Source: a virus
Reading direction: 5' to 3' (one strand)
Virus record (IMG/VR): IMGVR_UViG_3300045988_174665
Length of the DNA: 64,000 nucleotides
Positions 1-64,000 of this stretch are shown here, one piece after another. Below the pieces are notes generated by a model. The model searched no databases. It was not told the DNA's origin and worked only from the letters and a program-made list of their open reading frames with translations. How positions within the stretch are numbered: the first letter of the stretch is position 1; each line of letters opens with the position of its first letter. The translations under genes were made by a program, and so were the position numbers.

Positions 1-9
1 CCAAAAGGG

Positions 10-414
10 TTAGATGAGTTCATTTAATTTTCCTCCTTTATTTATCAGAGTAGAGAGCTTTTTTTCTAGTTCTTCTACTCTTTTTTTATAACTTTGATAG
101 TCTGCTAATAAATTTGTTGTATCCGTTTCTTTTTCCTTTTCCTTTGGAGTTTCATATGGCATTAATTTATATGCCATAAACATTGGGCTTCCATTCTGCA
201 TTGTTTTTATATATAACAAGTTCTCGGAAGGACAAAGGGCTAACGATAAACCAACTCCCATTGGTACATTTGCCACCTCTAATGAGTTATTAATTGTGTA
301 TACACTACCTTGCGGCTGAGGGAATAACTGAGTAGGTTGAAATTGTACTGACGGAGAAGCGGAAGAGGGATTATTTTGTATTTGATTGTAAAGCTGTTGA
401 AAATTATTAGCCAT
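10..414 (-). CDS. hypothetical protein at distal end of the tail operon
   Basis: ORF 10..468. The AGGAGGA RBS abuts the first ATG, so the in-frame ATG at 414 (MANNFQQ...) was chosen. No recognisable motif. Confidence 0.45.
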   Translation of the reverse strand: MANNFQQLYNQIQNNPSSASPSVQFQPTQLFPQPQGSVYTINNSLEVANVPMGVGLSLALCPSENLLYIKTMQNGSPMFMAYKLMPYETPKEKEKETDTTNLLADYQSYKKRVEELEKKLSTLINKGGKLNELI

Positions 415-551
415 CACCATTCCTCCTTTATCACTTTTTCTCATCCGATTATAAGTAGAGAAAAGCATAAGTAAGTATAATTTTTTTGGTAAATTTTAAT
501 GAAAACTGAGATGTTTGTTTTAAAAAGAATGTGGAAAATCAACAAAATTTT

Positions 552-580
552 CTAAAAAAGAGAGGCATTAAGCCTCTCTT
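552..580 (-). terminator. rho-independent terminator after the 1642-aa tail gene
   Basis: Stem GAGAGGC/GCCTCTC (560-578) followed on the minus strand by a U-run (plus ctaaaaaag, 552-559). Confidence 0.6.
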
Positions 581-3500
581 TTATCTTATGATTTCATTAA
601 GTTGTTTTTGTAATATATTTATGTCTGTTGTAATATTATTTAATTGGTTTTGAGTCGTAAGTGAAGAAGAAACATTTGAATAATTACCCGTGCCATATTC
701 TACATTTTTTATGGTTGCAGCCATTCTTTGGAATAAATCTTCGTAATCAGTTCTATAATTTTGAATAGTAATTTTAGTTTCAGCAGGGTTATCTAAATTA
801 TGATTAATCTCAGATACAATAACTTCTTCTTTATAAGGAGTTATTTTTTCTTCATCTGACCAACCAAAAAATTCAGTATCTTCTATAAAGGTTTTATCTC
901 TAATCTTAAAATCATATAGTTTAAATTCTGGTAAGGCAGAAATTTCTAAAGCATCAATTGTATAGCTGACTTTAGGAAAAGCATTTTCTCGTGCCTTTTC
1001 TATTGCTGAGAAATAATATATATTATCATCCATAAAGTCTTCTGACATCCAAGTTCCTTCTTGAATAAAGGCAGCATATTTATCATAGAAATCTCGTAAA
1101 ATTTTAACTTTTTGTTGGCTAATCGAATTAATTGAAGTTAAAATGCTATTATAATTTTTGCGTGCTGTAGTGTACTTATTATTATAATCTCTGTAGATAC
1201 GCTTATAAGCGGGAATTAATTTTTTATAATATTTAATAGTTTCTATGTAGCTAGTAAATAGTTTGTTGTTTTTAAATTCTTTAAAATAAGAATCATTGTT
1301 TTTAGTCAGGTAGTTGGAATAGCTTTTACCAGTTAGTTCATAGAAATTATTATAGTATTCTGTTAATAGTTTATTTATATTATCTACACCAAGTTTATAA
1401 GTTTCAACCATAGCTAAATACTTACTTTTTAAAATGCTATAAGTACCCAGATTTTTACTGTATTGTCTATTATTATTATTTAATTGTCTTAATAAATAAC
1501 AACAATTATCATAATTCTTTAAAAATAGTTTTTTTGAAATTAATCCTTGGTTAATATAATAAGACAAATCTAATATAAAGTTTTCTCCAATCGGATTGTT
1601 TTCAGCTCTTGCAATAGAGCAGAATCCATTCTCTCCATATTCATTAGAATTACTTTTTACTATTAATTTTGTAGAAATATTAGAAGAATCTATCGACCTT
1701 TGAATTGATTTTAAGTTAATACCATATTTAAATCCTGCATTATTAACTTGATACTGTTTTCTTTTAAAATATAAATATTTTAAAGGTTTATAAGTTTGTG
1801 TGTCATATTCTATATCACCCCGTTCAGAATGAAGAATCTCAAAATCCATCCAACAATCAAAAGTTTCGCATAGTTTTAGTAAGATATCATAAACATTGCT
1901 TTCTGTTGCAACAATTGAATTTTTCTTTTCGTAGGTTAAATCAATTTTAGGAATAAAGCTTGGGTCATCATAATATCCTTTATATTCATAAATCATTTTA
2001 TTAGCTTCGATAACTCCCTCATTATCACCGGGATTAAAATAGTAATAAATTGTATTATTTACATTGTCATTAACTTCTGAAGGATAAATTAAATTACCGT
2101 CCTTATCTCTATATTCTTTAAACAACTGACAATCTGCAATTCCGACATAAGATTCTCCACCTGCGCTATAAACTACATCTCCAAGTATGAATAATCCAAA
2201 ATTATCCTTAATCAAATCAGAATATTCTAAATTACCATATTTTGAGTCATCATAATGATAATCTCCAAAAGCCACTAAATCATAAATTCCATATATTCCT
2301 TCACCTTTGACTGTTGATGTCTGAGTAAAACCTGATACATTCCAAATATTAGACATTATTAATAAATCTATCATATCCTCGTGAGGAATACCAGAAACTT
2401 CTTTAGTTAACCCCTTTGTTTTTGACCAAGTTGTGGAAGTATCCCTGTTATAATTTTCTTTATAGGCGTATGTGATATTTGTAGCGTGAGTTTTAGGATT
2501 ATAAAAAGAGTAATTATTAAAAATTCTAAACCCGTTATAGCTTAAACTCTTAGAAGTACTATCGTTCCATAAAGATTCTAAAGTAGTTTTTCTTTCTCCA
2601 TTTACATCATATCTAAAATAATTTTCATTCCAAATAATCATATTAATTGGAGAAAAATAATATTGTTTTCCATCTTGAGGAAAAGTATAGGTAAGTTTTG
2701 TATTTTTATTATTTATTAATTCTTGAAGAGTCCATTCTCTTAAATTTAAACCGTCCTTCGGCTTTTGTCCAGTATAGTCTCCATATCCACTAAAATACTT
2801 AATCATCTCTCTGCCCGGACCTTCTTCTCTAGAAGTTAATATATAAGCTATTCTACTAGTATCTGGGTCTCGCGGATTATATTCTGTGCCAGAGGGGAAA
2901 TTTACTTGTTTAATAAAATTAACGGCATTACTTTCTGTACTCCAATAATTAGCTAAATATCTTTGCACAAAAAATAATGGCGCCCCACCATCTTTTAATA
3001 CAGTATTATTATAATATACAGGCACAAGTGAATTTGTATATATATCTTTTTCTGAGGCTAAATTATTAGTATCATTATTAAAAGAGATATAAGGAGTTAT
3101 TAAGTTCTCTTTAGACTCATTTAAGGCAGCGTTTTCTATATTACTATTATATTTTGCGATAACTGGATGTAATAAATTAAGTGGTAACATATCATTATTT
3201 AAAACAGATATAGATAGAGCATATTTGTCACCCTTATTAAGTTGATTTATAGTATAACTATAATCAGAAAAACCAGTATTATACAAACAAGGAAAATAAA
3301 ATCTATTATATCTACTATGCAAAGTATTACCAAATAATTTCCAGTTTAAAATAGGAACTTCAGAAGCTTTTCTTGTTAATGCAGCATCTTTAGTTTTAAT
3401 TCTTGAAGTTAAATCTAAAGAAATTAAATTGGTAACTGCTGTTTTTCCATTTTGATTACATGTATCTAAAGTTTTCCAACCATCAGTAGAAATAAAATTA

Positions 3501-5509
3501 TTAGGATTAGTAATATAATTCTCTACTAATGGAGTAGCTTCATATTCTTTTTCTTGGTAACCATAATATGTTGTATTGCCCTTAGTATATAAATCACAGT
3601 ATTTATCTAATAGGGGATAATATCTTTTCTCTTGTGGGGAATAATATCTATCAGCTCGGTACAATAGATTTAGAGTGTAAGATAATATTAAAAAAGAACT
3701 ATTTTTAGTAGGAATTACAATATCATTATTTTTATAAGTAACATCACTAATCATATAATAATTTTGATTAGATATTTTATTACTACTTTCTAAAGGTGGG
3801 TCATCAAGATAATAAATACAAGACAAAGTATTTTTTTTAGCAGATACCTCTCCGTAGAAAAAGCATAATTTTCCTTCAGGCTTTAGATTAAGTGTTGTAT
3901 CTTCAAAAATTAATTGTCCTTTATTATTTAATTCACATTTTTTACAATTAATTGTATAAATTCCTTCTGGAATAGTAGCAATATAAATGTTATCTTCTAA
4001 GGTTTGAACCAAAAAATCTGATTTTGTTTTGTTTAAACTATAGTTCGTTTCTTGTATTGCCCGCTCTGCCAATTCAAAAATATTTCCTGTGTTATTTTCC
4101 AATTCTGTATTGTAAGTAATATTAAACCCTACCTTAGAAAGTTCATTTTTAATAAGGCTTTCTGCTTGGTAAGTAATCTTATAATTTTCAGTCATTTCGC
4201 TGATGTTTTTAATTATAAAATCATACCACTTATCTTTATATTTAAGTTTTACTTTTCTTTCATTAATTAAAAGAGGTAAATATGGGTTATCTATTAATTT
4301 TCCCGTTTTATTATCATAATATTTAGCATAGATAGAGAAAGTTAAAGTATTATCTTCATTTTCTTTTAGAGATAAATTACAATCAAATGCTGCGGCTGGA
4401 TTATTAGTATCTGCATCTTTTAGAGTACAAAGTTTGTTTTCTTTTATAAATGTATCTGGCTGATTTAATGGGGTAAATAGTAAATCAGTGATAGTTAGAT
4501 TGTCTAAAGCAGAAGAAATAGAATTTTCAGTTTCTCTACCTATTAATAATAGAAAATCTCCTTCTAACTTATAAGGGGTACACCAACCAATAAAAGTCTC
4601 GGGAAGGACAAAAACAGAATCTGTTCGTGGGCCAATACCCATTCTTTGCCAAAGACCAATGCGACGAGAATAACTACTGTTTAAACTAACAGTATCAATA
4701 ACGATATCAAAATTAAAAGTTTGGTTAAATACATCTCCTGTAGTTTGTAAAGATTGTAGCCAAAGTGATTGTTCACTATTTTCCCCGTTTTTCCAAACAA
4801 TATTTTGTTCTCCGGCTGAAACCATTGTTGTCATAGAGTCATCTGTGTATTGGATTAATTTAATTGAAGTAGCAGTCTTTCCTTCATTAGAAACCTTAAA
4901 ATAATATTTTGGAGGGATTATATCTTCCAGTGCATGAGAGCCTTTTTTAAATGAACCATCTTTAAAGAAGCTAACTAATTTATCTGTTCCAACTGGTTTT
5001 TGCAAATATAATTGTAATGTAAAGCCAAAAGAAGAGCGTGGGTCATCCAAAGTAAAATTATTTAATTGATAAATTACTCCATCTAAAGGAGTATTAGGTC
5101 GATACCCAACCTCAAGGCCCCTACTAATTTTATCCCACTCTTGTTGTGATAAAAATTGCCCAGTGGTAATTTTAAAATTTTTACATCTTAAAAAGATTTT
5201 ATGCCTTTTTTGTGGCTGTATCCAATAACTAGTAGTTCCTAAACCTTTTGCATAGGTTTTCAAAAAACTAAGGGAATATGATTGTGGAACTTCCGTAATG
5301 ATGTGACTAGACCCATATAAAGCTTCTTTTTTATTAATCATTTCAGGAGGATTTTTTTGAAATTTAAACTTATCATGAGTTGTAATAGGTTCTAAATAAT
5401 AACTTAAATCATTCAAGTCACTATAATATCCTTGACATATGTTTATATAATCATAATCTGTAGGCTTTTCCACATTTTCCCACAAACTAATCTCATATTC
5501 ATTATTCAT
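581..5509 (-). CDS. large distal tail / baseplate protein (Tal or receptor-binding type), 1642 aa
   Basis: Uninterrupted 1642-aa ORF directly downstream of the tape measure and Dit-like genes, which is the canonical siphophage order. Function assigned from position and size only. Confidence 0.55.
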   Translation of the reverse strand: MNNEYEISLWENVEKPTDYDYINICQGYYSDLNDLSYYLEPITTHDKFKFQKNPPEMINKKEALYGSSHIITEVPQSYSLSFLKTYAKGLGTTSYWIQPQKRHKIFLRCKNFKITTGQFLSQQEWDKISRGLEVGYRPNTPLDGVIYQLNNFTLDDPRSSFGFTLQLYLQKPVGTDKLVSFFKDGSFKKGSHALEDIIPPKYYFKVSNEGKTATSIKLIQYTDDSMTTMVSAGEQNIVWKNGENSEQSLWLQSLQTTGDVFNQTFNFDIVIDTVSLNSSYSRRIGLWQRMGIGPRTDSVFVLPETFIGWCTPYKLEGDFLLLIGRETENSISSALDNLTITDLLFTPLNQPDTFIKENKLCTLKDADTNNPAAAFDCNLSLKENEDNTLTFSIYAKYYDNKTGKLIDNPYLPLLINERKVKLKYKDKWYDFIIKNISEMTENYKITYQAESLIKNELSKVGFNITYNTELENNTGNIFELAERAIQETNYSLNKTKSDFLVQTLEDNIYIATIPEGIYTINCKKCELNNKGQLIFEDTTLNLKPEGKLCFFYGEVSAKKNTLSCIYYLDDPPLESSNKISNQNYYMISDVTYKNNDIVIPTKNSSFLILSYTLNLLYRADRYYSPQEKRYYPLLDKYCDLYTKGNTTYYGYQEKEYEATPLVENYITNPNNFISTDGWKTLDTCNQNGKTAVTNLISLDLTSRIKTKDAALTRKASEVPILNWKLFGNTLHSRYNRFYFPCLYNTGFSDYSYTINQLNKGDKYALSISVLNNDMLPLNLLHPVIAKYNSNIENAALNESKENLITPYISFNNDTNNLASEKDIYTNSLVPVYYNNTVLKDGGAPLFFVQRYLANYWSTESNAVNFIKQVNFPSGTEYNPRDPDTSRIAYILTSREEGPGREMIKYFSGYGDYTGQKPKDGLNLREWTLQELINNKNTKLTYTFPQDGKQYYFSPINMIIWNENYFRYDVNGERKTTLESLWNDSTSKSLSYNGFRIFNNYSFYNPKTHATNITYAYKENYNRDTSTTWSKTKGLTKEVSGIPHEDMIDLLIMSNIWNVSGFTQTSTVKGEGIYGIYDLVAFGDYHYDDSKYGNLEYSDLIKDNFGLFILGDVVYSAGGESYVGIADCQLFKEYRDKDGNLIYPSEVNDNVNNTIYYYFNPGDNEGVIEANKMIYEYKGYYDDPSFIPKIDLTYEKKNSIVATESNVYDILLKLCETFDCWMDFEILHSERGDIEYDTQTYKPLKYLYFKRKQYQVNNAGFKYGINLKSIQRSIDSSNISTKLIVKSNSNEYGENGFCSIARAENNPIGENFILDLSYYINQGLISKKLFLKNYDNCCYLLRQLNNNNRQYSKNLGTYSILKSKYLAMVETYKLGVDNINKLLTEYYNNFYELTGKSYSNYLTKNNDSYFKEFKNNKLFTSYIETIKYYKKLIPAYKRIYRDYNNKYTTARKNYNSILTSINSISQQKVKILRDFYDKYAAFIQEGTWMSEDFMDDNIYYFSAIEKARENAFPKVSYTIDALEISALPEFKLYDFKIRDKTFIEDTEFFGWSDEEKITPYKEEVIVSEINHNLDNPAETKITIQNYRTDYEDLFQRMAATIKNVEYGTGNYSNVSSSLTTQNQLNNITTDINILQKQLNEIIR

Positions 5510-5522
5510 TTTTTATACCTCC

Positions 5523-6512
5523 TTAATAATATAAATAATCATAATCTAAAGTTACATCACGACCAGACCAGTCTGGGTCAACCGCCCCGCCTAGACGGTC
5601 TATTTTTAAATAACTAACTCCACAAGGAATTTGAAAAATATCTCCCTTTGTAATATATCCATTTACTATTATTTCCAATCCTTTATTATTTTTTAAAGTT
5701 ATAAGTTTAGTTAAGCTATTGATACAATAAGATTTAAATTGGATTCCTTCAAAATCTTCTCTAATTGAGGTTAAGCTTAAAACAAAATATTTAGCTTCTT
5801 CTTTGTTTTCATTTAATAAACTAATTTTAATTTCTCCTATAGAGGAATCAGTAGATAAATAATTAAAATTTAAAATAAAAGAAGTTTCTATATCGCCGGG
5901 ATTATATAAATTTAGAAGGTGGTTATTATCCTTATTTATTGTATCCTTTTCTATTCCATTTGCAGTTTTTTCTTCTATTCCACTAGCTTCAATCCACTCA
6001 TCTTTATTATTATAAATGAAATCCCATTCTGGAATATTATATAGATTATATTTTTCCTCATATTTAAAACGACTTCTTGCATAAGGGAAGTATGCTATAA
6101 AATTCAAAGTTCCTTCACCCTTATAAATTCTCTCCCCGTTTTCTTCAAAACAAATATATTTTAAATTGGGAGTTCCATTAATCTTTACTTTATATACTTT
6201 ATAAGGGGTTTCATCAAAAATTAAATCTTGCGGCTCTGTGTTGCTTAAAACTTGCTTTAATAATCGCAACTGTTTTTCTGTTAAAGAATCAAAAGCAATG
6301 GGGATATCAAAAATTCTTTGAGTGTAATCAGAACCAAAATAAAAAGTTTCATTTCTTCCAGTTACTGTCGCTGTTCTATCGGTATAAGTTGGAAGTAGGT
6401 TTTCAGTAAACCTACTTCCATCACTTACTCTTAAAATTCCCAGTTCGGAAGAATGAAACTTGCCAATTGTAAAGCCGATATAATCGCCCTTTAAAAGTTG
6501 CATTTGTTTCAC
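5523..6512 (-). CDS. distal tail protein (Dit-like)
   Basis: 329-aa ORF immediately after the tape measure gene. The N-terminus (MKQMQLLKGDYIGFTIGKFHS...) is typical of phage tail family proteins. Assigned mainly by synteny. Confidence 0.5.
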   Translation of the reverse strand: MKQMQLLKGDYIGFTIGKFHSSELGILRVSDGSRFTENLLPTYTDRTATVTGRNETFYFGSDYTQRIFDIPIAFDSLTEKQLRLLKQVLSNTEPQDLIFDETPYKVYKVKINGTPNLKYICFEENGERIYKGEGTLNFIAYFPYARSRFKYEEKYNLYNIPEWDFIYNNKDEWIEASGIEEKTANGIEKDTINKDNNHLLNLYNPGDIETSFILNFNYLSTDSSIGEIKISLLNENKEEAKYFVLSLTSIREDFEGIQFKSYCINSLTKLITLKNNKGLEIIVNGYITKGDIFQIPCGVSYLKIDRLGGAVDPDWSGRDVTLDYDYLYY

Positions 6513-6516
6513 TCCT

Positions 6517-9500
6517 TTATCTCATAAAACTTATAGCGTTGACATTTCTATATCTTGCATCACTAGCAATAGATTTTTTTACTTGTTTTGCCAACTGTTC
6601 TACATCATAATCTTTCTCAATTTTATCTACATTTATGTTAACTTCTACATTAACATCTCCAGTAGATTGAGAAGGAATACTATTATTATTATTATTATTC
6701 TTCATTACACTAGATAACACTTCTTTTAGAGTTAAGAAATTTTGTGTATCTTTTGCGTTTAATATTAACTCTGGAGAACTCTTAGTACCATCTAACCAAG
6801 CTGGACCAGTAAAGTCTGCTAGACCACCTTTTTTATATTGAGGAACTGACTTGATGGCAGAAGATTTAAACCATCCAGTATATCCCGAAGTTTTGTGGTG
6901 TCTAACTAAAACATAACCATTCTGTTCGCTAAGTACAATATAATTAGGGTCATAATCAAAATATTGATGACCGCCGCCTTGTCCAGAAGAATTTGCATAA
7001 ATTCGAGTATTTGGGTCAACTTTAATTTTACTACCAACCCTATATTTTTTATTGTTAGAATTAGAACCTTGTTTTTTGCTTGAAGTAGAATTAGTTTTCT
7101 TACTTGTAGAAGTTTTAGTCCAATTTCCTCCAGTTTCTAAAGTTCTAAAGGTTCTACCATCGGGCATTAAGAATACATCATTATAAGTTGTGTAGCCTCC
7201 TTTACCCTTTACTCTAACACTACCATCTGATTGAATAACTCCAGTTTGTTGCTTACCATTACCATCAGTAAAAGTAATACCTTGACCGCCATAATAGCCT
7301 AATTTTTCGAGTTGCCTATCTTTTGCGTAGGTACTAATAGATATCTTAGCTGATTGTTCAAGAGTGTCTAACCAATCCATTTTTTGCATTGAAGATAAAC
7401 CAGAAAAAGTATCTTCTTTCTTTAACAATTTTTCTAATTCACTACCTTTTAATAACGCCCCAGTGGCAGTAGTTCCTTTGTTGATTAAAGTATAAACTTC
7501 ATTCCAATATTTACCTTCGTTTTTAGCAACATCTAATTGTGCCTGCATTATACTGATTTGAGTTTGACGTTGGTCAGAAGCTTTCTCGTTTTGTTGTTCT
7601 ATCTCACTCAATCTTTGGTCAATCAAATTATCAGTATAATCTTGTTCTTGATTAGTTAATTCTTCCTGTAATTGTTTTATAGCTAATTCGTTTGAACCCG
7701 AAGTATCTAATTGTAGATAAGCTAATTGTCTTTCTTTATCAGTAATTTCTTTTTCTGTTTTTTGATTATTGCGGTCTTGACGAATTTTATCTAAATTCTC
7801 TTGAATTGCACTCATCAAAGCATCATTACTATTATTAATAGTTTCATCTAAATTAGATAAGTTATCAATAATCTTTTGTTCTCGATTTAAAATAGCGTCA
7901 TAAACACGCTGTTCAAAATCCATCGTGTCTTCTCTACCTTGCTCTTCAAGTTCCTTTAAAGTATCAGTATATTCGTCAATTGCATCTTCTGCATCATTCA
8001 TAGAGTCTTGAAGTTCTTCCAATTTGGAAATATATTCTTCTATTCTATCCCCCAAATCATTATCAGTAACTCTATTAATATTGCCCCAATTAATTTCAAT
8101 TGTATTGTCTTTCCAGTTGTAAGCTGCGTATTTTTTAAGGTCAGAGTTCCAAGAAACAGTATCTTTGATTTCTTGTTTACGATTTACATACATTTGTTGT
8201 TGTAATCGTATTTCTTCTTCAAGAACTTTAACTTGACTTTTATAGTTTTTATAAATATCTTTTGCTGTTGATTTCCTATTCTCTAAAAGTCGGTCATATT
8301 TCTTTTCAAGTTTTTCTCTTTCCCTTAGTTTCGCATTAATATCAGCAGTTAAGTTATAAAGCCAATCATATGTATTTTTCCAAGGTTCTTCTTCTTTTGC
8401 AGAGGAAGACTTTTTTGTTGACGACTTTTTAGTCGAAGCCTTTTTGGTTGAGGCTTTTTTAGTTGAAGTATCGTAATCAGAAGTTTGACCTTCTTTTCTT
8501 TCATATCCACGAGCAAAACTAAAGAATTTTTGCTGATGACTTCCCTTTAAAATATCTTTGGTTTCATCAGCAGGGAAAATAACATCATCTTTATTAACTT
8601 TTGTAATTTCTGGGCCTTTCGCTCCCAGAAGTTTAGCTTCACCTTTTTTATTATAAGATAGCTCTGGACCTTCTTCACCAACCAAAGCATTGGAAGAAAC
8701 TGGAGCTTTTTTAGTTCCTTGGGCAAAAGACCAACCTTTTCCCGTTGAAAAAGTAGGGGGTTTATTTAAGTTGATTCCAAAAGTATTGGATAGAACTTTA
8801 CCGAATTGTTGAGGTGGTCCTTGTACTTCTAGGCTTTCATTATTTAAAATTTGATTTAACAGCTTAGCGTCTTCAATACAGTCTAAAATGGCCTGGTCTA
8901 TATTATTTCTAATATTAGTTCCCGCCTCACTAGTATCGACCGTAGTAAAACTATCTGTAATGGCTTGAGCATAAATAGTTGCGTCGGCTTTTGTTTGAGC
9001 TTCTTCTAAAGTTTTAGCAACCCCATTTTCTTGAACTTCAGTCAGCTCTAAATCATAACCCTTTAATTCAATTGTGCCATCTTTATTTTCTAAGTTATCA
9101 ATTTGTTTTTCTACTGCTTCGTAAATTAAATCATCTTTAACCCCTAAAGAAGAAAAGGTATTAACAAGTTCATCTAAAGAAGCTTTACCATTAATAAAGG
9201 GGTCTAGCCCTCTATTTTTCTTACCCCAAATTTCTTCCATAAGGGACTGGACATTTTTAAGTTGAGTTTCAGTATCGTCGTCGCTACCCAAATCAAAAAT
9301 TTTTATTTCTCCAGAATCTTTGATTCTTTTTTTAATGTCTTCTACGGTAGTTAATTTATCAATATTGATATCTAACTCTTTAGCTAAATCTTGCCATACT
9401 GTTAACTCATCTTTTCCATAAAGTTTACCATAATTAGTTAAATCTTTTGTATTGATAATAGTTTGTGTTTGTGTCTTTTGAACTTTTTCAACTGAACCAC

Positions 9501-12500
9501 TACCTACTTTAGTTTTCCATTCATTTTCTAAAGTACTAATTTGATATTCACTTTTCTTTAAGAAATCAGACCAACCTGCGGCATAATCATTCTCTCTTAA
9601 TTCTTGAGCTAAATCTCCAGAATAATTTTTAAAATCAGTGAGCATCATTTTAGCATATTCTTCGGTAACATTATAAGATTTAGCAATTTTTTTAACTACT
9701 TCATTAGTTGAAAATTTTCCGACATCTAAATCAATACTACCATTAGAAAGTAAAGATACTCCTAGCCCCTCTTTCTTTAGAGCTTGAGCATAATCGCTAT
9801 TTGTTGCCAAATCTTTCCAAGCACCATAAAGATTATTATAAAGTTTCTTTAACTTCTCTCCATAAACTTTAGTTGCTTTTTCTAAATCTTTATTAGCGGC
9901 TTTTTCAAAATCTTCACCAAAGAATAGGTCTAAATAGTTATATAATTGTGTATTACCATAAGCCCCTTCTTTAAGCCAATTGGCAACTTTTTCAACAATA
10001 TCATTAACTTTATCCCCAACCTCTCCTTCATCAATACCGGGGTCAAAATTGTCTAATAAATCAACTGATTCAGCTACTACATTATTTAACTGTTGAGTGC
10101 TATCTGCCAATTCTAACAATCCATTAGTTACATCCTCAATTCCTAAATCACCAGAACCAACTGCCGCAAGCGTATCTGCTAAAGTTTGGGCTGCTATATC
10201 TGTATTTTCTAAAACATTTTGAAGTTCAGTAGATTCTTCGGCATATTCTTCCACTTTAGAAGCAGTTATTTTATCGCCTTTTTTAAGGGTCTTAACAATG
10301 TCTTTCTGTATATCTTCAAAACTACTAGCTTTAAAGAATTCCTGCATTTGAGCACCGACACCATATGCTACTTGACCTACTTCTGCCATACCCTTAGCAA
10401 CTTTTCTAATTTCCTTGTTACTACTTGCTAATCCCTTTTTAATTGCAGTAGCACCCTCAATAGCGCTATCCCAATTAACATTTTCAAGGGTTGAAGAGAA
10501 TTTATCCATATATTCTTTAATGTATTTATCAGATTTATTAGATAGTCCATCAAAAACAGTGGATATTACTGAAGTAGTCCCTTTTTCTCCAAATTTTTTC
10601 AACAAAGTATTTTCAAAATTAGTTATAGAAGAGGCTTGTTGAGCGTTTAATTTTTGAATTACAGCGGAATAACTATTTAATCTTTTTTGGGTATTGTCAT
10701 TTTCAGTTGCTTTTATAGCTGTACCAAATAGTTGCTTTTTTTGCCGTAATTGCGTAGTATGTATATCGGTCTTTGCTTGCTCAAAAGCTTGAGTTAATTC
10801 TTCTACGGTTGTACCCATTTCAGAGGCTAGTTCACTTGCACTTTTATCCATTTTTTTCAAATAGGTATCAAAATTATCTAGTTTATTATAATCTAAAGTA
10901 GTATCTCGATTTAAAATTCCAATAAACTCTTTCTGGTCAGTTAATGCCATCTTAGAAATTGCCTCATAGGCATTATTTATATATTTTTGATAATTTTCGC
11001 CCACTTGTTGTGATGCTAATTGAAATCTCATCGCATCTTCTTCCATATCAGAAGCGATTTTAGAGATATCTCCACCGTAGAAAGCATCTGCATATTTTTT
11101 CTTTAGGTCGTCTCCGCCAACGCTATCAAGGTCTCTTTTTGCCTTTTCTACCTCTTCCTGTAAGTTGCCACTTATTTGAGATAATCCATTAGCTAATCCT
11201 TCTGATAAGCCAGAATTTTGTAAAGCGTCGCTAATCCCTTGTAACATTGTAGTTTTAATAGCAGAGGTATTTAATTGGTCTTTAGCCTCCTTCGCTAATC
11301 TACTTCCTTCAAAGTCAGCAGAACCATCTACACTTTTATAAGTAGCTGCAGAGCCACCACCTGCTGCTATTTTATCATTTAATGGAGAAAAAATATTTTT
11401 ATTTAAATCGGCTAGCATTGCTTGAATACTGTTAGCACTATAGGTAACACCATTAATTGTCAAATCTTTAGTATTAGCCTGAACCCAATTCCATACATCA
11501 GTTGATGTGTTTTCTAATCCAACTGCCGAATCTTTTAAAAGGTTTTGTTCTTCAACACTACGGTCGGTTGATGCCTGAGCCTCCTTTTTTATAGCTTCCA
11601 ATAAAGAATTATATTTTTCATAGCCTTCTTTAAAAGTTGCTCCCTCTTCAAGCGTCATTCCAGAATCCGAAAGCCCATAAACTTTTTCTCTTGCTGCACT
11701 TTCTTTTTCATTAATGTCTTTTTGCTGTTTTAAAAGTTCGGTATATTGAGAGCCAACAAGAGTGGAAGTTTGTAATTTAGAAACTTTTTCCCCTTCTTCT
11801 TTAAGAAGTTCATTTTGCCCCTCTTCATTTAAAGTTAACAGACCAGATTTATCAGTAGTAATATATTTGGCTAATTGAGGATAAGTTTCAAGCAACTTAA
11901 CAACTTCTTCATTAGCTTTAATTAATTGGTCCTTCCATTCACTTGTGCCAACTGTTAAATCTTCTAAAGATTTAACTATTTCATTATAATTATCAAAAGA
12001 TTCCTGTAAATCATCATAAGCCGTTTTCGCATCGTTAGCAGCTTCTTTAGAATCTTTTAAGGCTTGGGTGGCTTGCTCAATTTTATATTCAATTGAAGCT
12101 TTTTTAATTGCATCGGCAATCCACCAGATGGCTCCAGCTATAGCTGCTAGTCCTGCTAAAACCCAACCTACTGGCATTGATGCTATAGCGGCATTTAAAA
12201 CTGAGGTCGCACTTGCTGCACCATTGGCAGCAATAGCCTCTACCTCTTCTGCCGAAGCTAATCCTAAAGATTGCATTATTGCTAATCTTTTTGCTTTATT
12301 ACAGAATAGTAATGCTGCATAAGACCTTGCTTTTATACCAATACCAACATTTTCTTGATTATTTTCTGCGATTAAGTTTAAGAAATAACGCTTAGAACCA
12401 TCAGATAATTCATCATTAAGACTTATTCTCTCTGATATTTTTGCGGTATCTTTATTTAAATAAAGAAGAGATTGTTTATTGGTGTCAAGTCCTAACTTTT

Positions 12501-15168
12501 GAATTGAATTAAGACCTTGTTGTGTGGCACCTAAATTTTTAAAGATATTTGTTCTTTCTTTATATAAATTATTAAGAGAAGCTACAGATTGTTCGACTGC
12601 CTCACCTTTATTAGCTTTATCTGAACCCAAATATCCAAGTGCATTTCCTATAGCGAATTTATCATCTTCAGATATGGCATTTTTTAATTCGTCTCTAGCG
12701 GCTTGGAAAAGTTTTGCCGATTGTTGATATTCTAAAGTACTTTGTTTTACTTTGTCAGAGGCCTGTGATATTTGTCCTTCAAGTCCAGAAATCTTACCTA
12801 AATCATCCATAACTGAAACTTGAGCTTTTGAAGGCTCTGTATTTTTACCAATTAGAGAGTTAAATTTCTCTCCGAGTGTTTTAGCAGTTTTTTCGGTTTT
12901 GTCTTTATCTTTAAGGACGCCATCCATAAAGTTTCCAACCCAATCTAAACCTGCTTCAAAGCCTTTTTTGCCAAGCTTTAAGCCAACAATGATTGTACCA
13001 ACTCTAAAAAGTCCTCCACCAAAGTCGCCTAAGCTATCTGCAATATTATTAATAACTGATAGTAAGTTTGTTAACGCATCAACTACAAATTTAATAGCAT
13101 CACTGTTAGCCAGACCCATAGCGAATCTATCCCATTCATCTTTTAATCTAGCCAACTTGGCATCCATAGATTCCATAGTTTTTTCAAACTGAACGGCAGA
13201 TGCACCAGCACTGTTGTTTGCGGCATCAACCAATTCCATTGTACGGTCATAGTTATCCATCATTGCTATGAAACGTGACTGCTGTCTACTACCGGCTGCC
13301 ATAGTTGCAACATATCTTTGGGTTGCGATATCAAGACTATCCCATTTACTTGCTAACTCTAAGAAAATTTCATCCAGACCTTTAGCTCCAGTAAAGAAGT
13401 CTTTCAAAGAGATACCAACTGACTTTAATGCGGCGTCAACTTTATTGATATTAACTTCTTCTCCTTCCACATCAAAGATTTTAGAAGGACTGGATTTCAT
13501 TTCGGTAAAACGAGCGATGATTGTTTTCATAGCTGTACCTAGATTTTCAGCCGATTCACGAGTCGTTTCAATCATTTGAGCAAGAAAGGCTGTAGTTGTC
13601 TCAAATTCCATATTCGCTGAGTGAGCAATTGAAGCAGTCCTTGTCATAGCAGAAGCTAATTCATTAGTATCAGATGCAGTAACTGCGGCTAATTCAGAAT
13701 AAACATCATTAACTCTTTGAGCCGAAGTTTCATCTAATTCCATGTTAAAACCACGTAAGGCAGCTGTCATAAGGTCGGTAGCTTTTGCGTTATCCAAATT
13801 AGCAATACGAGCCATCTTCATCGTTTCAGTACCAATCTGGGTAGCCTCATTTACATCAAGACCTTGCTGGTAATAAAGAGTTAATGTTTCATATGCCCCT
13901 TTAATTGTAGTGCCTAAATCCTCTGCCATTCGAGTATATTGTGGTAATTTATCCCACATATCGCTGACATTAAAGTCGGTAACTACAGCAGTTTCTGTCA
14001 TAGCCTCATCTAGGTCTTGAACAGTTGTAAAAGCTGACCTTACTGCTCTTTGGAATAAATTAATTGTATTTTGTAGACCGAAGAAATATTTAACTTGTTG
14101 TCCTAATTGTTCGACTTCTTGTCTAGCATTTTTTAAAGTTTCAGCTGAACGACTAACTTGATTAATTGTAGTCCCCATATTTCGAATGGGCTCTTTAGTT
14201 TGTTCAGAAGCTGTACCAATTGATTTAATTGCAGAGCTAACTTTTTCTAAATCTTGCTCAGGCAAATTTAATATAGCACTTTTAATTTCTTCAATTCCTT
14301 TTCCAGAAAAATCTAAAGAGGTTATCTCAGTTAATTTTTGTCTTAAATTATTTAAATGAGTTTCAGAAGTAGAAAGGTTATCTATTTCTGTTTTTAATTC
14401 ACTAATTTTATTTTCCCAAGCAGATATTCTTGCTGTAACACTAGTAATACTACTATTATTATTATTAATTTGAGTATTAAGAGAGGTAAGATTTTGTTTT
14501 GCGATTTTAAGCTCTGCTCCTACTTTCTCTAAACTAGCACTTAAATCAGTATATTCTGATTTATTGTAGGCTTTTTGTCCACTTTCGTCACGAAGTTTTT
14601 GCTGTTGTTTTTTAATGTTGGTTTGCTCGTTTAATAGTTTATTATACTTATCGCTGGCTTGAACTTGTTGTTGAGCTAAAGCAGCACCCGACTTTTTTAA
14701 AGACTCTTCTTGAACTTTCGCATCTTCTAATTTCTTCTCATAGCTCTTTATAGAATTGATTTTATTTTCTATTGCTGTTTTTGTGTTATTAACAGCATTA
14801 TAATATTTTTTTAATTCAGTTGTAGCTTTACTTGTTTTTTCGATAGTATCTTTAGAAATTAAACTTCTTATAGGTTTTCCATTTAATTCGTCAGTGTATC
14901 CATTAATTATTTTAAGCAAGGCTTCTACTTTCTTATAAGAAGAAGTTATTTTATTAACATCAGAAGGTCCTTTTATTTCCATATTAGAAGCTTCTGTTAA
15001 TTTTTGTATTTCATTATTAATTTTTTTAAAGGTGCTATTAATTTCTGTAGTTAGACCTTTAGATAAATTAATTTTAGAAAAAGAATCTTGCATTGTTTGA
15101 ACGCTAGTTTTTAAGTTAGATAAATCTACTTTTGCGTCAAACACTATATTTACTCTTTTATCTCCCAT
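6517..15168 (-). CDS. tail tape measure protein, 2883 aa
   Basis: Giant coiled-coil-rich ORF with a TP901-type core-like segment (AMTRTASIAHSANMEFETTTAFLAQMIETTRES...), hydrophobic segments, an STKKA repeat and a C-terminal SH3b-like region. Lies between the tail tube and Dit-like genes. Confidence 0.85.
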   Translation of the reverse strand: MGDKRVNIVFDAKVDLSNLKTSVQTMQDSFSKINLSKGLTTEINSTFKKINNEIQKLTEASNMEIKGPSDVNKITSSYKKVEALLKIINGYTDELNGKPIRSLISKDTIEKTSKATTELKKYYNAVNNTKTAIENKINSIKSYEKKLEDAKVQEESLKKSGAALAQQQVQASDKYNKLLNEQTNIKKQQQKLRDESGQKAYNKSEYTDLSASLEKVGAELKIAKQNLTSLNTQINNNNSSITSVTARISAWENKISELKTEIDNLSTSETHLNNLRQKLTEITSLDFSGKGIEEIKSAILNLPEQDLEKVSSAIKSIGTASEQTKEPIRNMGTTINQVSRSAETLKNARQEVEQLGQQVKYFFGLQNTINLFQRAVRSAFTTVQDLDEAMTETAVVTDFNVSDMWDKLPQYTRMAEDLGTTIKGAYETLTLYYQQGLDVNEATQIGTETMKMARIANLDNAKATDLMTAALRGFNMELDETSAQRVNDVYSELAAVTASDTNELASAMTRTASIAHSANMEFETTTAFLAQMIETTRESAENLGTAMKTIIARFTEMKSSPSKIFDVEGEEVNINKVDAALKSVGISLKDFFTGAKGLDEIFLELASKWDSLDIATQRYVATMAAGSRQQSRFIAMMDNYDRTMELVDAANNSAGASAVQFEKTMESMDAKLARLKDEWDRFAMGLANSDAIKFVVDALTNLLSVINNIADSLGDFGGGLFRVGTIIVGLKLGKKGFEAGLDWVGNFMDGVLKDKDKTEKTAKTLGEKFNSLIGKNTEPSKAQVSVMDDLGKISGLEGQISQASDKVKQSTLEYQQSAKLFQAARDELKNAISEDDKFAIGNALGYLGSDKANKGEAVEQSVASLNNLYKERTNIFKNLGATQQGLNSIQKLGLDTNKQSLLYLNKDTAKISERISLNDELSDGSKRYFLNLIAENNQENVGIGIKARSYAALLFCNKAKRLAIMQSLGLASAEEVEAIAANGAASATSVLNAAIASMPVGWVLAGLAAIAGAIWWIADAIKKASIEYKIEQATQALKDSKEAANDAKTAYDDLQESFDNYNEIVKSLEDLTVGTSEWKDQLIKANEEVVKLLETYPQLAKYITTDKSGLLTLNEEGQNELLKEEGEKVSKLQTSTLVGSQYTELLKQQKDINEKESAAREKVYGLSDSGMTLEEGATFKEGYEKYNSLLEAIKKEAQASTDRSVEEQNLLKDSAVGLENTSTDVWNWVQANTKDLTINGVTYSANSIQAMLADLNKNIFSPLNDKIAAGGGSAATYKSVDGSADFEGSRLAKEAKDQLNTSAIKTTMLQGISDALQNSGLSEGLANGLSQISGNLQEEVEKAKRDLDSVGGDDLKKKYADAFYGGDISKIASDMEEDAMRFQLASQQVGENYQKYINNAYEAISKMALTDQKEFIGILNRDTTLDYNKLDNFDTYLKKMDKSASELASEMGTTVEELTQAFEQAKTDIHTTQLRQKKQLFGTAIKATENDNTQKRLNSYSAVIQKLNAQQASSITNFENTLLKKFGEKGTTSVISTVFDGLSNKSDKYIKEYMDKFSSTLENVNWDSAIEGATAIKKGLASSNKEIRKVAKGMAEVGQVAYGVGAQMQEFFKASSFEDIQKDIVKTLKKGDKITASKVEEYAEESTELQNVLENTDIAAQTLADTLAAVGSGDLGIEDVTNGLLELADSTQQLNNVVAESVDLLDNFDPGIDEGEVGDKVNDIVEKVANWLKEGAYGNTQLYNYLDLFFGEDFEKAANKDLEKATKVYGEKLKKLYNNLYGAWKDLATNSDYAQALKKEGLGVSLLSNGSIDLDVGKFSTNEVVKKIAKSYNVTEEYAKMMLTDFKNYSGDLAQELRENDYAAGWSDFLKKSEYQISTLENEWKTKVGSGSVEKVQKTQTQTIINTKDLTNYGKLYGKDELTVWQDLAKELDINIDKLTTVEDIKKRIKDSGEIKIFDLGSDDDTETQLKNVQSLMEEIWGKKNRGLDPFINGKASLDELVNTFSSLGVKDDLIYEAVEKQIDNLENKDGTIELKGYDLELTEVQENGVAKTLEEAQTKADATIYAQAITDSFTTVDTSEAGTNIRNNIDQAILDCIEDAKLLNQILNNESLEVQGPPQQFGKVLSNTFGINLNKPPTFSTGKGWSFAQGTKKAPVSSNALVGEEGPELSYNKKGEAKLLGAKGPEITKVNKDDVIFPADETKDILKGSHQQKFFSFARGYERKEGQTSDYDTSTKKASTKKASTKKSSTKKSSSAKEEEPWKNTYDWLYNLTADINAKLREREKLEKKYDRLLENRKSTAKDIYKNYKSQVKVLEEEIRLQQQMYVNRKQEIKDTVSWNSDLKKYAAYNWKDNTIEINWGNINRVTDNDLGDRIEEYISKLEELQDSMNDAEDAIDEYTDTLKELEEQGREDTMDFEQRVYDAILNREQKIIDNLSNLDETINNSNDALMSAIQENLDKIRQDRNNQKTEKEITDKERQLAYLQLDTSGSNELAIKQLQEELTNQEQDYTDNLIDQRLSEIEQQNEKASDQRQTQISIMQAQLDVAKNEGKYWNEVYTLINKGTTATGALLKGSELEKLLKKEDTFSGLSSMQKMDWLDTLEQSAKISISTYAKDRQLEKLGYYGGQGITFTDGNGKQQTGVIQSDGSVRVKGKGGYTTYNDVFLMPDGRTFRTLETGGNWTKTSTSKKTNSTSSKKQGSNSNNKKYRVGSKIKVDPNTRIYANSSGQGGGHQYFDYDPNYIVLSEQNGYVLVRHHKTSGYTGWFKSSAIKSVPQYKKGGLADFTGPAWLDGTKSSPELILNAKDTQNFLTLKEVLSSVMKNNNNNNSIPSQSTGDVNVEVNINVDKIEKDYDVEQLAKQVKKSIASDARYRNVNAISFMR

Positions 15169-15180
15169 TTTGTCCTCCTA

Positions 15181-15220
15181 ATAAAAAAATCGACATTAAC
15201 CAGTAAGTTAATGTCGATTT
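15181..15220 (-). terminator. strong hairpin terminator between the tail gene and the tape measure start
   Basis: 14-bp stem AAATCGACATTAAC/GTTAATGTCGATTT, followed by a U-run on the minus strand and then the AGGAGG RBS of the tape measure gene. Confidence 0.6.
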
Positions 15221-15221
15221 A

Positions 15222-16007
15222 TTATAAATCACTATCTATATCATCATTTAAAAAATATTGTTCAAGAACAATTTTATTACCTCTTGAACCAACGGGAATT
15301 CCAACTAATGAAAAATTAGCTACCATTGGTGAAGCATTCTCTCCCAGAGTCATAGATAAATCAGACATCAACTTTACTTTAGGAATTTTTATTATTCCTG
15401 TTTTTATATGTCCAGTAACATCATCCTGAGTCTTTGTCTTAGCTTCTAAGCTTAAAAACCCAGAAATTAATTGTTGTCCAATTACTACTTTTTCTCCACC
15501 ATTAGTATAGTTAAAGTTATAAATTGCCCTAATATTTGTGAAAGGGGTATTAATTTTATAGACTTTATCTTCTACTTTGCTATAATTAATTTTTTCTTGC
15601 GTTTCTTTATCATAAAGAAATAATTTATCAGCTGGAATATATTTTAAAGTAACCAATCCGTTTTCATCACTTTCAAGATTATTTTCAGTTTGTGTTACCT
15701 TTATTGGAGTTTTTGTGTATTTTAAAATTTTAGAGTTACTTAATAGAGCAAACTGTTCTTTAGAAAAAATTCCGTTTGAAAAATTAACAGTAACTTCCTT
15801 AGTTTCTTCCCAAAAAACTCTATCTTGGTTGTTATATCCGCCTGATGCACGAACTTTATTTTTAATTTCATTAAAGTTAGAAATGGTGATTTTATCAAAA
15901 AGAGCAATTGTTTCTCCTTCCTCAAATACTTTTCCAAGTATCTCTATAGGATAAGTAAGTTTTAAATGCATATCATACAACTCTTTGAAACCTAATTCTT
16001 TCTCCAT
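15222..16007 (-). CDS. tail protein in the chaperone position (function unknown)
   Basis: ORF 15222..16034. Start moved to the ATG at 16007 (MEKELGF...), preceded by AGGAGG. Located between the tube and tape measure genes. Confidence 0.4.
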   Translation of the reverse strand: MEKELGFKELYDMHLKLTYPIEILGKVFEEGETIALFDKITISNFNEIKNKVRASGGYNNQDRVFWEETKEVTVNFSNGIFSKEQFALLSNSKILKYTKTPIKVTQTENNLESDENGLVTLKYIPADKLFLYDKETQEKINYSKVEDKVYKINTPFTNIRAIYNFNYTNGGEKVVIGQQLISGFLSLEAKTKTQDDVTGHIKTGIIKIPKVKLMSDLSMTLGENASPMVANFSLVGIPVGSRGNKIVLEQYFLNDDIDSDL

Positions 16008-16016
16008 AATTCCTCC

Positions 16017-16043
16017 TAAAAAAATAAACGGCAAAAGCCGTTT
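16017..16043 (-). terminator. rho-independent terminator after the tail tube gene
   Basis: Stem AAACGGC/GCCGTTT (16026-16043) followed by U7 on the minus strand. Confidence 0.6.
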
Positions 16044-16051
16044 ATTTTATA

Positions 16052-16828
16052 TTAGATTTGTGTGTCTTCAGTAGCTCCTGTTATACTATACTTAACAAGC
16101 TTCATCATCTTACCGTCTGATGGACGCATAACACGAAGATTCATATTAAATACTGAGGGGTCTCCTTCAGCCTCAAGAGTAATTGTGTTCTCTGACTGAA
16201 CCTTAGCCTTTTGTATTATGAATTGGAAAAATTCATCCTTACCTGTTACTTCAGAACGAGCATAAGTATCTCCTGTTACATAATAAGTGCCAGGGAAAGA
16301 ATTAGCTGAAATTTCAATCTCTTGACCATCTACTGCTAATTCAGAAACTAAGAAATAAGTTTCACCGGCTGTTAAAGTTGTTGAAGCTGTTGAATCTGCG
16401 AGAGTTTTCTTAGTACCCTTTTCTACTCCCTTCGCATCATAAACCTTTGCGTCATCCGGAACTGCTACTACCTTTCCGCCCGGAAGTTCAATATTTGTAG
16501 GAACTGTTTTTCCTTTAAAAGTGATTGTTTTAGTGATTTTTGTAGCTGATGAAAGAGTAGAATCACCAAACATAATAGCTAAAGATTTAGCAGAGAATAG
16601 AGCATCTTCTAGAGTAACTGTAATTTCCTTACCATAGTCCCAAATAATAAGTGGCGGATTACCTTTACCACCTCTAGCTTCAGCTTCTTCTGCTGTTTGT
16701 TCTATTGTTGATACTTTTAAGGTATCTAAATAGAGAACTGCAGCACCACGAGTACCATCGGAATTAATATCATAAAAAGTTACATCAGCGACTTCTTTGA
16801 TACCATATCTTTCTAGTATGTTAGCCAT
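16052..16828 (-). CDS. putative major tail (tube) protein
   Basis: 258-aa ORF with a strong RBS and a flanking terminator. Sits upstream of the tape measure module. No sheath gene is visible. Confidence 0.5.
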   Translation of the reverse strand: MANILERYGIKEVADVTFYDINSDGTRGAAVLYLDTLKVSTIEQTAEEAEARGGKGNPPLIIWDYGKEITVTLEDALFSAKSLAIMFGDSTLSSATKITKTITFKGKTVPTNIELPGGKVVAVPDDAKVYDAKGVEKGTKKTLADSTASTTLTAGETYFLVSELAVDGQEIEISANSFPGTYYVTGDTYARSEVTGKDEFFQFIIQKAKVQSENTITLEAEGDPSVFNMNLRVMRPSDGKMMKLVKYSITGATEDTQI

Positions 16829-16839
16829 ATTATAGCCTC

Positions 16840-17604
16840 CTATTCATTTAAATTTTCTATCCAATATTTAGGTTTAACTTTTTTGGAGTCGGCGCCGGCT
16901 AATAAACTCTGGATATCTAAGTTATAAGCCTCTTGATGTCTTTTTCTATCCATAAGTCGGACTCCTGCGACATATGGTATCTGCCTAATATTAAGTGGAT
17001 TAATACCCAAATCCATACAGCAAATTGACTCCATTACAGTATTTAAAGAAATTCCCTTTCCAGATTTTGCTTTAATTTTATCTCTATAACGAGCTTTTGC
17101 TTTAATACGAGCAATACGTGGGTCTTCATCTGCAACATATTCTTCAACCATTTCAGCCCCAGAAGCAAGTCTGATTAAGTTTTGAAAGTCAAAAAAGTCT
17201 TCTTTGTTTATCAATCGTAACTCATCTAAAGAGGAGATTGAGATTATAGTTTTATTAAAATCGCCAACCATAATTGCGTTAGCATTAAATAAAAGAGTTA
17301 CTGGTTCTTTAATAAAAAATTCTATACCTTTTTGAACTTTTTGGGCATAATCTTCATTGCTGGCTGCAGTAGCCATTATATACTCAAACGGAGTTGGCAT
17401 TTTCTCCACTTTATCAAATAAGTTTTGTTCATTAAACATATCTAATATATCTTCTTGTTGAAGGAACAAAATTGAACGATACAAAGGAAAAAATTTATCT
17501 TTTATATCTAAAAAAGTTGGAGGATAAATAAAAATATCTTTTTTTTTAAATTCAACAGGTAAATTTAAAAAAAATAAAGATAAAGCTTCAGATTTATTAA
17601 TCAT
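16840..17604 (-). CDS. head-tail joining / tail completion region protein
   Basis: 254-aa ORF in the connector block between the capsid and tube genes. Assigned by position only. Confidence 0.35.
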   Translation of the reverse strand: MINKSEALSLFFLNLPVEFKKKDIFIYPPTFLDIKDKFFPLYRSILFLQQEDILDMFNEQNLFDKVEKMPTPFEYIMATAASNEDYAQKVQKGIEFFIKEPVTLLFNANAIMVGDFNKTIISISSLDELRLINKEDFFDFQNLIRLASGAEMVEEYVADEDPRIARIKAKARYRDKIKAKSGKGISLNTVMESICCMDLGINPLNIRQIPYVAGVRLMDRKRHQEAYNLDIQSLLAGADSKKVKPKYWIENLNE

Positions 17605-18085
17605 AGCTAGTTATTTTAAAAACCTGCTGATAACAGGATACTTCTGTAGTTAAAAAATTTAAAGAAAAATCTCCTCCACTAATTTTTCCTAACCCATTTA
17701 CACTTTTATCTTTTAAGCTTTTTTGAATTTCACCCATTATAGCAAATGGGCGTAAATTACTATCTTTTATAGTCCATTCGGTAAAAGGAACAAAATTTTC
17801 TACTACAATTGTAATATCTTTAAATTCAGAATTAATTAAATTAATATCGCCGCCCTCAACTCTAATTGCAACAATAGAGTTAGCGGTTTCTTTAGTATCT
17901 ACATAAGGAACTATTTTAATTAATTTACTTTTTATTTCTTTATTTACTATATCTAAAGGAATATCATTCTCAGCTAAAGGATTTTTATTATTATAATATA
18001 ATAATTTAATAAGATTTTGATTAGCTAAAAGCCTCTGCATAATTTTTTGTAGGTTAAGACCTATTTCCATACAATTTCTAACCAT
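17597..18085 (-). CDS. head-tail connector region protein
   Basis: 162-aa ORF. GGAGGG RBS lies 8 nt upstream. The ATG directly abuts the upstream stop codon (TAA then ATG). Confidence 0.4.
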   Translation of the reverse strand: MVRNCMEIGLNLQKIMQRLLANQNLIKLLYYNNKNPLAENDIPLDIVNKEIKSKLIKIVPYVDTKETANSIVAIRVEGGDINLINSEFKDITIVVENFVPFTEWTIKDSNLRPFAIMGEIQKSLKDKSVNGLGKISGGDFSLNFLTTEVSCYQQVFKITSYD

Positions 18086-18805
18086 TTATTCACCCTCCTC
18101 TAACCAATAAATGTCCTCTTTTTTATCTTCTTCATTGATTTCAGGTAAAGGACTCTTATCCATTATATAAATAGGGTCAACTGTAACATATTCAACACCT
18201 GGGGTTGAAATAATATCATATCCAGTTACTCGATAGCCTTGTTTAATATTTTTAATCGTAATTTCAAAATAGCTTTGTTTTTGGAGATTTTCGTTTAATG
18301 GTAGGATTAAAAAATTAGAATTACTATCTTCTAAATATATTACATTAGCACTACTTGATTTAATAGTATCTGTAATGGCTGCTGTACCTTTACCGTGAAA
18401 ATATGCCCAACTTTTTACTATTGTACCTTCTTTATTTTTCCACATAATCTTATGTGTCATTTTTAATACTACATAACGGTTATAGCCGCTGGTTCGCATA
18501 TTTTCTAACCAATATACCATCCATTTCTCTTCTTCTTTTGTTTCTTCATTGGTAATTTCTAAAATTGTTCCATTAGGAATAATCAATTTTCTTCTGGTCA
18601 ATAGATAATGTAAAGTTTCTGTGGAATCTTGTTTATAAGGTTCTAAACTACCTACCTGCTCTTCTTCTCCAAGTAAAAAAGTTACTCGATAAATTGTCTT
18701 CTTCAAATAGTATTCAAACTGATGTTCTCTCTCCCCTTGAATCCTTGTTTGATAAGTAGAACCAAATTTATTTAATCTTTTTCTATAAATATCATTATAA
18801 TACAT
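18086..18805 (-). CDS. head-tail connector region protein
   Basis: ORF 18086..18829. Start set to the ATG at 18805 (MYYNDIY...), forming a TAATG overlap with the upstream stop. Confidence 0.4.
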   Translation of the reverse strand: MYYNDIYRKRLNKFGSTYQTRIQGEREHQFEYYLKKTIYRVTFLLGEEEQVGSLEPYKQDSTETLHYLLTRRKLIIPNGTILEITNEETKEEEKWMVYWLENMRTSGYNRYVVLKMTHKIMWKNKEGTIVKSWAYFHGKGTAAITDTIKSSSANVIYLEDSNSNFLILPLNENLQKQSYFEITIKNIKQGYRVTGYDIISTPGVEYVTVDPIYIMDKSPLPEINEEDKKEDIYWLEEGE

Positions 18806-19077
18806 TATTTTTCGACCAAAGACATACAATCAAAGATTGTACTTCTAAAATATTTATATTTTAAATATCGGAGAGAAGATAATTTATAAAATAATATATA
18901 ATAATTTATTGTTTTTTGCTCATTAGAATATCCTAATAATTCGCAGAGAATAGAATCTAAAAAAGTTTCCCATTCCCCATTTTTTTCAAACTCGCATAAT
19001 AAACCATATAATTTACTTTTAAATTTATTAGTATACCCCTCTTTCATATCTGCCACATAGTCACTCATCTTTACCAC
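18805..19077 (-). CDS. small structural-module protein
   Basis: 90-aa ORF translationally coupled to its neighbours. Confidence 0.35.
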   Translation of the reverse strand: MVKMSDYVADMKEGYTNKFKSKLYGLLCEFEKNGEWETFLDSILCELLGYSNEQKTINYYILFYKLSSLRYLKYKYFRSTIFDCMSLVEK

Positions 19078-19495
19078 CTGCCAATTTCTGATATGGAAAA
19101 GGTTTATTATCTATTGCTCGATAATAAATACTTTCATAATCTTTCGCATTTTTCTTTTCTTGTAATAGTAAATTACTAAATTTATCAATTAAATTAGCCT
19201 GAGAAAAATCCCTTTCATCGTATAAAGGTTTAACATTTTTCCAATCCATTATTACTCGATTTAACCACTCAACTTTCATATAAGTAGCTAAAATCTGAAT
19301 TTCTCTATTGTTTAAGCTTGAAACAAAATTATTTTCCTCAATTTCTAAACTTTTTTTAGGGAATTTAAACCATGGTATGGCGGCGTCAAGAATAATTCTC
19401 CAATCTTCATTAACCTCGTTGCTTGTCCAAAGTTCCCATTCGTCTTCTGTCATTCTCCCTAAAAAAGCATCATACACTTTTTTTAAAGGAGTCAT
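19061..19495 (-). CDS. head-tail adaptor region protein
   Basis: 144-aa ORF in the connector block. Assigned by position only. Confidence 0.35.
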   Translation of the reverse strand: MTPLKKVYDAFLGRMTEDEWELWTSNEVNEDWRIILDAAIPWFKFPKKSLEIEENNFVSSLNNREIQILATYMKVEWLNRVIMDWKNVKPLYDERDFSQANLIDKFSNLLLQEKKNAKDYESIYYRAIDNKPFPYQKLAGGKDE

Positions 19496-19496
19496 A

Positions 19497-19970
19497 TTAG
19501 TCCTCCTTACTATCTCGGCTTAGTTTAATAGCAGAAATTATATCTATATCCGTATATTTTTTAAGTAGGTCACATCTGTTTAAGTCAGAAATTTCGTGTT
19601 CGATAGCATAATCAACTAATTGAAAAATCTGCTCTCTGGGAAGTTTCTTTAAAAGTTCTCTTAGCTCTTGAACTGGGGCAAGAGTTAAGTACCTTTTTTT
19701 CTGAGAATCAGTTAAAACAATAATATGAGGTTCTTCACCCTCTTCCTCTAAGCCTAAATCAATTTTATCTCTTAATTCATCAATTCCAAGTATGCCTTGC
19801 TTGAACATATATTCTACACCATCTTCATAAAGAAGTTGCTGTAAAGTTTCAAAAGGAATAGCTTTTACTGCTCCTTTCTTTTCCCAAGTCCTTGAAAATC
19901 TTAAATCATTGCTCTTAATACCAACTCTACCGTTGGTTAAATTTTTAACCTTTACAATTCTATTTTCCAT
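19497..19970 (-). CDS. structural-module protein following the capsid gene
   Basis: 157-aa ORF with an AGGAG RBS. Confidence 0.35.
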   Translation of the reverse strand: MENRIVKVKNLTNGRVGIKSNDLRFSRTWEKKGAVKAIPFETLQQLLYEDGVEYMFKQGILGIDELRDKIDLGLEEEGEEPHIIVLTDSQKKRYLTLAPVQELRELLKKLPREQIFQLVDYAIEHEISDLNRCDLLKKYTDIDIISAIKLSRDSKED

Positions 19971-19996
19971 TCTAATTACTCCTTTTACTCTTTATT

Positions 19997-20025
19997 TTTT
20001 AAAAGGAGGAGAGAACCTCTCCTCC
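19997..20025 (-). terminator. hairpin terminator/attenuator after the capsid gene
   Basis: Stem GGAGGAGAG/CTCTCCTCC (20005-20025) followed by UUUU on the minus strand. Confidence 0.5.
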
Positions 20026-20037
20026 CTTTCTTATATA

Positions 20038-21081
20038 TTAAAGGTCATAAACCTCTGAATATGTTTGTGCGATACCAGTATTCTGATAAATTGCCCAATC
20101 ATGATGACTATGAATAGCAGCACCAATTTTTCTATATACATGCATTTCTAAAGAATTATCTCTATTCTTAAAGTCATTGATTTGAGTACCACCCTCAAGA
20201 ACAAGTTTAACTACCTTTTCCTTACCTGTTGGTAAAATATAAGCGATTTGAGGGTCAATTTGAGTCTTTGTGTTAGTTTCATCAATGAAAGACTGAGGAA
20301 TCTGAACAATTGTTGTACCACGGAAAATATTAATGTATCCAGTCTTATGAATTGCATCAATATCATCTGGATGGTATACACCTTGATAATTTGTTCCTAC
20401 AGGAACGATTGCATCAGGACCCATTGCCGCAATGAACTCAGGCGGTGCAAAAATAATTGCATTGCTACCATAAGCTCTAACTACATTAATAAGCTTAACC
20501 ATTTCTTCTCCATTAAACGAAGAACCTGTAAACTTATTTGCTGCCGGACGACCCTTAGCATTAATTGCTGCACGAAGAGCCTTTTGTACTTCTCCGAACA
20601 TAGAATCAGTAAGTCCTTCAGTAATAATTTCCATTACATCTGACATTACTTCAGCACCATCTAACAGTCTTTCAAAATCAACTGTTACAGCACCACCTAC
20701 TGCGTAAGCAGATACTTCATAGCTACCTCTGTCAAGTCTAAAGGTTTCGTATACACCAGAAAGACCAACTTGAGTAAGGAACTGTTTTGCTCTATTTTTA
20801 CCAAGTCTTGTCTTAAAGATAGCTTTTTGATTTTGTCCAACTACCTGAATATCAGCAAAACCACCCATTGCAGAAATAACATTATTAGGAACGATTTCAT
20901 CAGCAGTATCAATTATAATCTGATAAATGTCGTATCTGTTTTTCATAAACATATTTACTGAGCCAGCTAATTCTTTTAATCCATCTTGTATAGCTTGGTT
21001 AACCGAATTAACAGAAAAGTTTGCCGGAGCAGTCTTTTTTGCAGAGTACATAGCTAACTCTTTTAATTTTTCTAAAGTCAT
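20038..21081 (-). CDS. putative major capsid protein
   Basis: 347-aa ORF downstream of the portal and scaffold genes. It has a strong RBS and its own terminator. Assigned from position and size. Confidence 0.6.
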   Translation of the reverse strand: MTLEKLKELAMYSAKKTAPANFSVNSVNQAIQDGLKELAGSVNMFMKNRYDIYQIIIDTADEIVPNNVISAMGGFADIQVVGQNQKAIFKTRLGKNRAKQFLTQVGLSGVYETFRLDRGSYEVSAYAVGGAVTVDFERLLDGAEVMSDVMEIITEGLTDSMFGEVQKALRAAINAKGRPAANKFTGSSFNGEEMVKLINVVRAYGSNAIIFAPPEFIAAMGPDAIVPVGTNYQGVYHPDDIDAIHKTGYINIFRGTTIVQIPQSFIDETNTKTQIDPQIAYILPTGKEKVVKLVLEGGTQINDFKNRDNSLEMHVYRKIGAAIHSHHDWAIYQNTGIAQTYSEVYDL

Positions 21082-21099
21082 AATCTATTTTCCTCCTTA

Positions 21100-21660
21100 T
21101 TAACCAATACACTGGAATTTTATACCAAATTGTCCATCTGGCATTGTAGTACCTTTTACTACCTTGAGAATTGGAGAAGTTGTAGGTTTAGTATCACTAA
21201 CTACATGAGTACCATCTGTATGATAAGTAGCATAAAGTGGTGTAGTCTTTAACTTTTCTACGGTACAAGCTTCTTTAAGTTTATCATCATCTGTAAATTT
21301 TTCAGCATCATAACTAATTGTATTAACCGTATAAGTATCTCCTAAAGTAAGGTAACCCATACGAGGTAAAAAAGTGCCGGGTACTAGACAGAAATTTTTT
21401 AAACCGTCTTCTCTCTCGTCATACATATGTTCCGATGAATAGTTTAATGCAATTGGTAAAACAGTGGCAGCTGTAGGTAAGCCAATAGTACGAGTAGTTT
21501 TATCAACTGTATAAAGCATGCCATTTTCAGCCGGCTTAGCTTTTGTAAAAGAAGCTGAATCTAATTTACATTGAGCTTCAATTCTGCCATCTCTACGAAA
21601 AGTTACATTATTTAATTCAACTTGTCCATAGCCATCAATTGCTAGTCTTTGAATTGCCAT
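21100..21660 (-). CDS. head-module protein (decoration or accessory)
   Basis: 186-aa ORF between the scaffold-like and capsid genes. Confidence 0.3.
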   Translation of the reverse strand: MAIQRLAIDGYGQVELNNVTFRRDGRIEAQCKLDSASFTKAKPAENGMLYTVDKTTRTIGLPTAATVLPIALNYSSEHMYDEREDGLKNFCLVPGTFLPRMGYLTLGDTYTVNTISYDAEKFTDDDKLKEACTVEKLKTTPLYATYHTDGTHVVSDTKPTTSPILKVVKGTTMPDGQFGIKFQCIG

Positions 21661-21676
21661 TATTATTTCCTCCTAT

Positions 21677-23068
21677 TTACTTGTGTTCATAACGAGATAA
21701 GATTTCTTCAATTCCTGTAGTAGGCTCATATTTTGGGATTTTAAATCCCGGCTGTGTTTCAAGAGCAAAAACAGAAGGATTTTCTTTAACTGCGGCATAA
21801 GCCAGCTCTTTATCTAAGTCTTCTACAGTATACTTATCTTTGTTTTCTTTGAAATTAACTAAAACATCTTCTGAAATAGTTTTAGAATACTTTTGAAGTA
21901 AATTATCTTTTTCAGAATTTTCTATATTAGTTTTGTAAGTTACAAGCTCTTGGTTGTTTTGTTTTAATGTTTCAATTTCTCCTTGAGCCTGAGTAAGTTT
22001 TCCCTCAACAGCTTCTTTTTCTTCCGTTAAAGTACTTTTCTCTATTTCTAAAGTAGAAATAGTATCTTCTTTCTCTTTAATTTTGATTTCAAAATTAGAA
22101 ATTTTTTCTTTTGAATCTTTAGCCTCTTGTAAAGTATTACTAAAGTTTTCATCTACTTTTTCCAAAGTATTGTTATTTAAAGTGCGTAAAGTTTCAACAG
22201 CAGATTTTTCTGATTCGCTAAGATATTCTACATATACTAATGTAATATCTCCTAATTGAACTGCATCGTTATCTTTTGTATAACAAACTTTATAGGTTTT
22301 CTCATCCTCATACTTTTTTACAATAGCATAATCGTCATACACATCTAAAATACTATATTCTACGATATGGTCGTTTTCTTCATTGTACTTAGTATTTAAT
22401 GCATACCAAATTTGCTCATACTTTTGAGAATCTGATAAATTAAATTTAAATTTCATAAATTTCTTTCCTCCGTCATTCTGTTTTTTTGTTTCGAGTTGTT
22501 GAATAAATTTTGTCATTTTATCATATAAAGTAAAGAACGCCGCCCCTTCAAAACAAGGCTCTACATCCTCTCCTAATACTTGTAAACCTAAAAAACAAGC
22601 ATCTTGATAAACAAAATATCTACCGCCATCAATAATTGACCATTCCCCTTTTATAGAGGGAACATATAATTCCATAGATTGCGGTTTTCCAACAATCTCT
22701 GACGCTTCTTTATATAAACTTGTAAATAATAAAACATCCACACAAGCATAAGTCCGTTCTATTCCGTCTTCATCTAAAAAGTTTTCCCATTTTAGATTAG
22801 GATTTTCCGGAACTATACCATAAATTTTTCCAATATCATTCGCCGCACCGTGGTCAGTAAAATCTTCATCAGACTGACTATAAATACCCTTGATTGGTAC
22901 ATAACTAATGGTTGATAAAAGTTTGTCAGCAAATTCATCAGTAATATATCCACCATTACGATTAGCTTTTTTATAAAAAATTCTGCATCTAGCTTTAGAT
23001 AAAACTTCATTATATCTTTCCAGTTGACTATAGACAACCACTTGGAAATTATTAATATTTTGATTCAT
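21677..23068 (-). CDS. scaffolding-like protein (globular N-terminal domain, C-terminal coiled coil)
   Basis: The C-terminal half is E/K-rich heptad-like sequence (EKISNFEIKIKEKEDTISTLEIEKSTLTEEKEAVEGKL...). Lies directly after the portal gene. Confidence 0.45.
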   Translation of the reverse strand: MNQNINNFQVVVYSQLERYNEVLSKARCRIFYKKANRNGGYITDEFADKLLSTISYVPIKGIYSQSDEDFTDHGAANDIGKIYGIVPENPNLKWENFLDEDGIERTYACVDVLLFTSLYKEASEIVGKPQSMELYVPSIKGEWSIIDGGRYFVYQDACFLGLQVLGEDVEPCFEGAAFFTLYDKMTKFIQQLETKKQNDGGKKFMKFKFNLSDSQKYEQIWYALNTKYNEENDHIVEYSILDVYDDYAIVKKYEDEKTYKVCYTKDNDAVQLGDITLVYVEYLSESEKSAVETLRTLNNNTLEKVDENFSNTLQEAKDSKEKISNFEIKIKEKEDTISTLEIEKSTLTEEKEAVEGKLTQAQGEIETLKQNNQELVTYKTNIENSEKDNLLQKYSKTISEDVLVNFKENKDKYTVEDLDKELAYAAVKENPSVFALETQPGFKIPKYEPTTGIEEILSRYEHK

Positions 23069-24573
23069 TAGCTGCCTCCTTGATTATCTGAAGATTTTTC
23101 ATTATCAATGGTTCGTGGTGACTTCTCATCTTCTTCTTTTTTAGGAGCACCACCGACATCGCCACTTTGAGTGTATGCAGTAGATAGAGGGATTAATAAA
23201 TCAGATAGTTTTAAAACATCATTTTCTAAAGTTTTTATATTACACAAATCACTTTGAGAAAGTCCTGCCGCAATCGCTGGCAGAATAAAGCTATATCCAG
23301 AATTAGCTAAAGATAAAGAAGATTTTAAATAGTCTTGATAATTATAATTAGTAATTGGTAATATGTTATATTTAAATTCTATAATATTATTAGCAAAAAC
23401 AATATTAACAATATTAGTTAAATAATTAGAAAATTTATCAATTAAGGGACTCATAAAAGCTGTATCATTAGTAATCGAATTTTCTAAAGATAAATTACCG
23501 GTGGCCGCAAATAGTTGACTACTAGCACCAGCTTCATAATAAATATTATTAACCATTTTTTCTAAATTACTAATATTATTATCATTGGTAGTTTTTGAAG
23601 TAGCTATTTCTGCATCGGTATAAGTTGTTAAAATATCAACATTCTTATTCTTTCTGAGCATCTGTACTGCACCATTATGCATAACTTCTGCTTCTTCTGG
23701 TTCAAATAATAATGTTCCGTCATTTGTGTGAGGAACTTTTTGGATAAGAATTTTTTTAATTTCATCCTTATCTCTTTCCATATCAAGTTGTACAGCTTCG
23801 TCATAAAGAATCGTAGCCGGAATCAATGATAAAAATAAAGGTCTACCATCATACATAGAAAAACAAATAGTTTTTTCAACTGGAAGCATTACCCATTTAT
23901 TTGCTGTTTTTCCGTCACGAAATCTTTTATAAGCCCTTTGAACATTTTTCGGATAGGCGGCAAGAGCACTGGCTCTATCACCCTCATCATTAATTCTACT
24001 AAAATAAGTTACATCAAATTCTATTAAATCATTATTATTTGCATCTTTAAAATTAGAAGAACAATATCTTATTGGCAGGTCTAAAACTGAAAAATTTTTA
24101 TTATCTAAATTAACTACCAATCCATAATAAGCTCCATTAATTAAAGCTTTTAAGGCACAATTATTTAAAAAACTAGGAATACCAATTTTCTCGCAAAAAG
24201 ATAAAGCTTTATAATACCTATCCTGTAAACTGTCTTCTGTTAATTTTCTTTTTCTCTTTAATATCTTTGGAATTAATATTCCTTCATATTTAAAAATGGT
24301 TGCATAATAAATTAAAATTCTGCGATAAAAACCGTTTTTATAAAAATAATTTTGAGATAAAGCTCTCTGTTCAGTTAGAGAGCCTGACTCAATAATCTTC
24401 TTTATTTCATCTAAACTATAATCTTTACAAGGCTGCCTTAAATTTCGATTACTCCATATTCCATTGGAATAACTGTTATCATTCGTGGCAATCATATCTG
24501 TAAAAGCTTTTTTAAAAGTTTCTAATGTAAAATGTTTTATTTGTTCAGGTTTATTTACTTGACTTTCATCCAT
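23068..24573 (-). CDS. portal protein
   Basis: 501-aa ORF immediately downstream of the large terminase, with an acidic C-terminal tail. Assigned from synteny and size. Confidence 0.65.
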   Translation of the reverse strand: MDESQVNKPEQIKHFTLETFKKAFTDMIATNDNSYSNGIWSNRNLRQPCKDYSLDEIKKIIESGSLTEQRALSQNYFYKNGFYRRILIYYATIFKYEGILIPKILKRKRKLTEDSLQDRYYKALSFCEKIGIPSFLNNCALKALINGAYYGLVVNLDNKNFSVLDLPIRYCSSNFKDANNNDLIEFDVTYFSRINDEGDRASALAAYPKNVQRAYKRFRDGKTANKWVMLPVEKTICFSMYDGRPLFLSLIPATILYDEAVQLDMERDKDEIKKILIQKVPHTNDGTLLFEPEEAEVMHNGAVQMLRKNKNVDILTTYTDAEIATSKTTNDNNISNLEKMVNNIYYEAGASSQLFAATGNLSLENSITNDTAFMSPLIDKFSNYLTNIVNIVFANNIIEFKYNILPITNYNYQDYLKSSLSLANSGYSFILPAIAAGLSQSDLCNIKTLENDVLKLSDLLIPLSTAYTQSGDVGGAPKKEEDEKSPRTIDNEKSSDNQGGS

Positions 24574-24576
24574 AAA

Positions 24577-26409
24577 TTAACCTCCCGAAAAGAAAATAAG
24601 TTTACGAGTACCAGAACCGTTTCCAAATCTTCTTCTACGCTTATAACTTTCTTCTTCAAGTTCCTTAATTCTCCATAAGCCATAAGCAAATGAATAATAC
24701 TTATCATCTGGAAAACGAGTATTAATTGATTCTAAAACAATGTCCATTCCTGTTCTTTTTAAGCGTAAATTAGCCATTTCCTCAAAAAGTTTTGTTGTCA
24801 TTTCGTGAGGTAAAAGTCTTTTTATACGCTGCTCAGGTTTCATTTTTTGACCAATCTTTGTTTCAAGTAAGGCATTTTTTGCTGATTGTTCAGTAATCAA
24901 AAAACGAACCGTGCCGCCGTTTAAACGAGAATAGGCATTACCATTAATTTGAGATTTTAAACTACCGCTAGCCTTAATTCCATACAAAATTTGTGGAGCT
25001 TCTTTTGGTTGAACTTTCTTATAAGTATCATCATTATGAAAACCATATGCAGGATAAGATTCTCCGAACTCATCTATTTGTGTTCTAATCATCTCATCTG
25101 CAAAGCCAACACCTAAGCCATTTGTATCAATAACTACTTCTTTTGGCTTAAAATCTCTAATAATTCTTTTTAATTCAATTGCTTGTTGATAGAAAGTTTT
25201 TGCCTTTATGTTTTTACCCAATACAAAAATATTAACCAAAGAACAGTAATATTTTCCACCTTGAATTTTAACTTTAAAGACACTACAAACTGTTTGGTCG
25301 TGAATTCTACCTACGTCTACTGATAATAAGTAAAATTGTGAAGTTCCTCGTCTAACAGAAAAGTGCGTTTCTGGATTTTTTAATTTTCGATATTTTTGTA
25401 ATTTATCAAAATTAAACCAAGAATCTTCTCCTCCGCCAGTCCAGACCGACATATACTCACGAGCAAAAGTCTCTTCATTATAAGAAGGTGACATTTGCAA
25501 TTCTTTAATAAAAGAACGGTCTAGTAAACCGTGCATTACAGGAACTCGATAATCACAACCCCAAACAAAGGCTTCTTTAGGATTAATAATTTGCATTTCT
25601 AGTAAATCAATAAGCTTCATATAGGCATATGAAGACTTAACGCCCGCCGAAGTCATATAAAGTTGTTGTTGGTTGGGTTCATTTGGATTAACTTTTCCCA
25701 GTGCAGTTCTTCTTGAAACATTCATTAAAGGAAGGACTACTGAATTTAAAATTTCGCCATCGTGGTCACGGACCTCGTCAATGAGTCCTCCCTGACGTCT
25801 TCCTCCACGTTCCGAGTCTAAAGCACCAACTACATCAAAGATAGACTTATTACGAAAAAGTAAACTAATATAATCTTTTCCAAAAGAACCCTCCCCAATA
25901 ATTTCTTTTTTAAGAAGAGGATATTTATCCCAGATTTCAAAAATTTTATCTTTAGCTATTTTCGCAGATTGATTTTTACCAGGGGCGCAAATGAATCTTT
26001 TTGTTCCGGGCAAAAAAATACATTGCAAATAAATTGCTAAAATAGAAAGAAAAGTTTTAGAAAAAGCACGACAAGCTGTAACATAATGATATCTATATCT
26101 AAAGCACGCCCGCAAGAAAATTCTTTGGTAAAAGAATAAATGGAAATTTGAATCCGATGGGGCAATGATATCAAGAAAAATATCTGGATAGGCAATAAAT
26201 AAATCCATATAACGCTCAAAAAGCTCAATATGTTCTAAAAGATAACTTTCAGTTAAAATAAAACCTTTGTCAATTTCAATTCCATCTTTCTTTTCTTTTA
26301 TGACCGTTTCTTCTAATTTATCTAATGTTGATTGGGAGAAAAGACTAAATTCTTCCACCGTCTTCCACCTCCGCAACAAAGCCATCATCGTCATCAAAGA
26401 CTTCATCAA
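24577..26409 (-). CDS. terL: terminase large subunit
   Basis: About 600 aa with a deviant Walker A (ACRAFSKT) and a downstream acidic nuclease-like region. Precedes the portal gene. The true start is probably inside the overlap with the upstream ORF. Confidence 0.75.
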   Translation of the reverse strand: MMKSLMTMMALLRRWKTVEEFSLFSQSTLDKLEETVIKEKKDGIEIDKGFILTESYLLEHIELFERYMDLFIAYPDIFLDIIAPSDSNFHLFFYQRIFLRACFRYRYHYVTACRAFSKTFLSILAIYLQCIFLPGTKRFICAPGKNQSAKIAKDKIFEIWDKYPLLKKEIIGEGSFGKDYISLLFRNKSIFDVVGALDSERGGRRQGGLIDEVRDHDGEILNSVVLPLMNVSRRTALGKVNPNEPNQQQLYMTSAGVKSSYAYMKLIDLLEMQIINPKEAFVWGCDYRVPVMHGLLDRSFIKELQMSPSYNEETFAREYMSVWTGGGEDSWFNFDKLQKYRKLKNPETHFSVRRGTSQFYLLSVDVGRIHDQTVCSVFKVKIQGGKYYCSLVNIFVLGKNIKAKTFYQQAIELKRIIRDFKPKEVVIDTNGLGVGFADEMIRTQIDEFGESYPAYGFHNDDTYKKVQPKEAPQILYGIKASGSLKSQINGNAYSRLNGGTVRFLITEQSAKNALLETKIGQKMKPEQRIKRLLPHEMTTKLFEEMANLRLKRTGMDIVLESINTRFPDDKYYSFAYGLWRIKELEEESYKRRRRFGNGSGTRKLIFFSGG

Positions 26410-27337
26410 AGCCGGCCTTTTCGTACATATCTAAATCATATTCTTTGTTAGTGTTATAATAATCTTCTGATTGTTTAGCTTCTTTTAATTGCTTAACTCT
26501 CCGTTCAATATCTTCTGAAATTCCACTTTCATTAGTATAAAGTCTTCGATTAAAAGTTTCAATATTTTGCATAGTTTCATCAACTATATCTTTACTAACA
26601 TCATCATAAAATTTAGGTTGCCATCCTTTCTTTTCCAACCAGCGGCAAAGTTCTCCAACCGATTCAAAGTCACTAGCACTTTTTACATTCTTAGGAGTAA
26701 AATCAGCCAGTTTAACCAATTTATCATATGAAGCTAATAATTTATCGAAATCTGTTCCAGACCTTATTCGGCTATCAATTAAAAGAGAAATCTTACAAAT
26801 TTTCTTAGCTTGGTCCATTGAAATTTTTCCATTAACATTTTGAGTATTTAGAATACCTTGTAATAAGTCTTCCAAATATTCGAGTTCTTCTTCACAATAG
26901 TCTGGACCCCACTTAGCCTGAAGTTCTTTTAAGTGTTTTTCCCTAATTTCGGGTAATTCGCTTTCGATGACCTTGGCGTCCTGTAACTCTTTGAATTTTC
27001 GGAAATAATCTCCCCATCCTAAACTTTCGTATTCTTGAGCCTTAAAGACATTACAATAAACAGGAAAAACATCATCCCCGTTATCTTTATGAAGTCTCTC
27101 AAACTCTTGAGGAACAAAAGGTATATCTAAATATTGACAAAGTTTATCGACATAAGTCCAATTAAAATCGTTTTCTCTTAATAAATTTTTAAGACAACTT
27201 GTACAAAAAGGAATAACCCCGTCTGGATAAAAAAGTGACCGTGTCGGCAGAAATTCCTCTATTGATAAGGTACTGCCGCAATGCTCACATTTTTTAAACA
27301 AAACTTTTTTAACTTTAACTTTAGGCTGAAGGCTCAT
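26345..27337 (-). CDS. Zn-ribbon protein in the small-terminase position
   Basis: CEHCGS...CTSC motif at the N-terminus and an acidic C-terminus. Lies directly upstream of terL. Function inferred from position only. Confidence 0.3.
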   Translation of the reverse strand: MSLQPKVKVKKVLFKKCEHCGSTLSIEEFLPTRSLFYPDGVIPFCTSCLKNLLRENDFNWTYVDKLCQYLDIPFVPQEFERLHKDNGDDVFPVYCNVFKAQEYESLGWGDYFRKFKELQDAKVIESELPEIREKHLKELQAKWGPDYCEEELEYLEDLLQGILNTQNVNGKISMDQAKKICKISLLIDSRIRSGTDFDKLLASYDKLVKLADFTPKNVKSASDFESVGELCRWLEKKGWQPKFYDDVSKDIVDETMQNIETFNRRLYTNESGISEDIERRVKQLKEAKQSEDYYNTNKEYDLDMYEKAGFDEVFDDDDGFVAEVEDGGRI

Positions 27338-27698
27338 TTTCTTTGCCCCCTTTTTTAACCCCTTTTTCCGTTATCTTTTTGTTAATTAAATTGGTTTTTT
27401 TTCTTTTTGAAGAGTCAACCGCTTGTTTTAGAACTTTAATTGTATCTCTTCTTTTCTTTTTACTCGAAAGGCAAAATTGTTCTGTGGTGTCTGCTAAAAT
27501 TTCATAAAAGTCTTTGGGAATTGATTTACCTTCTTTGTCCTTTTCTTTCTTAACCATTTCAACTTTAAAGAATCTAACCAACCCCAGAAATTCAATTTCT
27601 GAAAGTTTAGAAACTAAAAGAAGAAAATTAGTAATTTCTTTTTCGGGAATCTTAATTTGCTTTTGTTGAGAATTTGAGTTTTTTTCGATTACGCTCAT
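27321..27698 (-). CDS. hypothetical basic protein
   Basis: ORF 27321..27734. Start uncertain: MSVIEKN at 27698 still overlaps the upstream gene. Confidence 0.3.
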   Translation of the reverse strand: MSVIEKNSNSQQKQIKIPEKEITNFLLLVSKLSEIEFLGLVRFFKVEMVKKEKDKEGKSIPKDFYEILADTTEQFCLSSKKKRRDTIKVLKQAVDSSKRKKTNLINKKITEKGVKKGGKENEPSA

Positions 27699-28995
27699 CT
27701 CTATCACACTCCTTACATCTATTAGAAAATCCATCTTTAGAACGACTTTTTCTACAATAATTTTTGGTGGAAATTAAAAAGGTGCGGCCGCATACTCTGC
27801 AATTTTTAAAGTTCTCTGGAAAAAATAAATTCTTAATAAGCTCTTCGTGGTAAGCGGCGGCGGCGTTAATTTCCCCTATAATTTTTTGTTTGAAAAGTGT
27901 TGAAATATAATTTGCAGTATAAGTTTTTTGAAATTTTTGATTAATAAAATCCGCTATTTTTTGGTTTGGAACTTTCTTTAATTTTAAGTCTAAAATTTGT
28001 TGTAGGTAATCTGGTAAATTGGCTTCCTTTATGTAAAATTTTAAAGTTTTAAAAAGAAAAGGAGAGGTTTCTTCTATATCTTCTAAAATAATTGAATCAT
28101 AAACTTCGTAAAAGTGAGTAAAAAATCCGTAAAGGTGGTCTGGATTTTTAAAGTCAAAAAAGTTTTGGTTTTTTCTTTGGTCTTGAAGTTTCCAATAAAG
28201 AGAAGAAATTAATTCGAGTTCTTCCTCTGAATAAAGCGACGGCCGCAATTCAGAAAAGGGTTTAAAAATCAATTGAGAGAAAGAAGAATTATCTTGAAAT
28301 CCTAAAGGGAAAACGGGAATTTCAACTCCAAATTTGGGAATCTCTTCTGGGGTTATAACCAAATTAAAACTCTCAACCAAAACTGGCGTTGAATAGTTAT
28401 CTCTAAGTGTGTATTGCTCCGTTCTAAGTTCAACAAGACGATGGCGAAGTTTTAGGTAAGAAAATTGGTTGAGAGAAGTGGCTTTTTCTTTAAGAGAAAG
28501 CTGTTTTTCCTCATCAATGCGGGAAAGAAGTTCTGGTCGAGGTGGTAACTTTCTTTTCCCCGTTTTTAAATCGTAAAAGTTAAGGAGAAGTTCAAGCTCA
28601 TCAATTTGTTTAAAAAGGGAAGTGAAAGCTTTTTGAAGTTCAGGAGAGGCTTCTTTTAAGGCTTCTTCTCGAGAAAATTTTTCCTTCTTAACTTTAAGAG
28701 GGGTAGAGTTAATGTGGCGAACTTGGTTTTCGTTAAAGGTCGGGGATTCAATTAAGGCATTAAGGCTTTCTTCTGGTCGCCGAGTCCAAGTTTTATTCTT
28801 TGTTTCAATTTGAATTTCTTTTTTTTGATTACAATTTAAACCATCTTTATCTTTTCCCCACAAGAGGTAGTTAGAAATCGTTTCTAATTCTGTAGGGGTT
28901 AGGTTTTGTAACTTTGGGTTAGTGAGATATTTTTGTAAAAATTTTGACCTTTCTTCTCCAGATTCGAGAGAGAAGTCAAGGTTTAGTCTGTTCAT
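27652..28995 (-). CDS. first gene of the late operon; C-terminal Zn-ribbon protein, possibly DNA-binding
   Basis: 447-aa ORF with a C-terminal CRVCG...CKEC motif. GGAGG RBS and a consensus promoter lie upstream. Confidence 0.4.
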   Translation of the reverse strand: MNRLNLDFSLESGEERSKFLQKYLTNPKLQNLTPTELETISNYLLWGKDKDGLNCNQKKEIQIETKNKTWTRRPEESLNALIESPTFNENQVRHINSTPLKVKKEKFSREEALKEASPELQKAFTSLFKQIDELELLLNFYDLKTGKRKLPPRPELLSRIDEEKQLSLKEKATSLNQFSYLKLRHRLVELRTEQYTLRDNYSTPVLVESFNLVITPEEIPKFGVEIPVFPLGFQDNSSFSQLIFKPFSELRPSLYSEEELELISSLYWKLQDQRKNQNFFDFKNPDHLYGFFTHFYEVYDSIILEDIEETSPFLFKTLKFYIKEANLPDYLQQILDLKLKKVPNQKIADFINQKFQKTYTANYISTLFKQKIIGEINAAAAYHEELIKNLFFPENFKNCRVCGRTFLISTKNYCRKSRSKDGFSNRCKECDRDERNRKKLKFSTKAN

Positions 28996-29045
28996 TTTAT
29001 TCCTCCATTTTAGATTAAAGTTATCCTTTAAGTTAATTATACACT

Positions 29046-29074
29046 AAAAAAGTTCCAAAGTCAAATTTTAGAAA
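29046..29074 (-). promoter_or_regulatory. sigma-70/SigA-type promoter of the structural operon
   Basis: Minus strand: TTGACT (29074-29069), 17 bp, TATAAT (29051-29046). Confidence 0.6.
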
Positions 29075-29278
29075 TTGTGGATTTTAGATAAAATGTATAA
29101 TTTTAAAGGTAGAATTTTAGAAAAAATTGCTAAAGAAATGAAAATTGAGTTCAGTGGGATTTTTTGCCAGGCCATTTCTGAACCGTCCAAAAAAAGTAGG
29201 TTATTTCATAAAACATACCCGCCCTTTATAAATTTTATAAATATATAAGTAAAAAAATAAAGAGGCTATATAGCCTCT

Positions 29279-29533
29279 TTACTTTATATTTATTATTGTA
29301 TATTTTTCTGGACTATTTGTAAAGCCTTTATAAAAAGTAACTGTTAATTCATCACCATTTACAAAATTATTAGTATCATTATAAAAACTATAAACATCGC
29401 TATTTGTACTAATATAAATTATATTTTTATCTACATTAACAACTGTTGCGGTTTTAGTTTCTGTAGTTGTTGCAAAAAGTGCAACAACTACAACAAATAT
29501 TAAACTTAAAATAATTATAATTTTTCTTTTCAT
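29279..29533 (-). CDS. small secreted or membrane-anchored protein
   Basis: N-terminal signal/anchor sequence MKRKIIIILSLIFVVVVALFA. Confidence 0.45.
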   Translation of the reverse strand: MKRKIIIILSLIFVVVVALFATTTETKTATVVNVDKNIIYISTNSDVYSFYNDTNNFVNGDELTVTFYKGFTNSPEKYTIINIK

Positions 29534-29547
29534 TTTTTAAACTCCTT

Positions 29548-30231
29548 TTACTTTTCGCAAGTCAAGTTGTACTCTTGTACAAATTCTTCAAGCGTTGGAA
29601 AAGTTTTGAACAATTCCATAATTTTATTAACGCTTTTAAAACTGTTAATGTTTTGTATGCTTTTCTTTAAAGTTTTTGCATTTGTTTTTTTTGTTCTTAA
29701 TAAATTGTTTTCTTTTAAAAACATTAGAAATAAACCCGTAGGAATAACTACACTTGCCCTCATTACTGGAAGGTTCGGACTATATATGGGACAATAAATT
29801 ATGAAGTTAGTCTTTATCATTTTAAAGTCTTGTAAATCTATACTGTAATAACCCAAATCGGCGGAATTTTGTTTACAGTCTAAATTAATTTTAGTTTTTT
29901 TACCTTCCATATTTTTATAATATTTAATAATATCATCTTGGTTTTTTGGTGAAACTCTGACTTTATTTTTTAAATAACGACTAACCGCCAACTCAAACTC
30001 TTCACCCCTTTTTCCGTTCTGATTACCGCCCACGCTCACGCAGTCAACAGAGCCAAAATCAAAAAAAATGTTGCCCGTAAGCTTGCACATTTTAAGAGCA
30101 AGTAAAGCCCTTGACCTTTGTGTGCTTATGGTTTTAGTATCGTTTATAACCTCTTGCAAATCTTCAAGAGTATATAAACCGTTTAAATTATAATCGTGCT
30201 TATTATTTGTTGTGATTTCAAAATTCGTCAT
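29548..30231 (-). CDS. hypothetical protein
   Basis: 227-aa ORF with its own consensus promoter. No confident motif. Confidence 0.4.
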   Translation of the reverse strand: MTNFEITTNNKHDYNLNGLYTLEDLQEVINDTKTISTQRSRALLALKMCKLTGNIFFDFGSVDCVSVGGNQNGKRGEEFELAVSRYLKNKVRVSPKNQDDIIKYYKNMEGKKTKINLDCKQNSADLGYYSIDLQDFKMIKTNFIIYCPIYSPNLPVMRASVVIPTGLFLMFLKENNLLRTKKTNAKTLKKSIQNINSFKSVNKIMELFKTFPTLEEFVQEYNLTCEK

Positions 30232-30287
30232 TGTTAGTTACCTCTTTTTTAAATTGTCAAAGGATTTCTTGTTCCCTTGCAAGTCCT

Positions 30288-30316
30288 ATTATATAGCCGT
30301 TTCAAGTAATTGTCAA
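30288..30316 (-). promoter_or_regulatory. consensus promoter for the 29548..30231 gene
   Basis: Minus strand: TTGACA (30316-30311), 17 bp, TATAAT (30293-30288). Confidence 0.55.
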
Positions 30317-30352
30317 TACTTATTTAGAATATTTTTTCAAAAACTTGCAACC

Positions 30353-30446
30353 TTGTACAATATATACAATACAAAAAAATTGTACTATTTAAAAACTGTA
30401 CAATTTATCTAAAAAAATCAATCTTCTAACAATCTTTTTGTACAAT
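30353..30446. promoter_or_regulatory. cluster of TTGTACAAT palindrome-core boxes (candidate operators)
   Basis: TGTACA at 30354, 30397 and 30439, plus the variant TGTACT at 30381. All lie in the divergent intergenic region. Confidence 0.4.
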
Positions 30447-30865
30447 ATCACTAATCGTACTTTAGACGCAAAGTGCATATTGCACAAAAGCCTATTTTAT
30501 AGTATAATAGAGTGGTAAAAGGTTAGATAAAATTAAAATAAACATATTTATAATTTTATAATCTATTCTAATAATGCAATGAATAATTATATAAAATATT
30601 AGAATATATAGAAAGAAAATAATAGATAATAAATTATATAAATATATCAATAAAATATAAATATATACCATCTTTTTATCAGTAGTTCAGGTGGCAAGGT
30701 GTGTATAAAAATAATGGCGAGGGAGGTAAAAATTACCTCTTTTTGTTTTTGTTTTCTTATTTTTATTTTTTAAAAAGTTCAAAAAAGCTGCGTTTCGGTT
30801 TTGAATGAGCTGCGTCGCCGCTGCAAAAAATTTTTTAAATTTTTAAAATTTTTTTTAAAAAACTA

Positions 30866-30894
30866 TTGACTTTTTAAAAAAGTTATGTTATAAT
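30866..30894 (+). promoter_or_regulatory. consensus promoter of the first plus-strand early unit
   Basis: TTGACT (30866-71), 17 bp, TATAAT (30889-94), then the conserved leader ...aaataaagaaagga. Confidence 0.6.
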
Positions 30895-30926
30895 ATAGTT
30901 ACAAAATAAAGAAAGGAATTTTAAAA

Positions 30927-31136
30927 ATGAAAGCTACAAAAAAAATTACAATGACAAAAAAAGAAAAGAACGCTATTATTAACGGCTTAAATCTACTTAT
31001 TGAATACGGCTATGCCTATGAAGAGATTTTCGGGTGTAATTTGACTGATGATTATGCGGTATGTTTACCAGATGAAATGTTAGAGGCTTTTAAAGCCTCT
31101 TTAGATAGTTCTTATATTAATATTATTAAAGACTAA
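30927..31136 (+). CDS. small acidic early protein
   Basis: 69-aa ORF with an AAAGGA RBS. Confidence 0.5.
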   Translation: MKATKKITMTKKEKNAIINGLNLLIEYGYAYEEIFGCNLTDDYAVCLPDEMLEAFKASLDSSYINIIKD

Positions 31137-31177
31137 AATAAAATATTCATAAGATAAAGAAAAGAGGTGAAAAACAA

Positions 31178-31387
31178 ATGGCTACAATTGTTATTTCAGT
31201 TTTTGCAACTTGGTTTATAATTAGTATTTTAATTGCAATAGGTGATACTTTTTTAAAACAAGATGTATTGTGGGACGATTGGTTTATTATAATTGTATGT
31301 TTCCCATATATTATCATATCCATACCGTTTGAATTGATTGTGAAAACAATAAAAAAATTAAAAAAGAAAAGAGGTAAAAAACAATGA
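31178..31387 (+). CDS. small two-TM membrane protein (paralog family 1)
   Basis: Two hydrophobic segments and a basic tail. Paralog of 31810..32058 (shared W.DW..I..FPY motif). Confidence 0.55.
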   Translation: MATIVISVFATWFIISILIAIGDTFLKQDVLWDDWFIIIVCFPYIIISIPFELIVKTIKKLKKKRGKKQ

Positions 31388-31605
31388 AAATAGCTACCGT
31401 TACGGCTCTTCACGGGCGAGACTCGGACGAATATTCAAAAATTGAAAATGCTATTAATACTCTAACAGATTTTCAGGAGTTTTTAAAAAATAATAGCGTT
31501 GATATGAGCAAAATTGATGAAAATACACTTTGTGTTTTCCGTAGGCAATTACAAAGATTATTCTCTCCAAAAGGTTTGGTTATTGATTGGGTAGATAATG
31601 ATTGA
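31384..31605 (+). CDS. small early protein
   Basis: 73-aa ORF whose ATG overlaps the upstream stop. A terminator follows. Confidence 0.5.
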   Translation: MKIATVTALHGRDSDEYSKIENAINTLTDFQEFLKNNSVDMSKIDENTLCVFRRQLQRLFSPKGLVIDWVDND

Positions 31606-31657
31606 TATAATAAGAAAATAAACGGTTTATATAACCGTTTATTTTTTAACTAAAATT

Positions 31658-31728
31658 GCGTCTAAACTTTGGATTGTTCTTTAGACGACAACCGTCTAAA
31701 ACTTAAAAACTAAAATCATTTTAGACGC
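31658..31728. repeat. boundary cassette 1 (four TTTAGACG half-sites)
   Basis: GCGTCTAAA 31658-66; TTAGACGACAACCGTCTAA 31681-99; TTTAGACGC 31720-28. Terminator hairpin 31621-47 upstream. TTGACA 31749-54 / TATAAT 31772-77 downstream. Confidence 0.85.
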
Positions 31729-31809
31729 AAAATTAATTATAAATTCTATTGACAAATTCAAATTTATAGTGTATAATATATTCATAAGATAAGGAAAGAG
31801 GTGAAAGCA

Positions 31810-32058
31810 ATGACAATCGCAGTAATGATAATTTTAACAAGTTTGATAACTTGGCTTCTTCTTGACATAATCCTTGCTATTTATGACTATAATAAAAATC
31901 AATTTTATATGTGGGAAGATTGGTACACTTTTATAGTATTTTTCCCTTATTTGATTTTTATTTGCCCATTTGGTATGGCAATTTGTACAATAAAGAAAAT
32001 TCTTCGTAACTACAGAAAAGAAAGAAAATATAATTCAAAACATAGAAAGGATAGATAA
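31810..32058 (+). CDS. small two-TM membrane protein (paralog family 1)
   Basis: ORF 31801..32058. The ATG at 31810 follows a GAAAGAGG RBS. Paralog of 31178..31387. Confidence 0.55.
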   Translation: MTIAVMIILTSLITWLLLDIILAIYDYNKNQFYMWEDWYTFIVFFPYLIFICPFGMAICTIKKILRNYRKERKYNSKHRKDR

Positions 32059-32060
32059 TA

Positions 32061-32200
32061 ATGACCGCTGGAGCATTTGTACTTGTAATATATTTTGGGT
32101 TCTTATTTCTTTTTACCCTCGCAAATCGTTAATTTGTGCAATAAAGAAAACCATTCATAAGTATAAGAAAAATAATTCAAAACATAGGAAGGATTGATAA
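32061..32200 (+). pseudogene. degenerate third copy of the membrane-protein family
   Basis: A 23-codon hydrophobic ORF (32061-32132) is followed by about 70 nt (32132-32205) that is roughly 80 percent identical by eye to the 3' end of 31810..32058, including the aattcaaaacatag[a/g]aagga...taataATG junction. Confidence 0.45.
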
Positions 32201-32202
32201 TA

Positions 32203-32424
32203 ATGAAAGCAACTTATATTAGAGAATTAGTAATCACCACAGAAGAAATCGAAACAATTACAAGAGGTCTTGAAAAACTTGAAGAATTTATAGATAGTGC
32301 TAACGAGTTGGAACTTGACCTTTTTGACATTTACGAAATGGATACTATTTCAAGCTTACGCAACAGGGCGGAAGATAACGACTTATTTCTTGATGATAAT
32401 ATTACAATTAAAGAAACGGAGTAA
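32203..32424 (+). CDS. small, highly acidic early protein
   Basis: ORF 32194..32424. ATG at 32203 follows AGGAAGGA. D/E-rich along its whole length. Confidence 0.5.
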   Translation: MKATYIRELVITTEEIETITRGLEKLEEFIDSANELELDLFDIYEMDTISSLRNRAEDNDLFLDDNITIKETE

Positions 32425-32450
32425 TCCGTTTCTTTTTTTTACCTTGTTTT

Positions 32451-32522
32451 GCGTCTAAACTTTTAATTTACTTCTTAGACGGCAACCGTCTAAAGTTATT
32501 TAATCAAAATCAATTTAGACGC
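32451..32522. repeat. boundary cassette 2
   Basis: GCGTCTAAA 32451-59; TTAGACGGCAACCGTCTAA 32475-93; TTTAGACGC 32514-22. Terminator 32413-40. Promoter TTGACA 32564-69 / TATAAT 32587-92. Confidence 0.85.
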
Positions 32523-32624
32523 AAAATCACTAAAAATTTTTTAAAATTTTTTTTAAAAAACTATTGACAAATTCAATTTTATAATGTATAATTAGTATAT
32601 CAAATAAAGAAAGAGGTTTTCACT

Positions 32625-33077
32625 ATGACAACTATCGCAACAATTTTAACTACCTTAATTATATGTGCCGTGACAGGACTTTTACCTTTAATAATAGTCA
32701 AAACTTATTTGGCTATTGAAAGTCATTTCATCAAGAAAGATATTTTAAATAATAAGTTCCTTTATCTGGCTTATTTAAATAAAGCCGAGGAAAGGGAAAA
32801 ATACGGTAGAAGAGCTTGGTACATTGGGAAAAGAAAAAAAGCTTTAAAAAATAAGGTTGATAACTATTACAATGAGATTCATTATTTACCAAAATATATG
32901 GTATCTTGTAAAGAAACAGAAATCGAACAGACTAAAATTTATATTAGTGAATGGGAAACTATCCGTCAACGCAACTGGGAAAAATTAGATAAAATTGATA
33001 CAGAATTAAATAAATGGAAAAAATTCCATTCATTAAAAACTTATGACGAGGAAAAAATCAGGCAGATACTTGCCTGA
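32625..33077 (+). CDS. membrane-anchored coiled-coil protein
   Basis: N-terminal TM segment (TIATILTTLIICAVTGLLPLIIV) followed by a charged helical region. Confidence 0.5.
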   Translation: MTTIATILTTLIICAVTGLLPLIIVKTYLAIESHFIKKDILNNKFLYLAYLNKAEEREKYGRRAWYIGKRKKALKNKVDNYYNEIHYLPKYMVSCKETEIEQTKIYISEWETIRQRNWEKLDKIDTELNKWKKFHSLKTYDEEKIRQILA

Positions 33078-33095
33078 TTTTTTTTATTGTAAATT

Positions 33096-33165
33096 GCGTC
33101 TAAACTTTAAGAAATTAAGACTTAGACGGCAACCGTCTAAAATAAAGAATTGAAAGTTTAGACGC
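33096..33165. repeat. boundary cassette 3
   Basis: GCGTCTAAA 33096-104; central inverted repeat 33122-40; TTTAGACGC 33157-65. Terminator 33057-87. Followed by an ORF-less promoter-leader (33208-36) and then an active promoter TTGACA 33315-20 / TATAAT 33338-43. Confidence 0.85.
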
Positions 33166-33420
33166 AAAATTACTCAAAAAATTTTTAAAAAATTTTTTAA
33201 AAAACTATTGACTTTTAAAAGTTTTTGCTATATAATATATACATAAGATAAAGAAAGGAAAGACAAAAACTTAAAAAACTTTTAAAAAAATTTTTAAAAA
33301 ATTTTAAAAAACTATTGACAAATAAAAAATTCTATGATATAATAAGTACAGAAAGTTAAGAGATTAACTTTTAAATAAAAATAGGGTTGCGACCTAACGC
33401 TAAAAAAGAAAGGATATATT

Positions 33421-33810
33421 ATGACAAACAGAGAATTTTTGAACAGCGTAATTAACAACAACATTGACACTGCCGTTATTGATTTTGCCGAAAATCAGCT
33501 TGCAAAGCTTGATGAACGCAATAAAAAGCGTTCAAGCACAATGAACGCAAGACAGAAAGAGAACGAAAGCATCAAGGCTGAAATTATTGATTTTATCAAG
33601 GAAAACGGTCAGAGTGTTGTCGCAAGTGAAATCGGCGAACAGTTCGGCTTTTCTACTCAGAAAGCAAGTGCATTGCTCAGACAGCTTGCTGAAAGTGGTA
33701 CGCTTGCCGTTGACACCGTAAAAATTCCAAAGAAAGGAAAGGTAAAGGCTTATAGCCTTGCGGGCAATGAAATGACTGCGGACACCGAAAACGATACCGA
33801 AAATGAATAA
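33421..33810 (+). CDS. winged-helix (wHTH) DNA-binding protein, paralog A
   Basis: 129 aa. The segment ...VASEIGEQFGFSTQKASALLRQLAESGTL... is HTH-like. Paralog of 40957..41316 (shared REF...N, KRN.KR, STQKASALLRQL and KIPKKGK). Confidence 0.6.
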   Translation: MTNREFLNSVINNNIDTAVIDFAENQLAKLDERNKKRSSTMNARQKENESIKAEIIDFIKENGQSVVASEIGEQFGFSTQKASALLRQLAESGTLAVDTVKIPKKGKVKAYSLAGNEMTADTENDTENE

Positions 33811-33856
33811 GTAAAAATAAGGTGGGCAACAGTCCACCTTATTTTTACCCAAATTT

Positions 33857-33933
33857 GCGTCTAAACTATTAGTTAAAAAATTTAGACGACAACCGTCTAA
33901 AGGTTATTTTATCGAAAAATAAACTTTAGACGC
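33857..33933. repeat. boundary cassette 4
   Basis: GCGTCTAAA 33857-65; TTAGACGACAACCGTCTAA 33882-900; TTTAGACGC 33925-33. Terminator 33817-46. Promoter TTGATT 33954-59 / TATAAT 33977-82. Confidence 0.85.
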
Positions 33934-34017
33934 AAAATTAACTTAAAAAACTATTGATTTTTTAAAAAATTTATTGTATAATTATTATAGAAAATAAAAG
34001 AAAGGAGTTTATCAAAA

Positions 34018-34455
34018 ATGAATATTATGGTAAAATCACAAATTGAACTTGACAAAATTCCACTCGATACAAAAGCACAAATTTCTATTAAATTTGGAAC
34101 TATTAAAAATCCCGCTGTTGTAAAAAATAAATATTTTTACAATATTTTAGTATATGGTAAAAGCGTGGTAAAAGTATATGGCAATAGCAATATTGTAGCA
34201 TTTGATAATAGTACTATTCTAACATATGATAATAGTATTGTTGAGGCATTTGGCAATAGTACTGTTATAGCTTGTAACAATAGTTTTGTTAGAACATATG
34301 ATAATAGCACTATTACAGCATATGATAATAGTATTGTTGAAGCATTTGATAATAGTACAGTTGAAGCATTTGACAATAGTACTATTATAGCTTGTCATAA
34401 TAGTTTTGTTAAAACATATGATAATAGTACTATTAAAGTATATAATAATGCTTAA
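34018..34455 (+). CDS. octapeptide-repeat protein (V.AFDNST periodicity)
   Basis: About 12 consecutive 8-aa repeats (IVAFDNST ILTYDNSI VEAFGNST VIACNNSF VRTYDNST ...). The antisense ORF 34137..34376 is an artefact of the repeat. Confidence 0.55.
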   Translation: MNIMVKSQIELDKIPLDTKAQISIKFGTIKNPAVVKNKYFYNILVYGKSVVKVYGNSNIVAFDNSTILTYDNSIVEAFGNSTVIACNNSFVRTYDNSTITAYDNSIVEAFDNSTVEAFDNSTIIACHNSFVKTYDNSTIKVYNNA

Positions 34456-34548
34456 AAAAATATTAAAAAAGTAATATAATTTTAATAAATAAATTAATTT
34501 TAAAAATAAACGATTTATCTAAAATCGTTTATTTTTTTAACTTAAATT

Positions 34549-34621
34549 GCGTCTAAACTATTAGTTAAGAATTTAGACGCTAACCGTCTAAAGCCATTTA
34601 ATTGAGATAGAGTTTAGACGC
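34549..34621. repeat. boundary cassette 5
   Basis: GCGTCTAAA 34549-57; TTAGACGCTAACCGTCTAA 34573-91; TTTAGACGC 34613-21. Terminator 34508-38. Followed by an ORF-less promoter-leader (TTGACA 34665-70 / TATAAT 34688-93) and then a second promoter at 34747-74. Confidence 0.85.
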
Positions 34622-34795
34622 AAAATTTGCCCTAAAAATTTTTTAAAAATTTTTTAAAAAGCTATTGACAAAATCAATTTTATAATGTATAATATATACA
34701 TAAGATAAAGAAAGGAAAAACAAGAAACTTAAAAAATTAAAAACTATTGATAAATAAAAAATCTATAATATAATAAATACAAAGGTGGAATTACA

Positions 34796-35089
34796 ATGAA
34801 AAAATTTGAGATTGAAACTATGCAAATAAACGAAACTATATATACAGAAAGTGTATTTGTGGGTACAGGTAGAGAAATATTAAATCTATACAAAAATTTA
34901 ATGAAGCACACCGAAAGAGTGTGTAATAAATGGGAAAACAATAACGGACTCCCATATGTTGATATAAGAGGAATCCAAGGTATAGAATTGTATCTCACAC
35001 AAGAATATTCCATAAACTGGACACCTCGTGTTCGGATTATGGGAAAGAATGAAACGGCAAAATTCCTATTAGAGAGATGTGAAATGTAG
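34796..35089 (+). CDS. hypothetical early protein
   Basis: 97-aa ORF with an AAAGGTGG RBS. Confidence 0.5.
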   Translation: MKKFEIETMQINETIYTESVFVGTGREILNLYKNLMKHTERVCNKWENNNGLPYVDIRGIQGIELYLTQEYSINWTPRVRIMGKNETAKFLLERCEM

Positions 35090-35177
35090 GAATCAGCCTA
35101 TTCTTTCAAAAAATAAAATAACAAAAATATAATCAAAGGGTGGGTAATAACTCACCTTTTATTTTTTATTATAATTT

Positions 35178-35253
35178 GCGTCTAAACTATTAATTAGACA
35201 AAGTTTAGACGATAGCCGTCTAAAGATTATTTTATTAAAACAACTTTAGACGA
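35178..35253. repeat. boundary cassette 6
   Basis: GCGTCTAAA 35178-86; TTAGACGATAGCCGTCTAA 35205-23; variant right arm TTTAGACGA 35245-53. Promoter TTGACT 35264-69 / TATAAT 35287-92. Confidence 0.8.
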
Positions 35254-35314
35254 AAAAAAAGTCTTGACTTTTAAAAGAAAATATATTATAATATAGTTAC
35301 AGAATAAAGAAAGG

Positions 35315-35761
35315 GTGCTTATTGTGACAGATGAAAGTTTAATGTTATTAGTATATTTTGGTGTTACCGCTTTTATACTTTTTGGAGTGCTATTTGAATT
35401 ACTATATAGCAAATTAAAATATATTAAAAAAATTAAAAAACAGCCACATAAATTCACGCAATTGTTGTATTATTATAATACAATACAAAAATACACTAAA
35501 ATGTGTATAGATTCACATAATATACTAATTAAAAAAATAACAGAACTAAATAATATATATAAAGCATTATTAACAGCAAGTAAAATAGAAGATATTGATA
35601 AAGTGACTTTATCAAAAAAAGTAGAAATTCAAAAACTTGTCATAAAAGACAACCTTTTGGAAACCTTGTTAAAAGAACAGGAAAATGCTTTTGAAGAATT
35701 AAAAAAAGAATTAAAAGTTGATAATTGTGATGAAAAACTAATTAAAAGGCTTACTAAATAA
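35315..35761 (+). CDS. membrane-anchored coiled-coil protein
   Basis: GTG start at 35315 or 35324. One TM segment followed by a K/E-rich helix. Confidence 0.45.
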   Translation: MLIVTDESLMLLVYFGVTAFILFGVLFELLYSKLKYIKKIKKQPHKFTQLLYYYNTIQKYTKMCIDSHNILIKKITELNNIYKALLTASKIEDIDKVTLSKKVEIQKLVIKDNLLETLLKEQENAFEELKKELKVDNCDEKLIKRLTK

Positions 35762-35783
35762 GCCTTTTATTTTTTGAAGAAAA

Positions 35784-35853
35784 GCGTCTAAACTATTATA
35801 ACCTTTAGACGGCAACCGTCTAAATCAGCTTTAAAATAAAAAAGTTTAGACGC
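35784..35853. repeat. boundary cassette 7
   Basis: GCGTCTAAA 35784-92; TTAGACGGCAACCGTCTAA 35805-23; TTTAGACGC 35845-53. Promoter TTGACT 35864-69 / TATAAT 35887-92. Confidence 0.85.
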
Positions 35854-35928
35854 AAAAATTATCTTGACTTTTTTAAAAAAATATATTATAATTACTATAG
35901 AAAATAAAAGAAAAGAGGAAATTCAAAA

Positions 35929-36357
35929 ATGATTTATTTCGATATGGACGGAACAATCGCAGACTTTTATGGTGTTAATGGTTGGCTTGATTGCTTAAAC
36001 AATGAGGACACAATGCCTTATAAAAGGGCTAAACCGTTAATAAAAATGAATGTTCTTGCAAGGGTATTAAACAATTTACAGAAAAGAGGTTTTGAAATCG
36101 GTATAATTTCTTGGACTGCTAAAGACAGTTCTGAAAGCTATCATAAAGCTGTCGCAAGAGAAAAAGAACAATGGTTGCATACTCATTTGAAAAGTGTAAA
36201 ATTTAATGAAATTAATATTCTTAAATATGGTGTTCCAAAAAGCACCGTAGCAACCGAAAACGATATTCTTTTTGATGACGACAAAAGAGTTAGAAAAGAA
36301 TTTTGCGGGCGGGCATTTGATGAAACAAAAATATTTGAAATCTTAAAGGCTCTTTAA
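35929..36357 (+). CDS. HAD-superfamily 5'(3')-deoxyribonucleotidase-like phosphatase
   Basis: N-terminal DMDGT (DxDxT) motif, a later SW motif and a C-terminal FDDD, arranged as in NT5C-type phage nucleotidases. Confidence 0.65.
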   Translation: MIYFDMDGTIADFYGVNGWLDCLNNEDTMPYKRAKPLIKMNVLARVLNNLQKRGFEIGIISWTAKDSSESYHKAVAREKEQWLHTHLKSVKFNEINILKYGVPKSTVATENDILFDDDKRVRKEFCGRAFDETKIFEILKAL

Positions 36358-36382
36358 AGAGCCTTTAATTTTGCTATAATTT

Positions 36383-36448
36383 GCGTCTAAACTGCCGCTG
36401 CGACTTAGACGCTAACCGTCTAAAATAAAGAATTAAAAGTTTAGACGC
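36383..36448. repeat. boundary cassette 8
   Basis: GCGTCTAAA 36383-91; TTAGACGCTAACCGTCTAA 36405-23; TTTAGACGC 36440-48. Promoter TTGACT 36491-96 / TATAAT 36514-19. Confidence 0.85.
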
Positions 36449-36549
36449 AAAATTCATTTTTAAAATTTTAAAAAATTTTCAAAAAACTATTGACTTTTTA
36501 AAGTTTTTACTATATAATATATACATAAGATAAAGAAAGGAAAATAACA

Positions 36550-36783
36550 ATGAAAAAGAAAAAGATATTTTGGGAACTTATGGGGTATATAACCTTAACA
36601 GGTTTAATTATCGGACAAATTACTGTAGGCTACTGGTATTTATTTGCACAGCTTATTTATTTATTTTGTAATGCAGTTAATGTGCTTAGGGATTTCTCAG
36701 AGCATATGCCATATTCTTATAGAGTAAAGGATATTTGTTTTACTGCTATTACAATTGGTTTAATTTGTCTTTGGATTTTTTAA
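36550..36783 (+). CDS. small multi-TM membrane protein
   Basis: 77 aa with three hydrophobic segments. Confidence 0.5.
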   Translation: MKKKKIFWELMGYITLTGLIIGQITVGYWYLFAQLIYLFCNAVNVLRDFSEHMPYSYRVKDICFTAITIGLICLWIF

Positions 36784-36797
36784 AGGGGAGAAAATAA

Positions 36798-37217
36798 ATG
36801 TTAAATAATATTTTATATATCGCTATTGCCGCACTTATTACAATAATTATGGTATGGATTATTGAAATTTTTATTTATATTTCTAAAGTAAAAAAGAATA
36901 AAAATATTTTCAAAAGAATTGTAAGGTTGGAAAGAAGAATTTCAATTTACAACAAAAAATTAAAAAAATTGCATACAAGTTATATTGCAGTTAAAGAGTT
37001 TGAAAAAATTACAGCCAATAGCTATTATAATAAAAAGTCCTCTTTCGCTGAATATAGTAGAGATATGGACAAAACATTAGATATTATGGAATTGATACAA
37101 ATTACTATAAAAACTATTACAATAAGAAAACAAGAGGCAGAGAGAGAACGAAAAAGATTACAAGGCATTATAAAGGTTGATAAATTAAGATTTAAAATAA
37201 TTGCAAGGTTCATTTGA
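36798..37217 (+). CDS. membrane-anchored basic coiled-coil protein
   Basis: N-terminal TM segment followed by a K/R-rich helix. GGGGAG RBS. Confidence 0.5.
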   Translation: MLNNILYIAIAALITIIMVWIIEIFIYISKVKKNKNIFKRIVRLERRISIYNKKLKKLHTSYIAVKEFEKITANSYYNKKSSFAEYSRDMDKTLDIMELIQITIKTITIRKQEAERERKRLQGIIKVDKLRFKIIARFI

Positions 37218-37243
37218 GCCTTGCTTTTTATTTTCGTCAAAAA

Positions 37244-37376
37244 GCGTCTAAATCTTTAAGTTTCAGGGTTTAGACGCTAACCGTCTAAATTTTATTTTAA
37301 GATTTTAGACGCAAAAATTTGCTTTCTTTATAAAATTTTATTATAATTATCTTAAAGAAAAAGAAATTTTAGACGC
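37244..37376. repeat. boundary cassette 9 (with extra right arm)
   Basis: GCGTCTAAA 37244-52; TTAGACGCTAACCGTCTAA 37270-88; TTTAGACGC 37304-12. A further TTTAGACGC at 37368-76 follows a leader-like remnant. Promoter TTGACA 37416-21 / TATAAT 37439-44. Confidence 0.8.
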
Positions 37377-37477
37377 AAATTTTTTAGAAATTCTAAAATT
37401 ATTTTTAAAAAACTATTGACAAACTAAAATTTCTAATGTATAATATAATTGAAATTAAAAGAAAGGTGGCTACTTTT

Positions 37478-37837
37478 ATGGCAACACGCAAACAATTGAG
37501 AGAAGAAATCAAAAAGCATTATATGGAAAAATTCATTGACTTTTTGGATAAAAGTGGTGAAGATGTTTTGATTGTAGGTTCAAACAAGCTGGCTTTCCCT
37601 GTTACTGACAGCGAAAACAATGAAGATTTTATCGAGCTTACAATTAAAATTCCGATAGGTGCTAATAAAGGCACTGAACCATATGATGGATATGCAATGG
37701 CGGAAGACTACGAAATCCATCAGCGTGAAATGGCTGAAAAGAAAGAGAAAGCTAAGAAACTCAAAGAAGAAAAAATCAAAAGAGATAAGTTGTACAGAGA
37801 AAACAAAAAAAGACAGAAAGAAGGAAGAGCGGTTTAA
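37478..37837 (+). CDS. hypothetical protein, paralog family 2 (GANKGTEPYDGYAMAEDYE motif)
   Basis: ORF 37436..37837, whose first ATG lies inside the -10 box. Start set to 37478 after AAAGGTGG. Paralog of 38969..39331. Confidence 0.55.
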   Translation: MATRKQLREEIKKHYMEKFIDFLDKSGEDVLIVGSNKLAFPVTDSENNEDFIELTIKIPIGANKGTEPYDGYAMAEDYEIHQREMAEKKEKAKKLKEEKIKRDKLYRENKKRQKEGRAV

Positions 37838-37877
37838 CCGCTCTTTTTTTAAAACCTTTTTAAATTTGCGTCTAAAC

Positions 37878-37949
37878 TATTAATTAGACAAAGTTTAGAC
37901 GGTTGCCGTCTAAAGGTTAAAGATTAGAACTTTAGACGCAAAATTTGCC
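37878..37949. repeat. boundary cassette 10 (central spacer inverted)
   Basis: GCGTCTAAA 37878-86; TTAGACGGTTGCCGTCTAA 37905-23, with core GGTTGCC instead of GGCAACC; TTTAGACGC 37941-49. Promoter TTGACA 37984-89 / TATAAT 38007-12. Confidence 0.85.
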
Positions 37950-38044
37950 TTAAAAAAATTTTTAAAAAACTTTTAAAAAACTATTGACAAAATCAATTTT
38001 ATAGTGTATAATAAGTACATAAATTAAAGAAAGGGTGTTCAAAA

Positions 38045-38722
38045 ATGAACGAGATAAAAATTGATAAACGAAAAAATTATTATATGGTGTTTGATACGGA
38101 AACATCAAATTCACTTGATGACCCGATTATGTATGACTTGGGCGGTGCTATCATTGATAAAAAAGGTCAAGTATATGAAACATTTTCTTTTGTAATATGG
38201 GATACTTTCTGTAATATGCGAGAGCTGATGAAAACTGCTTATTATTACGAAAAAGTACCGCAATACTGGGACGAAATCAAAAGCGGTCAGCGTAAAATCG
38301 TATCACTTTTTACTGCAAAAAAATATTTTTATGACTTATGCAAAAAGTATAATGTAACGGCTATTATGGCACATAACGCAAGGTTTGATTATAAGTCAAC
38401 TAATGGTACTTTACGCTACTTGACAAAATCAAAATACCGCTATTTTTTGCCGTATGGCATACCACTATGGGACACTTTAAGAATGGCAAAAAGTACGGTG
38501 TGCAAACAAAAGTCATATATAAAGTGGTGCAATAAATACGGTTATGTACAAAAAAACGGTCAGGTCAGGGCAACGGCTGAAATTTTATACCGTTATATGG
38601 TAGGTAATAACAATTATACAGAGTGCCACACTGGACTTGAAGATGTGTTAATTGAAAAAGAAATTTTTGTGTGGTGTATGCGACAGCACAAAAAAATGAA
38701 TAAAAATTGTTTTAAGAAATAA
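38045..38722 (+). CDS. DnaQ-like DEDDh 3'-5' exonuclease
   Basis: Motifs FDTET (ExoI), HNARFD (ExoII) and H..LED (ExoIII) in the canonical order. Confidence 0.7.
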   Translation: MNEIKIDKRKNYYMVFDTETSNSLDDPIMYDLGGAIIDKKGQVYETFSFVIWDTFCNMRELMKTAYYYEKVPQYWDEIKSGQRKIVSLFTAKKYFYDLCKKYNVTAIMAHNARFDYKSTNGTLRYLTKSKYRYFLPYGIPLWDTLRMAKSTVCKQKSYIKWCNKYGYVQKNGQVRATAEILYRYMVGNNNYTECHTGLEDVLIEKEIFVWCMRQHKKMNKNCFKK

Positions 38723-38786
38723 GGGCAATCGCCCTTATTTTTTTACTTTAATACTTTAACACTTTAAAGCATTAAAATCTCAAATT

Positions 38787-38862
38787 CCGTCTAAACCGCA
38801 ACGCCTAAGTTGAATTTTAGACGACAACCGTCTAAGTTTTTAACTGCTCAAAGTTTAGACGC
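38787..38862. repeat. boundary cassette 11
   Basis: Variant left arm CCGTCTAAA 38787-95; TTAGACGACAACCGTCTAA 38817-35; TTTAGACGC 38854-62. Promoter TTGACA 38908-13 / TATAAT 38931-36. Confidence 0.8.
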
Positions 38863-38968
38863 AAAACTCCTTTTAAAAAATTTTTTAAAAAAACTTTTAA
38901 AAAACTATTGACAAAATAGGCTTTATAGTATATAATATATACATAAGATAAAGAGAGGAGTTAATCTA

Positions 38969-39331
38969 ATGAAAGTTTCAAGAAAGGTATTGCGTGACAA
39001 AAAGCGTAATGAATATGTCGAATTACTAACCGAGTTATTAAAACCCCGTGAAGATGTTTTGCGAGTCGGCAGTAATGAGATTGCCTTTCCGATTGTTGAT
39101 GACGAGGGCAACGAGGATTTTATTGTAATCACCGTCAAAGTACCGACTGGAGCAAATAAGGGAACAGAACCCTATGACGGCTATGCAATGGCGGAGGACT
39201 ATGAAATGCACCTCAAAGAAAAAGCCGAGAAAAAAGCAAAAGCCGAAAAAGCAAAGGCTGAAAAAATTGCCCGTGATAAGGCATATCGAGAGGCAAAAAA
39301 GAAGCAAAAAGAAAAAAGAGTAGAGCAGTAA
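38969..39331 (+). CDS. hypothetical protein, paralog family 2
   Basis: Shares ...VGSN.(L/I)AFP(V/I).D.E.NEDFI..T.K(I/V)P.GANKGTEPYDGYAMAEDYE.H and a K/E-rich tail with 37478..37837. Confidence 0.55.
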   Translation: MKVSRKVLRDKKRNEYVELLTELLKPREDVLRVGSNEIAFPIVDDEGNEDFIVITVKVPTGANKGTEPYDGYAMAEDYEMHLKEKAEKKAKAEKAKAEKIARDKAYREAKKKQKEKRVEQ

Positions 39332-39386
39332 TGCTCTACTTTTTTAGCCTATTACTTTAGTGCTTTAAAGCGTTGAAGTCTAAAAC

Positions 39387-39469
39387 CCGTCTAAACTGCC
39401 GTAACGATAAAGATTAAAGTTTAGACGACAACCGTCTAAAGTTAACCCATATTGAAAGAGTTTAGACGC
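39387..39469. repeat. boundary cassette 12
   Basis: CCGTCTAAA 39387-95; TTAGACGACAACCGTCTAA 39421-39; TTTAGACGC 39461-69. Promoter TTGACA 39504-09 / TATAAT 39527-32. Confidence 0.8.
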
Positions 39470-39567
39470 AAAATTTATTTTAAAAAAAATTTTCTAAAAA
39501 GACTTGACAAAATTTTCATTCTATGGTATAATTTATAAAGAATTAAAGAAAGGCGGTTTGATAACCA

Positions 39568-39939
39568 ATGCAACAAATTTATACAAGTAAATACGGCTCT
39601 ATTTTTTCACGCACTAAAATTCCGAAAAAAGAGGGCGACTATGTTTATTTTATTCAAATCGGAACAACAAACGAACGGCTTTTCAAAGTTGGCACAACAA
39701 ATAATGTACTGCGGAGAATGAAAGAACATAACAAATACTATAAAAAAGATATTTATATTTTGTGGGTATCGCCCTGTTACTCAAAATATACCACTTTAAG
39801 GGTAGAGGATAACACAAAAAAAATATGGTCAACATTAACGGGATTTACCTATAAAAGAAATGACCGTTTTATAATAAGTCCTGTTATAACCAAAGTACAA
39901 ATAAAAGTCAGAAAAATTTATGAGATTGCACTTGAATAA
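39568..39939 (+). CDS. GIY-YIG / T5orf172-like domain protein
   Basis: YVYFIQIG...KVGTTNNVLRRMKEH resembles the GIY...YIG...R..EH core. Weak call made by eye. Confidence 0.4.
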   Translation: MQQIYTSKYGSIFSRTKIPKKEGDYVYFIQIGTTNERLFKVGTTNNVLRRMKEHNKYYKKDIYILWVSPCYSKYTTLRVEDNTKKIWSTLTGFTYKRNDRFIISPVITKVQIKVRKIYEIALE

Positions 39940-39963
39940 AGTGCAATCTTTTTTTATTAATAG

Positions 39964-40071
39964 TTTAGACGGGTTTTTAAGTTTAGACGCAAAGATGTTT
40001 AGACGGGTGCCGTCTAAACTCGTCAAAATTTAAGGGGTGTCAAAATTCTTCTCTTGTCAATTTTTAGACGC
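39964..40071. repeat. boundary cassette 13 (rearranged, no promoter)
   Basis: TTTAGACGG 39964-72; TTTAGACGC 39982-90; TTAGACGGGTGCCGTCTAA 39999-40017; TTTAGACGC 40063-71. Confidence 0.7.
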
Positions 40072-40704
40072 AAAATTTTTTATTTCAAATTCCCAGCTCT
40101 GTCAAATTTTAAGTTAAAATAAGCTGCGTTCAAATTTTCTTTATAATCACTGCCGCTGCAAATTTTTTTAATTGAAAAAAAGCTACGATTAAGACAAATT
40201 TTTTCTTCTTTAAAATTTCAGCAGGGAACTCTTTTTTTAGAGAAGTTGCTTTCATTTTTAACTTAAGAAAAAAACGCAAATTTTTTTGAAGGTCAAATTA
40301 ATTTTAAAGTCAAATTTCAGCTAGCGGCCCTAAGCTTTCTCTTCGATTAAGTCTAAATCCTTCCTCAGTTAGAACTCTAAAAATTTTTTAGGAGAAAAGG
40401 AAAAGAAAAAGATAACCAAATTAGCGTCAAATTTACGCTAAATTGACTATCTAAACTAAATTAATTATACTCTTTACTTTATTTATAAAGTTAAAGCCAA
40501 ATTAGCGTTAACTTTAAATTAAGATTAGATTATTTTTAAAGACTCAGCGGCCACAGTCAAATTCTTAAAGAAATCAACTTTTCAATATCGGAAAGTTTAG
40601 TCAACTTTTCTAAAGCGTCAAACTTCTTATCGTGTCAAATTTTAAGCCCGCAGCGGCAACTAATTTTAACTTTAATCTTAATTTGAAAGAAAAGAAAATT
40701 TGAC
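40022..40704. repeat. iteron field: at least 10 GTCAAA(T/A)TT boxes plus variants
   Basis: GTCAAA at 40022, 40039, 40101, 40292, 40309, 40426, 40556, 40617 and 40634. GTCAAT at 40056 and GTCAAC at 40600. Inverted copies near 40441 and 40696. No ORF in the region. Confidence 0.7.
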
Positions 40705-40956
40705 TTGGCGGCTTCACCTTTAAATTAAATTAATTCTTAAATTTTAGAAATTAAATTTTGATTTTTCTTTAAAAAACCACTATAATATATATAGAAAATA
40801 AAGAGAGAAGAAAGGAGAAAAGAAAAGGGAAAAAGAGGAGAAAGAAAATTTGAAAAAACCTCAAAAACCTTATATAATATAAGTGTAATAAAGAGAAAGA
40901 AAAGAAAAACTAATTTTAAAGTTGCCAACTACTAAGTGTTGGAGAAAGAGGTCTAT

Positions 40957-41316
40957 ATGACACAGAGAGAATTTTTCAACGCAATCGCAGAGAACGAAAC
41001 TTTGACTGAGGAAATGAGAGATTTCGCAAAGAATCAGATTGTTCTTCTTGATAAGAGAAATGAAAAGAGAAGAGAGGCAACTTCCCGAAAGGCAAAAGAG
41101 AACGCACCTATTATCGCCGCTATTCTTGAAACCCTTACAACAGAACCTCAGACAGCAGCGGAAATCGCCGAAGTTGTAGAAATCTCTACACAGAAAGCAA
41201 GTGCTCTTCTTCGTCAGCTTGAAGAAAAGGGAGAAATTTTGACAACTGAACTCAAAATACCGAAGAAGGGTAAGAGAAAATCTTACTTTATAGTAGAATC
41301 GAAAGAAGCCGATTAA
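40957..41316 (+). CDS. winged-helix (wHTH) DNA-binding protein, paralog B
   Basis: ORF 40936..41316. The ATG at 40957 follows GGAGAAAGAGG. Contains STQKASALLRQLEEKGEI. Lies between the two iteron fields. Confidence 0.6.
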   Translation: MTQREFFNAIAENETLTEEMRDFAKNQIVLLDKRNEKRREATSRKAKENAPIIAAILETLTTEPQTAAEIAEVVEISTQKASALLRQLEEKGEILTTELKIPKKGKRKSYFIVESKEAD

Positions 41317-41365
41317 GGCTTCTTTTCTTTTACGCTTTAAACGCTCCTTTGCGTTTTAAACGCTC

Positions 41366-41452
41366 TTATTATTATATTATTATTATAATATTATTATAAT
41401 ATTATTATACTATTTATTTTTTTATTTATTTTTTTATTTATTTTTAAAATTT
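41366..41452. other. nearly 100 percent A+T stretch (candidate DNA-unwinding element)
   Basis: 87 bp containing a single C (41410), built from ATT/TTA microrepeats and T-runs. Confidence 0.5.
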
Positions 41453-41486
41453 GATTTTCTGCGATTTTTGAGCCAGACACTCATAC

Positions 41487-41613
41487 CTATAAAATAACAC
41501 AACTATCTATCAAATAACCCCTATTCCTATAAATCAATACTCATACTTATAAAATAATACTCATACCTATAAATCAACACAATTATCTATAAATCATTGT
41601 TAACTTCTATAAA
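41487..41613. repeat. seven CTATAAA-type boxes at exact 20-bp phasing
   Basis: Boxes start at 41487, 41507, 41527, 41547, 41567, 41587 and 41607 (CTATAAA, CTATCAA, CTATAAA, TTATAAA, CTATAAA, CTATAAA, CTATAAA). Confidence 0.75.
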
Positions 41614-41706
41614 GAAACTAATCTTAATTTTTCTAGCCTCTTGCCGTGCCTCTTTATTGCTATGGGAAGGACTCTTACTCTAATAACTACCGAGGAATCG
41701 CCTAAG

Positions 41707-42190
41707 ATTTCTCTTTTTTTTTATTCTTTTTTCCTCTTTCATTTTCTTTTTATTCCTTTATTCTTTTATCTTTATTCTTCTTTATTATTATTCCTCTTAT
41801 TTATTATTATTATTATTATTATACTATTATTAACCTTCTCTCTCTCTTTTCCTTCCTTTTCTTTCCTTTTCTTTATTATTACTATTAAATTAATTTTCCT
41901 TATACCTTCTCCTTCTTTTCCTTATACCTTCTTCTTTTCTTTTCTTATTATTATACTATTATTATATTATACTATTTCTTCTTCTTTCCTCTTTCTTTCT
42001 TCTTTTTATTTTTATACTTATATTAATCCTTCTTTTTTATTTATTATTATTATATTATTATACTAATTTCTTTTCCTTTCTTTTTCCTTTTCTTCTCTTC
42101 CCTCTTTTATCTTATTATACTATTATTATATTATTATTATACTATTATTATAATTAATCTTATACTATTATTATAATAATATAATAATAA
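41707..42190. repeat. 484-nt G-free low-complexity tract (C-free on the minus strand)
   Basis: No G between 41706 and 42191 on the plus strand. The minus strand reads as repeated GTATAAT plus purine-rich leader-like runs (AAGAAAGGA...). ORF 41641..42066 is a low-complexity artefact. Confidence 0.8.
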
Positions 42191-42376
42191 GATAAATTCC
42201 TCCTTAATTCTCCTATAAGTAATCTTTTTCTAATAATCTCTCTAAAATTTTAAGAAATTTTATTCTGAGAAATTTTCTCTTCCTTTACCTTTTCTAACCT
42301 TAATCTTTTAATCCTAATCTTTAACTAAGTCGCCGCAAGTCTTTATAAATTTTATTATATAAAAAAGATAGACTAC

Positions 42377-42673
42377 TTAAAAGCCTATCTTTTTAACCTC
42401 TTTAGGAGTTGACGAGAGGAAGCTTTCCATTTTTAGCTCCCAATCATCTTCGTCAAAACTATAAAATTTTCTTTCCGTAATTGCCGCCATCGCTGTAAAA
42501 AAGCTACACTTAGGAAAGTCCCGTCTTACCTTATCCATTTCTCTTACCTCAACAGAATTTCCATTCCGAAAAGTTAAAACAAGCTCTTCCTTTCCGGCAA
42601 CAGAATGACTACCAAAATTTTTAATTCCTTCTGTTGAATATACCATTCCATTTACTTTAATAAACATTAGCAT
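42377..42673 (-). CDS. hypothetical protein
   Basis: 98-aa ORF followed by the hairpin AAGATAG/CTATCTT and a U-run (about 42362-42392). Confidence 0.45.
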   Translation of the reverse strand: MLMFIKVNGMVYSTEGIKNFGSHSVAGKEELVLTFRNGNSVEVREMDKVRRDFPKCSFFTAMAAITERKFYSFDEDDWELKMESFLSSTPKEVKKIGF

Positions 42674-42703
42674 CTTCCTTTCTTTTTATAACTATATTAA
42701 TTA

Positions 42704-43051
42704 CTATATATCTTCATCCAAATAAAATGATTGAGGCAGTCTCTTACTATAGTAAGCTCTTTTTCCATAAAGCACTTCCATATATCGAGATAAGTCAAAA
42801 CCTTCCTGACCTAAATTATACAACTTATCTCTAAAATAATGAAGAATTTTCTGCAAGTATTGTTCTCCAATTTCTTTTGATGCCGCACCGGTCACACCAA
42901 CTCTCAAACCATTATTTAAGAGAAGAATAATTGCATAAGGTTGTATAGCAATATCAAATCGCTCATAGTCCTCTTTATTAACTAAAACGACTTCGCCGCC
43001 GAGGACATTATCAACATTAAAGAAAACATTCCTTACTTTAACTACATCCAT
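42704..43051 (-). CDS. hypothetical protein
   Basis: 115-aa ORF with an AGGAG RBS. Confidence 0.45.
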   Translation of the reverse strand: MDVVKVRNVFFNVDNVLGGEVVLVNKEDYERFDIAIQPYAIILLLNNGLRVGVTGAASKEIGEQYLQKILHYFRDKLYNLGQEGFDLSRYMEVLYGKRAYYSKRLPQSFYLDEDI

Positions 43052-43106
43052 TTAACTACTCCTTTGAATTTTCGTTAATTAATTTGTAATAATATTTCAT
43101 TAAATA

Positions 43107-43272
43107 TCACTTACTATAAAACAATTTCGAATCCTTAATGGGATAATAAAATATTCGTCCATCAGCGGCTGTAATAAAGGTAGTTAAACCATAATAACCT
43201 TTTTACGACTGTTAAAATACCATTAATATCGTGAATTGTTTCTACAAAGTCTCCTATTGTGATTTCTCCCAT
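43107..43272 (-). pseudogene. small gene interrupted by a 1-nt frameshift in an A5 run
   Basis: MGEITIGDFVETIHDINGILTVVK continues as GYYGLTTFITAADGRIFYYPIKDSKLFYSK only if one A is removed at 43200-43204. GGAG RBS upstream. Confidence 0.3.
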
Positions 43273-43286
43273 TCTATATTACTCCT

Positions 43287-43493
43287 TTATAAATGCCTTA
43301 TTGCTTGGCTCTGAAAATTTAATACAACCTCATCCTTTATATCTATTACTTTTTGACAAGCTCTTTCTACCATTTTATAAGAATCGTAATTAGTGGTTTC
43401 AAATTGAATTTTATATTCTCCCTTTTCATTATCAATTTGAACTTTATATGATGTTCCCATTTGTGTCACCCCTATCTCAACATACTCCGACAA
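43287..43493 (-). CDS. hypothetical small protein
   Basis: 68-aa ORF. Confidence 0.45.
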   Translation of the reverse strand: MSEYVEIGVTQMGTSYKVQIDNEKGEYKIQFETTNYDSYKMVERACQKVIDIKDEVVLNFQSQAIRHL

Positions 43494-43855
43494 TGAAAAT
43501 ATATATGTTTTTTATAAATTTTTGCTCCACAAGGTTTGCCAATAACTTTATGGGGTCTTGGTAAAACTTCGTTATAATTTTTCTGGGCTTCGTCATAATT
43601 TTTCTGGACTTCATAGTACTTTGCCAGAGCTTCGCTATACTTTTCCAGAGCTTCACTACACTTTTTTAGAGCTTCACTACACTCTTTTAGAGCTTCATTA
43701 TACTTTTCTTGTGCAGTGGCGACATCCTGATTTACTTGTATTTTTTCTTTATACAGCTCTTCATATTGGTCAGCCAATACTTCTGTAGTATCTTTACCAC
43801 AATATTCCTCGATTTTTATAAAATCTGTAACTCTTATCGAAGTTTGCTCATTCAT
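43472..43855 (-). CDS. coiled-coil repeat protein
   Basis: Start set to MNEQTS (43855). Internal repeats KECSEALKKCSEALEKYSEALAKYYEVQKNYDEAQKNY. Confidence 0.45.
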   Translation of the reverse strand: MNEQTSIRVTDFIKIEEYCGKDTTEVLADQYEELYKEKIQVNQDVATAQEKYNEALKECSEALKKCSEALEKYSEALAKYYEVQKNYDEAQKNYNEVLPRPHKVIGKPCGAKIYKKHIYFHCRSMLR

Positions 43856-44016
43856 TTTTCTTCCTTTCCATCCATTTTTACGCCGCAACCAGGACATTCA
43901 TTAGGTATTGTCAAATGTGGTAATAATTCATACGGTTCTAAATAATGTCCACATTCAGAGCAATAATAATAATCTCCATCATAATCATAGTCTTTTATCC
44001 ATTCAGCCATTTTCAT
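43852..44016 (-). CDS. small Zn-ribbon protein
   Basis: CSECG...CPGCG motif. Resembles the C-terminus of the next gene. Confidence 0.45.
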   Translation of the reverse strand: MKMAEWIKDYDYDGDYYYCSECGHYLEPYELLPHLTIPNECPGCGVKMDGKEEK

Positions 44017-44233
44017 CGTCCTTTTTATCCATTTTTGCACCACAATAAGGGCAATATGGGTATAACGGATTATTCTTAGAATCTAAGAATAAGTAATTAT
44101 CACATTCTGAGCAACGATATTTGGTGTGCCATAAAGTTTTTCCAGTCGGTATCCACTTTCCGTGTTTAACTTGTTGAATATAGAGCCTGAAAAGTGCCTT
44201 ATCTGGCTCATTTTTTAACTCTTTTTCAATCAT
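44003..44233 (-). CDS. small Zn-ribbon protein
   Basis: CSECD...CPYCG motif. Start set to MIEKELK, which follows a GGGAGAG RBS. Confidence 0.45.
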   Translation of the reverse strand: MIEKELKNEPDKALFRLYIQQVKHGKWIPTGKTLWHTKYRCSECDNYLFLDSKNNPLYPYCPYCGAKMDKKDDENG

Positions 44234-44453
44234 TACCTTTACGCTCTCCCTTTTTCGGCACCAATTCACCAATGAGGTTTAAACCCTTGTAACACTCATC
44301 GCATAGATGTATTTTAACTTTTCTCTTACTTTCGATAGGAAATCGCAACCCGCTAAGACAATCAGTATCAACTCCTATATAAAATTCTTTCATTTTAACT
44401 ATGTAAGGATTTTCGATAATTTTGTAACAACTATCGCATTGGTAAATTTTCAT
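44226..44453 (-). CDS. small Zn-ribbon protein
   Basis: CDSC...CDEC motif. Confidence 0.45.
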   Translation of the reverse strand: MKIYQCDSCYKIIENPYIVKMKEFYIGVDTDCLSGLRFPIESKRKVKIHLCDECYKGLNLIGELVPKKGERKGND

Positions 44454-44651
44454 TTATTTCACTTCACTTTTCTTGTAGAACTCATATCTATTATCTTTAT
44501 TATCGTGCTTAAAAACTTTTACAAGGCTATCTACACTCATATTATTTACCCATATAGCATCGTTTGCTGCTCTATCGAGCAAAAAGATAGTTTCCCCACT
44601 CTTAATTCCATCAAGCACATCAGAATTACAAACATTTTCATACTTTATCAT
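44454..44651 (-). CDS. hypothetical small protein
   Basis: 65-aa ORF, translationally coupled to its neighbours. Confidence 0.4.
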   Translation of the reverse strand: MIKYENVCNSDVLDGIKSGETIFLLDRAANDAIWVNNMSVDSLVKVFKHDNKDNRYEFYKKSEVK

Positions 44652-44905
44652 TTGCTTTCACCGTCCTCGACACGCTGATTCCATTTTTCAGCGTACTGTC
44701 CAATATATCCGGTTTCTTCATCAGCATCTCCTGCAGGGATAGTAAACGGCATATCGAATTTATCAAGTATACAATTTTGTTCCGTATCTTCATGTTGGTA
44801 GTATTGATGAATAACTGTTTGCCCATATTTATTTACAAAAGAGTCTCTATGAAATTTCATTTCACTGCCGCAGAACGGACAAGATTTGAGTTTTAATTCA
44901 AACAT
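44648..44905 (-). CDS. Lar-like restriction-alleviation family protein (tentative)
   Basis: N-terminal LKSCPFCGSE and C-terminal AEKWNQR match the CPFCG ... WN.R pattern of Lar_restr_allev proteins, as recalled from memory. Confidence 0.45.
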   Translation of the reverse strand: MFELKLKSCPFCGSEMKFHRDSFVNKYGQTVIHQYYQHEDTEQNCILDKFDMPFTIPAGDADEETGYIGQYAEKWNQRVEDGESK

Positions 44906-45309
44906 TACTTTTCACTACCTCCAACAATCTGATTCCAACATTCAACACATTTGTTAGAATCTTTTTTGCAATCCTCTACGCTCATCAACCCTAATTTGCA
45001 ATTCTCTGCACTCATCAACCCTAAGTCATGAGGACACACATAGGAGGGCTTACCGTTGTTATCGAGAGGAATATTTGGATATTTCTCTAATAAATCCGTA
45101 AGATAAGTTTTTTGTGGGTGCGCATCACTCCACTGCTGAACGACTTCGATTGCTTTTTTGGGGTATTGTTCCTCGAAATCAAAACAAGTCATATTATCAG
45201 CACCATTATTGTCTTGACTAAGAGGGCACTTAGTACAACAGATTTGACAATTATTAGTCATCCTGCATTTTTCTTTTATAAAATTAGCCGTCTTACTACA
45301 ATCAATCAT
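44905..45309 (-). CDS. Cys-rich protein, tandem paralog 1
   Basis: Start set to MIDCSK by analogy with the paralog. Shares QQWSD.HPQKTYLT..L..YPN and 8 conserved Cys with 45302..45715. Confidence 0.5.
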   Translation of the reverse strand: MIDCSKTANFIKEKCRMTNNCQICCTKCPLSQDNNGADNMTCFDFEEQYPKKAIEVVQQWSDAHPQKTYLTDLLEKYPNIPLDNNGKPSYVCPHDLGLMSAENCKLGLMSVEDCKKDSNKCVECWNQIVGGSEK

Positions 45310-45715
45310 TTTCTTCACCCTCTTCATTGTTTTTAATAGGCAGATTCCAGCATTTTACGCAGTCACCGCCACAGTCATTATCTATTTCTTTCACTCCTAA
45401 GTCACATGGGATTACACCATCAGGTATTCCTCTTTCATCAAGAATAGCGTTTGGATAATGACTTAGAAATTCAGTTAAGTAAGTCTTCTGTGGGTGCGTA
45501 TCGCTCCACTGCTGTACAATTAAAATTGCTTGTTCAGGGCAGAGTACTTCAAACTCCCCACATGTCATCCTATCGGTTGCATCATTATTCCAACCACTCA
45601 GAGGGCAATCATGGCAATCAATTCCGCACTGATATATACCAGCACATACTTTACGCTTTTTTGTCATTCTTCGCTTCTCATTAAAATAGTTTTTAGCGAT
45701 ATTACAATCAATCAT
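45302..45715 (-). CDS. Cys-rich protein, tandem paralog 2
   Basis: 137 aa with CGIDCHDCP ... C.KCWN motifs. Confidence 0.5.
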   Translation of the reverse strand: MIDCNIAKNYFNEKRRMTKKRKVCAGIYQCGIDCHDCPLSGWNNDATDRMTCGEFEVLCPEQAILIVQQWSDTHPQKTYLTEFLSHYPNAILDERGIPDGVIPCDLGVKEIDNDCGGDCVKCWNLPIKNNEEGEEND

Positions 45716-45764
45716 TATTAATCTTCCTTTCCCTCAATAGAGCAACTGTCAAAATTTTAAGTAT

Positions 45765-46163
45765 TTATGCTCTACGCTTTCCATTCCAATCATATTTAGC
45801 AATCATATCTTGTGCCTTTTTAAATCTAACTTGTTGAGCTTTATATGTAGCAATCATATCTTGTGCTTTTTTAATTGCGTGTTTCTCATCTGGGGCATAA
45901 ACATAGACGCTGCAAACTTTACCTTTTCTATGCTTTATAATATTTCCTTTTCTGTTACATTCACTTATTTTTGCCGTATTATTAACAGGATTATATACCC
46001 AATGATAACATTCTTTTTTCCCATCCTCATATATTTCAATACGAGCATCACCCCAATTAGTGGAATAAGCTTCTTTATATCGTTTTGCTTTTTCGTAATT
46101 GGTTGTTGCTGTACAAATATGATAGTCTGAATAGTCTCCTTTTGTAATAATATAAATTTTCAT
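45765..46163 (-). CDS. hypothetical protein
   Basis: 132 aa with a C-terminal duplicated KKAQDMIA.Y motif. Confidence 0.45.
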   Translation of the reverse strand: MKIYIITKGDYSDYHICTATTNYEKAKRYKEAYSTNWGDARIEIYEDGKKECYHWVYNPVNNTAKISECNRKGNIIKHRKGKVCSVYVYAPDEKHAIKKAQDMIATYKAQQVRFKKAQDMIAKYDWNGKRRA

Positions 46164-47275
46164 ACTGTCCCCTTTTTGACTAACGATACAATTTTTTCTT
46201 TTGCCTCCACAAGCTCACCATATTCAAGCTTATATGGCGTATCTTCTTTAATCTTCTCTCCGTCAACTTGAACAGCTTTAAAATTAACAATATTCAGATT
46301 GCTATCTCTTTCAATTAATACAATTATAGAACCTTTCTTCCCTTTTGCGGTACTATCATTATCACCTACAATTACAGCGTTACTACCTCCTGCAAGCGTT
46401 GTACCACAATCGCCTAAAAGCTTAGCATTATTGCCGCCTACAAGTGTTGAACCGCAATCACCTACAAGCATAGCATTATATCCTCCTGTAAGTTCAGCAC
46501 AGAACTTACCTATAATTGTTGTATAGTCACCACCTGTAAGTATTGCACCATCGCCTCCTATAAGTTTAGCACCTTTGCCTCCTATAAGTTTAGCATAATT
46601 ATTACCCACAAGCTTAGTACGGTCGCCACCCACAAGCTCAGTCCAATCATCACCTACAAGTGTTGAATATTCATCACCTATAAGTTTAGCACCTTTGCCT
46701 CCTATAAGTTTAGCACTGCACCTGCCTACAATTGTTGCGTGGTCACCACCCACAAGCTTAGTGTTATTGTCTCCTACAAGCTTACTATTGTTGCCGCCCA
46801 TAAGCTTAGCACAATCACCTCCTACAAGGTTAGCGCAACTACCGCCCACAAGCTTGGCACAGGTGCCACCTATAAGTTTATCATTGTATCCACCTATAAG
46901 TTTAGCATAAGAGCCACCTATAAGTGTTTCATCATCTGACGCTTCTACATTAGATTTCATCTTCTGAGAAGCAAAATCAAGACTTGCATCAATAAACTGT
47001 GATAAACTTAGCTTTGAACCGATTTTTAACTTTTTTGTACAAAACTTTTCATTGTTATCTGTTTCAACACTGGATAACGCTTCAACTTCTGTAAATTCTG
47101 TAACATTACCTTTATAATCAATAAGATGATAATAGTCAAGTGTATCAATAGGGTTTTTACAAAAGTGCATCCCGCTTTTGCAAATTTCTGCATTATCTTC
47201 TTCAAATACGGTGTTTTCTTTATATACCTTATCCCTGCAAATTAATCCTTTTCTAAACGCTTTATAACCCTTCAT
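46160..47275 (-). CDS. octapeptide-repeat protein (.KL.GG.. periodicity) with a conserved N-terminal domain
   Basis: ORF 46160..47344 starts at TTG; the ATG at 47275 (MKGYKAFRKGL.CR...) is more likely. Contains about 28 consecutive 8-aa repeats (AKLIGGKG AKLIGGDG ...). Plus-strand ORFs at 46299-46939 are repeat artefacts. Confidence 0.55.
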   Translation of the reverse strand: MKGYKAFRKGLICRDKVYKENTVFEEDNAEICKSGMHFCKNPIDTLDYYHLIDYKGNVTEFTEVEALSSVETDNNEKFCTKKLKIGSKLSLSQFIDASLDFASQKMKSNVEASDDETLIGGSYAKLIGGYNDKLIGGTCAKLVGGSCANLVGGDCAKLMGGNNSKLVGDNNTKLVGGDHATIVGRCSAKLIGGKGAKLIGDEYSTLVGDDWTELVGGDRTKLVGNNYAKLIGGKGAKLIGGDGAILTGGDYTTIIGKFCAELTGGYNAMLVGDCGSTLVGGNNAKLLGDCGTTLAGGSNAVIVGDNDSTAKGKKGSIIVLIERDSNLNIVNFKAVQVDGEKIKEDTPYKLEYGELVEAKEKIVSLVKKGTV

Positions 47276-47376
47276 TGTATATATACACTCCTTTAAACTT
47301 TTACTATTCTTTTTGATAAATTTCTTACGGGCGTTACTTTTCAAATAAAATACTTAAATATTATCTTTCTTCCGTA

Positions 47377-47613
47377 TCACAGTTCAAAAATTCCTTCCAT
47401 AATAGCAATAACTATACCCAAACCGCCGCAAAGGCAATAAAAACCAACATTAAAAGGAACAATAAAACAAGAAGATAGAAATAGCATTATTCCGCCAAAA
47501 ATCGCCCAAATTACTATAAAGACAATTGTTTCAGCAAAAACCCTCTTAAAGAGTGAATTACTATGTAGTAATTCTGTTAAAAAATTTGAAATTGTTTTTA
47601 AAAAATCTTTCAT
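47377..47613 (-). CDS. small membrane protein
   Basis: 78 aa with two or three hydrophobic segments. Confidence 0.45.
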   Translation of the reverse strand: MKDFLKTISNFLTELLHSNSLFKRVFAETIVFIVIWAIFGGIMLFLSSCFIVPFNVGFYCLCGGLGIVIAIMEGIFEL

Positions 47614-47623
47614 ATAAATCTCC

Positions 47624-47947
47624 TTAATCTACAAATTGATAACTTACACTATGAACTTTATAACTACTTGGATAATTGTCAAGGTCAATTAAATATTCGA
47701 TATGATGAATAAATTTTTCTAACAATTCTTCTGCGTTATCTTTAACTACTAAAAACATATCCGTTTTTAAAGTTGTAAAAAATATTGTATCATTAGGAAT
47801 TTCTTCCATTTCAACGCTAGAAATTTCAATGATTTCTGGATACTTACCTAAATGAAATAAATACTCGATATGATGAGCAAATTTCTTAAAAGTTTCAATC
47901 GAATCTTTGTCAATACCAAGACAAATAGTAAGTTTAACATTCCTCAT
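47624..47947 (-). CDS. hypothetical protein with an internal duplication
   Basis: FKKFAHHIEYLFHLGKYP and LEKFIHHIEYLIDLDNYP halves. ATG at 47947. Confidence 0.45.
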   Translation of the reverse strand: MRNVKLTICLGIDKDSIETFKKFAHHIEYLFHLGKYPEIIEISSVEMEEIPNDTIFFTTLKTDMFLVVKDNAEELLEKFIHHIEYLIDLDNYPSSYKVHSVSYQFVD

Positions 47948-47988
47948 GGACCTTACTCTCACTTTCTTCTATATTATAAAAGATTTGC

Positions 47989-48552
47989 TTAAAGGTCGTT
48001 AGGAATAAAAGTTTCCTCAACCTCGTCATTGGGGCGGTCAGAATACATAATAATCTCATCCAAGGTTAACGGAGTATAATCAAAACCCTCCATCATACAA
48101 CCACAATTATAAGCATTTTTTAATCCCATTAAATTAAAACATTTTGCAACTCTTTCAGCTTCTTTAGAATTATGCACGTGACCATAAAGATGATATCCGC
48201 CGTAATGCATTCGGTTATAACTTAAAATTGGATAATGGCAAAGAACAACACTTCTACCATTATCAACCACCTCCAGATAAGAATGATATTCAACCTTTTC
48301 TTTTAACCACTTGCCATCGTGGTTGCCGCAGATTAAGATAATCTTTCCGTTTAATCGAGGAAGATAAGCAAGCATATCTTTTCTTTTCCAGAAGAAATCA
48401 CCAAGAACATAAACAGTATCTTCGGGACTAACTGCTTTATTCCAGTTCTGAACCAAGGTTTCATTCATTTCTTCTACTGAAGAAAAAGGTCTGTTATCAA
48501 ATTTAATTGCATTTTCGTGTCCAAAATGGAGGTCAGAAATATAAAAATTCAT
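47989..48552 (-). CDS. calcineurin-type metallophosphoesterase
   Basis: Motifs DLHFGH, GD, GNHD and GHVH in the canonical order. Confidence 0.75.
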   Translation of the reverse strand: MNFYISDLHFGHENAIKFDNRPFSSVEEMNETLVQNWNKAVSPEDTVYVLGDFFWKRKDMLAYLPRLNGKIILICGNHDGKWLKEKVEYHSYLEVVDNGRSVVLCHYPILSYNRMHYGGYHLYGHVHNSKEAERVAKCFNLMGLKNAYNCGCMMEGFDYTPLTLDEIIMYSDRPNDEVEETFIPNDL

Positions 48553-48587
48553 AAGTTTCCTCTTTTCTTTCTTTATTTTCTATATAT

Positions 48588-48616
48588 ATTATATAAAAAT
48601 TTTTTTAAAAAATCAA
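48588..48616 (-). promoter_or_regulatory. conserved promoter-leader (minus strand)
   Basis: TTGATT (48616-11), 17 bp, TATAAT (48593-88), then the leader atatatagaaaataaagaaag. Confidence 0.55.
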
Positions 48617-48633
48617 GCTTTTTCTTAAAATTT

Positions 48634-48723
48634 TTAGAGGTAGAGAAAGATGCCCAAGAAAATGCCGACCCAAATACCTAAAACAAAAACGCCTGCCATT
48701 GTTACCCAGAATAATAAATCCAT
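48634..48723 (-). CDS. possible 29-aa hydrophobic micro-protein
   Basis: ATG at 48723 with GGAG upstream; sequence MDLLFWVTMAGVFVLGIWVGIFLGIFLYL. Below the ORF-track cutoff, so speculative. Confidence 0.25.
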   Translation of the reverse strand: MDLLFWVTMAGVFVLGIWVGIFLGIFLYL

Positions 48724-48894
48724 TTAATCCAACTCCACTTCTTTTAATTCACTTTTTAAACTCATTAAAACTTTATTATACTTTTTATTTTAAAATCAAT
48801 TAAAGTTATCTCTGCTTTAAGATGGCACAAATAAAAAAGCCAAACCAAAAGCCTCCCAGAAATAACATTATATTTATAAACAAGCCCATTTATA

Positions 48895-49185
48895 CTATAC
48901 CTCCTTCTTCTCTTTTTCTTCAAGATACGGCTTTTCTTTACAGCACTGCCATTTTACACTTGAATAACTTTTGTCAAGAACCTTCCAAAATTCCCTATAA
49001 AGTCGCCGCAGTTCCTTCTTTCTTACTCTATCCTTTTTAGAGTTCATCATTAAATTGAGAGTCCTCCTCATTCCCTTCTTCTCCATCATTACTAAATATA
49101 CTATAGGATAAGGGAATTGTAACCAATTGCGAACTCCTAATTTATCTCTTAAAATTTCTGGAGGTAACCATTTCTCTTTTCCCAT
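48895..49185 (-). CDS. hypothetical basic protein
   Basis: 96 aa. Shares the motif SKK.R.RKK.L.R with the upstream ORF and overlaps it by 37 nt. Confidence 0.35.
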   Translation of the reverse strand: MGKEKWLPPEILRDKLGVRNWLQFPYPIVYLVMMEKKGMRRTLNLMMNSKKDRVRKKELRRLYREFWKVLDKSYSSVKWQCCKEKPYLEEKEKKEV

Positions 49186-49448
49186 TTTATCAACTCCTTC
49201 GCTACCCTATGAAGATTTTTCTTACGAGTTCTTTTCTTCTTGGAATGATAGCTTAAATGCAAAATATGTCCTTTTACGCCCTTTTCTGCAATAAAAACAT
49301 CAAGTAACTCATAGAAAGTTTTTAAAGGATGTGCTGGTTTTTCTGTCAATCTTAATTTTTCAATGATATATGACTGATTAGTATGAAGAAGTAATTCAGT
49401 TCTTACTTCATTTAATTTTAAAGGTGTATTTTTGTACCAAGTTATCAT
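49149..49448 (-). CDS. hypothetical basic protein
   Basis: 99 aa. See 48895..49185. Confidence 0.4.
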   Translation of the reverse strand: MITWYKNTPLKLNEVRTELLLHTNQSYIIEKLRLTEKPAHPLKTFYELLDVFIAEKGVKGHILHLSYHSKKKRTRKKNLHRVAKELIKWEKRNGYLQKF

Positions 49449-49492
49449 TTAGCTCTTCCTTTCTTATCAATTTGTTAAGATTTAAAATTAAT

Positions 49493-50080
49493 TTAATCTT
49501 CTTTAACTTTAAAATCAAAACCATAAAGTCTTCGGGAGGGTTTATTACCTAAAGCGGTAATAATTTTTTCAGTCACTTCTTTTTTAGACTGGGTGGTTGA
49601 AGCAATTCCCTTAATAATTTTTATTGTATATTTTAATGGCATTAAAACTCCATTAAAATAAACAAGAGTATTTTCATTTATAACACACTTCTTTTCTTCT
49701 CCGTTTGTTGAAAAAGAAGCTTCTTGATAATCCAACTCATATTCTTCAATTTTGGTTAGTCTATCTCTTTTTGCTCTTTCTAAATTAGTTTCTCTTGTTA
49801 CCCATTCAAGATTATTCAAACTATTATCCCTTTTATTATGATTTAAATGGTCAACAGTTAAGTCTTCGGCATTTGGAATAGGGCGAAAAGTTAATAAAAC
49901 CAATCTATGAGCTAATTTCTTACCCGATTCAGTCTGAATGGCACAGTAGCCACTCTGATTAATTCGATAAGAAAGATTTCTTTTTCGGCGGTCTTTAAAA
50001 TGTCCTAAACTAGATACCCATACACCAAACTCTTTATTAAACTTCCAAGTTTCAAGACTAAAAATAATTTTAGGTAACAT
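49493..50080 (-). CDS. HNH homing endonuclease (NUMOD4-like N-terminus plus HNH_3)
   Basis: ...LAHRLVLLTF...DHLNHNKRDNSLNNLEWVTRETN... is the classic HNH_3 core. Confidence 0.85.
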   Translation of the reverse strand: MLPKIIFSLETWKFNKEFGVWVSSLGHFKDRRKRNLSYRINQSGYCAIQTESGKKLAHRLVLLTFRPIPNAEDLTVDHLNHNKRDNSLNNLEWVTRETNLERAKRDRLTKIEEYELDYQEASFSTNGEEKKCVINENTLVYFNGVLMPLKYTIKIIKGIASTTQSKKEVTEKIITALGNKPSRRLYGFDFKVKED

Positions 50081-50114
50081 AAAATCAACCTTTCTTTTCT
50101 TATTTTCTATATAT

Positions 50115-50143
50115 ATTATATAAAAAATTTTTTAAAAAGTCAA
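50115..50143 (-). promoter_or_regulatory. conserved promoter-leader (minus strand)
   Basis: TTGACT (50143-38), 17 bp, TATAAT (50120-15). Confidence 0.6.
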
Positions 50144-50158
50144 ATAAAAAATGGTGTA

Positions 50159-50860
50159 TTAAGATACACCATTTTCTCTATTCTTATACAATTGTACTTT
50201 TTCTTCTTCCCTTAAACCTCTTAAAGCTTCCATAATCTCTTCCTTAATCCCAGAACTATTTATCTTGTCAACAGCCGCATCTATCATTTCTGTATAACTT
50301 GCACCTAATGGCATATCATCAATTGCTTCTCCAACTATCTTATCAAGTTTATCCAAAGCTTCGTGTAAAGAAGGGGCTTCTTTAGTGGTTTCTTCTTTAG
50401 TGGTTTCTTCTTTAGTGGTTTCTTCTTCGGGAGTTTCTTCAAGAGTAGAAAATTCCCAAGAACCTCCATCTCCATTTCCCCCAAAAGTTGGAACAGAAAT
50501 CCACTTATAAAAATTGTCATCTTCTGTCTTATTCTTATCTTTATTCTCGTCCTTACAAGAAGAAAACCGAGAAGTTAATTCCTTTAAGGCTTTACCAGTG
50601 AAATTGGTTTGCACTGTCCAATCTTCTGTTTTTGGAAACTTTTCTTTAATCATCATTTGAGGCAGAGCATCATTCTTTTTACTATCTACCTTTTTTCTTG
50701 GGTTAGTAATAAACTCATAAAACTCTTTTTCACATTCTGGACAAAGCACAGGACTTTCTTTCTCGAATCTTATAAAAACTTTCCTCATTTCACCATCAAA
50801 ATCATTAGATGAAATTGTTTCAAACAGGTTGCCGCAACGGTCACAAAAAACTTTAATCAT
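50159..50860 (-). CDS. Zn-ribbon protein with an acidic EETTK repeat
   Basis: CDRCG...CPEC at the N-terminus and EETTKEETTKEETTKE in the middle. Confidence 0.45.
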   Translation of the reverse strand: MIKVFCDRCGNLFETISSNDFDGEMRKVFIRFEKESPVLCPECEKEFYEFITNPRKKVDSKKNDALPQMMIKEKFPKTEDWTVQTNFTGKALKELTSRFSSCKDENKDKNKTEDDNFYKWISVPTFGGNGDGGSWEFSTLEETPEEETTKEETTKEETTKEAPSLHEALDKLDKIVGEAIDDMPLGASYTEMIDAAVDKINSSGIKEEIMEALRGLREEEKVQLYKNRENGVS

Positions 50861-50875
50861 TATAAACCTCCAAAT

Positions 50876-51535
50876 TTACCAATTTACATAAACATCTAAT
50901 ACGCCCGAGGCACAGCCGCAGTCATAAATTTTTCCCATTTTTCCAAAGGGAGTACTTACAACTGTACCCTTACTTAAATCTGATGAAGCCAAACAAATAT
51001 ATCCGTCTCCATCACACACAAAACCGTCACCGTCGGTATGACGATAAGGTATATTTAATCCATAACCCGGCAATATCCTTTCGGAATACCAAGTCCATTT
51101 ATAACCTCCCCAATACAATACTCCAGAATATTGTAAATCTGTAGGATTATAATAAGTTTCTATCTTATTGTAATTTTCTTCTTCAACCTCAACCTCAACA
51201 GGCTTAGTTGCCTCAACTTCTTCAACAATCTTTTGTTCTGGAGCTTTTTCTTCGATTTTCTTTTCTTCTTTCTTCTCTTCTTTCTTTTTTTCTTTCTTTT
51301 CTTCTTTCTTCTGAGAAACCTTTGTTGGTTTTTGTGTTGTAGAAATTCCTTGAGTTGTTGGTTGTGTTTTCTCCACTTTTTTTGTAGTGGGTTGCGTTAC
51401 TTTACTTTCTATTACTTTAGTAGAAACGGTGGCATTAGACTCTTCTCCTTTATTTGTTTGAGTACTACAGGCACAAACAGTAAATAATGTAAAAATTACC
51501 ATAAGTGCAGTTATAAGTTGAACTATATTTTTCAA
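50876..51535 (-). CDS. secreted/lipoprotein with a C-terminal 3D (RlpA/MltA-like DPBB) domain; putative cell-wall hydrolase
   Basis: TTG start after AAGGAG. Signal peptide with LFTVCAC. K/E/T-rich linker. The C-terminus ...HTDGDGFVCDGDGYICLASS...GKIYDCG... resembles 3D-domain proteins. Confidence 0.55.
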   Translation of the reverse strand: MKNIVQLITALMVIFTLFTVCACSTQTNKGEESNATVSTKVIESKVTQPTTKKVEKTQPTTQGISTTQKPTKVSQKKEEKKEKKKEEKKEEKKIEEKAPEQKIVEEVEATKPVEVEVEEENYNKIETYYNPTDLQYSGVLYWGGYKWTWYSERILPGYGLNIPYRHTDGDGFVCDGDGYICLASSDLSKGTVVSTPFGKMGKIYDCGCASGVLDVYVNW

Positions 51536-51549
51536 ATAAACACTCCTTA

Positions 51550-52476
51550 TTAATGTGCCAATACATCATAAGTAGAAATTACACTTAAATCTTTATAAAT
51601 ATTATTACCAATAAGGGCTTTGAATTTCTCTTTAGATGTCTGACTTTTTCTTAATCTTAATTCCATATGAAATTGAATTAAAACTGTTATATATAAATCT
51701 CTTTCGAGAATTGTTTTATACATATCGTGATGATAAGGAACTGTCGTTTTATTAACTAAATATGCGTATGCAGAAACAAATTGATGGTTATAATAATGAG
51801 ATATTCCTTTATCATCTTTAGTTTCCGTAAATATCTTTCCAATATCGTGATACTGTAAAACTTCTACAAGAATGTCTTTTTCATAATTTTCTTTTGCTAA
51901 AGTAGCCGCAGTATCCATATGTAATCCGATTGGAAAAGAATGATGTGGATTGTTATGATTGATTGTTCGTGAAATACTTAATAGACTATCTAAATCCTGT
52001 GTTGGCAAAAGGTTATTCTTATTTTGAATGATTCTAATATCATCCCAACCTTCATAGTAATAAGGAACAGTAAAATGCTGTAGCTGTTTGTAAATTACTT
52101 CAGCTGGAACAACAACCTCTCGGGTTGAATCTGCTTTTCTTTTAAAAATTTCCTTTAAAGATGCAATTGCCACTACACATATCTTTTTACACGGTATTTT
52201 TTCAATACTTTTTAAAAAGTGAACTCGTCTTTTAAAGCTGAGATTTGTTGCATCATAAATAACATTTTTGCCCTCTTTTAAATCCGCAATAACACGATTT
52301 CCTAACTTTGAAAAAATCTTTTGCGGGTTCGCTTGTATATTGGCATCACCATAAAGCTCCTTTCTAATAGCATCAGAGGAATGAATGACGCCATTATATT
52401 TAATTGCAATTTCTTTTGCTAAAGTTGACTTGCCGCTGTAGCTAAGTCCAACCATCATAATAAAATAATTCGTCAT
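51550..52476 (-). CDS. P-loop polynucleotide-kinase-like domain fused to an HD phosphohydrolase domain
   Basis: Walker A GLSYSGKST, SSDAIR and YDATN...KRR (PNK-like). The C-terminal half has H...HD...D residues (HHSFPIGLH, YHDIGK). Confidence 0.65.
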   Translation of the reverse strand: MTNYFIMMVGLSYSGKSTLAKEIAIKYNGVIHSSDAIRKELYGDANIQANPQKIFSKLGNRVIADLKEGKNVIYDATNLSFKRRVHFLKSIEKIPCKKICVVAIASLKEIFKRKADSTREVVVPAEVIYKQLQHFTVPYYYEGWDDIRIIQNKNNLLPTQDLDSLLSISRTINHNNPHHSFPIGLHMDTAATLAKENYEKDILVEVLQYHDIGKIFTETKDDKGISHYYNHQFVSAYAYLVNKTTVPYHHDMYKTILERDLYITVLIQFHMELRLRKSQTSKEKFKALIGNNIYKDLSVISTYDVLAH

Positions 52477-52490
52477 TTCTCTTTCTCTCC

Positions 52491-53309
52491 TTAACCAAAA
52501 TAACCACTATAATCTAAGATTACTGGCTGATTAGTTTTAAAATCAAAACCTACATTACCTGCGTGAATATCATTTATATGCATCTCATTAATAAAAATGG
52601 ACAATTCTTCAAAATCCTGCCAATTCAAGCGGTTCTGAAAAAGATTGTCAATTGCAATATTATCCCCAACCTCTCCTTTTTCAGATGGAGTTGACCAAGA
52701 AACCAGTGATGAGGGAGCCTTAGAACAGGGAGTACAAAAAACATAAGAACCTGTACAATATCCCTCTTCACTATCGTATCTCTGCTCGTGAGCATAATAC
52801 TTTTCTACCTCTTCAGTGCAAACCCTTACTCTTTCAGAGATATAAAAAGGATAACCATAAAAATATCCTAAAAAATAAGTTCCCGCAAAGCATTGCCTTA
52901 CTTGTGAAAAATCAGCTTCCAGAATTTGAGTTAAGATAGCTTCTTTTTTACAATAATCAATTGCTTCTTTGTAGTCATCTTTAGTAAGATTATGATAATC
53001 TTTATTAAAGTTACTAATCAAATGAGAAGTATATTCCTCATTTGGAATTGTACAATTTCTTTCATCAGTAAAAGGAACTTTAATTACATAATCTTTACCA
53101 AACTGGTATTTTATAATAATAACCCCTTTTGTTGCCCCACTGTCACTTTCATACCAAGCGTTACCAGTTTCATATCTTCCGAAAGCTTTCCTTTGCCAGT
53201 TATGAAAACTGGTACTTGTGCCATTAAGTATAAAAGTATCAAAAGAATACTTTTTTACCAAGTCTTCAATTACTTTTTTAAAAAATAAACGAACTTTATT
53301 TTCAATCAT
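52491..53309 (-). CDS. protein-kinase-like fold protein (tentative)
   Basis: YVIKVP (VAIK-like Lys), INDIHAGNVG (catalytic D.H..N) and ILDYSG (DFG-like). Confidence 0.35.
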   Translation of the reverse strand: MIENKVRLFFKKVIEDLVKKYSFDTFILNGTSTSFHNWQRKAFGRYETGNAWYESDSGATKGVIIIKYQFGKDYVIKVPFTDERNCTIPNEEYTSHLISNFNKDYHNLTKDDYKEAIDYCKKEAILTQILEADFSQVRQCFAGTYFLGYFYGYPFYISERVRVCTEEVEKYYAHEQRYDSEEGYCTGSYVFCTPCSKAPSSLVSWSTPSEKGEVGDNIAIDNLFQNRLNWQDFEELSIFINEMHINDIHAGNVGFDFKTNQPVILDYSGYFG

Positions 53310-53341
53310 TCTTTTCTCGCCTTTCTTTATTTTCTATATAT

Positions 53342-53370
53342 ATTATATAAAAAATTTTTTAAAAAAACAA
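53342..53370 (-). promoter_or_regulatory. conserved promoter-leader (minus strand)
   Basis: TTGTTT (53370-65), 17 bp, TATAAT (53347-42). Confidence 0.5.
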
Positions 53371-53622
53371 GTTTTAAAAAATTACCTGATATGAAACACC
53401 ATAATTAATAATTGAACAAGATAAATCAATTTTATTTTTAAAAGCTATCTTAAATACCTGACATATAGAAGGAGGGAATAAGGAAAACTCTGGTGAATAC
53501 TGAATATAGACCTTAAAAAATTTCAAAAATTTTCTGCTGTTTTTTAGGAGTGACTTTAAAGCAATCACCACCAACCTCTTGTGTGAATATGTTTTTCTTT
53601 AAAAAAATATAATCTCCTATCT

Positions 53623-54495
53623 TCATTTTAATGCTCCTTTCTCCTTCATTTCTGTTAATCTTACTGCTACTTCTACAGTTATAGTATCAAAATACTCAAG
53701 AAAAATCTGTTGCAAAAGTCCTGATGCGTTTTTTTCTGACCATTTTTTATCTGTGTCTAAAGTATAGGTTTTATCGTCTTCAAATAATTCTATCGAAGGA
53801 ATCTCATAAAATTTTTCTGGCGACAAATCTTCTTTAAATATATTGATTAAATTATTAACATTAGAAAAAGTGATTGCTTTATATTCTTCTGCATTATATT
53901 TATATTCAAGAATCATGCGAGAAGAAAAACCAGAAAAATTTGTGTACATTTCTGAAATTGAGACACCGTCGAAAATTGCAAATAACCAATTAATATGGTA
54001 AAAAACTCTATACCACTTTTGTTTGCAACGAGAACAACTAGTTATCATTCCCATCACTTGACGATAAAGAACAGAATAATTTTGAAAAAATACCTGATTA
54101 ACTTTTGATTTAAGCTGTTCGTAAAATTCTTTATATAATGGATTAACTCTTATTGTGCTACTTAGAATTGGTTCAAAATAGGTAAAATTTCCTTTAAAGA
54201 AACTTGTAATAAACTTTCTGATATCAACAGTCTTAATCTTTCCATTATTTACTACAAGCTCATGGCAATCAATCTGTTTGTTTAGACAAAATTCTTCATA
54301 GGTTGGAAAAATGACCGCCACAGCATCATAATCACTTAGATTTGTTGCTAATTCATAATTTTGACTGCCAATTAAAGATATAAAGAAAATTTCTCTGCCA
54401 CCGTCGCTTAAAATTTTTTCATAACCCCTTAATATTGCATCTACTTTATCTGCATAGTCCTTATTTAACAGACTTACCCTATCGTATCTATACAT
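53623..54495 (-). CDS. Pol-beta-superfamily nucleotidyltransferase (RlaP / PF10127-like)
   Basis: GSQNYELATNLSDYD matches the GS-x(9-13)-DxD nucleotidyltransferase motif. Adjacent to the RNA ligase gene. Confidence 0.55.
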   Translation of the reverse strand: MYRYDRVSLLNKDYADKVDAILRGYEKILSDGGREIFFISLIGSQNYELATNLSDYDAVAVIFPTYEEFCLNKQIDCHELVVNNGKIKTVDIRKFITSFFKGNFTYFEPILSSTIRVNPLYKEFYEQLKSKVNQVFFQNYSVLYRQVMGMITSCSRCKQKWYRVFYHINWLFAIFDGVSISEMYTNFSGFSSRMILEYKYNAEEYKAITFSNVNNLINIFKEDLSPEKFYEIPSIELFEDDKTYTLDTDKKWSEKNASGLLQQIFLEYFDTITVEVAVRLTEMKEKGALK

Positions 54496-54524
54496 TTTTT
54501 CGCCCCTTTTTATTTTCTATATAT

Positions 54525-54553
54525 ATTATATAAAAAATTTTTTAAAAAAGCAA
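54525..54553 (-). promoter_or_regulatory. conserved promoter-leader (minus strand)
   Basis: TTGCTT (54553-48), 17 bp, TATAAT (54530-25). Confidence 0.5.
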
Positions 54554-54575
54554 AAAAAGAGAGGTTAACCTCTCT

Positions 54576-55769
54576 TTAATCGTGATGCTTAAGCAGATAT
54601 TCTCTCGAAACATTTTTAAAGCTAAAATCAGTCTTTGGATTTCTCAATACAATTCCCTCTCTATATACAGAAGGATTAACAACCGACTTCGCAGTCGCAA
54701 CTTTCTTAAATTCGTCCAAATCTTTAGGAAGCTTATAATGAGCATCGAGAATTGGGACAAATTTCATTCCCATTTCATTTACCACCAATTGTGCCTCAGT
54801 AGAAGGTACTCTACCTCTGTCTGAACGAATAAAATTAAAGATGTATAAATCATCTTCTTTGAGCTTCAAAGGATTACCTTGAACGCTGCCTACAGATTCG
54901 CCTTGAACACAAACATAATCAAGCTCAGGATTCTGTTTTAAATATGTTTCAAGTTGCTCTCTAATATGGTATTTAAAAGCCATATCCCAATAAATGTTAT
55001 GGTCGTGATAGCAATTTTGTTTCTCATCTTTCTGTCTTATATTTCGAGAAAGAACATAAAATTCAAACTTATTTCTTCTCTTCTTTTTTCTTTCAAGAAT
55101 ATAAGTTGAAGAAGTACCGTCCAACTTCTCAGTTACAATCCAATCATCCTCATTATTAAGAATAAAGGGAATGTTCTCAACTCTCTCTTCGTCGGTTTTA
55201 TGAATATAAGGGAAGTGAGTTGGAAAAGCCTTTGGACTATCTTTCTTTTTGCCCAAAAAGACAAAGAGAAGTTTTCTACCCCACTCCCTCTTCATAAGCC
55301 AACGGAATGGCTTCTTTTTCATAATATTTTTATGTCTTGCCGCCATTGACATATATTTAATATCTTTAGCTTTGTTAGCCTTACGAATATTATCATCTTG
55401 AGAAATATAAGTTACTCCAAGCTTCTGTCCAACATCAGAATGAAGTGGTAAATCTTTAAATTCTGGAAAAGCAGACAGCGGCATTAGAAGTCCTTGTGAA
55501 ATAACTTTACACATTCTTTGAGTCTTTACTTTAAAATTACGCTTTGCCATAAAAGTAAATCTCTCATCGTTGTCAGGAACTTTTGAGTCAATTTCAAAGT
55601 AAATACCTTTCTTTTTAGTTTCGTCATTAGGGTCAAAGTCGCCCTTTCCTACTACGCAATGCCAGCCACCAACAGTTGCTAATTCAACCCTATCGTAACC
55701 TTCCAATGGAGTGACCTTATCAACCTCTACAATATAAGCTAACATTCTCTCGCCTTTTTCGTTTAACAT
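54576..55769 (-). CDS. ATP-dependent RNA ligase with an N-terminal OB/tRNA_bind-like domain (Rnl5/DraRnl-like)
   Basis: N-terminus AYIVEVDKVTPLEGYDRVELATVGGWHCVV is OB-like. Nucleotidyltransferase motif I is TEKLDGTS (KxDG). Confidence 0.75.
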   Translation of the reverse strand: MLNEKGERMLAYIVEVDKVTPLEGYDRVELATVGGWHCVVGKGDFDPNDETKKKGIYFEIDSKVPDNDERFTFMAKRNFKVKTQRMCKVISQGLLMPLSAFPEFKDLPLHSDVGQKLGVTYISQDDNIRKANKAKDIKYMSMAARHKNIMKKKPFRWLMKREWGRKLLFVFLGKKKDSPKAFPTHFPYIHKTDEERVENIPFILNNEDDWIVTEKLDGTSSTYILERKKKRRNKFEFYVLSRNIRQKDEKQNCYHDHNIYWDMAFKYHIREQLETYLKQNPELDYVCVQGESVGSVQGNPLKLKEDDLYIFNFIRSDRGRVPSTEAQLVVNEMGMKFVPILDAHYKLPKDLDEFKKVATAKSVVNPSVYREGIVLRNPKTDFSFKNVSREYLLKHHD

Positions 55770-56035
55770 TATACATCATCCTTCCATTTTTTCGTTCTCA
55801 TTTCAATAATATAATCTATTACTTTTTCATATTCTGTTTCTGTTAAAGAAAGTAGTGGCACGACTGTCTTATCAAAATTTGAAAAACCCGCCATTTTCAT
55901 AAAGTCATTAACAAATTCTCCGATTACCCTATAGGTATCAATTCCCAATTCGGGGTATGTATCTCTTGATACTCTACTCACTGTTTTAGAACCAATCTCA
56001 TTGGTATTTTCATAGCTCATTTTTAACTTAATCAT
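55769..56035 (-). CDS. hypothetical small protein
   Basis: 88-aa ORF coupled to the ligase gene. Confidence 0.4.
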   Translation of the reverse strand: MIKLKMSYENTNEIGSKTVSRVSRDTYPELGIDTYRVIGEFVNDFMKMAGFSNFDKTVVPLLSLTETEYEKVIDYIIEMRTKKWKDDV

Positions 56036-56273
56036 TTTTATAATCCTCCAACTTAACGAGTTTTAAAACTCGATAGACCTCGGGAGGTACAAAACCAAGT
56101 TTTTGCAAATCTTCATCCTTTTCTATTTGGTGGTATACAGAAATTCCATCTTCAAGAAAAACAATACTATCTCCTACAATAAGTTCTGACCAATTAACAG
56201 CGTCACTTAATTCAAATAACTGACCGTCAATTTTTAAAACTATATTATCAAACTTTATTGGTCTGGTTATCAT
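56028..56273 (-). CDS. hypothetical small protein
   Basis: ORF 56028..56333. Start set to MITRPIKF (56273), downstream of the conserved promoter-leader. Confidence 0.4.
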   Translation of the reverse strand: MITRPIKFDNIVLKIDGQLFELSDAVNWSELIVGDSIVFLEDGISVYHQIEKDEDLQKLGFVPPEVYRVLKLVKLEDYKND

Positions 56274-56304
56274 TTTAAAACTCCTTTTCTTATTTTCTAT
56301 AAAT

Positions 56305-56333
56305 ATTATATAGAATTTTTTTAAAAAAAGCAA
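56305..56333 (-). promoter_or_regulatory. conserved promoter-leader (minus strand)
   Basis: TTGCTT (56333-28), 17 bp, TATAAT (56310-05). Confidence 0.5.
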
Positions 56334-56334
56334 A

Positions 56335-57987
56335 TTATAAATATTGTTTAATTAACTCAGAAAAGTTTCTTAAAAAATGAATCGAAATGGTGTCTTTTTG
56401 TAGGGCCGCTGTTCGCTGTATATCCCAAGCATTTTTAATGCCTGCCTGAGATTGCTGCGTTGGATAAAGTATTTCTGGAGTTGTAATAGTAACTCGAACC
56501 AATTTAGATAAATTTTTTTCTTTTGTATAATCTGTAATTGCCCGATAAATTAAATATAAGAAAAAGGACAAGGGAATTAATATACCGTTCAAGTTCATAA
56601 TGTGAATAGCATTTGTGGTTGTTTCTTTAAAATCTCCAATAGAAGAGGCATCGTCAAATAATAAATATGCCACATCCTGAGCTAATAAACGGCTTAAATC
56701 TTCTTTATAATTTTCTTGATTACCAATTGCCCCTTTTCCTAATTGTAAAATTGCTCCAACCACATAAACAAAATTTTTATCTATATTAGAGAAAATTTCT
56801 TTAAAAGAATCCATTTTAATAGCTGTGCCGGCGGAGTAACCTCTCTTAGAAAAGTTTTCATTTAAGGTATATAATTTAGAAGAACTATAAACAATAAAGC
56901 CATTATTAATTTTATCTAATCTCTGTCTTAAAATTTCAAATGCTCTATTATTATCCACATAATTACCTAAAGAGTTTTCTTTTGTAATTTTTTCTATAGC
57001 GTCTTTATCTATACCATAAGTATAAATATTATCCGCTTTAATCTTTTTCTCTCCAGAACCAATTCCTTCAATTTTGTATCCTTGATTTTTATTGTTTTGT
57101 AACATAAAGATGAAGTTTTCCAAAAATTCTTGTTCTAAACCGCCTTGACCAGCCGCTGTCTGCATAGCAACTTTGTTCTTTCTAGTGTTACCCAAAATCG
57201 CCTGTTTACAACTCATTAAGCTAACTCCTCTTTTACTTTTACTTTCTTTAATTCTCTTTTTAATTGAATTTTTAATTTTATCAACTTGATACACTTGGCA
57301 CATATTCCGCACGAAGGGGTTGGTGGCAGCCTTGCCTCTATATTTTTCTAAAGCTTCTACAACTTCGGCATAAGCGTTAGAATAATCTTTCCCAGTTTTA
57401 TTTAATCCATTTTCTTGATTAGCACTGAATTGTAAAATTAAAGCTTCTTGTACAATTTCTGGCATTACCTCGTCAATTACATTTTCAATTGCTGAATTAA
57501 TTTTTACTCCTTTTTTAATTTGACTAATAATTTTTCGAGAAATTTTTCCCTCATATTTATCCCAAACCTTACCAAAATAAGTGCCAAAAAAGGCAGTAAC
57601 TGTTTTTTGTCCCTTGGTATTCTTTATTAAGGCTACATTTCTTTCATAAACTTTTTTTAAGTTCATCGTTTCATTAAGAAGCTCAATTATTTTCTTTGCT
57701 CCATCTGCGGAGGCTGTCGAATCTTTTACTCCCCTTCCTACATTAATACCATAAACTTTTCTTAAAAGGGCTTTTTCTTTCTTTTCTTCATTTTGAGCTA
57801 GTCTTAATAATTGCTTGGCAGCGGTGACGTCTTCTGAACCCAGAGCATTTCTGAATTTACCACCGTCCCTCAAATTTCTTTTAATTGTATCGTAAGTTTT
57901 TCTATAAGTCGGTCCACTGTCTTTTAATCTTTCGTAAAAAACATACATACTAGACAAAGAGCGACTTTGTATGTCTAAAGCTGGCAT
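56335..57987 (-). CDS. large hypothetical protein (550 aa)
   Basis: Long ORF with an AGGAGG RBS. No motif recognised by eye. Confidence 0.5.
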   Translation of the reverse strand: MPALDIQSRSLSSMYVFYERLKDSGPTYRKTYDTIKRNLRDGGKFRNALGSEDVTAAKQLLRLAQNEEKKEKALLRKVYGINVGRGVKDSTASADGAKKIIELLNETMNLKKVYERNVALIKNTKGQKTVTAFFGTYFGKVWDKYEGKISRKIISQIKKGVKINSAIENVIDEVMPEIVQEALILQFSANQENGLNKTGKDYSNAYAEVVEALEKYRGKAATNPFVRNMCQVYQVDKIKNSIKKRIKESKSKRGVSLMSCKQAILGNTRKNKVAMQTAAGQGGLEQEFLENFIFMLQNNKNQGYKIEGIGSGEKKIKADNIYTYGIDKDAIEKITKENSLGNYVDNNRAFEILRQRLDKINNGFIVYSSSKLYTLNENFSKRGYSAGTAIKMDSFKEIFSNIDKNFVYVVGAILQLGKGAIGNQENYKEDLSRLLAQDVAYLLFDDASSIGDFKETTTNAIHIMNLNGILIPLSFFLYLIYRAITDYTKEKNLSKLVRVTITTPEILYPTQQSQAGIKNAWDIQRTAALQKDTISIHFLRNFSELIKQYL

Positions 57988-58056
57988 AATTCCTCCTATA
58001 AAAAAAGAGCGTTATTCACGCTCTTATGTATATAAAACAGCCTCTATTGAAGCCGA

Positions 58057-58818
58057 TTAGGACAATTGTACAACCTCGTCCAGTAATAAAGTCATATTGG
58101 AAGTTAATGGTTGGTTTGCGTGGAAATGCCCACAATACCAATGTGTGAAAGTAATTTTATCATAAACCTCTTCTAAAAATTCTTCCATAGAAGTATCCGC
58201 TTCTCCATAATTAAAAGGAAGAAATAATTCTGTGGGTTCATATTTAAGTGGACAAGTATGACTAAAAATATAATCATATGAGTTATTTTTTGAAATAATT
58301 TCAAAAATTTCCTTTTTCTTCTCTTCATCCATTTGTTCATCGGGATACCAATATCCCCTTTTATGAACTACTCTCCAATATTTATCAATTGAATACGCCC
58401 CACCAAGTACAAGACACTTTTTCCCTAAAATTGTAATTACTCCATCATCAGGGAATAAAATATTAGAATACTTTTTTTCTACCCAACAATTACATTTTAA
58501 ATCTCCTCTACATTGAATTTTTTGATAAGAAGGAATATGCTCGGGGCGGCAATCGTGATTACCTTGAATACAAATTAAAGTAATTGGTAAATTACTAATT
58601 TTTTGCTTAATCTTTTCTCTATAAGACTTACTTTTATCTATAAGAGGCTCTCCCCATTTTAAACCAGTATTCATTTCATCATAAATATATCCATAATTGA
58701 TTCCAGTATCACCCAAAAGAATTAAATAATCTTCTTTAGTGGTATTATTTTCCCTGCAAAATTGAGGTAAAAAGCCAAACTGACCGTGAGTATCCCCTCT
58801 TACAAAAATTCTTCCCAT
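58057..58818 (-). CDS. Ser/Thr-phosphatase-type metallophosphoesterase
   Basis: ORF 58057..58911 runs into the tRNA-Gln gene. Start set to MGRIFVRGDTHG (58818), which follows GAGGAGAAAGGA. Motifs GDTHG, GD, GNHD and GHFH. Confidence 0.75.
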   Translation of the reverse strand: MGRIFVRGDTHGQFGFLPQFCRENNTTKEDYLILLGDTGINYGYIYDEMNTGLKWGEPLIDKSKSYREKIKQKISNLPITLICIQGNHDCRPEHIPSYQKIQCRGDLKCNCWVEKKYSNILFPDDGVITILGKKCLVLGGAYSIDKYWRVVHKRGYWYPDEQMDEEKKKEIFEIISKNNSYDYIFSHTCPLKYEPTELFLPFNYGEADTSMEEFLEEVYDKITFTHWYCGHFHANQPLTSNMTLLLDEVVQLS

Positions 58819-58863
58819 TCCTTTCTCCTCTCTTATATACAAAAATCCCTTATAAAGGGAACT

Positions 58864-58938
58864 TGGCAGCGGAGAAGAGAATCGAACTCCTACCCGTTGG
58901 GTCAAAGCCAACTGTACTAACCGTTATACTACTCCGCT
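58864..58938 (-). tRNA. tRNA-Gln (anticodon UUG)
   Basis: Hand-folded cloverleaf: acceptor AGCGGAG/CTCCGCT, anticodon arm GTTGG-CTTTGAC-CCAAC, T-loop TTCGATT, G73, CCA encoded. Confidence 0.85.
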
Positions 58939-59574
58939 ATATTTAATTTAATAACTTATTTTAGCCATATAAAGACCTTCGCCTTACTTTGATTTAGTTT
59001 TCTTCTATATTCAGCCACTAAGAAAACATACTTGAGCCTTGGGGAGCTACCCCAAAACGATATGCCCTATACCTCTTTAGAGGCAACTAAGCTTAGAAGG
59101 GAATGATTACCCTTAACTTTCACCCACCATCCAAAAAATATAATATCTTTTTAACATAAAAGGTATTTTCATCATTGTTTTTCTATTTACGGTATTGAGC
59201 TACTCGCACATTAAACTTGCCTTATAGTTAAGTTACCTTAACATCACTACCACACCCCTTATTTGAGTTACTAAGGTTTGCTAATTTCTCAGGTTAGCCT
59301 AACTTAGCTTATTCTTTCACTGAAAGCGTCTATTACGGAGCGGACAAGAATTTGCCTTTAAAAGCAACTAATCAAGCACATCTTTCCCACCAAGAAGACC
59401 CGTCTTTTATCTCCGCCCTTATTAGGTCACCCTAATAAGTTCTCGTTGATTTAAAGTATCCTTAAAATCCTTACTAATTGGAATTATTGGAAAGATTCTC
59501 GGCACGATGGCATTCGTCTTCACCGAGGTTTATATGATTAAAATAAACTATTAAATTTTCAAGGTACAATTAAA
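58939..59574 (-). ncRNA. about 636-nt ORF-free structured spacer: candidate large ncRNA (ROOL/GOLLD-like context)
   Basis: No ORF of 60 aa or more on either strand. Many hairpins on the minus strand, e.g. CUUAUUAGG-GUGA-CCUAAUAAG, UUGGGG-UAGC-UCCCCAA, CUCGG...CCGAG and GGCGGA...UCCGCU. Flanked by tRNA genes. Confidence 0.4.
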
Positions 59575-59648
59575 TGGAGTGGATAAAGGGAATCGAACCC
59601 TCATCCTCGGTTTGGAAGACCAATGTTTTACCATTAAACTATATCCAC
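59575..59648 (-). tRNA. tRNA-Gly (anticodon UCC)
   Basis: Acceptor GTGGATA/TATCCAC, anticodon arm TTGGT-CTTCCAA-ACCGA, U73, CCA encoded. Confidence 0.85.
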
Positions 59649-59684
59649 ATTTATTACCTTAAATTTTATAAGGCAAAATAAATT

Positions 59685-59924
59685 TTAATCTTCTTTAATC
59701 TCTGGCTCAATAATAATAAAATCTCTTATCTTCATCCAGATATCATTTTCACTTTCTACCCACAGCTCATTAAATTCAAGAGCGTGCAAAGCACCTAAAA
59801 CAGATTTTGCATTAACACAAAAACCATTACTATCCTTTACCACGATTTTACCCTCAAGCTGTGAAGTAATATGAGCAAAATTAATTGCATCACTTGAAGT
59901 ATCTAATCTAATCTTTGCTCTCAT
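59685..59924 (-). CDS. small HPr-like domain protein (tentative)
   Basis: 79 aa. VNAKSVLGALHALEF..L.VESEND resembles the HPr core (NAKS...L....G....I.A.G.D). Embedded in the tRNA island with its own promoter-leader. Confidence 0.35.
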   Translation of the reverse strand: MRAKIRLDTSSDAINFAHITSQLEGKIVVKDSNGFCVNAKSVLGALHALEFNELWVESENDIWMKIRDFIIIEPEIKED

Positions 59925-59959
59925 TTTTTTTATCCTTCCTTTCTTAACTTTCTATAAAT

Positions 59960-59988
59960 ATTATATAGAAATTTTAAAAGATTTTCAA
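59960..59988 (-). promoter_or_regulatory. conserved promoter-leader (minus strand)
   Basis: TTGAAA (59988-83), 17 bp, TATAAT (59965-60). Confidence 0.45.
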
Positions 59989-59992
59989 ATTT

Positions 59993-60069
59993 TGGTGCTC
60001 TTGAAAGGATTCGAACCTTCACTTGATAGAGCCTAAATCTATTGCCTCTTCCAATTGGGCTACAAGAGC
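59993..60069 (-). tRNA. tRNA with anticodon UAG (Leu by anticodon) but a short variable loop
   Basis: Acceptor GCTCTTG/CAAGAGC, anticodon arm ATAGA-TTTAGGC-TCTAT, 5-nt variable loop, A73, CCA. The acceptor stem nearly matches that of the tRNA-Ile(UAU) gene. Confidence 0.6.
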
Positions 60070-60190
60070 ATATAAAGCTTTTAATTAAGCGAATACATTT
60101 TTCAGTATTACTTTAAATGCGGAGGCTATCAAATCTCACTTCCCTCACATACTTAATTTGGCGATTTGACCTAACCATAAGCTTTTTTAA

Positions 60191-60264
60191 TGGAGATACT
60201 ATTTGGAATTGAACCAAAAATCAAGCTTTTGCAGAGCCTTGCCTTACCATTTGGCTATAGTATC
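60191..60264 (-). tRNA. tRNA-Cys (anticodon GCA)
   Basis: Acceptor GATACTA/TAGTATC, anticodon loop CTGCAAA, U73, CCA. Confidence 0.8.
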
Positions 60265-60267
60265 ATA

Positions 60268-60343
60268 TGGAGCTTCTAGTCAGATTCGAACTGACGGTCT
60301 TTGGATTACTAAACCAATGCTTTACCAACTAAGCTACAGAAGC
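60268..60343 (-). tRNA. tRNA-Thr (anticodon AGU, tentative)
   Basis: Acceptor GCTTCTG/TAGAAGC, anticodon arm TTGGT-TTAGTAA-TCCAA with a U-U at positions 31-39. G1-C72 and C2-G71 fit Thr identity. A34 is unusual for bacteria. Confidence 0.6.
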
Positions 60344-60528
60344 ATAATCTTATTGTCTAGACTTTGACCACACTTAATGTTTGGATAAGATACTCAAACT
60401 TGGGTTTACCTATATCGTCGCTCCCTCAAACCACGGAGTATTTTTCGATTATACTCAACGCCTTCTTTCATCGCCCAAATATGGCAGGTATTTATTCCAT
60501 TATTATAATTTTAAAATTATAATATAAT

Positions 60529-60612
60529 TGGTAGGAGAGGATGGATTCGAACCATCGAAGCGAAACGCAACAGATTTACAGTCTGCCCCTTTTACCACTC
60601 AGGAACTCTCCT
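60529..60612 (-). tRNA. tRNA-Tyr (anticodon GUA), class II
   Basis: Acceptor AGGAGAG/CTCTCCT, anticodon arm GCAGA-CTGTAAA-TCTGT, long variable arm, CCA. Directly abuts tRNA-Lys. Confidence 0.8.
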
Positions 60613-60688
60613 TGGTGTGCCATCGGAGATTCGAACTCCGGACTTCTTGATTAAAAGTCAAGTATTCTACCAACTGAATTAATGGCAC
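60613..60688 (-). tRNA. tRNA-Lys (anticodon UUU)
   Basis: Acceptor GTGCCAT/ATGGCAC, anticodon arm CTTGA-CTTTTAA-TCAAG, A73, CCA. Confidence 0.85.
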
Positions 60689-60827
60689 AAATTTAATAAG
60701 AATGACACTCTTTGCTTGTATATTCGCAATGACCATCTCATTCTTATCTTTAAATTACTTAAAACCAGAGGGTGACAATCCTCATTTCCATAAAGGCGAT
60801 AGATGCCCGTTCTATCCTTGGTTTTAA

Positions 60828-60904
60828 TGGTGCTCTTAGATAGGATTGAACTATCAACCTCTCACTTATAAGGTGAGTGCTCTAACCAACTGAGCTATAA
60901 GAGC
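60828..60904 (-). tRNA. tRNA-Ile (anticodon UAU)
   Basis: Acceptor GCTCTTA/TAAGAGC, D arm GCTC-AGTTGGTTA-GAGC, anticodon arm CTCAC-CTTATAA-GTGAG, A73, CCA. Confidence 0.8.
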
Positions 60905-61212
60905 ATTTAAACTAAATAAGACGCATCTTATTTAGTTAGGCTTTATCCGCAGAATCAGCCGCAATTCATCATTTTAGTCTTACAAACCCACTTACTAAGA
61001 CTTGCTTTGATTTCGTTCAAAGGTTTTTCTAAAGCGGTTACGCCAATTTTTTAAAATTGGAAAAACTAATTAAATTAATTAGACAGAGAATCTTCTCTTT
61101 TTTAAGAATAGATATAATACTGGTAATTTACATCCGCTTTTAGTTATTTCTTCTTTTAAAGAAATCCCTTCAATTACAGTCCTATTGCGGCAAGGGCTAA
61201 CAGTATTTTTAG
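60905..61212 (-). ncRNA. about 308-nt ORF-free structured spacer (candidate ncRNA)
   Basis: Minus-strand hairpins CCAAUUUU/AAAAUUGG, GUCUUA...UAAGAC, AUUUCUU...AAGAAAU, an 11-bp stem ACUAAAUAAGA/UCUUAUUUAGU, and long-range AAGCGG/CCGCUU. Confidence 0.3.
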
Positions 61213-61280
61213 GGGAAGCAACGAGGCTTGAACTCGTACCAATCCTAGGAATTATTCTAACCAATTGAAACTATACTTCC
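61213..61280 (-). tRNA. tRNA-like gene with a truncated anticodon arm (no usable anticodon loop, no encoded CCA)
   Basis: Acceptor GGAAGTA/TGCTTCC, D arm GTTT-CAATTGGTTA-GAAT and T arm ACGAG-TTCAAGC-CTCGT are present. Only 15 nt (ATTCCTAGGATTGGT) occupy the place of the anticodon arm plus variable loop. Confidence 0.45.
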
Positions 61281-61309
61281 CTTAACAGTCAACTTAATCA
61301 TTGACTTAA

Positions 61310-61385
61310 TGGCTCTTACAGCAGGACTCGAACCTGCAACTCTCTGATTAACAGTCAGATGCTCTACCGATTGAACTATGTAAGA
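61310..61385 (-). tRNA. tRNA-Asn (anticodon GUU)
   Basis: Acceptor TCTTACA/TGTAAGA, anticodon arm TCTGA-CTGTTAA-TCAGA, G73, CCA. Confidence 0.8.
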
Positions 61386-61767
61386 ATATTTAAAGGTGCA
61401 GGGATAGCCTAACCCCACATCGAGCAGGAAAACACCAAGAATTTTTCTGCTCATTGTTTAAGCATCCCGACCAGTTTCTCGGTAACTGCGGCCAAGGCTT
61501 CCTTTTCGTTATATCCCGTTAGTAGAAACCATCAATTTTTCTTCTAAGGCAGATAACTCCAGTACTGCACTAACTTCTGGATATACGTTCAAGCAAGTAT
61601 CACTTACCAAGTTTAACGACATTGACAAGTCGGCTAGATTAGATATAGAATTTTAATCTATACCCTACATATGGGAAGGACAATGACCTGGCTGTTTTTA
61701 CTCTATAGGTTTCAGCCTAACTATTAGAGTAAGGAATCTCATCTTTCTGAGGCGTCACATTGTCCTC
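61386..61767 (-). ncRNA. about 382-nt ORF-free structured spacer (candidate ncRNA)
   Basis: Long-range GGACAAUG/CAUUGUCC, hairpins UACUCUAAUAG...CUAUAGAGUA, GAGCAG...CUGCUC and CCGA-GAAACUGG-UCGG. The track ORFs here (61079-61454) are spurious. Confidence 0.35.
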
Positions 61768-61848
61768 TGGAGCAGATGAAGAGAATCGAACTCCTGCTAT
61801 CAGTTTCAGTTCGGAGAACTGATGTACTAACCACTATACTACATCTGC
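61768..61848 (-). tRNA. non-canonical tRNA-like gene (anticodon loop UCUCCGA with C33; 10-nt variable region)
   Basis: Good acceptor (GCAGATG/CATCTGC), D and T arms, and CCA. The anticodon stem 3' strand is duplicated (ACTGA-A-ACTGA). Reads as UCC only if C33 is tolerated. Confidence 0.45.
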
Positions 61849-61860
61849 ATATAAGATAAT

Positions 61861-61936
61861 TGGCTGTTCATTGGAGATTCGAACTCCAGACCACCGTGTA
61901 CACCAGTAGCTCTTCCTAACTGAGACTTAATGAACA
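61861..61936 (-). tRNA. non-canonical tRNA-like gene (anticodon uncertain)
   Basis: Acceptor TGTTCAT/ATGAACA, T arm TGGAG-TTCGAAT-CTCCA, CCA. The best anticodon arm, TACTG-GTGTACA-CGGTG, has pyrimidine 37 and a 3-nt variable loop. Confidence 0.4.
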
Positions 61937-62304
61937 ATATATTATAAATACTAGATTCAGATAAGCAAGACTTTACAAATCTCTAGAATATCCGTGAAAT
62001 AATCGTTATGTCTGCAGAACATATAATTATTTCATCCTACTTATCTGGTAAGCTTTCTTGGGCGAGATGAACTTACTAACTCTACCTTAGAATAAAAATA
62101 GCATCTAACATCATTTTATCCCTCTATAGAGATTTACTTAAATTTTAGTTATACAAGCAGCCCGTGTTTACCGTTACACTAACAACCGCATATATTGCCT
62201 TGCTTGTGATATAAGCTCTGCAAAGCATAGAGTTTGTATCGTACCACTCAATCCCTTATTTATTCGCTTTATTTTAGGTATCTAATAATTGCGATTAGAT
62301 TTAC
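61937..62304 (-). ncRNA. about 368-nt ORF-free structured spacer (candidate ncRNA)
   Basis: Hairpins GAAAUAAU...AUUAUUUC (with a nested AUGU...ACAU), ACAAGCA...UGCUUGU, GCUU-AUAUCAC-AAGC and UCUAAU...AUUAGA. Confidence 0.3.
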
Positions 62305-62395
62305 TGGCGGCGAGGGTGAGATTCGAACTCACACACCTCTTTCCAGCTACTAACAGTTTAGCAAACTGCTTCCTTACCATTAGGATTACCTCGCC
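62305..62395 (-). tRNA. tRNA-Ser (anticodon GCU), class II
   Basis: Acceptor GGCGAGG/CCTCGCC, anticodon arm GCAGT-TTGCTAA-ACTGT, long variable arm, G73, CCA. Confidence 0.8.
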
Positions 62396-62398
62396 ATA

Positions 62399-62426
62399 TG
62401 GCTAGAGTGGTTGGACTCGAACCAAC
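62399..62426 (-). other. isolated tRNA 3' half (T arm, acceptor 3' strand, GCCA) fused to ncRNA unit B
   Basis: GTTGG-TTCGAGT-CCAAC-CACTCTA-G-CCA, with no complementary TAGAGTG 5' strand anywhere nearby. Lies 2 nt after unit B and 3 nt before tRNA-Ser. Confidence 0.5.
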
Positions 62427-62428
62427 TT

Positions 62429-62512
62429 ATATTCGGAAATTTAAAGTTCTTATAATATAGATTAAAAGTCTATTCCTAATGGGTAGAAGGATGAACCTCA
62501 ACAGCCGAATAT
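62429..62512 (-). ncRNA. structured RNA unit B of a five-member paralogous array
   Basis: Outer helix AUAUUCGG/CCGAAUAU; internal loop CUGU/AAUUU; inner helix UGAGGUUC/GAACUUUA (two G-U pairs); AUCCUUCUA; hairpins UCCU...AGGA and AUAGA-CUUUUAA-UCUAU. Confidence 0.6.
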
Positions 62513-62532
62513 TTATTTAACTTACATTAAAT

Positions 62533-62561
62533 ATTATAGCATATATTTTATTATTTGTCAA
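62533..62561 (-). promoter_or_regulatory. consensus promoter driving ncRNA unit B and downstream tRNAs
   Basis: Minus strand: TTGACA (62561-56), 17 bp, TATAAT (62538-33). Lies about 20 nt upstream of the unit B outer helix. Confidence 0.6.
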
Positions 62562-62591
62562 ATATTTTTTATTATTTAAAATTTGTTCGAT

Positions 62592-62721
62592 GCGGTAATT
62601 TTAACATCTACATAATACTATTGCACTACCAACTGTGCTACATCCCGCTTTAATGGGATGGTGGGAATCGAACCCACATCACATAGTCCCCTGATATAGA
62701 AGGATGATGTTAGTCAGCCGC
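62592..62721 (-). ncRNA. structured RNA unit A carrying a circularly permuted tRNA-like module
   Basis: GCGG-CUGAC-UAACAUC-AUCCUUCUAUAUCAGG-GG-ACUAU-GUGAU-[GUGGG UUCGAUU CCCAC]-[CAUCCC AUUAAAGC GGGAUG]-UA-[GCAC AGUUGGUA GUGC]-A-AUAGU-...-GAUGUUA-AAAUUA-CCGC. Confidence 0.65.
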
Positions 62722-62735
62722 ATATTTTTTATATT

Positions 62736-62812
62736 GTGGAAATTTGTTTCTCTAAAATCTTAATCCCAAATCAAGTGCTTGTTAGCGTAGAAGGATGAAA
62801 AACAATAGCCAC
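62736..62812 (-). ncRNA. structured RNA unit C
   Basis: GUGG-CUAU-UGUUUUUC-AUCCUUCUA...GAGAAACA-AAUUU-CCAC, with one G-U pair in the inner helix. Confidence 0.55.
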
Positions 62813-62825
62813 TTTGAGAAAGAGA

Positions 62826-62888
62826 TGTGGGAATTTAATGCTCTTTTAAAACCGTTTATTATATAGAAGGATGAGCATTACAGCCACA
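62826..62888 (-). ncRNA. structured RNA unit D
   Basis: GUGG-CUG-UAAUGCUC-AUCCUUCUA...GAGCAUUA-AAUUC-CCAC. Confidence 0.55.
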
Positions 62889-62899
62889 AATTATAAATA

Positions 62900-62991
62900 G
62901 TGGAAATCGGACTTTCTATCTTATTATTATGGAGGTGGCTAAACCACCGAAATTCTTTTTTTTTCTTAGAAGGAAGAAAGTCCATAGCCAC
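62900..62991 (-). ncRNA. structured RNA unit E
   Basis: GUGG-CUAU-GGACUUUC-UUCCUUCUA...GAAAGUCC-GAUUU-CCAC, with an internal hairpin GGUGG-UUUAG-CCACC. Confidence 0.55.
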
Positions 62992-63015
62992 AATAACTTC
63001 ATTTTATTTCACAAA

Positions 63016-64000
63016 TTATAACAAAGCAAATAGTTCATCGGTATCAAAAGCTGTGACAATCGGAACTTCTGGCTTTTCCTTTATAACGGGTTTTGTGGTA
63101 CCCGTAACCTCGTCAAACTCTTTTGCAATTTCATAAGGTACTGTTGTATCATTACTAAAAATGATATCCGCTTCATTTCTATTTGTAACAATACTACCTC
63201 TTGCAATAGCGTTCATCATTACAAGGTCATAAATATTTGCCTTATTAAGATGTGTTAAACCATAGCAGGTTGCAGTTACACCCTGTAAATTACTTTCAAG
63301 ATTATTGCCATAAAACCTCGGACTTCCATTCTGAAGGTTCATATCACACCAGATGAACTTACGCTCAACACAATCAAATATAACAGGTATAGCAACAGTA
63401 CTATCAGCAGTTAAGTCAATCTTCATTTCAACTGTTTTCGGCTCGAATATCTCACCGCTATTTACATCTTCTCTTTCCATCCATCCGAAACGGCAATTGG
63501 GAAGCGTAGAAAAATGCTGTCGTGTAAAACTATAAACCTGAAATGCAATGTATCTACCAGCGTTTTTAGCAACTGCATCAATGTCCACATCAATAAACTC
63601 TGCTACACCATCACCGTTAATATTTCCGCCATTGGTAATGTCACCCGAATGATATGCTCTATATTTTGCAGAGCGAAGTTGTGTATATGATACACGGTCA
63701 ACATACTGCCAATTTTCGTCATAAATGGTTGCAGAAAGGTCAATATCAACCCTGTCTTCACCCCAACCATTTCTCGCCTTATCGGTATTAGTCCACCAGA
63801 TAAAACCACGAACAGCTGTAGCGTCTTTCTTAATGGGCAACTTACTACCACGAACAATGGTCTTAACAGCCTTACTTGCACTTCTCTGACTAAACGGAAC
63901 AAGATAATTTTTGAAATCCTCATCAATATAAACTTTTCCGAGGAAATCTTTTTCCTTATACTGTTCAATTAAAGCATCACGGCAAATCGTTGCAATATTG
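63016..64000 (-). CDS. TerD-domain protein (partial; N-terminus lies beyond the window)
   Basis: The track ORF 63016..63840 begins at a TTG, but the frame stays open to 64000. DIDLSATIYDENWQYVDRVSY...YHSGDITNGGNINGDGVAEFIDVDIDAV...YIAFQVYSF matches the TerD fold pattern. ORF 63603..63968 is an out-of-frame artefact. Confidence 0.6.
   Translation of the reverse strand, partial: NIATICRDALIEQYKEKDFLGKVYIDEDFKNYLVPFSQRSASKAVKTIVRGSKLPIKKDATAVRGFIWWTNTDKARNGWGEDRVDIDLSATIYDENWQYVDRVSYTQLRSAKYRAYHSGDITNGGNINGDGVAEFIDVDIDAVAKNAGRYIAFQVYSFTRQHFSTLPNCRFGWMEREDVNSGEIFEPKTVEMKIDLTADSTVAIPVIFDCVERKFIWCDMNLQNGSPRFYGNNLESNLQGVTATCYGLTHLNKANIYDLVMMNAIARGSIVTNRNEADIIFSNDTTVPYEIAKEFDEVTGTTKPVIKEKPEVPIVTAFDTDELFALL

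What the first reader, a model, noticed from the sequence alone, without database searches (positions are those of the whole stretch)
30461..40071. Thirteen copies of a four-half-site TTTAGACG element bounding nearly every early transcription unit
Between almost all plus-strand early genes the same composite is repeated. It runs: rho-independent terminator, then GCGTCTAAA(C), 12-18 nt, TTAGACG-N5-CGTCTAA (usually TTAGACGG-CAA-CCGTCTAA), 15-24 nt, (G)TTTAGACGC, an A/T-rich UP-like run, TTGACA-17-TATAAT, and a conserved leader (ATAAGATAAAGAAAGGA). The four 8-mers alternate in orientation. On a single strand they can therefore pair as two adjacent hairpins, or nested with outer arms paired and inner arms paired. 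The arms are invariant while the 5-nt core varies (ACAAC, GCAAC, CTAAC, ATAGC). In cassette 10 the core is exactly inverted (GGTTGCC versus GGCAACC). A lone right arm sits at 30461 and a scrambled cassette at 39964-40071 closes the array. Possible roles are: (a) operator for a phage regulator, with the two wHTH paralogs at 33421 and 40957 as candidates; (b) an RNA processing or stability element in read-through transcripts; (c) a recombination module that shuffles gene cassettes, analogous to the PeSL promoter-stem-loop repeats of T4-type phages or, loosely, integron attC sites. Read as 7-bp arms around a 7-bp asymmetric core, the central site has the geometry of a tyrosine-recombinase core site, but no recombinase is in the window.
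Basis: partly seen in the sequence, partly recalled or inferred. Interest (0 to 1): 0.8.

Follow-up and report, generated by a model that had tools for sequence, protein, structure and literature searches.

The report
Boundary palindromes between phage early-gene cassettes
In this uncultivated gut phage a dozen one-gene early units are each separated by a terminator, an invariant palindromic DNA site and a strong promoter. The palindrome is most likely a recognition site for a phage-encoded protein that marks every unit boundary, and the repeated spacers also let strains swap whole genes.

Summary
TTTAGACG occurs 51 times in the window (about 2 expected), all within 30461-40070. The sites form 12 canonical four-half-site composites plus one scrambled terminal cluster, each between an intrinsic terminator and a near-consensus sigma-A promoter.

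Relatives show that the ancestral unit is only the central 19-bp palindrome TTAGACG-N5-CGTCTAA. Its spacing is rigid (N5 1018 times, N4 8 times). Its core shows no orientation bias. It usually starts 6-21 nt after the terminator. The outer arms occur only in this low-GC lineage.

Other lineages carry a different palindrome in the same slot, for example TTAGATG, TTCGTACG or GCCCGGGC. The motif type switches together with the gene family at the head of the array, with no discordant case. In the window that gene is 29548-30231 and has a PD-(D/E)XK-like signature. The recognition helix of the wHTH paralogs does not track the motif.

Sister strains differ by whole cassettes, with junctions spread across the repeated spacer. 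This resembles T4-type PeSL shuffling and is not site-specific.

Best reading: a double-stranded DNA recognition site for a phage-encoded symmetric protein that marks cassette boundaries. Whether that protein binds or cuts is unresolved. RNA-processing and tyrosine-recombinase readings are not supported.

The parts
30461..30468 (+). Lone right-arm half-site (cTTTAGACGC). It lies 12 nt upstream of a weaker promoter (30481-30508) at the start of the plus-strand block.
31659..31727 (.). Composite 1: left arm GCGTCTAAA, central TTAGACG-ACAAC-CGTCTAA (31681-31699), right arm TTTAGACGC
32452..32521 (.). Composite 2 (centre 32475-32493, core GCAAC)
33097..33164 (.). Composite 3 (centre 33122-33140, core GCAAC)
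33858..33932 (.). Composite 4 (centre 33882-33900, core ACAAC)
34550..34620 (.). Composite 5 (centre 34573-34591, core CTAAC)
35179..35252 (.). Composite 6 (centre 35205-35223, core ATAGC; the right arm lacks the trailing C)
35785..35852 (.). Composite 7 (centre 35805-35823, core GCAAC)
36384..36447 (.). Composite 8 (centre 36405-36423, core CTAAC)
37245..37375 (.). Composite 9 (centre 37270-37288, core CTAAC). It has a duplicated right arm (37304-37311 and 37368-37375) flanking an empty promoter-like unit.
37869..37938 (.). Composite 10 (centre 37895-37913, inverted core GTTGC)
38788..38861 (.). Composite 11 (centre 38817-38835, core ACAAC; left arm CCGTCTAAA)
39388..39468 (.). Composite 12 (centre 39421-39439, core ACAAC; left arm CCGTCTAAA)
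39964..40070 (.). Terminal scrambled cluster. It has five half-sites, including one complete palindrome at 39999-40017. It follows the last terminator (39922-39950) and has no promoter after it.
31749..39532 (+). Span holding the 14 sigma-A-type promoters of the cassettes (11-12 of 12 matches). They lie at 31749-31777, 32564-32592, 33208-33236, 33315-33343, 33954-33982 (10/12), 34665-34693, 34747-34774, 35264-35292, 35864-35892, 36490-36518, 37416-37444, 37984-38012, 38908-38936 and 39504-39532. Most are preceded by 11-12-nt A/T-tract repeats.
29548..30231 (-). Array-head gene (227 aa). It is fast-evolving and has an E80...D100...D118-x-K120 signature of PD-(D/E)XK type. Its family (fam13/20) is the only one whose presence tracks the 7-N5-7 palindrome type. 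It is the candidate cognate protein.
30288..30316 (-). Perfect 12/12 sigma-A promoter of the array-head gene, divergent from the array
33421..33810 (+). wHTH paralog A (129 aa). Three N-terminal helices plus a winged helix. Conserved cargo gene of the array.
40957..41316 (+). wHTH paralog B (119 aa from the ATG at 40957), just beyond the array

Best explanation
Proposed function. The TTTAGACG composite is the boundary element of an array of self-contained, mostly one-gene early transcription units (promoter, gene, terminator).

Functional core. Its core is the 19-bp palindrome TTAGACG-N5-CGTCTAA. I propose that this is a double-stranded DNA recognition site for a symmetric (dimeric or tetrameric) protein encoded by the phage itself.

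Position and action. The site sits directly behind each intrinsic terminator and in front of the A/T-rich upstream region of the next sigma-A promoter. The proposed action is that the bound protein marks and insulates every unit. It would block polymerases that read through the terminator. It would also occupy the upstream flank of the next very strong promoter, so early transcription can be shut down or tuned for all units at once.

Candidate protein. The most likely partner is the rapidly evolving PD-(D/E)XK-like protein at the head of the array (29548-30231), not the wHTH paralogs.

Outer arms. In this low-GC lineage two extra half-sites were added (outer arms GCGTCTAAA and TTTAGACGC, at flexible distance). 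These probably allow a higher-order complex.

Side effect. As a by-product, the 130-200-bp repeated spacers act as homology patches through which strains gain, lose and reorder whole cassettes.

What is shown and what is inferred. Shown: the anatomy, the conservation, the symmetry, the lineage-specific replacement, the co-variation with the head gene, and the cassette polymorphism. Inferred: that a protein binds, which protein it is, and that the effect is insulation or repression and not cleavage.
For: 1. Localisation. All 51 half-sites lie in the early block and none in the other 54 kb.

2. Conservation. The same palindrome recurs 5-25 times per contig on more than 100 IMG/VR stretches from 20-140-kb phage contigs with GC of 27-47%. 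It always lies between a terminator and a TTGACA/TATAAT promoter.

3. Geometry of a symmetric DNA-binding site.
- The half-site spacing is N5 in 1018 cases, N4 in 8 and essentially never anything else.
- The flanks are symmetric: T at position -1 in 70% and A at +1 in 72%.
- The central base is A 204 times and T 189 times.
- The N5 core has no orientation bias relative to the promoter.

4. Position. Of 367 palindromes with a detectable terminator, 90% start 6-21 nt after the stem end. Half end 7-12 nt before the -35. The last copy of each array has a terminator but no promoter.

5. Concerted lineage-specific replacement. L151 has TTAGATG-N5-CATCTAA 15 times. L183, L188, L190 and L191 have TTCGTACG-N5-CGTACGAA. 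Many others have GCCCGGGC in the same slot.
- L159 and L135 share 92% identical backbone and collinear cargo genes at 84-92% nt identity.
- Yet every linker slot differs between them: GCCCGGGC in L159 against TTAGACG palindromes in L135.

6. Co-variation with one gene family.
- fam13/20 is in 53 of 69 loci with 7-N5-7 palindromes and 0 of 46 without (p = 9e-19).
- fam15/26 shows the reverse, 0 of 69 against 38 of 46.
- Where the array head is covered, the counts are 36/37 against 0/22 and 0/37 against 21/22.
- There are 70-73 concordant leaves and 0 discordant, despite at least 4-8 switches on gene trees.

7. Expression. The head gene has its own perfect sigma-A promoter, so it should be made immediately.

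8. No host regulon. In 185,579 bacterial genomes, multi-copy arrays occur only on phage-like MAG contigs. Elsewhere there are only single chance hits.
Against: - No binding or activity was tested.
- The head-gene family has no recognisable DNA-binding domain. It gives no solved-structure hit by sequence and only faint PDDEXK_9 hits in 3 of 40 members. Its AlphaFold model is unusable (pLDDT 46).
- Its nuclease-type residues are invariant. This fits an enzyme that cuts better than a passive binder.
- It is only 47% identical between the window and L123, although both use the identical site.
- Head gene and array are physically adjacent. Part of the co-variation is therefore block inheritance: cargo trees need only 4-8 switches against about 25 expected at random.
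- The roughly 10.5-nt periodicity of the palindrome-to-promoter distances could come from 11-12-nt A/T-tract repeat units, not from a face-of-helix constraint.
- The variable outer-arm spacing (10-26 nt, left and right uncorrelated, r = 0.03) is awkward for a rigid protein complex.
Confidence: 0.5

Rival explanations
1. Programmed cleavage or nicking sites. The head-of-array PD-(D/E)XK protein is an active, sequence-specific endonuclease. It cuts or nicks the phage's own DNA at each cassette boundary. The breaks stimulate recombination between cassettes and between co-infecting relatives, or prime recombination-dependent replication. The palindromes would then be recombination hot spots and not transcriptional operators.
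For: - The E...D...ExK residues are invariant in a family with 25% mean identity.
- Both motif types look like restriction-type sites: an interrupted 7-N5-7 palindrome and GCCCGGGC.
- Motif and head gene are perfectly concordant.
- Sister strains differ by whole cassettes, and 20 of 23 junctions lie within about 108 nt of a palindrome centre. Several lie exactly at the palindrome edge (-9, -10, -13, -3).
- There are empty-cassette scars at 33208-33262, 34665-34720 and 37305-37375.
- The one-gene, self-contained units would stay expressible even if separated.
Against: - Self-cleavage at 13 sites needs a protection or repair mechanism that was not seen.
- The nuclease assignment rests on a motif only.
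- The junctions are spread over -101 to +108, as expected from plain homologous recombination.
- The tight placement next to terminators and promoters is not needed for a cleavage site.
Confidence: 0.2
2. Operator for the wHTH paralogs. The proteins at 33421 and 40957 bind the TTAGACG half-sites as dimers and feed back on all early promoters.
For: - The wHTH family is the most widespread array-resident family: 273 ORFs in 142 of 193 loci, with 2-3 paralogs per locus.
- It has a confident winged-helix model (pLDDT 82.6) with MarR/PadR/TFE-like matches.
- Both the half-site and the recognition helix are highly conserved within the TTAGACG class.
Against: - The same helix, S-T-Q-K-A-S-A-L-(L/C)-R-Q, occurs in loci whose slot holds GCCCGGGC, TTAGTC..GACTAA, AATATAT or GTTAAA-type palindromes.
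- The ALVKKV helix variant tracks a clade, not the motif. It is found with both TCGTACG and GCCCGGGC.
- The family is present in 46 of 46 loci that lack the palindrome.
Confidence: 0.1
3. Passive PeSL-like repeat. The palindrome has no partner of its own. It is kept uniform only because the whole spacer is homogenised by frequent recombination and gene conversion among cassettes.
For: - Spacers are 80-90% identical between non-orthologous cassettes.
- Cassette-level polymorphism is seen among strains.
- T4-type PeSLs behave this way (PMC2839356).
Against: - Arms are perfect and spacing is exactly N5 across phages whose conserved proteins are only 40-70% identical and whose GC ranges from 27 to 47%, while the adjacent spacer sequence is free to vary.
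- The motif was replaced in all slots while flanking spacer and cargo stayed homologous.
- Motif type is strictly coupled to one gene family.
Confidence: 0.1
4. Binding site for a host factor, such as a global regulator of the Clostridia host, which the phage exploits to time early transcription.
For: - Early promoters must fire before any phage protein is made.
- Some other lineages carry palindromes that resemble host boxes. The resemblance to a CodY box is from my own knowledge and was not tested; an example is AATTGTCTGACAATT in L173.
Against: - Close relatives with 92% identical backbones carry unrelated motifs.
- No multi-copy occurrence or regulon-like pattern appears in bacterial genomes.
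- The motif co-varies with a phage gene.
Confidence: 0.05
5. Single-strand (RNA or ssDNA) structure. This covers an RNase III-type processing or stability element in read-through transcripts, a cruciform, or an attC-like folded recombination site for a tyrosine recombinase.
For: - Inverted arms give nested (4 of 5) or side-by-side (1 of 5) folds with z-scores of -4.9 to -8.5.
- Outer arms tolerate variable loop lengths.
- In the window lineage the CAAC core is mostly co-oriented with transcription.
Against: - The element lies outside the predicted transcription units.
- Most relatives have only the 7-bp-arm central palindrome.
- GCCCGGGC in the equivalent slot cannot form a useful hairpin.
- There is no orientation bias family-wide.
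- The spacing is rigid at N5, where a loop could vary.
- There is no Rfam hit.
- No recombinase was found among the scanned ORFs.
- The 2883-aa ORF is a tape measure, not an N4-like virion RNA polymerase.
Confidence: 0.05

Closest known systems
PeSL (promoter-early stem-loop) regulatory cassettes of T4-type phages (Arbiol et al. 2010, PMC2839356)
   Same: - Repeated intergenic modules with a strong sigma-70-type early promoter, an A/T-rich upstream region and a stem-loop.
- They flank small, mostly orphan early genes in a plastic region.
- Close relatives differ by insertion, deletion or replacement of whole cassettes, with crossovers spread over the module.
   Different: - Here the terminator is a separate, classical hairpin with a T-run.
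- The conserved palindrome is an extra element with rigid 7-N5-7 geometry.
- It is swapped for unrelated palindromes in sister lineages, together with one gene family.
- The host is a Gram-positive gut anaerobe and the phage is a siphovirus.
- Mini-circles could not be tested.
Stoperators of Cluster A mycobacteriophages (L5, Bxb1; PMC9283540, PMC6550527)
   Same: - Tens of copies of one short site sit in intergenic gaps.
- A phage-encoded protein recognises them and blocks elongating polymerase as well as promoters.
- Sites and protein diverge together between lineages.
   Different: - By those papers' abstracts, stoperators are asymmetric sites read by a monomeric repressor. That they are 13-14 bp, oriented with transcription, spread over the whole genome and belong to temperate phages is from my own knowledge.
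- Here the site is a symmetric 19-bp palindrome confined to the early array.
- No immunity repressor or integrase was seen.
phiC31 conserved inverted repeats (CIRs) bound by the repressor c (from my own knowledge; no paper retrieved)
   Same: A 17-bp inverted repeat recurs at many intergenic positions of the early region, near early promoters and terminators, and is bound by a phage protein.
   Different: - The phage is temperate and infects Streptomyces.
- The promoters are not sigma-70 type.
- The repressor is known.
- There is no one-site-per-cassette regularity.
phi29 protein p4 sites and anti-CRISPR Aca operators (from my own knowledge)
   Same: Inverted repeats just upstream of, or in, very strong early promoters let a small phage protein shut those promoters down after the first minutes.
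   Different: - There are one or a few sites per genome, not one per gene.
- The partners are known small DNA-binding proteins; that Aca proteins are HTH proteins is from my own knowledge.
Integron attC sites and tyrosine-recombinase core sites
   Same: Imperfect palindromes separate one-gene cassettes.
   Different: - Integron cassettes lack promoters and need IntI.
- attC works as a folded single strand with extrahelical bases.
- Here each cassette has its own promoter and terminator.
- No recombinase was found.
- Junctions are not at the core.
Roadblock-assisted termination (Reb1/TTF-I sites behind T-rich release elements of RNA polymerase I; bacterial CodY, CcpA and LacI roadblocks) (from my own knowledge)
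   Same: A protein site a fixed short distance downstream of a T-rich release element is the geometry seen here. The palindrome starts 6-21 nt after the terminator stem.
   Different: This is an analogy of mechanism only. There is no homology and nothing was tested.

Membership tests
PeSL-type regulatory cassette | Strong sigma-70-like early promoter with an A/T-rich upstream region in each repeat | tested here: met
   Fourteen plus-strand promoters match at 11-12 of 12 positions. They are preceded by 11-12-nt A/T repeats.
PeSL-type regulatory cassette | A stem-loop in the same module that acts as terminator or attenuator | tested here: inconclusive
   A classical terminator is present in every spacer. 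The conserved palindrome is a separate element and is not followed by a T-run on the sense strand.
PeSL-type regulatory cassette | Flanks small accessory or orphan genes in a plastic region, and close relatives differ by whole cassettes | tested here: met
   There are 846 cassettes with a median size of 498 bp. 84% hold one ORF, and 266 cargo families are seen.
PeSL-type regulatory cassette | Crossovers map within the repeated module; mini-circles form | tested here: inconclusive
   20 of 23 breakpoints lie within about 108 nt of a palindrome centre. Mini-circles are not testable with these tools.
Stoperator system (Cluster A mycobacteriophages) | Asymmetric site oriented with transcription | tested here: not met
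   The site is a symmetric palindrome with no orientation bias.
Stoperator system (Cluster A mycobacteriophages) | Many intergenic copies that co-evolve with a phage-encoded binding protein | tested here: inconclusive
   Many copies and lineage-specific replacement are shown. Co-variation with the head-gene family is shown. Binding is not shown.
Integron attC / tyrosine-recombinase core site | Adjacent tyrosine recombinase | tested here: not met
   No integrase or recombinase domain appears in the window ORFs scanned with Pfam and PHROGs. Small ORFs and the rest of the genome were not scanned.
Integron attC / tyrosine-recombinase core site | Promoterless cassettes; exchange exactly at the core | tested here: not met
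   Each cassette has its own promoter. Junctions are scattered from -101 to +108 around the centre.
N4-type hairpin promoter for a virion RNA polymerase | Giant virion RNA polymerase and a hairpin that is itself the promoter | tested here: not met
   The 2883-aa ORF is a tape-measure protein. Canonical sigma-A promoters follow the element.
Intrinsic terminator | G+C-rich hairpin followed by a T-run on the transcribed strand | tested here: not met
   The central palindrome is followed by A-rich sequence on the plus strand. Only one copy has a good T-run, and that is on the minus strand.
PD-(D/E)XK nuclease (for the head-gene family fam13/20) | Conserved E...(P)D...(D/E)xK catalytic signature on the restriction-endonuclease-like fold | tested here: inconclusive
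   The signature is present and invariant: G76, D100 and K120 are invariant, and E80 and E118 are at least 90% conserved. The fold is not confirmed: pLDDT is 46, there is no PDB sequence hit, and there are faint PDDEXK_9 hits in only 3 of 40 members.
MarR-like winged-helix regulator (for 33421 and 40957) | Winged-helix fold; dimer binding a palindromic operator | tested here: inconclusive
   The fold is supported. Pfam scores are below the curated cut-offs. There is no co-variation with the palindrome. Binding is not testable here.

The most novel reading that the evidence does not exclude
The palindromes and the array-head gene form a two-part system that has not been described. A rapidly evolving PD-(D/E)XK endonuclease recognises, and nicks or cuts, a cognate palindrome placed at every boundary of a promoter-carrying gene cassette. 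This would drive exchange of accessory early genes between co-infecting phages. It would be an integron-like shuffling device without an integrase, and it might also prime recombination-dependent replication. The two mutually exclusive pairs are fam13/20 with 7-N5-7 palindromes and fam15/26 with GCCCGGGC. They would define exchange or incompatibility groups that have replaced each other repeatedly on the same phage backbone.
Probability: 0.17. Interest if true: 0.9.

Novelty: new variant of a known kind. Interest (0 to 1): 0.65.

Why it matters
These 100-140-kb siphoviruses of gut Clostridia are common in human and animal metagenomes, but none has been cultured. Their early arrays hold hundreds of unknown small genes, which are likely host-takeover and anti-defence functions.

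- A fixed, easily recognised boundary motif gives a way to delimit early genes and cassettes directly from metagenomic sequence.
- The strict pairing of motif type with one swappable gene family is a directly testable protein-DNA pair.
- If the partner is a regulator, it is a master switch for the whole early programme.
- If it is a nuclease, it is a dedicated engine for modular gene exchange. The authors of the PeSL paper speculated about such a helper protein but did not find one (PMC2839356).

Tried and rejected
Searches that found nothing:
- Megablast of the region against 50,697 phage records gave no match.
- Literature searches for the motifs, for Phass-1 and for similar cassettes found no description of the element.
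- Rfam gave nothing at E of 1 or below.
- Profile searches of PDB sequences with the head-gene alignments A3 and A4 gave no hits.
- A profile search of the 5.8-billion protein set with A3 found 66 unannotated relatives only.
- The scan of bacterial genomes for a host regulon or prophage found only phage-like MAG contigs and single chance hits.

Candidates for the DNA partner that were set aside:
- The wHTH paralogs. Recognition-helix variants were tabulated against motif class and showed no co-variation.
- Family 1 (the 37436 and 38969 paralogs). It is highly conserved whatever the motif.
- AbrB/MazE-like family 14. It is a true Pfam hit, but its N-terminus is invariant across motif classes and it is absent from the window.
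- The sigma-like protein 27652-28995. Its presence is unrelated to motif type.

Other readings rejected:
- An N4-like virion RNA polymerase reading of the 2883-aa ORF. It is a tape-measure protein.

Tests that were unusable or weak:
- The structure prediction of the head protein was unusable (pLDDT 46), so no fold search was run on it.
- Helical phasing of palindrome-to-promoter distance is suggestive (R of about 0.3-0.55 near 10-11 nt). I do not rely on it, because 11-12-nt A/T repeat units and shared ancestry of cassettes can produce the same pattern.

Full report
**1. The observation**

- TTTAGACG occurs 51 times in the window, against a mean of 2.0 and a maximum of 6 in shuffles. Every copy lies between 30461 and 40070.
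- The central palindrome TTAGACG-N5-CGTCTAA occurs 13 times against none expected.
- Reading the region and tabulating it gives 12 canonical composites. Each has this order:
  - an intrinsic terminator;
  - a left arm (T)TTG-CGTCTAAAC;
  - 13-26 nt;
  - the central palindrome tTTAGACG-N5-CGTCTAAa;
  - 16-25 nt;
  - a right arm GTTTAGACG-CAAAAT;
  - an A/T-tract run;
  - a promoter.
- A 13th, scrambled cluster of five half-sites (39964-40070) follows the last terminator and has no promoter after it. A lone right arm sits at 30461.
- Fourteen plus-strand promoters in the array match TTGACA-17-TATAAT at 11-12 of 12 positions. Terminator-like hairpins number 28 against 3.9 expected.
- Small corrections:
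  - the arms are not strictly invariant;
  - the 'leader' is exact in only three cassettes;
  - composite 9 carries a duplicated right arm.

**2. Context**

- The window is part of a large siphovirus with about 30% GC.
- It encodes a 2883-aa tape-measure protein, a distal tail protein, a portal, a large terminase and a sigma-factor-like protein.
- It also holds an RNA-repair module and a tRNA cluster.
- The plus-strand early block (30.4-40.1 kb) is flanked by minus-strand genes on both sides.
- Positions 28045-44000 of the window are 100% identical to a 136-kb contig from a metagenome assembly (ERZ27250593). Sister strains occur on 107-109-kb contigs, one of them from a Hadza sample.
- The nearest named phage is phAss-1, with 29% portal identity. 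Its paper predicts a Clostridia host and does not mention repeats or promoters.

**3. The ancestral unit is the central palindrome**

They lie on many 20-140-kb viral contigs, and multi-copy loci have GC of 27-47%.
- In nearly all of them the element is a single 19-bp palindrome between a terminator and a TTGACA/TATAAT promoter.
- The four-half-site form occurs only in the window's close relatives (L012, L055, L070, L092, L116/L123, L288-L293).
- Across all loci the half-site spacing is N5 in 1018 cases and N4 in 8, with essentially nothing else. Outer-arm distances range from 10 to 27 nt.
- Oriented by the downstream promoter, the site is symmetric. T is at -1 in 70% and A at +1 in 72%. The centre base is A 204 times and T 189 times. 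Asymmetric cores occur in both orientations, for example TAATA 23 against TATTA 38.
It is not a property of the element.
- The palindrome is tied more tightly to the terminator than to the promoter. 90% of copies start 6-21 nt after the terminator stem, whereas only half end 7-12 nt before the -35.
- The larger promoter distances rise in steps of about 10-11 nt. The A/T tracts in between are themselves 11-12-nt tandem units, so I do not treat this as proof of helical phasing.

**4. The slot is conserved but its content is replaceable**

- Loci fetched through the wHTH protein show other lineages with a different palindrome in the same position:
  - AATTAGATGTA-N3-TACATCTAATT 15 times in L151;
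  - TTTTCGTACGTA-N-TACGTACGAAAA in L183, L188, L190 and L191;
  - AATATATAATATATT in L174;
  - in many others GCCCGGGC, sometimes with TTAGTC..GACTAA.
- The clearest pair is L159 and L135.
  - Their backbones are 92% identical.
  - Their cargo genes are collinear at 84-92% nt identity.
  - Yet every post-terminator slot holds GCCCGGGC in L159 and a TTAGACG palindrome in L135.
  - The spacer is homologous again a few bases further on.
- Neutral drift or simple homogenisation does not explain a replacement of all slots. A change of a trans-acting partner does.

**5. Which partner?**

I clustered all ORFs of 193 loci and asked which families track the motif.

*The wHTH family*
- Both window paralogs belong to it.
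- It is the most widespread array-resident family.
- Its winged-helix fold is confident: pLDDT 82.6, with Foldseek and profile matches to MarR, PadR and TFE-type domains.
- Its recognition helix is the same whatever the slot contains. The ALVKKV helix variant follows a clade that contains both TCGTACG and GCCCGGGC phages.

*Families that do not track the motif*
- Family 1 (the 37436 and 38969 paralogs) does not co-vary with the motif.
- The AbrB/MazE-like family does not co-vary either.
- Presence of the sigma-like protein is unrelated to motif type.

*The array-head gene*
- The strongest discriminators are the genes at the head of the array.
- fam13 and fam20 are homologous to each other (HHalign probability 98.4%). 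They include window 29548-30231.
- They occur in 53 of 69 loci with 7-N5-7 palindromes and in 0 of 46 without. fam15/26 shows the reverse, 0 of 69 against 38 of 46.
- Where the locus covers the array head, the counts are 36/37 against 0/22 and 0/37 against 21/22.
- On the sigma-like and fam11 trees the head-gene type needs at least 8 and 6 switches, close to random. On cargo-gene trees it needs 4-8, against about 25 at random. Motif and head gene are never discordant: 70-73 concordant leaves and 0 discordant.
- So the early module moves relative to the backbone, which is block inheritance. Even within related arrays, though, the head gene and the linker motif switch together.

*What the family looks like*
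- It is very divergent, with a mean identity of 25%.
- It keeps G76, D100 and K120 invariant, and E80 and E118 in at least 90% of members. This is a PD-(D/E)XK-type signature.
- fam15 keeps E113, D137, Q146 and K148.

*What is lacking*
- Only 3 of 40 members give faint PDDEXK_9 hits.
- There is no PDB sequence match.
- The AlphaFold model is unusable.
- The 66 database relatives carry no informative name or Pfam domain.
- The window protein is 47% identical to that of L123, although both phages use the same site.

*Expression*
- The gene has its own 12/12 promoter, divergent from the array.

**6. Recombination**

- The close relative L123 lacks cassettes 4, 5 and 11 of the window and has cassettes 1 and 2 in the opposite order.
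- Four sister strains carry an identical 225-aa exonuclease-like protein but differ from the window in cassette content. Two further contigs, L288 and L293, are identical to the window over their overlap.
- Of 23 homology breakpoints inside the array, 20 lie within about 108 nt of a palindrome centre. A window of that width would hold roughly 30% of the array by chance.
- The breakpoints are spread from -101 to +108, at the terminator, the arms, the palindrome edge and the promoter.
- The window also holds empty units at 33208-33262 and 34665-34720, and the duplicated right arm at 37305-37375.
- Family-wide, 846 inter-palindrome cassettes have a median size of 498 bp. 84% hold one ORF, and 266 cargo families are seen.
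- This matches the PeSL picture in T4-type phages. It does not show site-specific exchange at the core.

**7. RNA and single-strand readings**

- Folding five cassettes gives nested (4) or side-by-side (1) hairpins with strong z-scores. Any set of inverted repeats would do that.
- The element lies outside the predicted transcription units.
- It is symmetric in use.
- It has rigid spacing.
- It is replaced by an 8-bp GC palindrome in sister lineages.
- It has no Rfam match.

**8. Host factor**

A scan of one genome from each of 185,579 bacterial and archaeal species found arrays only on small MAG contigs binned as Clostridia, Eubacteriales, Acutalibacteraceae and similar. Elsewhere there were only single chance hits. 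There is no sign of a host regulon or of prophages in isolate genomes.

**9. Verdict**

- The element is a real, strongly selected boundary site of a PeSL-like early-cassette array.
- The best-supported mechanism is recognition of the double-stranded palindrome by a symmetric, phage-encoded protein.
- The array-head PD-(D/E)XK-like family is the best candidate for that protein.
- I favour a binding, insulating or repressing role (confidence 0.5). Programmed cleavage that promotes cassette exchange is the main rival (0.2). The invariant nuclease-type residues keep that rival alive.
- The wHTH-operator, passive-repeat, host-factor and RNA or attC readings are less likely.
- The cassette architecture is a new variant of known kinds (PeSL, stoperator-like multi-site control). 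I found no description in the searched literature of the strict, repeatedly switched pairing of linker motif with a head gene.

Noticed in passing
window 40071-40720 (also 30780-30830): The non-coding region after the array carries 7 of the window's 10 GTCAAATT copies, plus AGCTGC(G/A) motifs. Similar GTCAAAT and AGCTGCAAA runs follow the arrays in L010, L151, L183, L164, L126 and L128. This could be an origin, a packaging region or a decoy -35 region.
   Followed up: partly
window 41320-42200: About 900 bp of low-complexity DNA. It includes 20/40/60-nt tandem repeats at 41477-41596 (CCTATAAATCAATACTCATA-like) and long polypyrimidine and TTA-type repeats. The listed 141-aa ORF 41641-42066 is probably not a gene.
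   Followed up: partly
window 30330-30450: A cluster of TGTACA(AT) palindromes lies between the divergent head-gene promoter (30288-30316) and the lone right arm. TGTATACA clusters sit at array heads in L191, L065, L015 and L047. This is possibly a second operator type.
   Followed up: no
window 30481-30745: A promoter-like site (TGCACA-16-TATAAT) is followed by about 210 nt of extremely A/T-rich sequence with no ORF in the sense direction, ending in a terminator (30719-30743). It may be a first early non-coding RNA. It has no Rfam match and is conserved in sister strains.
   Followed up: partly
window 33208-33262, 34665-34720, 37305-37375: These are 'empty' units. Each has a promoter and conserved leader, or a right arm and a weak promoter, directly followed by the next upstream region and promoter. 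They look like scars of cassette deletion.
   Followed up: partly
window 33421-33810 and 40957-41316; loci L001-L192: The wHTH family has 2-3 paralogs per phage and at least 681 database relatives, of which only two carry a name from their source. Its N-terminus M-T-x-R-E-F is almost invariant. Its own target is unknown; a conserved element such as the GTCAAAT repeats is one possibility.
   Followed up: partly
window 37436-37837 and 38969-39331: Two paralogs of a very conserved early family (162 ORFs in 123 loci). They have a beta-rich N-terminal part and a Lys/Glu-rich tail. There is no Pfam, PHROG or PDB match.
   Followed up: partly
window 34018-34455: This cargo gene encodes a 145-aa protein built from about ten 8-residue (24-nt) repeats of the type YDNSTI/FDNSTV. 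It matches only PHROG 15773, of unknown function.
   Followed up: no
window 35929-36357, 38045-38722, 39568-39939: The recognisable cargo genes are an NT5C-like 5'-deoxynucleotidase, a DnaQ-like (FDTET) exonuclease-like protein (PHROG 20187), and a T5orf172/GIY-YIG-like protein. Together they are reminiscent of the pre-early host-takeover genes of T5.
   Followed up: partly
window 47989-62395: This stretch holds an RNA-repair and anti-tRNA-cleavage style module: RNA ligase 54576-55769, AAA_33 kinase 51550-52476, RlaP-like 53623-54495, and phosphoesterases 47989-48552 and 58057-58911. It is followed by 11 tRNA genes (58864-62395).
   Followed up: no
L173, L174, L177 (relatives): Some lineages carry other palindromes upstream of promoters: AATTGTCTGACAATT (CodY-box-like), AATATATAATATATT in 2-3 tandem copies per promoter, and TAGTTAAAAATTTTAACTA. 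L177-type contigs (150-170 kb) also show a repeated TTCATAAATTATTCAT motif in place of sigma-A promoters.
   Followed up: no
L291 8998-9162; L023, L064, L137, L151 and others: AbrB/MazE-type swapped-hairpin proteins (Pfam PF04014) are frequent cargo genes of these arrays. One sister strain of the window phage has one, but the window does not.
   Followed up: partly
window 6517-15168: The tape-measure gene encodes 2883 aa, which implies a very long tail. The 3149-3209-aa tape-measure proteins of the phAss-1 group are comparable (PMC10607447).
   Followed up: no

What the first reader, a model, noticed from the sequence alone, without database searches (positions are those of the whole stretch)
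58939..62304. tRNA island with about 1.7 kb of long, ORF-free, hairpin-dense spacers (candidate large ornate ncRNAs, ROOL/GOLLD-type context)
Phage tRNA clusters are normally tightly packed. Here four spacers are 308-636 nt long: 58939-59574, 60905-61212, 61386-61767 and 61937-62304. They contain only spurious ORFs, look more G+C-rich than the flanking coding DNA by eye, and are full of stable hairpins and long-range complementarities on the tRNA strand. Examples are a 9-bp stem capped by a GUGA tetraloop at about 59400, GGACAAUG/CAUUGUCC at about 61650-61760, and GAAAUAAU/AUUAUUUC at about 61990-62040. Shorter spacers also close with terminal helices, e.g. AAAGCUU/AAGCUUU around 60070-60190. 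From memory, the large phage-associated RNAs ROOL (about 580 nt) and GOLLD (about 800 nt) are typically found next to tRNA genes in phages and prophages of Firmicutes/Fusobacteria. The 636-nt spacer between tRNA-Gln and tRNA-Gly fits that context and size. I cannot verify the consensus by eye.
Basis: partly seen in the sequence, partly recalled or inferred. Interest (0 to 1): 0.75.

Follow-up and report, generated by a model that had tools for sequence, protein, structure and literature searches.

The report
ROOL RNA inside phage tRNA island
One of the long gaps in this gut-phage tRNA cluster encodes a textbook ROOL RNA (a known cage-forming giant RNA), the other flagged gaps are unconserved filler, and just beside them lies a tandem array of an apparently undescribed small structured RNA.

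Summary
The tRNA island is real: 11 tRNAs on the minus strand, with long ORF-poor spacers. The Lys-Ile spacer holds a skipping-rope RNA.

The other three flagged spacers (60905-61212, 61386-61767, 61937-62304) match no Rfam family. Two are missing from a phage that is 96% identical. None recurs in about 25 related loci or in IMG/VR, except a ~110-nt tRNA-Ser trailer. They contain tRNA debris and two uncalled tRNA-like elements. The island is a mosaic of exchangeable cassettes.

Just outside the given coordinates (62432-62992, minus strand) is the only long non-coding stretch conserved across the phage family. It holds five tandem hairpin units with an invariant UCAUCCUUCUA loop motif. Covariation is strong over 56 copies (score 0.76 against 0.18 in shuffles). 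One unit carries a permuted, YrlA-type tRNA-like domain. The units sit in or at the edge of tRNA clusters and flank a conserved 759-aa protein. They are not in Rfam 15 and show none of the Ro60 or Y-RNA hallmarks.

ROOL here is a new member of a known family. The hairpin family is the novel lead.

The parts
58954..59551 (-). ROOL RNA gene, full length
   Evidence: Rfam RF03087 scores 301.6 bits (gathering score 99.1), E 2e-68, model positions 1-574 of 574. The same gene occurs in L003, L004 and L014 at 301.6-302.9 bits. Only 5 of 598 bases differ from L004 and L014.
58864..58938 (-). tRNA-Gln(ttg). Its 5' end lies 15 nt after the ROOL match.
59575..59648 (-). tRNA-Gly(tcc). Its 3' end lies 23 nt before the ROOL match.
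58846..58860 (-). Intrinsic-terminator-like hairpin plus T-run, directly after tRNA-Gln
59960..59988 (-). Sigma-70-like promoter (TTGAAA-17-TATAAT). It is part of a promoter+RBS cassette (59925-59992) repeated many times in this phage and its relatives.
59685..59924 (-). 79-aa protein gene inside the island (no family assigned)
   Evidence: ORF with a strong RBS. The exact protein is found on 12 contigs. It is 76% identical in amino acids to the L015 orthologue.
59993..60904 (-). tRNA block Ile, Lys, Tyr, Thr, Cys, Leu in transcription order, with short spacers
60760..60826 (-). Skipping-rope RNA, 1 nt after tRNA-Ile
   Evidence: Rfam RF02924 scores 44.3 bits (gathering score 36.7). Also found in L014 (40.1 bits) and in L028/L029 (65.4 and 60.9 bits) next to tRNAs.
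60905..61211 (-). Unassigned AT-rich spacer (G+C 0.32) with local palindromes
   Evidence: No Rfam hit. Conserved only in the 96% relative L014. No hit in IMG/VR.
61212..61281 (-). tRNA-like element with acceptor, D and T arms but a truncated anticodon arm. Probably a tRNA pseudogene.
   Evidence: Read from the sequence. Not called by ARAGORN or the Rfam tRNA model. Fold shown.
61310..61385 (-). tRNA-Asn(gtt)
61386..61767 (-). Unassigned spacer, G+C 0.40. Lineage-specific.
   Evidence: No Rfam hit. Absent from L014. No homologue in any related locus, INPHARED or IMG/VR. z-score -2.1 on the minus strand and -3.6 on the plus strand.
61768..61848 (-). tRNA-Gly(tcc), second copy
61861..61936 (-). 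tRNA-like element with an encoded CCA. It folds as a cloverleaf but is not called as a tRNA.
61937..62161 (-). Unassigned spacer, lineage-specific
   Evidence: No Rfam hit. Absent from L014. No hit in IMG/VR.
62162..62187 (-). Remnant of the 5' half of a tRNA-His-like gene
   Evidence: 92% identity over 26 nt to tRNA-His(gtg) of L014.
62195..62304 (-). Conserved trailer of tRNA-Ser, function unknown
   Evidence: tRNA-Ser plus this trailer are about 90% identical to L028 8930-9140, a phage whose neighbouring protein is only 72% identical.
62305..62395 (-). tRNA-Ser(gct)
62407..62426 (-). tRNA T-arm and acceptor remnant
   Evidence: 20 of 20 nt match the 3' part of a tRNA from a related locus.
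62432..62509 (-). Hairpin unit u5 of the UCAUCCUUCUA family
   Evidence: Covariance model R1 scores 49.9 bits. Fold.
62533..62561 (-). Perfect sigma-70 promoter (TTGACA-17-TATAAT with TG), conserved in relatives. It lies upstream of u5 and the tRNA block.
62591..62722 (-). Hairpin unit u4. Its apex (62619-62685) is a circularly permuted tRNA-like domain ordered T arm, closed acceptor stem, D arm.
   Evidence: Rfam YrlA model positions 23-85 score 37 bits, E 1.7e-6, below the gathering score of 69. Fold. Covariation of the T, acceptor and D stems across relatives is shown.
62735..62813 (-). Hairpin unit u3
   Evidence: R1 scores 51.0 bits.
62826..62888 (-). Hairpin unit u2
   Evidence: R1 scores 51.3 bits. 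Fold.
62899..62992 (-). Hairpin unit u1
   Evidence: R1 scores 48.9 bits.
63016..64000 (-). 3' part of a 759-aa gene that runs past the window end. The full gene is L002 4630-6909. Hairpin units flank it on both sides in every relative examined.

Best explanation
The region is the larger part of a mosaic tRNA/ncRNA island in a ~110-kb siphovirus-like phage from human-gut metagenomes. The ribosome-binding sites suggest a Firmicutes host.

Shown:
- 58954-59551 (minus strand) is a genuine ROOL RNA gene.
- 60760-60826 is a skipping-rope RNA.
- 59685-59924 is a small protein gene.
- The three other long spacers are not conserved. They are variable cassettes that contain decayed tRNA genes.

Inferred for ROOL:
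- ROOL lies in one transcription unit: promoter 59988-59960, the 79-aa gene, tRNA-Gly, ROOL, tRNA-Gln, terminator 58860-58846.
- The ~600-nt RNA is therefore probably cut out of the precursor by the enzymes that mature the flanking tRNAs. The 3'-end machinery (RNase Z type) would cut 23 nt upstream of ROOL, and RNase P would cut 15 nt downstream.
- By homology with the solved ROOL structure it should then assemble, without protein, into a homo-octameric RNA cage during infection.
- What the cage does is unknown for the whole family. Published hypotheses are encapsulation or sequestration of translation-related cargo.

The island changes by cassette exchange at and between tRNA genes. This explains why close relatives carry different spacers.

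Just upstream, at 62432-62992, five tandem copies of a separate small structured RNA belong to the same island. See the novel case.
For: ROOL:
- It covers the full Rfam model at three times the gathering score.
- It is kept almost unchanged in L003, L004 and L014 (5 of 598 differences), while the surrounding DNA is about 97% identical.
- The promoter and terminator are, and the flanking tRNAs.
- The literature describes ROOL as phage or prophage RNA near tRNA islands that forms an octameric nanocage of unknown function (PMC5737381, PMC12286853).

Skipping-rope: above the gathering score here and in three relatives, always beside tRNAs.

Mosaicism:
- L014 lacks window 61390-62349 and carries a PDDEXK_5 gene in place of 60269-60579.
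- L003 is 99.85% identical downstream of 59965 and unrelated upstream.
- ROOL is absent from eight more distant relatives.
- tRNA debris is shown.

No homologues of the three spacers were found anywhere searched.
Against: - There are no expression or end-mapping data. The promoter and terminator are consensus matches only.
- Octamer formation is inferred from family membership and was not tested.
- Lack of conservation does not prove that the other spacers are inert. Only one close relative covers the 61390-62349 interval, and it lacks it, so the covariation test had no material to work on.
- These spacers fold slightly better than shuffles (z about -2).
Confidence: 0.85

Rival explanations
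1. One reading: all four long spacers encode large ornate ncRNAs of the ROOL or GOLLD class.
For: One of the four is ROOL. All have mildly negative folding z-scores. The Asn-Gly spacer is more G+C-rich than its surroundings.
Against: No Rfam match at E up to 10 in the other three. Two of them are absent from a 96% identical phage. No homologue in about 25 related loci, INPHARED or IMG/VR. They hold tRNA debris and pseudo-tRNAs. The opposite strand folds as well or better.
Confidence: 0.07
2. The unassigned spacers are lineage-specific functional RNAs, such as small regulatory RNAs or tRNA trailers. They would be too young or too rare to show conservation.
For: The ~110-nt tRNA-Ser trailer (62195-62304) is about 90% identical in a phage whose neighbouring protein is only 72% identical. 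This hints at selection or recent transfer. The tRNA-like element 61861-61936 folds as a cloverleaf with an encoded CCA.
Against: No covariation data are available. The rest of the spacers have no relatives at all. The region is dispensable in L014.
Confidence: 0.2
3. The five UCAUCCUUCUA units at 62432-62992 act at the DNA level, as repeated promoters, operators or recombination sites, and are not structured RNAs.
For: Sigma-70-like -10 boxes precede some units. The island is recombinogenic.
Against: Two helices covary strongly across 56 copies. 90.8% of cells are paired against 60.7% in shuffles, and 258 cells have double changes against 79. G-U wobble pairs occur only if the tRNA strand is the one read. 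Helix sequences differ between units while staying complementary.
Confidence: 0.05
4. The units are bona fide bacterial Y RNAs of the YrlA family that bind a phage Ro60 (TROVE) protein.
For: Unit u4 has exactly the YrlA-type permuted tRNA-like domain (37 bits, E 1.7e-6) set on a terminal stem. Arrays lie next to one conserved protein. RNA-repair genes are nearby.
Against: The score is below the YrlA gathering score (37 against 69). Model positions 1-22 and 86-114, which form the Ro-binding stem, are unmatched, and the GNCGAA motif is absent. No TROVE domain was found in any tested ORF of the window. The neighbouring protein shows no sequence or fold match to Ro60 structures.
Confidence: 0.07
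5. The units are cis-acting leader or punctuation elements of tRNA operons. They would serve in processing, stabilisation or antitermination rather than as trans-acting RNPs.
For: Copies found away from the 759-aa gene in IMG/VR phages all lie in a tRNA cluster or at its 5' edge on the same strand, sometimes within 6-10 nt of a tRNA. u5 follows a conserved strong promoter and precedes the tRNA block.
Against: Tandem arrays of 5-7 diverged copies, and modular tRNA-like inserts, are not expected of a simple leader. Two copies also sit in the 5' leader of the 759-aa gene.
Confidence: 0.3

Closest known systems
ROOL RNA (Rfam RF03087; Weinberg et al. 2017, PMC5737381; cryo-EM octameric nanocage, PMC12286853)
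   Same: 58954-59551 matches the whole model, including the conserved GUGA-capped hairpin. Its length is 598 nt against a family mean of 581 nt. It lies in a phage, embedded between tRNA genes.
   Different: Nothing structural. The host phage lineage is uncultured gut siphophages of 110-140 kb. ROOL is a sporadic cassette there. It is present only in the window's sub-lineage and is flanked by an RNA-repair-like gene set.
GOLLD RNA
   Same: The same kind of context: phage, tRNA islands, a large RNA-only cage.
   Different: No GOLLD match anywhere in the window or in related loci.
Skipping-rope RNA (Rfam RF02924)
   Same: 60760-60826 scores above the gathering score. It recurs in relatives.
   Different: The published family is typically followed by an intrinsic terminator (PMC5737381). 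Here it is wedged between tRNA-Ile and tRNA-Lys, and no terminator is predicted.
Bacterial Y RNAs, YrlA type (Rfam RF02553; Chen et al. 2014, PMC4201824)
   Same: The architecture of unit u4 and its orthologues: a terminal stem made of the 5' and 3' ends, topped by a permuted tRNA-like domain (T arm, closed acceptor stem, D arm). Several related RNAs are encoded in tandem beside one protein gene.
   Different: There is no Ro-binding GNCGAA helix and no TROVE protein. The conserved elements are different: a GG/CC closing helix, a CUR/AAUUY internal loop and a UCAUCCUUCUA apical strand. Most units have no tRNA-like domain at all.
Type III toxin-antitoxin RNA arrays (ToxI/ToxN). Comparison made from general knowledge.
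   Same: A tandem array of short structured RNA repeats next to a single protein gene.
   Different: ToxI repeats are near-identical 36-nt units upstream of the toxin gene. Here the units are diverged paralogues of 59-143 nt on both sides of the gene, and also at tRNA clusters that have no such gene.

Membership tests
ROOL (RF03087) | Covariance-model score at or above the curated gathering score (99.1 bits) | tested here: met
   301.6 bits, E 2e-68.
ROOL (RF03087) | Full-length match to the multi-junction, pseudoknotted consensus of about 580 nt | tested here: met
   Model positions 1-574 of 574 over 598 nt, not truncated. The conserved hairpins and junction sequences align.
ROOL (RF03087) | Typical context: phage or prophage, close to tRNA genes | tested here: met
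   It lies between tRNA-Gly and tRNA-Gln in a phage with tail genes. Context as described in PMC5737381 and PMC12286853.
ROOL (RF03087) | Assembly into a homo-octameric RNA-only cage | not testable with these tools
   Requires native gel or cryo-EM analysis of the transcript.
GOLLD / HEARO / raiA / group I intron | Any Rfam match in 58400-63000 | tested here: not met
   None at E up to 10.
Skipping-rope (RF02924) | Score at or above the gathering score (36.7 bits) | tested here: met
   44.3 bits, model positions 1-80 of 80. 40.1-65.4 bits in relatives.
Skipping-rope (RF02924) | Intrinsic terminator at the 3' end (PMC5737381) | tested here: not met
   No terminator-like site on the minus strand between 60760 and tRNA-Lys.
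YrlA / bacterial Y RNA (RF02553) | Score at or above the gathering score (69 bits) | tested here: not met
   37 bits, and only model positions 23-85 are matched.
YrlA / bacterial Y RNA (RF02553) | Permuted tRNA-like domain (T arm, closed acceptor stem, D arm) | tested here: met
   Alignment. The three stems covary in relatives.
YrlA / bacterial Y RNA (RF02553) | Ro60-binding stem with the GNCGAA(N0-1)G motif (PMC4201824) | tested here: not met
   The basal stem is unmatched by the model. The conserved basal elements are GG/CC, CUR/AAUUY and UCAUCCUUCUA instead.
YrlA / bacterial Y RNA (RF02553) | Encoded within about 4 kb of a TROVE (Ro60) gene on the same strand | tested here: not met
   No TROVE hit in 30 ORFs of the window and L002 scanned against Pfam. 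The adjacent 759-aa protein has no sequence hit in the PDB. Its low-confidence model has no Ro60 match by fold. The rest of the ~110-kb genome was not seen.
tRNA (for 61212-61281 and 61861-61936) | Called by ARAGORN or by Rfam RF00005 | tested here: not met
   Neither is called, even at E up to 10. The second folds as a cloverleaf with a CCA end.

The most novel reading that the evidence does not exclude
The five tandem hairpins at 62432-62992 (minus strand) appear to belong to an undescribed family of structured RNAs, specific to the tRNA islands of a large clade of gut and environmental siphophages.

Each unit has these parts:
- a 4-5 bp closing helix (NNNGG/CCNNN)
- a conserved CUR/AAUUY internal loop
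- a 6-9 bp helix that is free to vary
- an apical region that opens with the invariant sequence AUCCUUCUA

The apex is a modular slot. In some units it holds a circularly permuted tRNA-like domain.

The units flank a conserved 759-aa protein, with 1-2 copies in its 5' leader and 2-7 copies downstream. That protein has an alpha-helical repeat region and a TerD-like beta-sandwich. Units also occur in tRNA clusters or at their 5' edge elsewhere.

The most novel reading is that they are Y-RNA-like ribonucleoprotein scaffolds or decoys. They would be processed out of tRNA precursors and bound by this protein, a convergent analogue of Ro60/Y RNA that the phage uses in conflicts over tRNA damage and repair.
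Probability: 0.3. Interest if true: 0.75.

Novelty: new member of a known kind. Interest (0 to 1): 0.5.

Why it matters
ROOL's function is unknown even though its cage structure has been solved. This locus places a near-invariant ROOL in a defined tRNA-flanked transcription unit, next to an RNA ligase / kinase / phosphatase gene set. Natural sister phages lack ROOL, and such comparisons could guide functional tests. Still, this is one more member in the expected context.

The more valuable product is the UCAUCCUUCUA hairpin family. It is a strongly covarying RNA absent from Rfam 15. It combines a conserved protein-sized recognition module with an exchangeable apex that can be a tRNA mimic, and it is tied both to tRNA clusters and to one conserved phage protein. 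If confirmed, it would add a second, independent case of tRNA-mimicking modular RNAs of the Y-RNA type, this time in viruses.

Tried and rejected
1. Decayed homing-endonuclease genes in the spacers. tblastn with the PDDEXK_5, HNH and GIY-YIG proteins from related islands gave nothing.
2. Close or distant DNA relatives in INPHARED. Only tRNA hits were found.
3. IMG/VR relatives through the metallophosphatase gene. One distant locus, not informative.
4. Exact 18-25-mers from the three unassigned spacers in IMG/VR. Zero hits.
5. Ro60/TROVE identity of the 759-aa protein.
   - Pfam, PADLOC and PDB sequence searches were all negative.
   - The AlphaFold model was weak (mean pLDDT 60.8). Foldseek gave only generic alpha-solenoid and Ig-like matches at E 0.02 or worse.
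   - NCBIfam gives a sub-threshold match to 'MXAN_6230/SCO0854 family RING domain-containing protein'. The held literature says nothing about that family.
6. The conserved loop as an antisense to the phage's own ribosome-binding sites. The phage mostly uses GGAGG or AAGGAG, and GAAGGAT rarely precedes a start codon. Not supported.
7. Wide cellular distribution of the units. A two-copy pattern scan of GTDB genomes returned at least 120 loci. The covariance model confirmed only L248 and L249 among the 100 loci it was run on (L152-L251). L191 carries a 43%-identical homologue of the 759-aa protein but gave no model hit. About 30 or more chance hits are expected for that pattern.
8. My first two folding scripts timed out, so the coding-DNA controls were not obtained.

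Full report
**Observation.** ARAGORN and the Rfam tRNA model agree on 11 tRNA genes, all on the minus strand, between 58864 and 62395. Every quoted complementarity can be read in the sequence.

Neither program calls them, even at E up to 10. The first has a truncated anticodon arm. The second folds as a cloverleaf with an encoded CCA.

Only the Asn-Gly spacer is clearly more G+C-rich (0.40). The others are 0.32-0.34, against 0.28-0.36 nearby. Folding z-scores are -2.0 to -3.9 on the tRNA strand. For two spacers the opposite strand does as well or better. Hairpin density alone is therefore not decisive.

**Source and setting.** The window is identical to a 109.5-kb human-gut metagenome contig (L002, ENA ERZ918876).
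- Tail genes mark it as a siphovirus-like phage. They include a 2883-aa tape-measure-like protein, Sipho_tail and Prophage_tail.
- Downstream of the island lie a metallophosphatase, a 550-aa protein of unknown function, an RNA ligase (PF09414), an RlaP-like nucleotidyltransferase and an AAA_33/KTI12 kinase. This is an RNA-repair-like set.
- A second tRNA block (Leu, Pro, Met, Thr, Glu) lies beyond the window end. A 759-aa gene separates it from the first block.

**What the spacers are.**
- *Gln-Gly spacer.* It is a ROOL RNA: RF03087, 58954-59551 minus strand, 301.6 bits against a gathering score of 99.1, model positions 1-574 of 574.
- *ROOL transcription unit.* ROOL starts 23 nt after tRNA-Gly and ends 15 nt before tRNA-Gln. 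A sigma-70-like promoter at 59988-59960 precedes a 79-aa gene and tRNA-Gly. A terminator-like hairpin at 58860-58846 follows tRNA-Gln. I infer one transcription unit, with ROOL released by tRNA end-processing.
- *79-aa gene.* It is real. The exact protein occurs on 12 contigs, and an orthologue is 76% identical in amino acids. Its promoter+RBS cassette is repeated many times in this phage and its relatives.
- *Lys-Ile spacer.* It contains a skipping-rope RNA at 44.3 bits against a gathering score of 36.7. The same RNA is found in three relatives next to tRNAs. The terminator described for that family is not seen here.
- *Other families.* No GOLLD, HEARO, raiA or intron match exists.

**The three other flagged spacers.** I gathered relatives through the flanking proteins.
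- L014 is 96-98% identical over shared DNA. It keeps ROOL and skipping-rope but lacks window 61390-62349 entirely. That stretch covers most of tRNA-Ser, the Gly-Ser spacer, the second tRNA-Gly and the Asn-Gly spacer. L014 also has a PDDEXK_5 gene in place of 60269-60579.
- L003 is 99.85% identical downstream of 59965 and unrelated upstream.
- None of about 25 related loci, INPHARED or IMG/VR contains homologues of 60905-61212, 61386-61767 or 61937-62161.
- The spacers hold the 5' half of a tRNA-His-like gene (62162-62187) and a T-arm remnant (62407-62426).
- One sub-element is conserved. tRNA-Ser plus about 110 nt of trailer (62195-62304) is about 90% identical in L028, a much more distant phage.
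- ROOL is confined to the window's sub-lineage. It is absent from L009, L015, L017, L019, L024, L028, L029 and L033. Within the sub-lineage it is nearly invariant, with 5 of 598 differences.

The island is therefore a recombining mosaic. ROOL and skipping-rope are functional cargo, and most other spacer DNA is variable filler.

**A conserved array just outside the coordinates.** The only long non-coding stretch conserved across the family is 62396-63015, between the 759-aa gene and tRNA-Ser. It is 85% identical in L017, and 69-84% identical in parts in L019-L033.
- *Motif.* It contains CATCCTTCTA four times exactly, against 0.19 expected, plus one variant.
- *Unit architecture.* Alignment of the copies shows NNNGG-CUR-(stem)-UCAUCCUUCUA-(apex of 13-100 nt)-GA-(stem')-AAUUY-CCNNN.
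- *First covariation test.* On 32 distinct core sequences, 88.6% of cells pair against 64.7% in shuffles. The covariation score is 0.647 against 0.179, and 0.06-0.11 when partners are slid. I had chosen those 3' ends with a complementarity filter.
- *Second test.* To reduce that selection bias I built a covariance model from these same cores (R1) and collected its matches instead. There are 56 full-length matches in 14 loci, with 90.8% paired against 60.7%, 258 double-change cells against 79, and a score of 0.759 against 0.181, with 0 of 500 shuffles as high. About a third of these loci had also supplied the training cores, and an alignment fitted to the model leans toward its structure.
- *Strand.* G-U pairs fit only the tRNA strand, so this is an RNA.
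- *Copies.* In the window R1 finds u1 (62899-62992), u2 (62826-62888), u3 (62735-62813) and u5 (62432-62509), and nothing else in the 64 kb. It aligns u4 (62591-62722) only partly, at 14.7 bits, because of its long apical insert. u4 was delimited from the motif search and its fold. Two more copies lie in the 5' leader of the 759-aa gene, beyond the window end.
- *Promoter.* A perfect, conserved sigma-70 promoter (62561-62533) sits between u4 and u5.

**The tRNA-like apex.** Unit u4 carries at 62619-62685 a circularly permuted tRNA-like domain. It matches positions 23-85 of Rfam YrlA at 37 bits, E 1.7e-6, below the gathering score of 69. Orthologous and paralogous units in relatives carry similar domains. 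Their T, acceptor and D stems covary.

The hallmarks of true Y RNAs are missing.
- There is no GNCGAA Ro-binding helix.
- No TROVE protein was found among 30 scanned ORFs.
- The neighbouring protein shows no sequence or fold similarity to Ro60. Its model is weak, however (pLDDT 60.8).
- That protein has an all-alpha repeat region and a TerD-like beta-sandwich. It gives a sub-threshold NCBIfam match to the MXAN_6230/SCO0854 family.

**Distribution of the units.**
- In IMG/VR, arrays occur in the loci that carry a homologue of the 759-aa protein (53-95% identity). The order is always unit(s), gene, array.
- Further single or double copies occur without the gene nearby. All six loci inspected lie in a tRNA cluster or at its 5' edge on the same strand, sometimes within 6-10 nt of a tRNA.
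- A GTDB scan was dominated by chance matches. R1, run on 100 of the 120 loci returned, confirmed units only in L248 and L249. L191 carries a 43%-identical homologue of the protein but gave no R1 hit.
- The family is absent from Rfam 15. I found no description of it in the held literature.

**How it probably works.**
- *ROOL.* Identity is shown. Co-transcription with tRNAs, excision by tRNA-processing enzymes and octameric cage assembly are inferred from the anatomy and from the solved family structure (PMC12286853). The biological role is unknown for the whole family.
- *Hairpin units.* RNA structure and genomic association are shown. I favour small RNAs processed out of tRNA-island transcripts. 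Their invariant loop and internal loop would be bound by a protein, with the adjacent 759-aa protein as the obvious candidate. Their apex can present a tRNA mimic.
- *Rival for the units.* They could be a cis-acting leader or punctuation element of tRNA operons. This remains serious.
- *Rejected idea.* An antisense-to-RBS role for the loop was not supported.

**Verdict.** The finding is real and its headline interpretation is right for one spacer. That part is a new member of a known family in its expected context. The claim for the other spacers is not supported. The novel lead is the neighbouring hairpin array.

Noticed in passing
window 62432-62992 (-); also L002 4456-4602: A tandem array of five diverged hairpin units with an invariant UCAUCCUUCUA motif. 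Covariation is strong across 56 copies. One unit carries a YrlA-type permuted tRNA-like domain. The units flank a conserved 759-aa gene and lead tRNA clusters in other phages. They are not in Rfam 15.
   Followed up: yes
window 59925-59992 (-): A ~70-nt promoter+RBS cassette (TTGAAA-17-TATAAT ... GGAAGGA ... ATG). It is repeated many times in L002, L003 and L009 in front of small ORFs. It looks like a family-wide early-type promoter module.
   Followed up: partly
window 51550-58836 (-): An RNA-repair-like gene set directly downstream of the island. It comprises a metallophosphatase, a 550-aa protein of unknown function, an RNA ligase (PF09414 with a PHA02142 OB-fold domain), an RlaP-like nucleotidyltransferase and an AAA_33/KTI12 kinase. 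Relatives add Thg1-like, PTH2 and PhoH genes.
   Followed up: partly
window 62195-62395 (-) and L028 8930-9140: tRNA-Ser plus about 110 nt of trailer is about 90% identical between phages whose neighbouring 759-aa proteins are only 72% identical. This suggests cassette transfer or selection on the trailer.
   Followed up: partly
window 59965 (breakpoint); 60269-60579; 61390-62349: Sharp mosaic breakpoints between near-identical phages (L002, L003, L014). Some fall inside tRNA genes, and PDDEXK_5, HNH or GIY-YIG genes sit at the corresponding places in relatives.
   Followed up: partly
window 61212-61281 and 61861-61936 (-): Two tRNA-like elements that neither ARAGORN nor Rfam calls. One lacks a proper anticodon arm. 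The other folds as a cloverleaf with an odd GUGUACA loop and an encoded CCA.
   Followed up: partly
window 59685-59924 (-): The 79-aa protein contains CVNAKSVLGALHA. From memory this resembles the HPr phosphocarrier signature. Pfam and PHROGs give no hit.
   Followed up: no
window 6517-15168 and 581-5509 (-): Very large tail genes: a 2883-aa tape-measure-like protein (PhageMin_Tail) and a 1642-aa Prophage_tail protein.
   Followed up: no
L017, L024, L028-L033 (upstream of the 759-aa gene); L019 4206-4766: Relatives carry a reverse transcriptase (RVT_1 + YAcAr) next to further tRNA clusters. They also carry TnpB/IS605 insertions with a RAGATH-18 RNA, and L019 has a SAM riboswitch.
   Followed up: no
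L012 19724-20723: A more distant phage encodes a DUF2828/VWA_CoxE protein about 530 nt downstream of tRNA-Asp and tRNA-Asn, across an ORF-free gap. From memory, DUF2828 is TROVE-like, which would make the gap a possible true Ro/Y-RNA locus.
   Followed up: no
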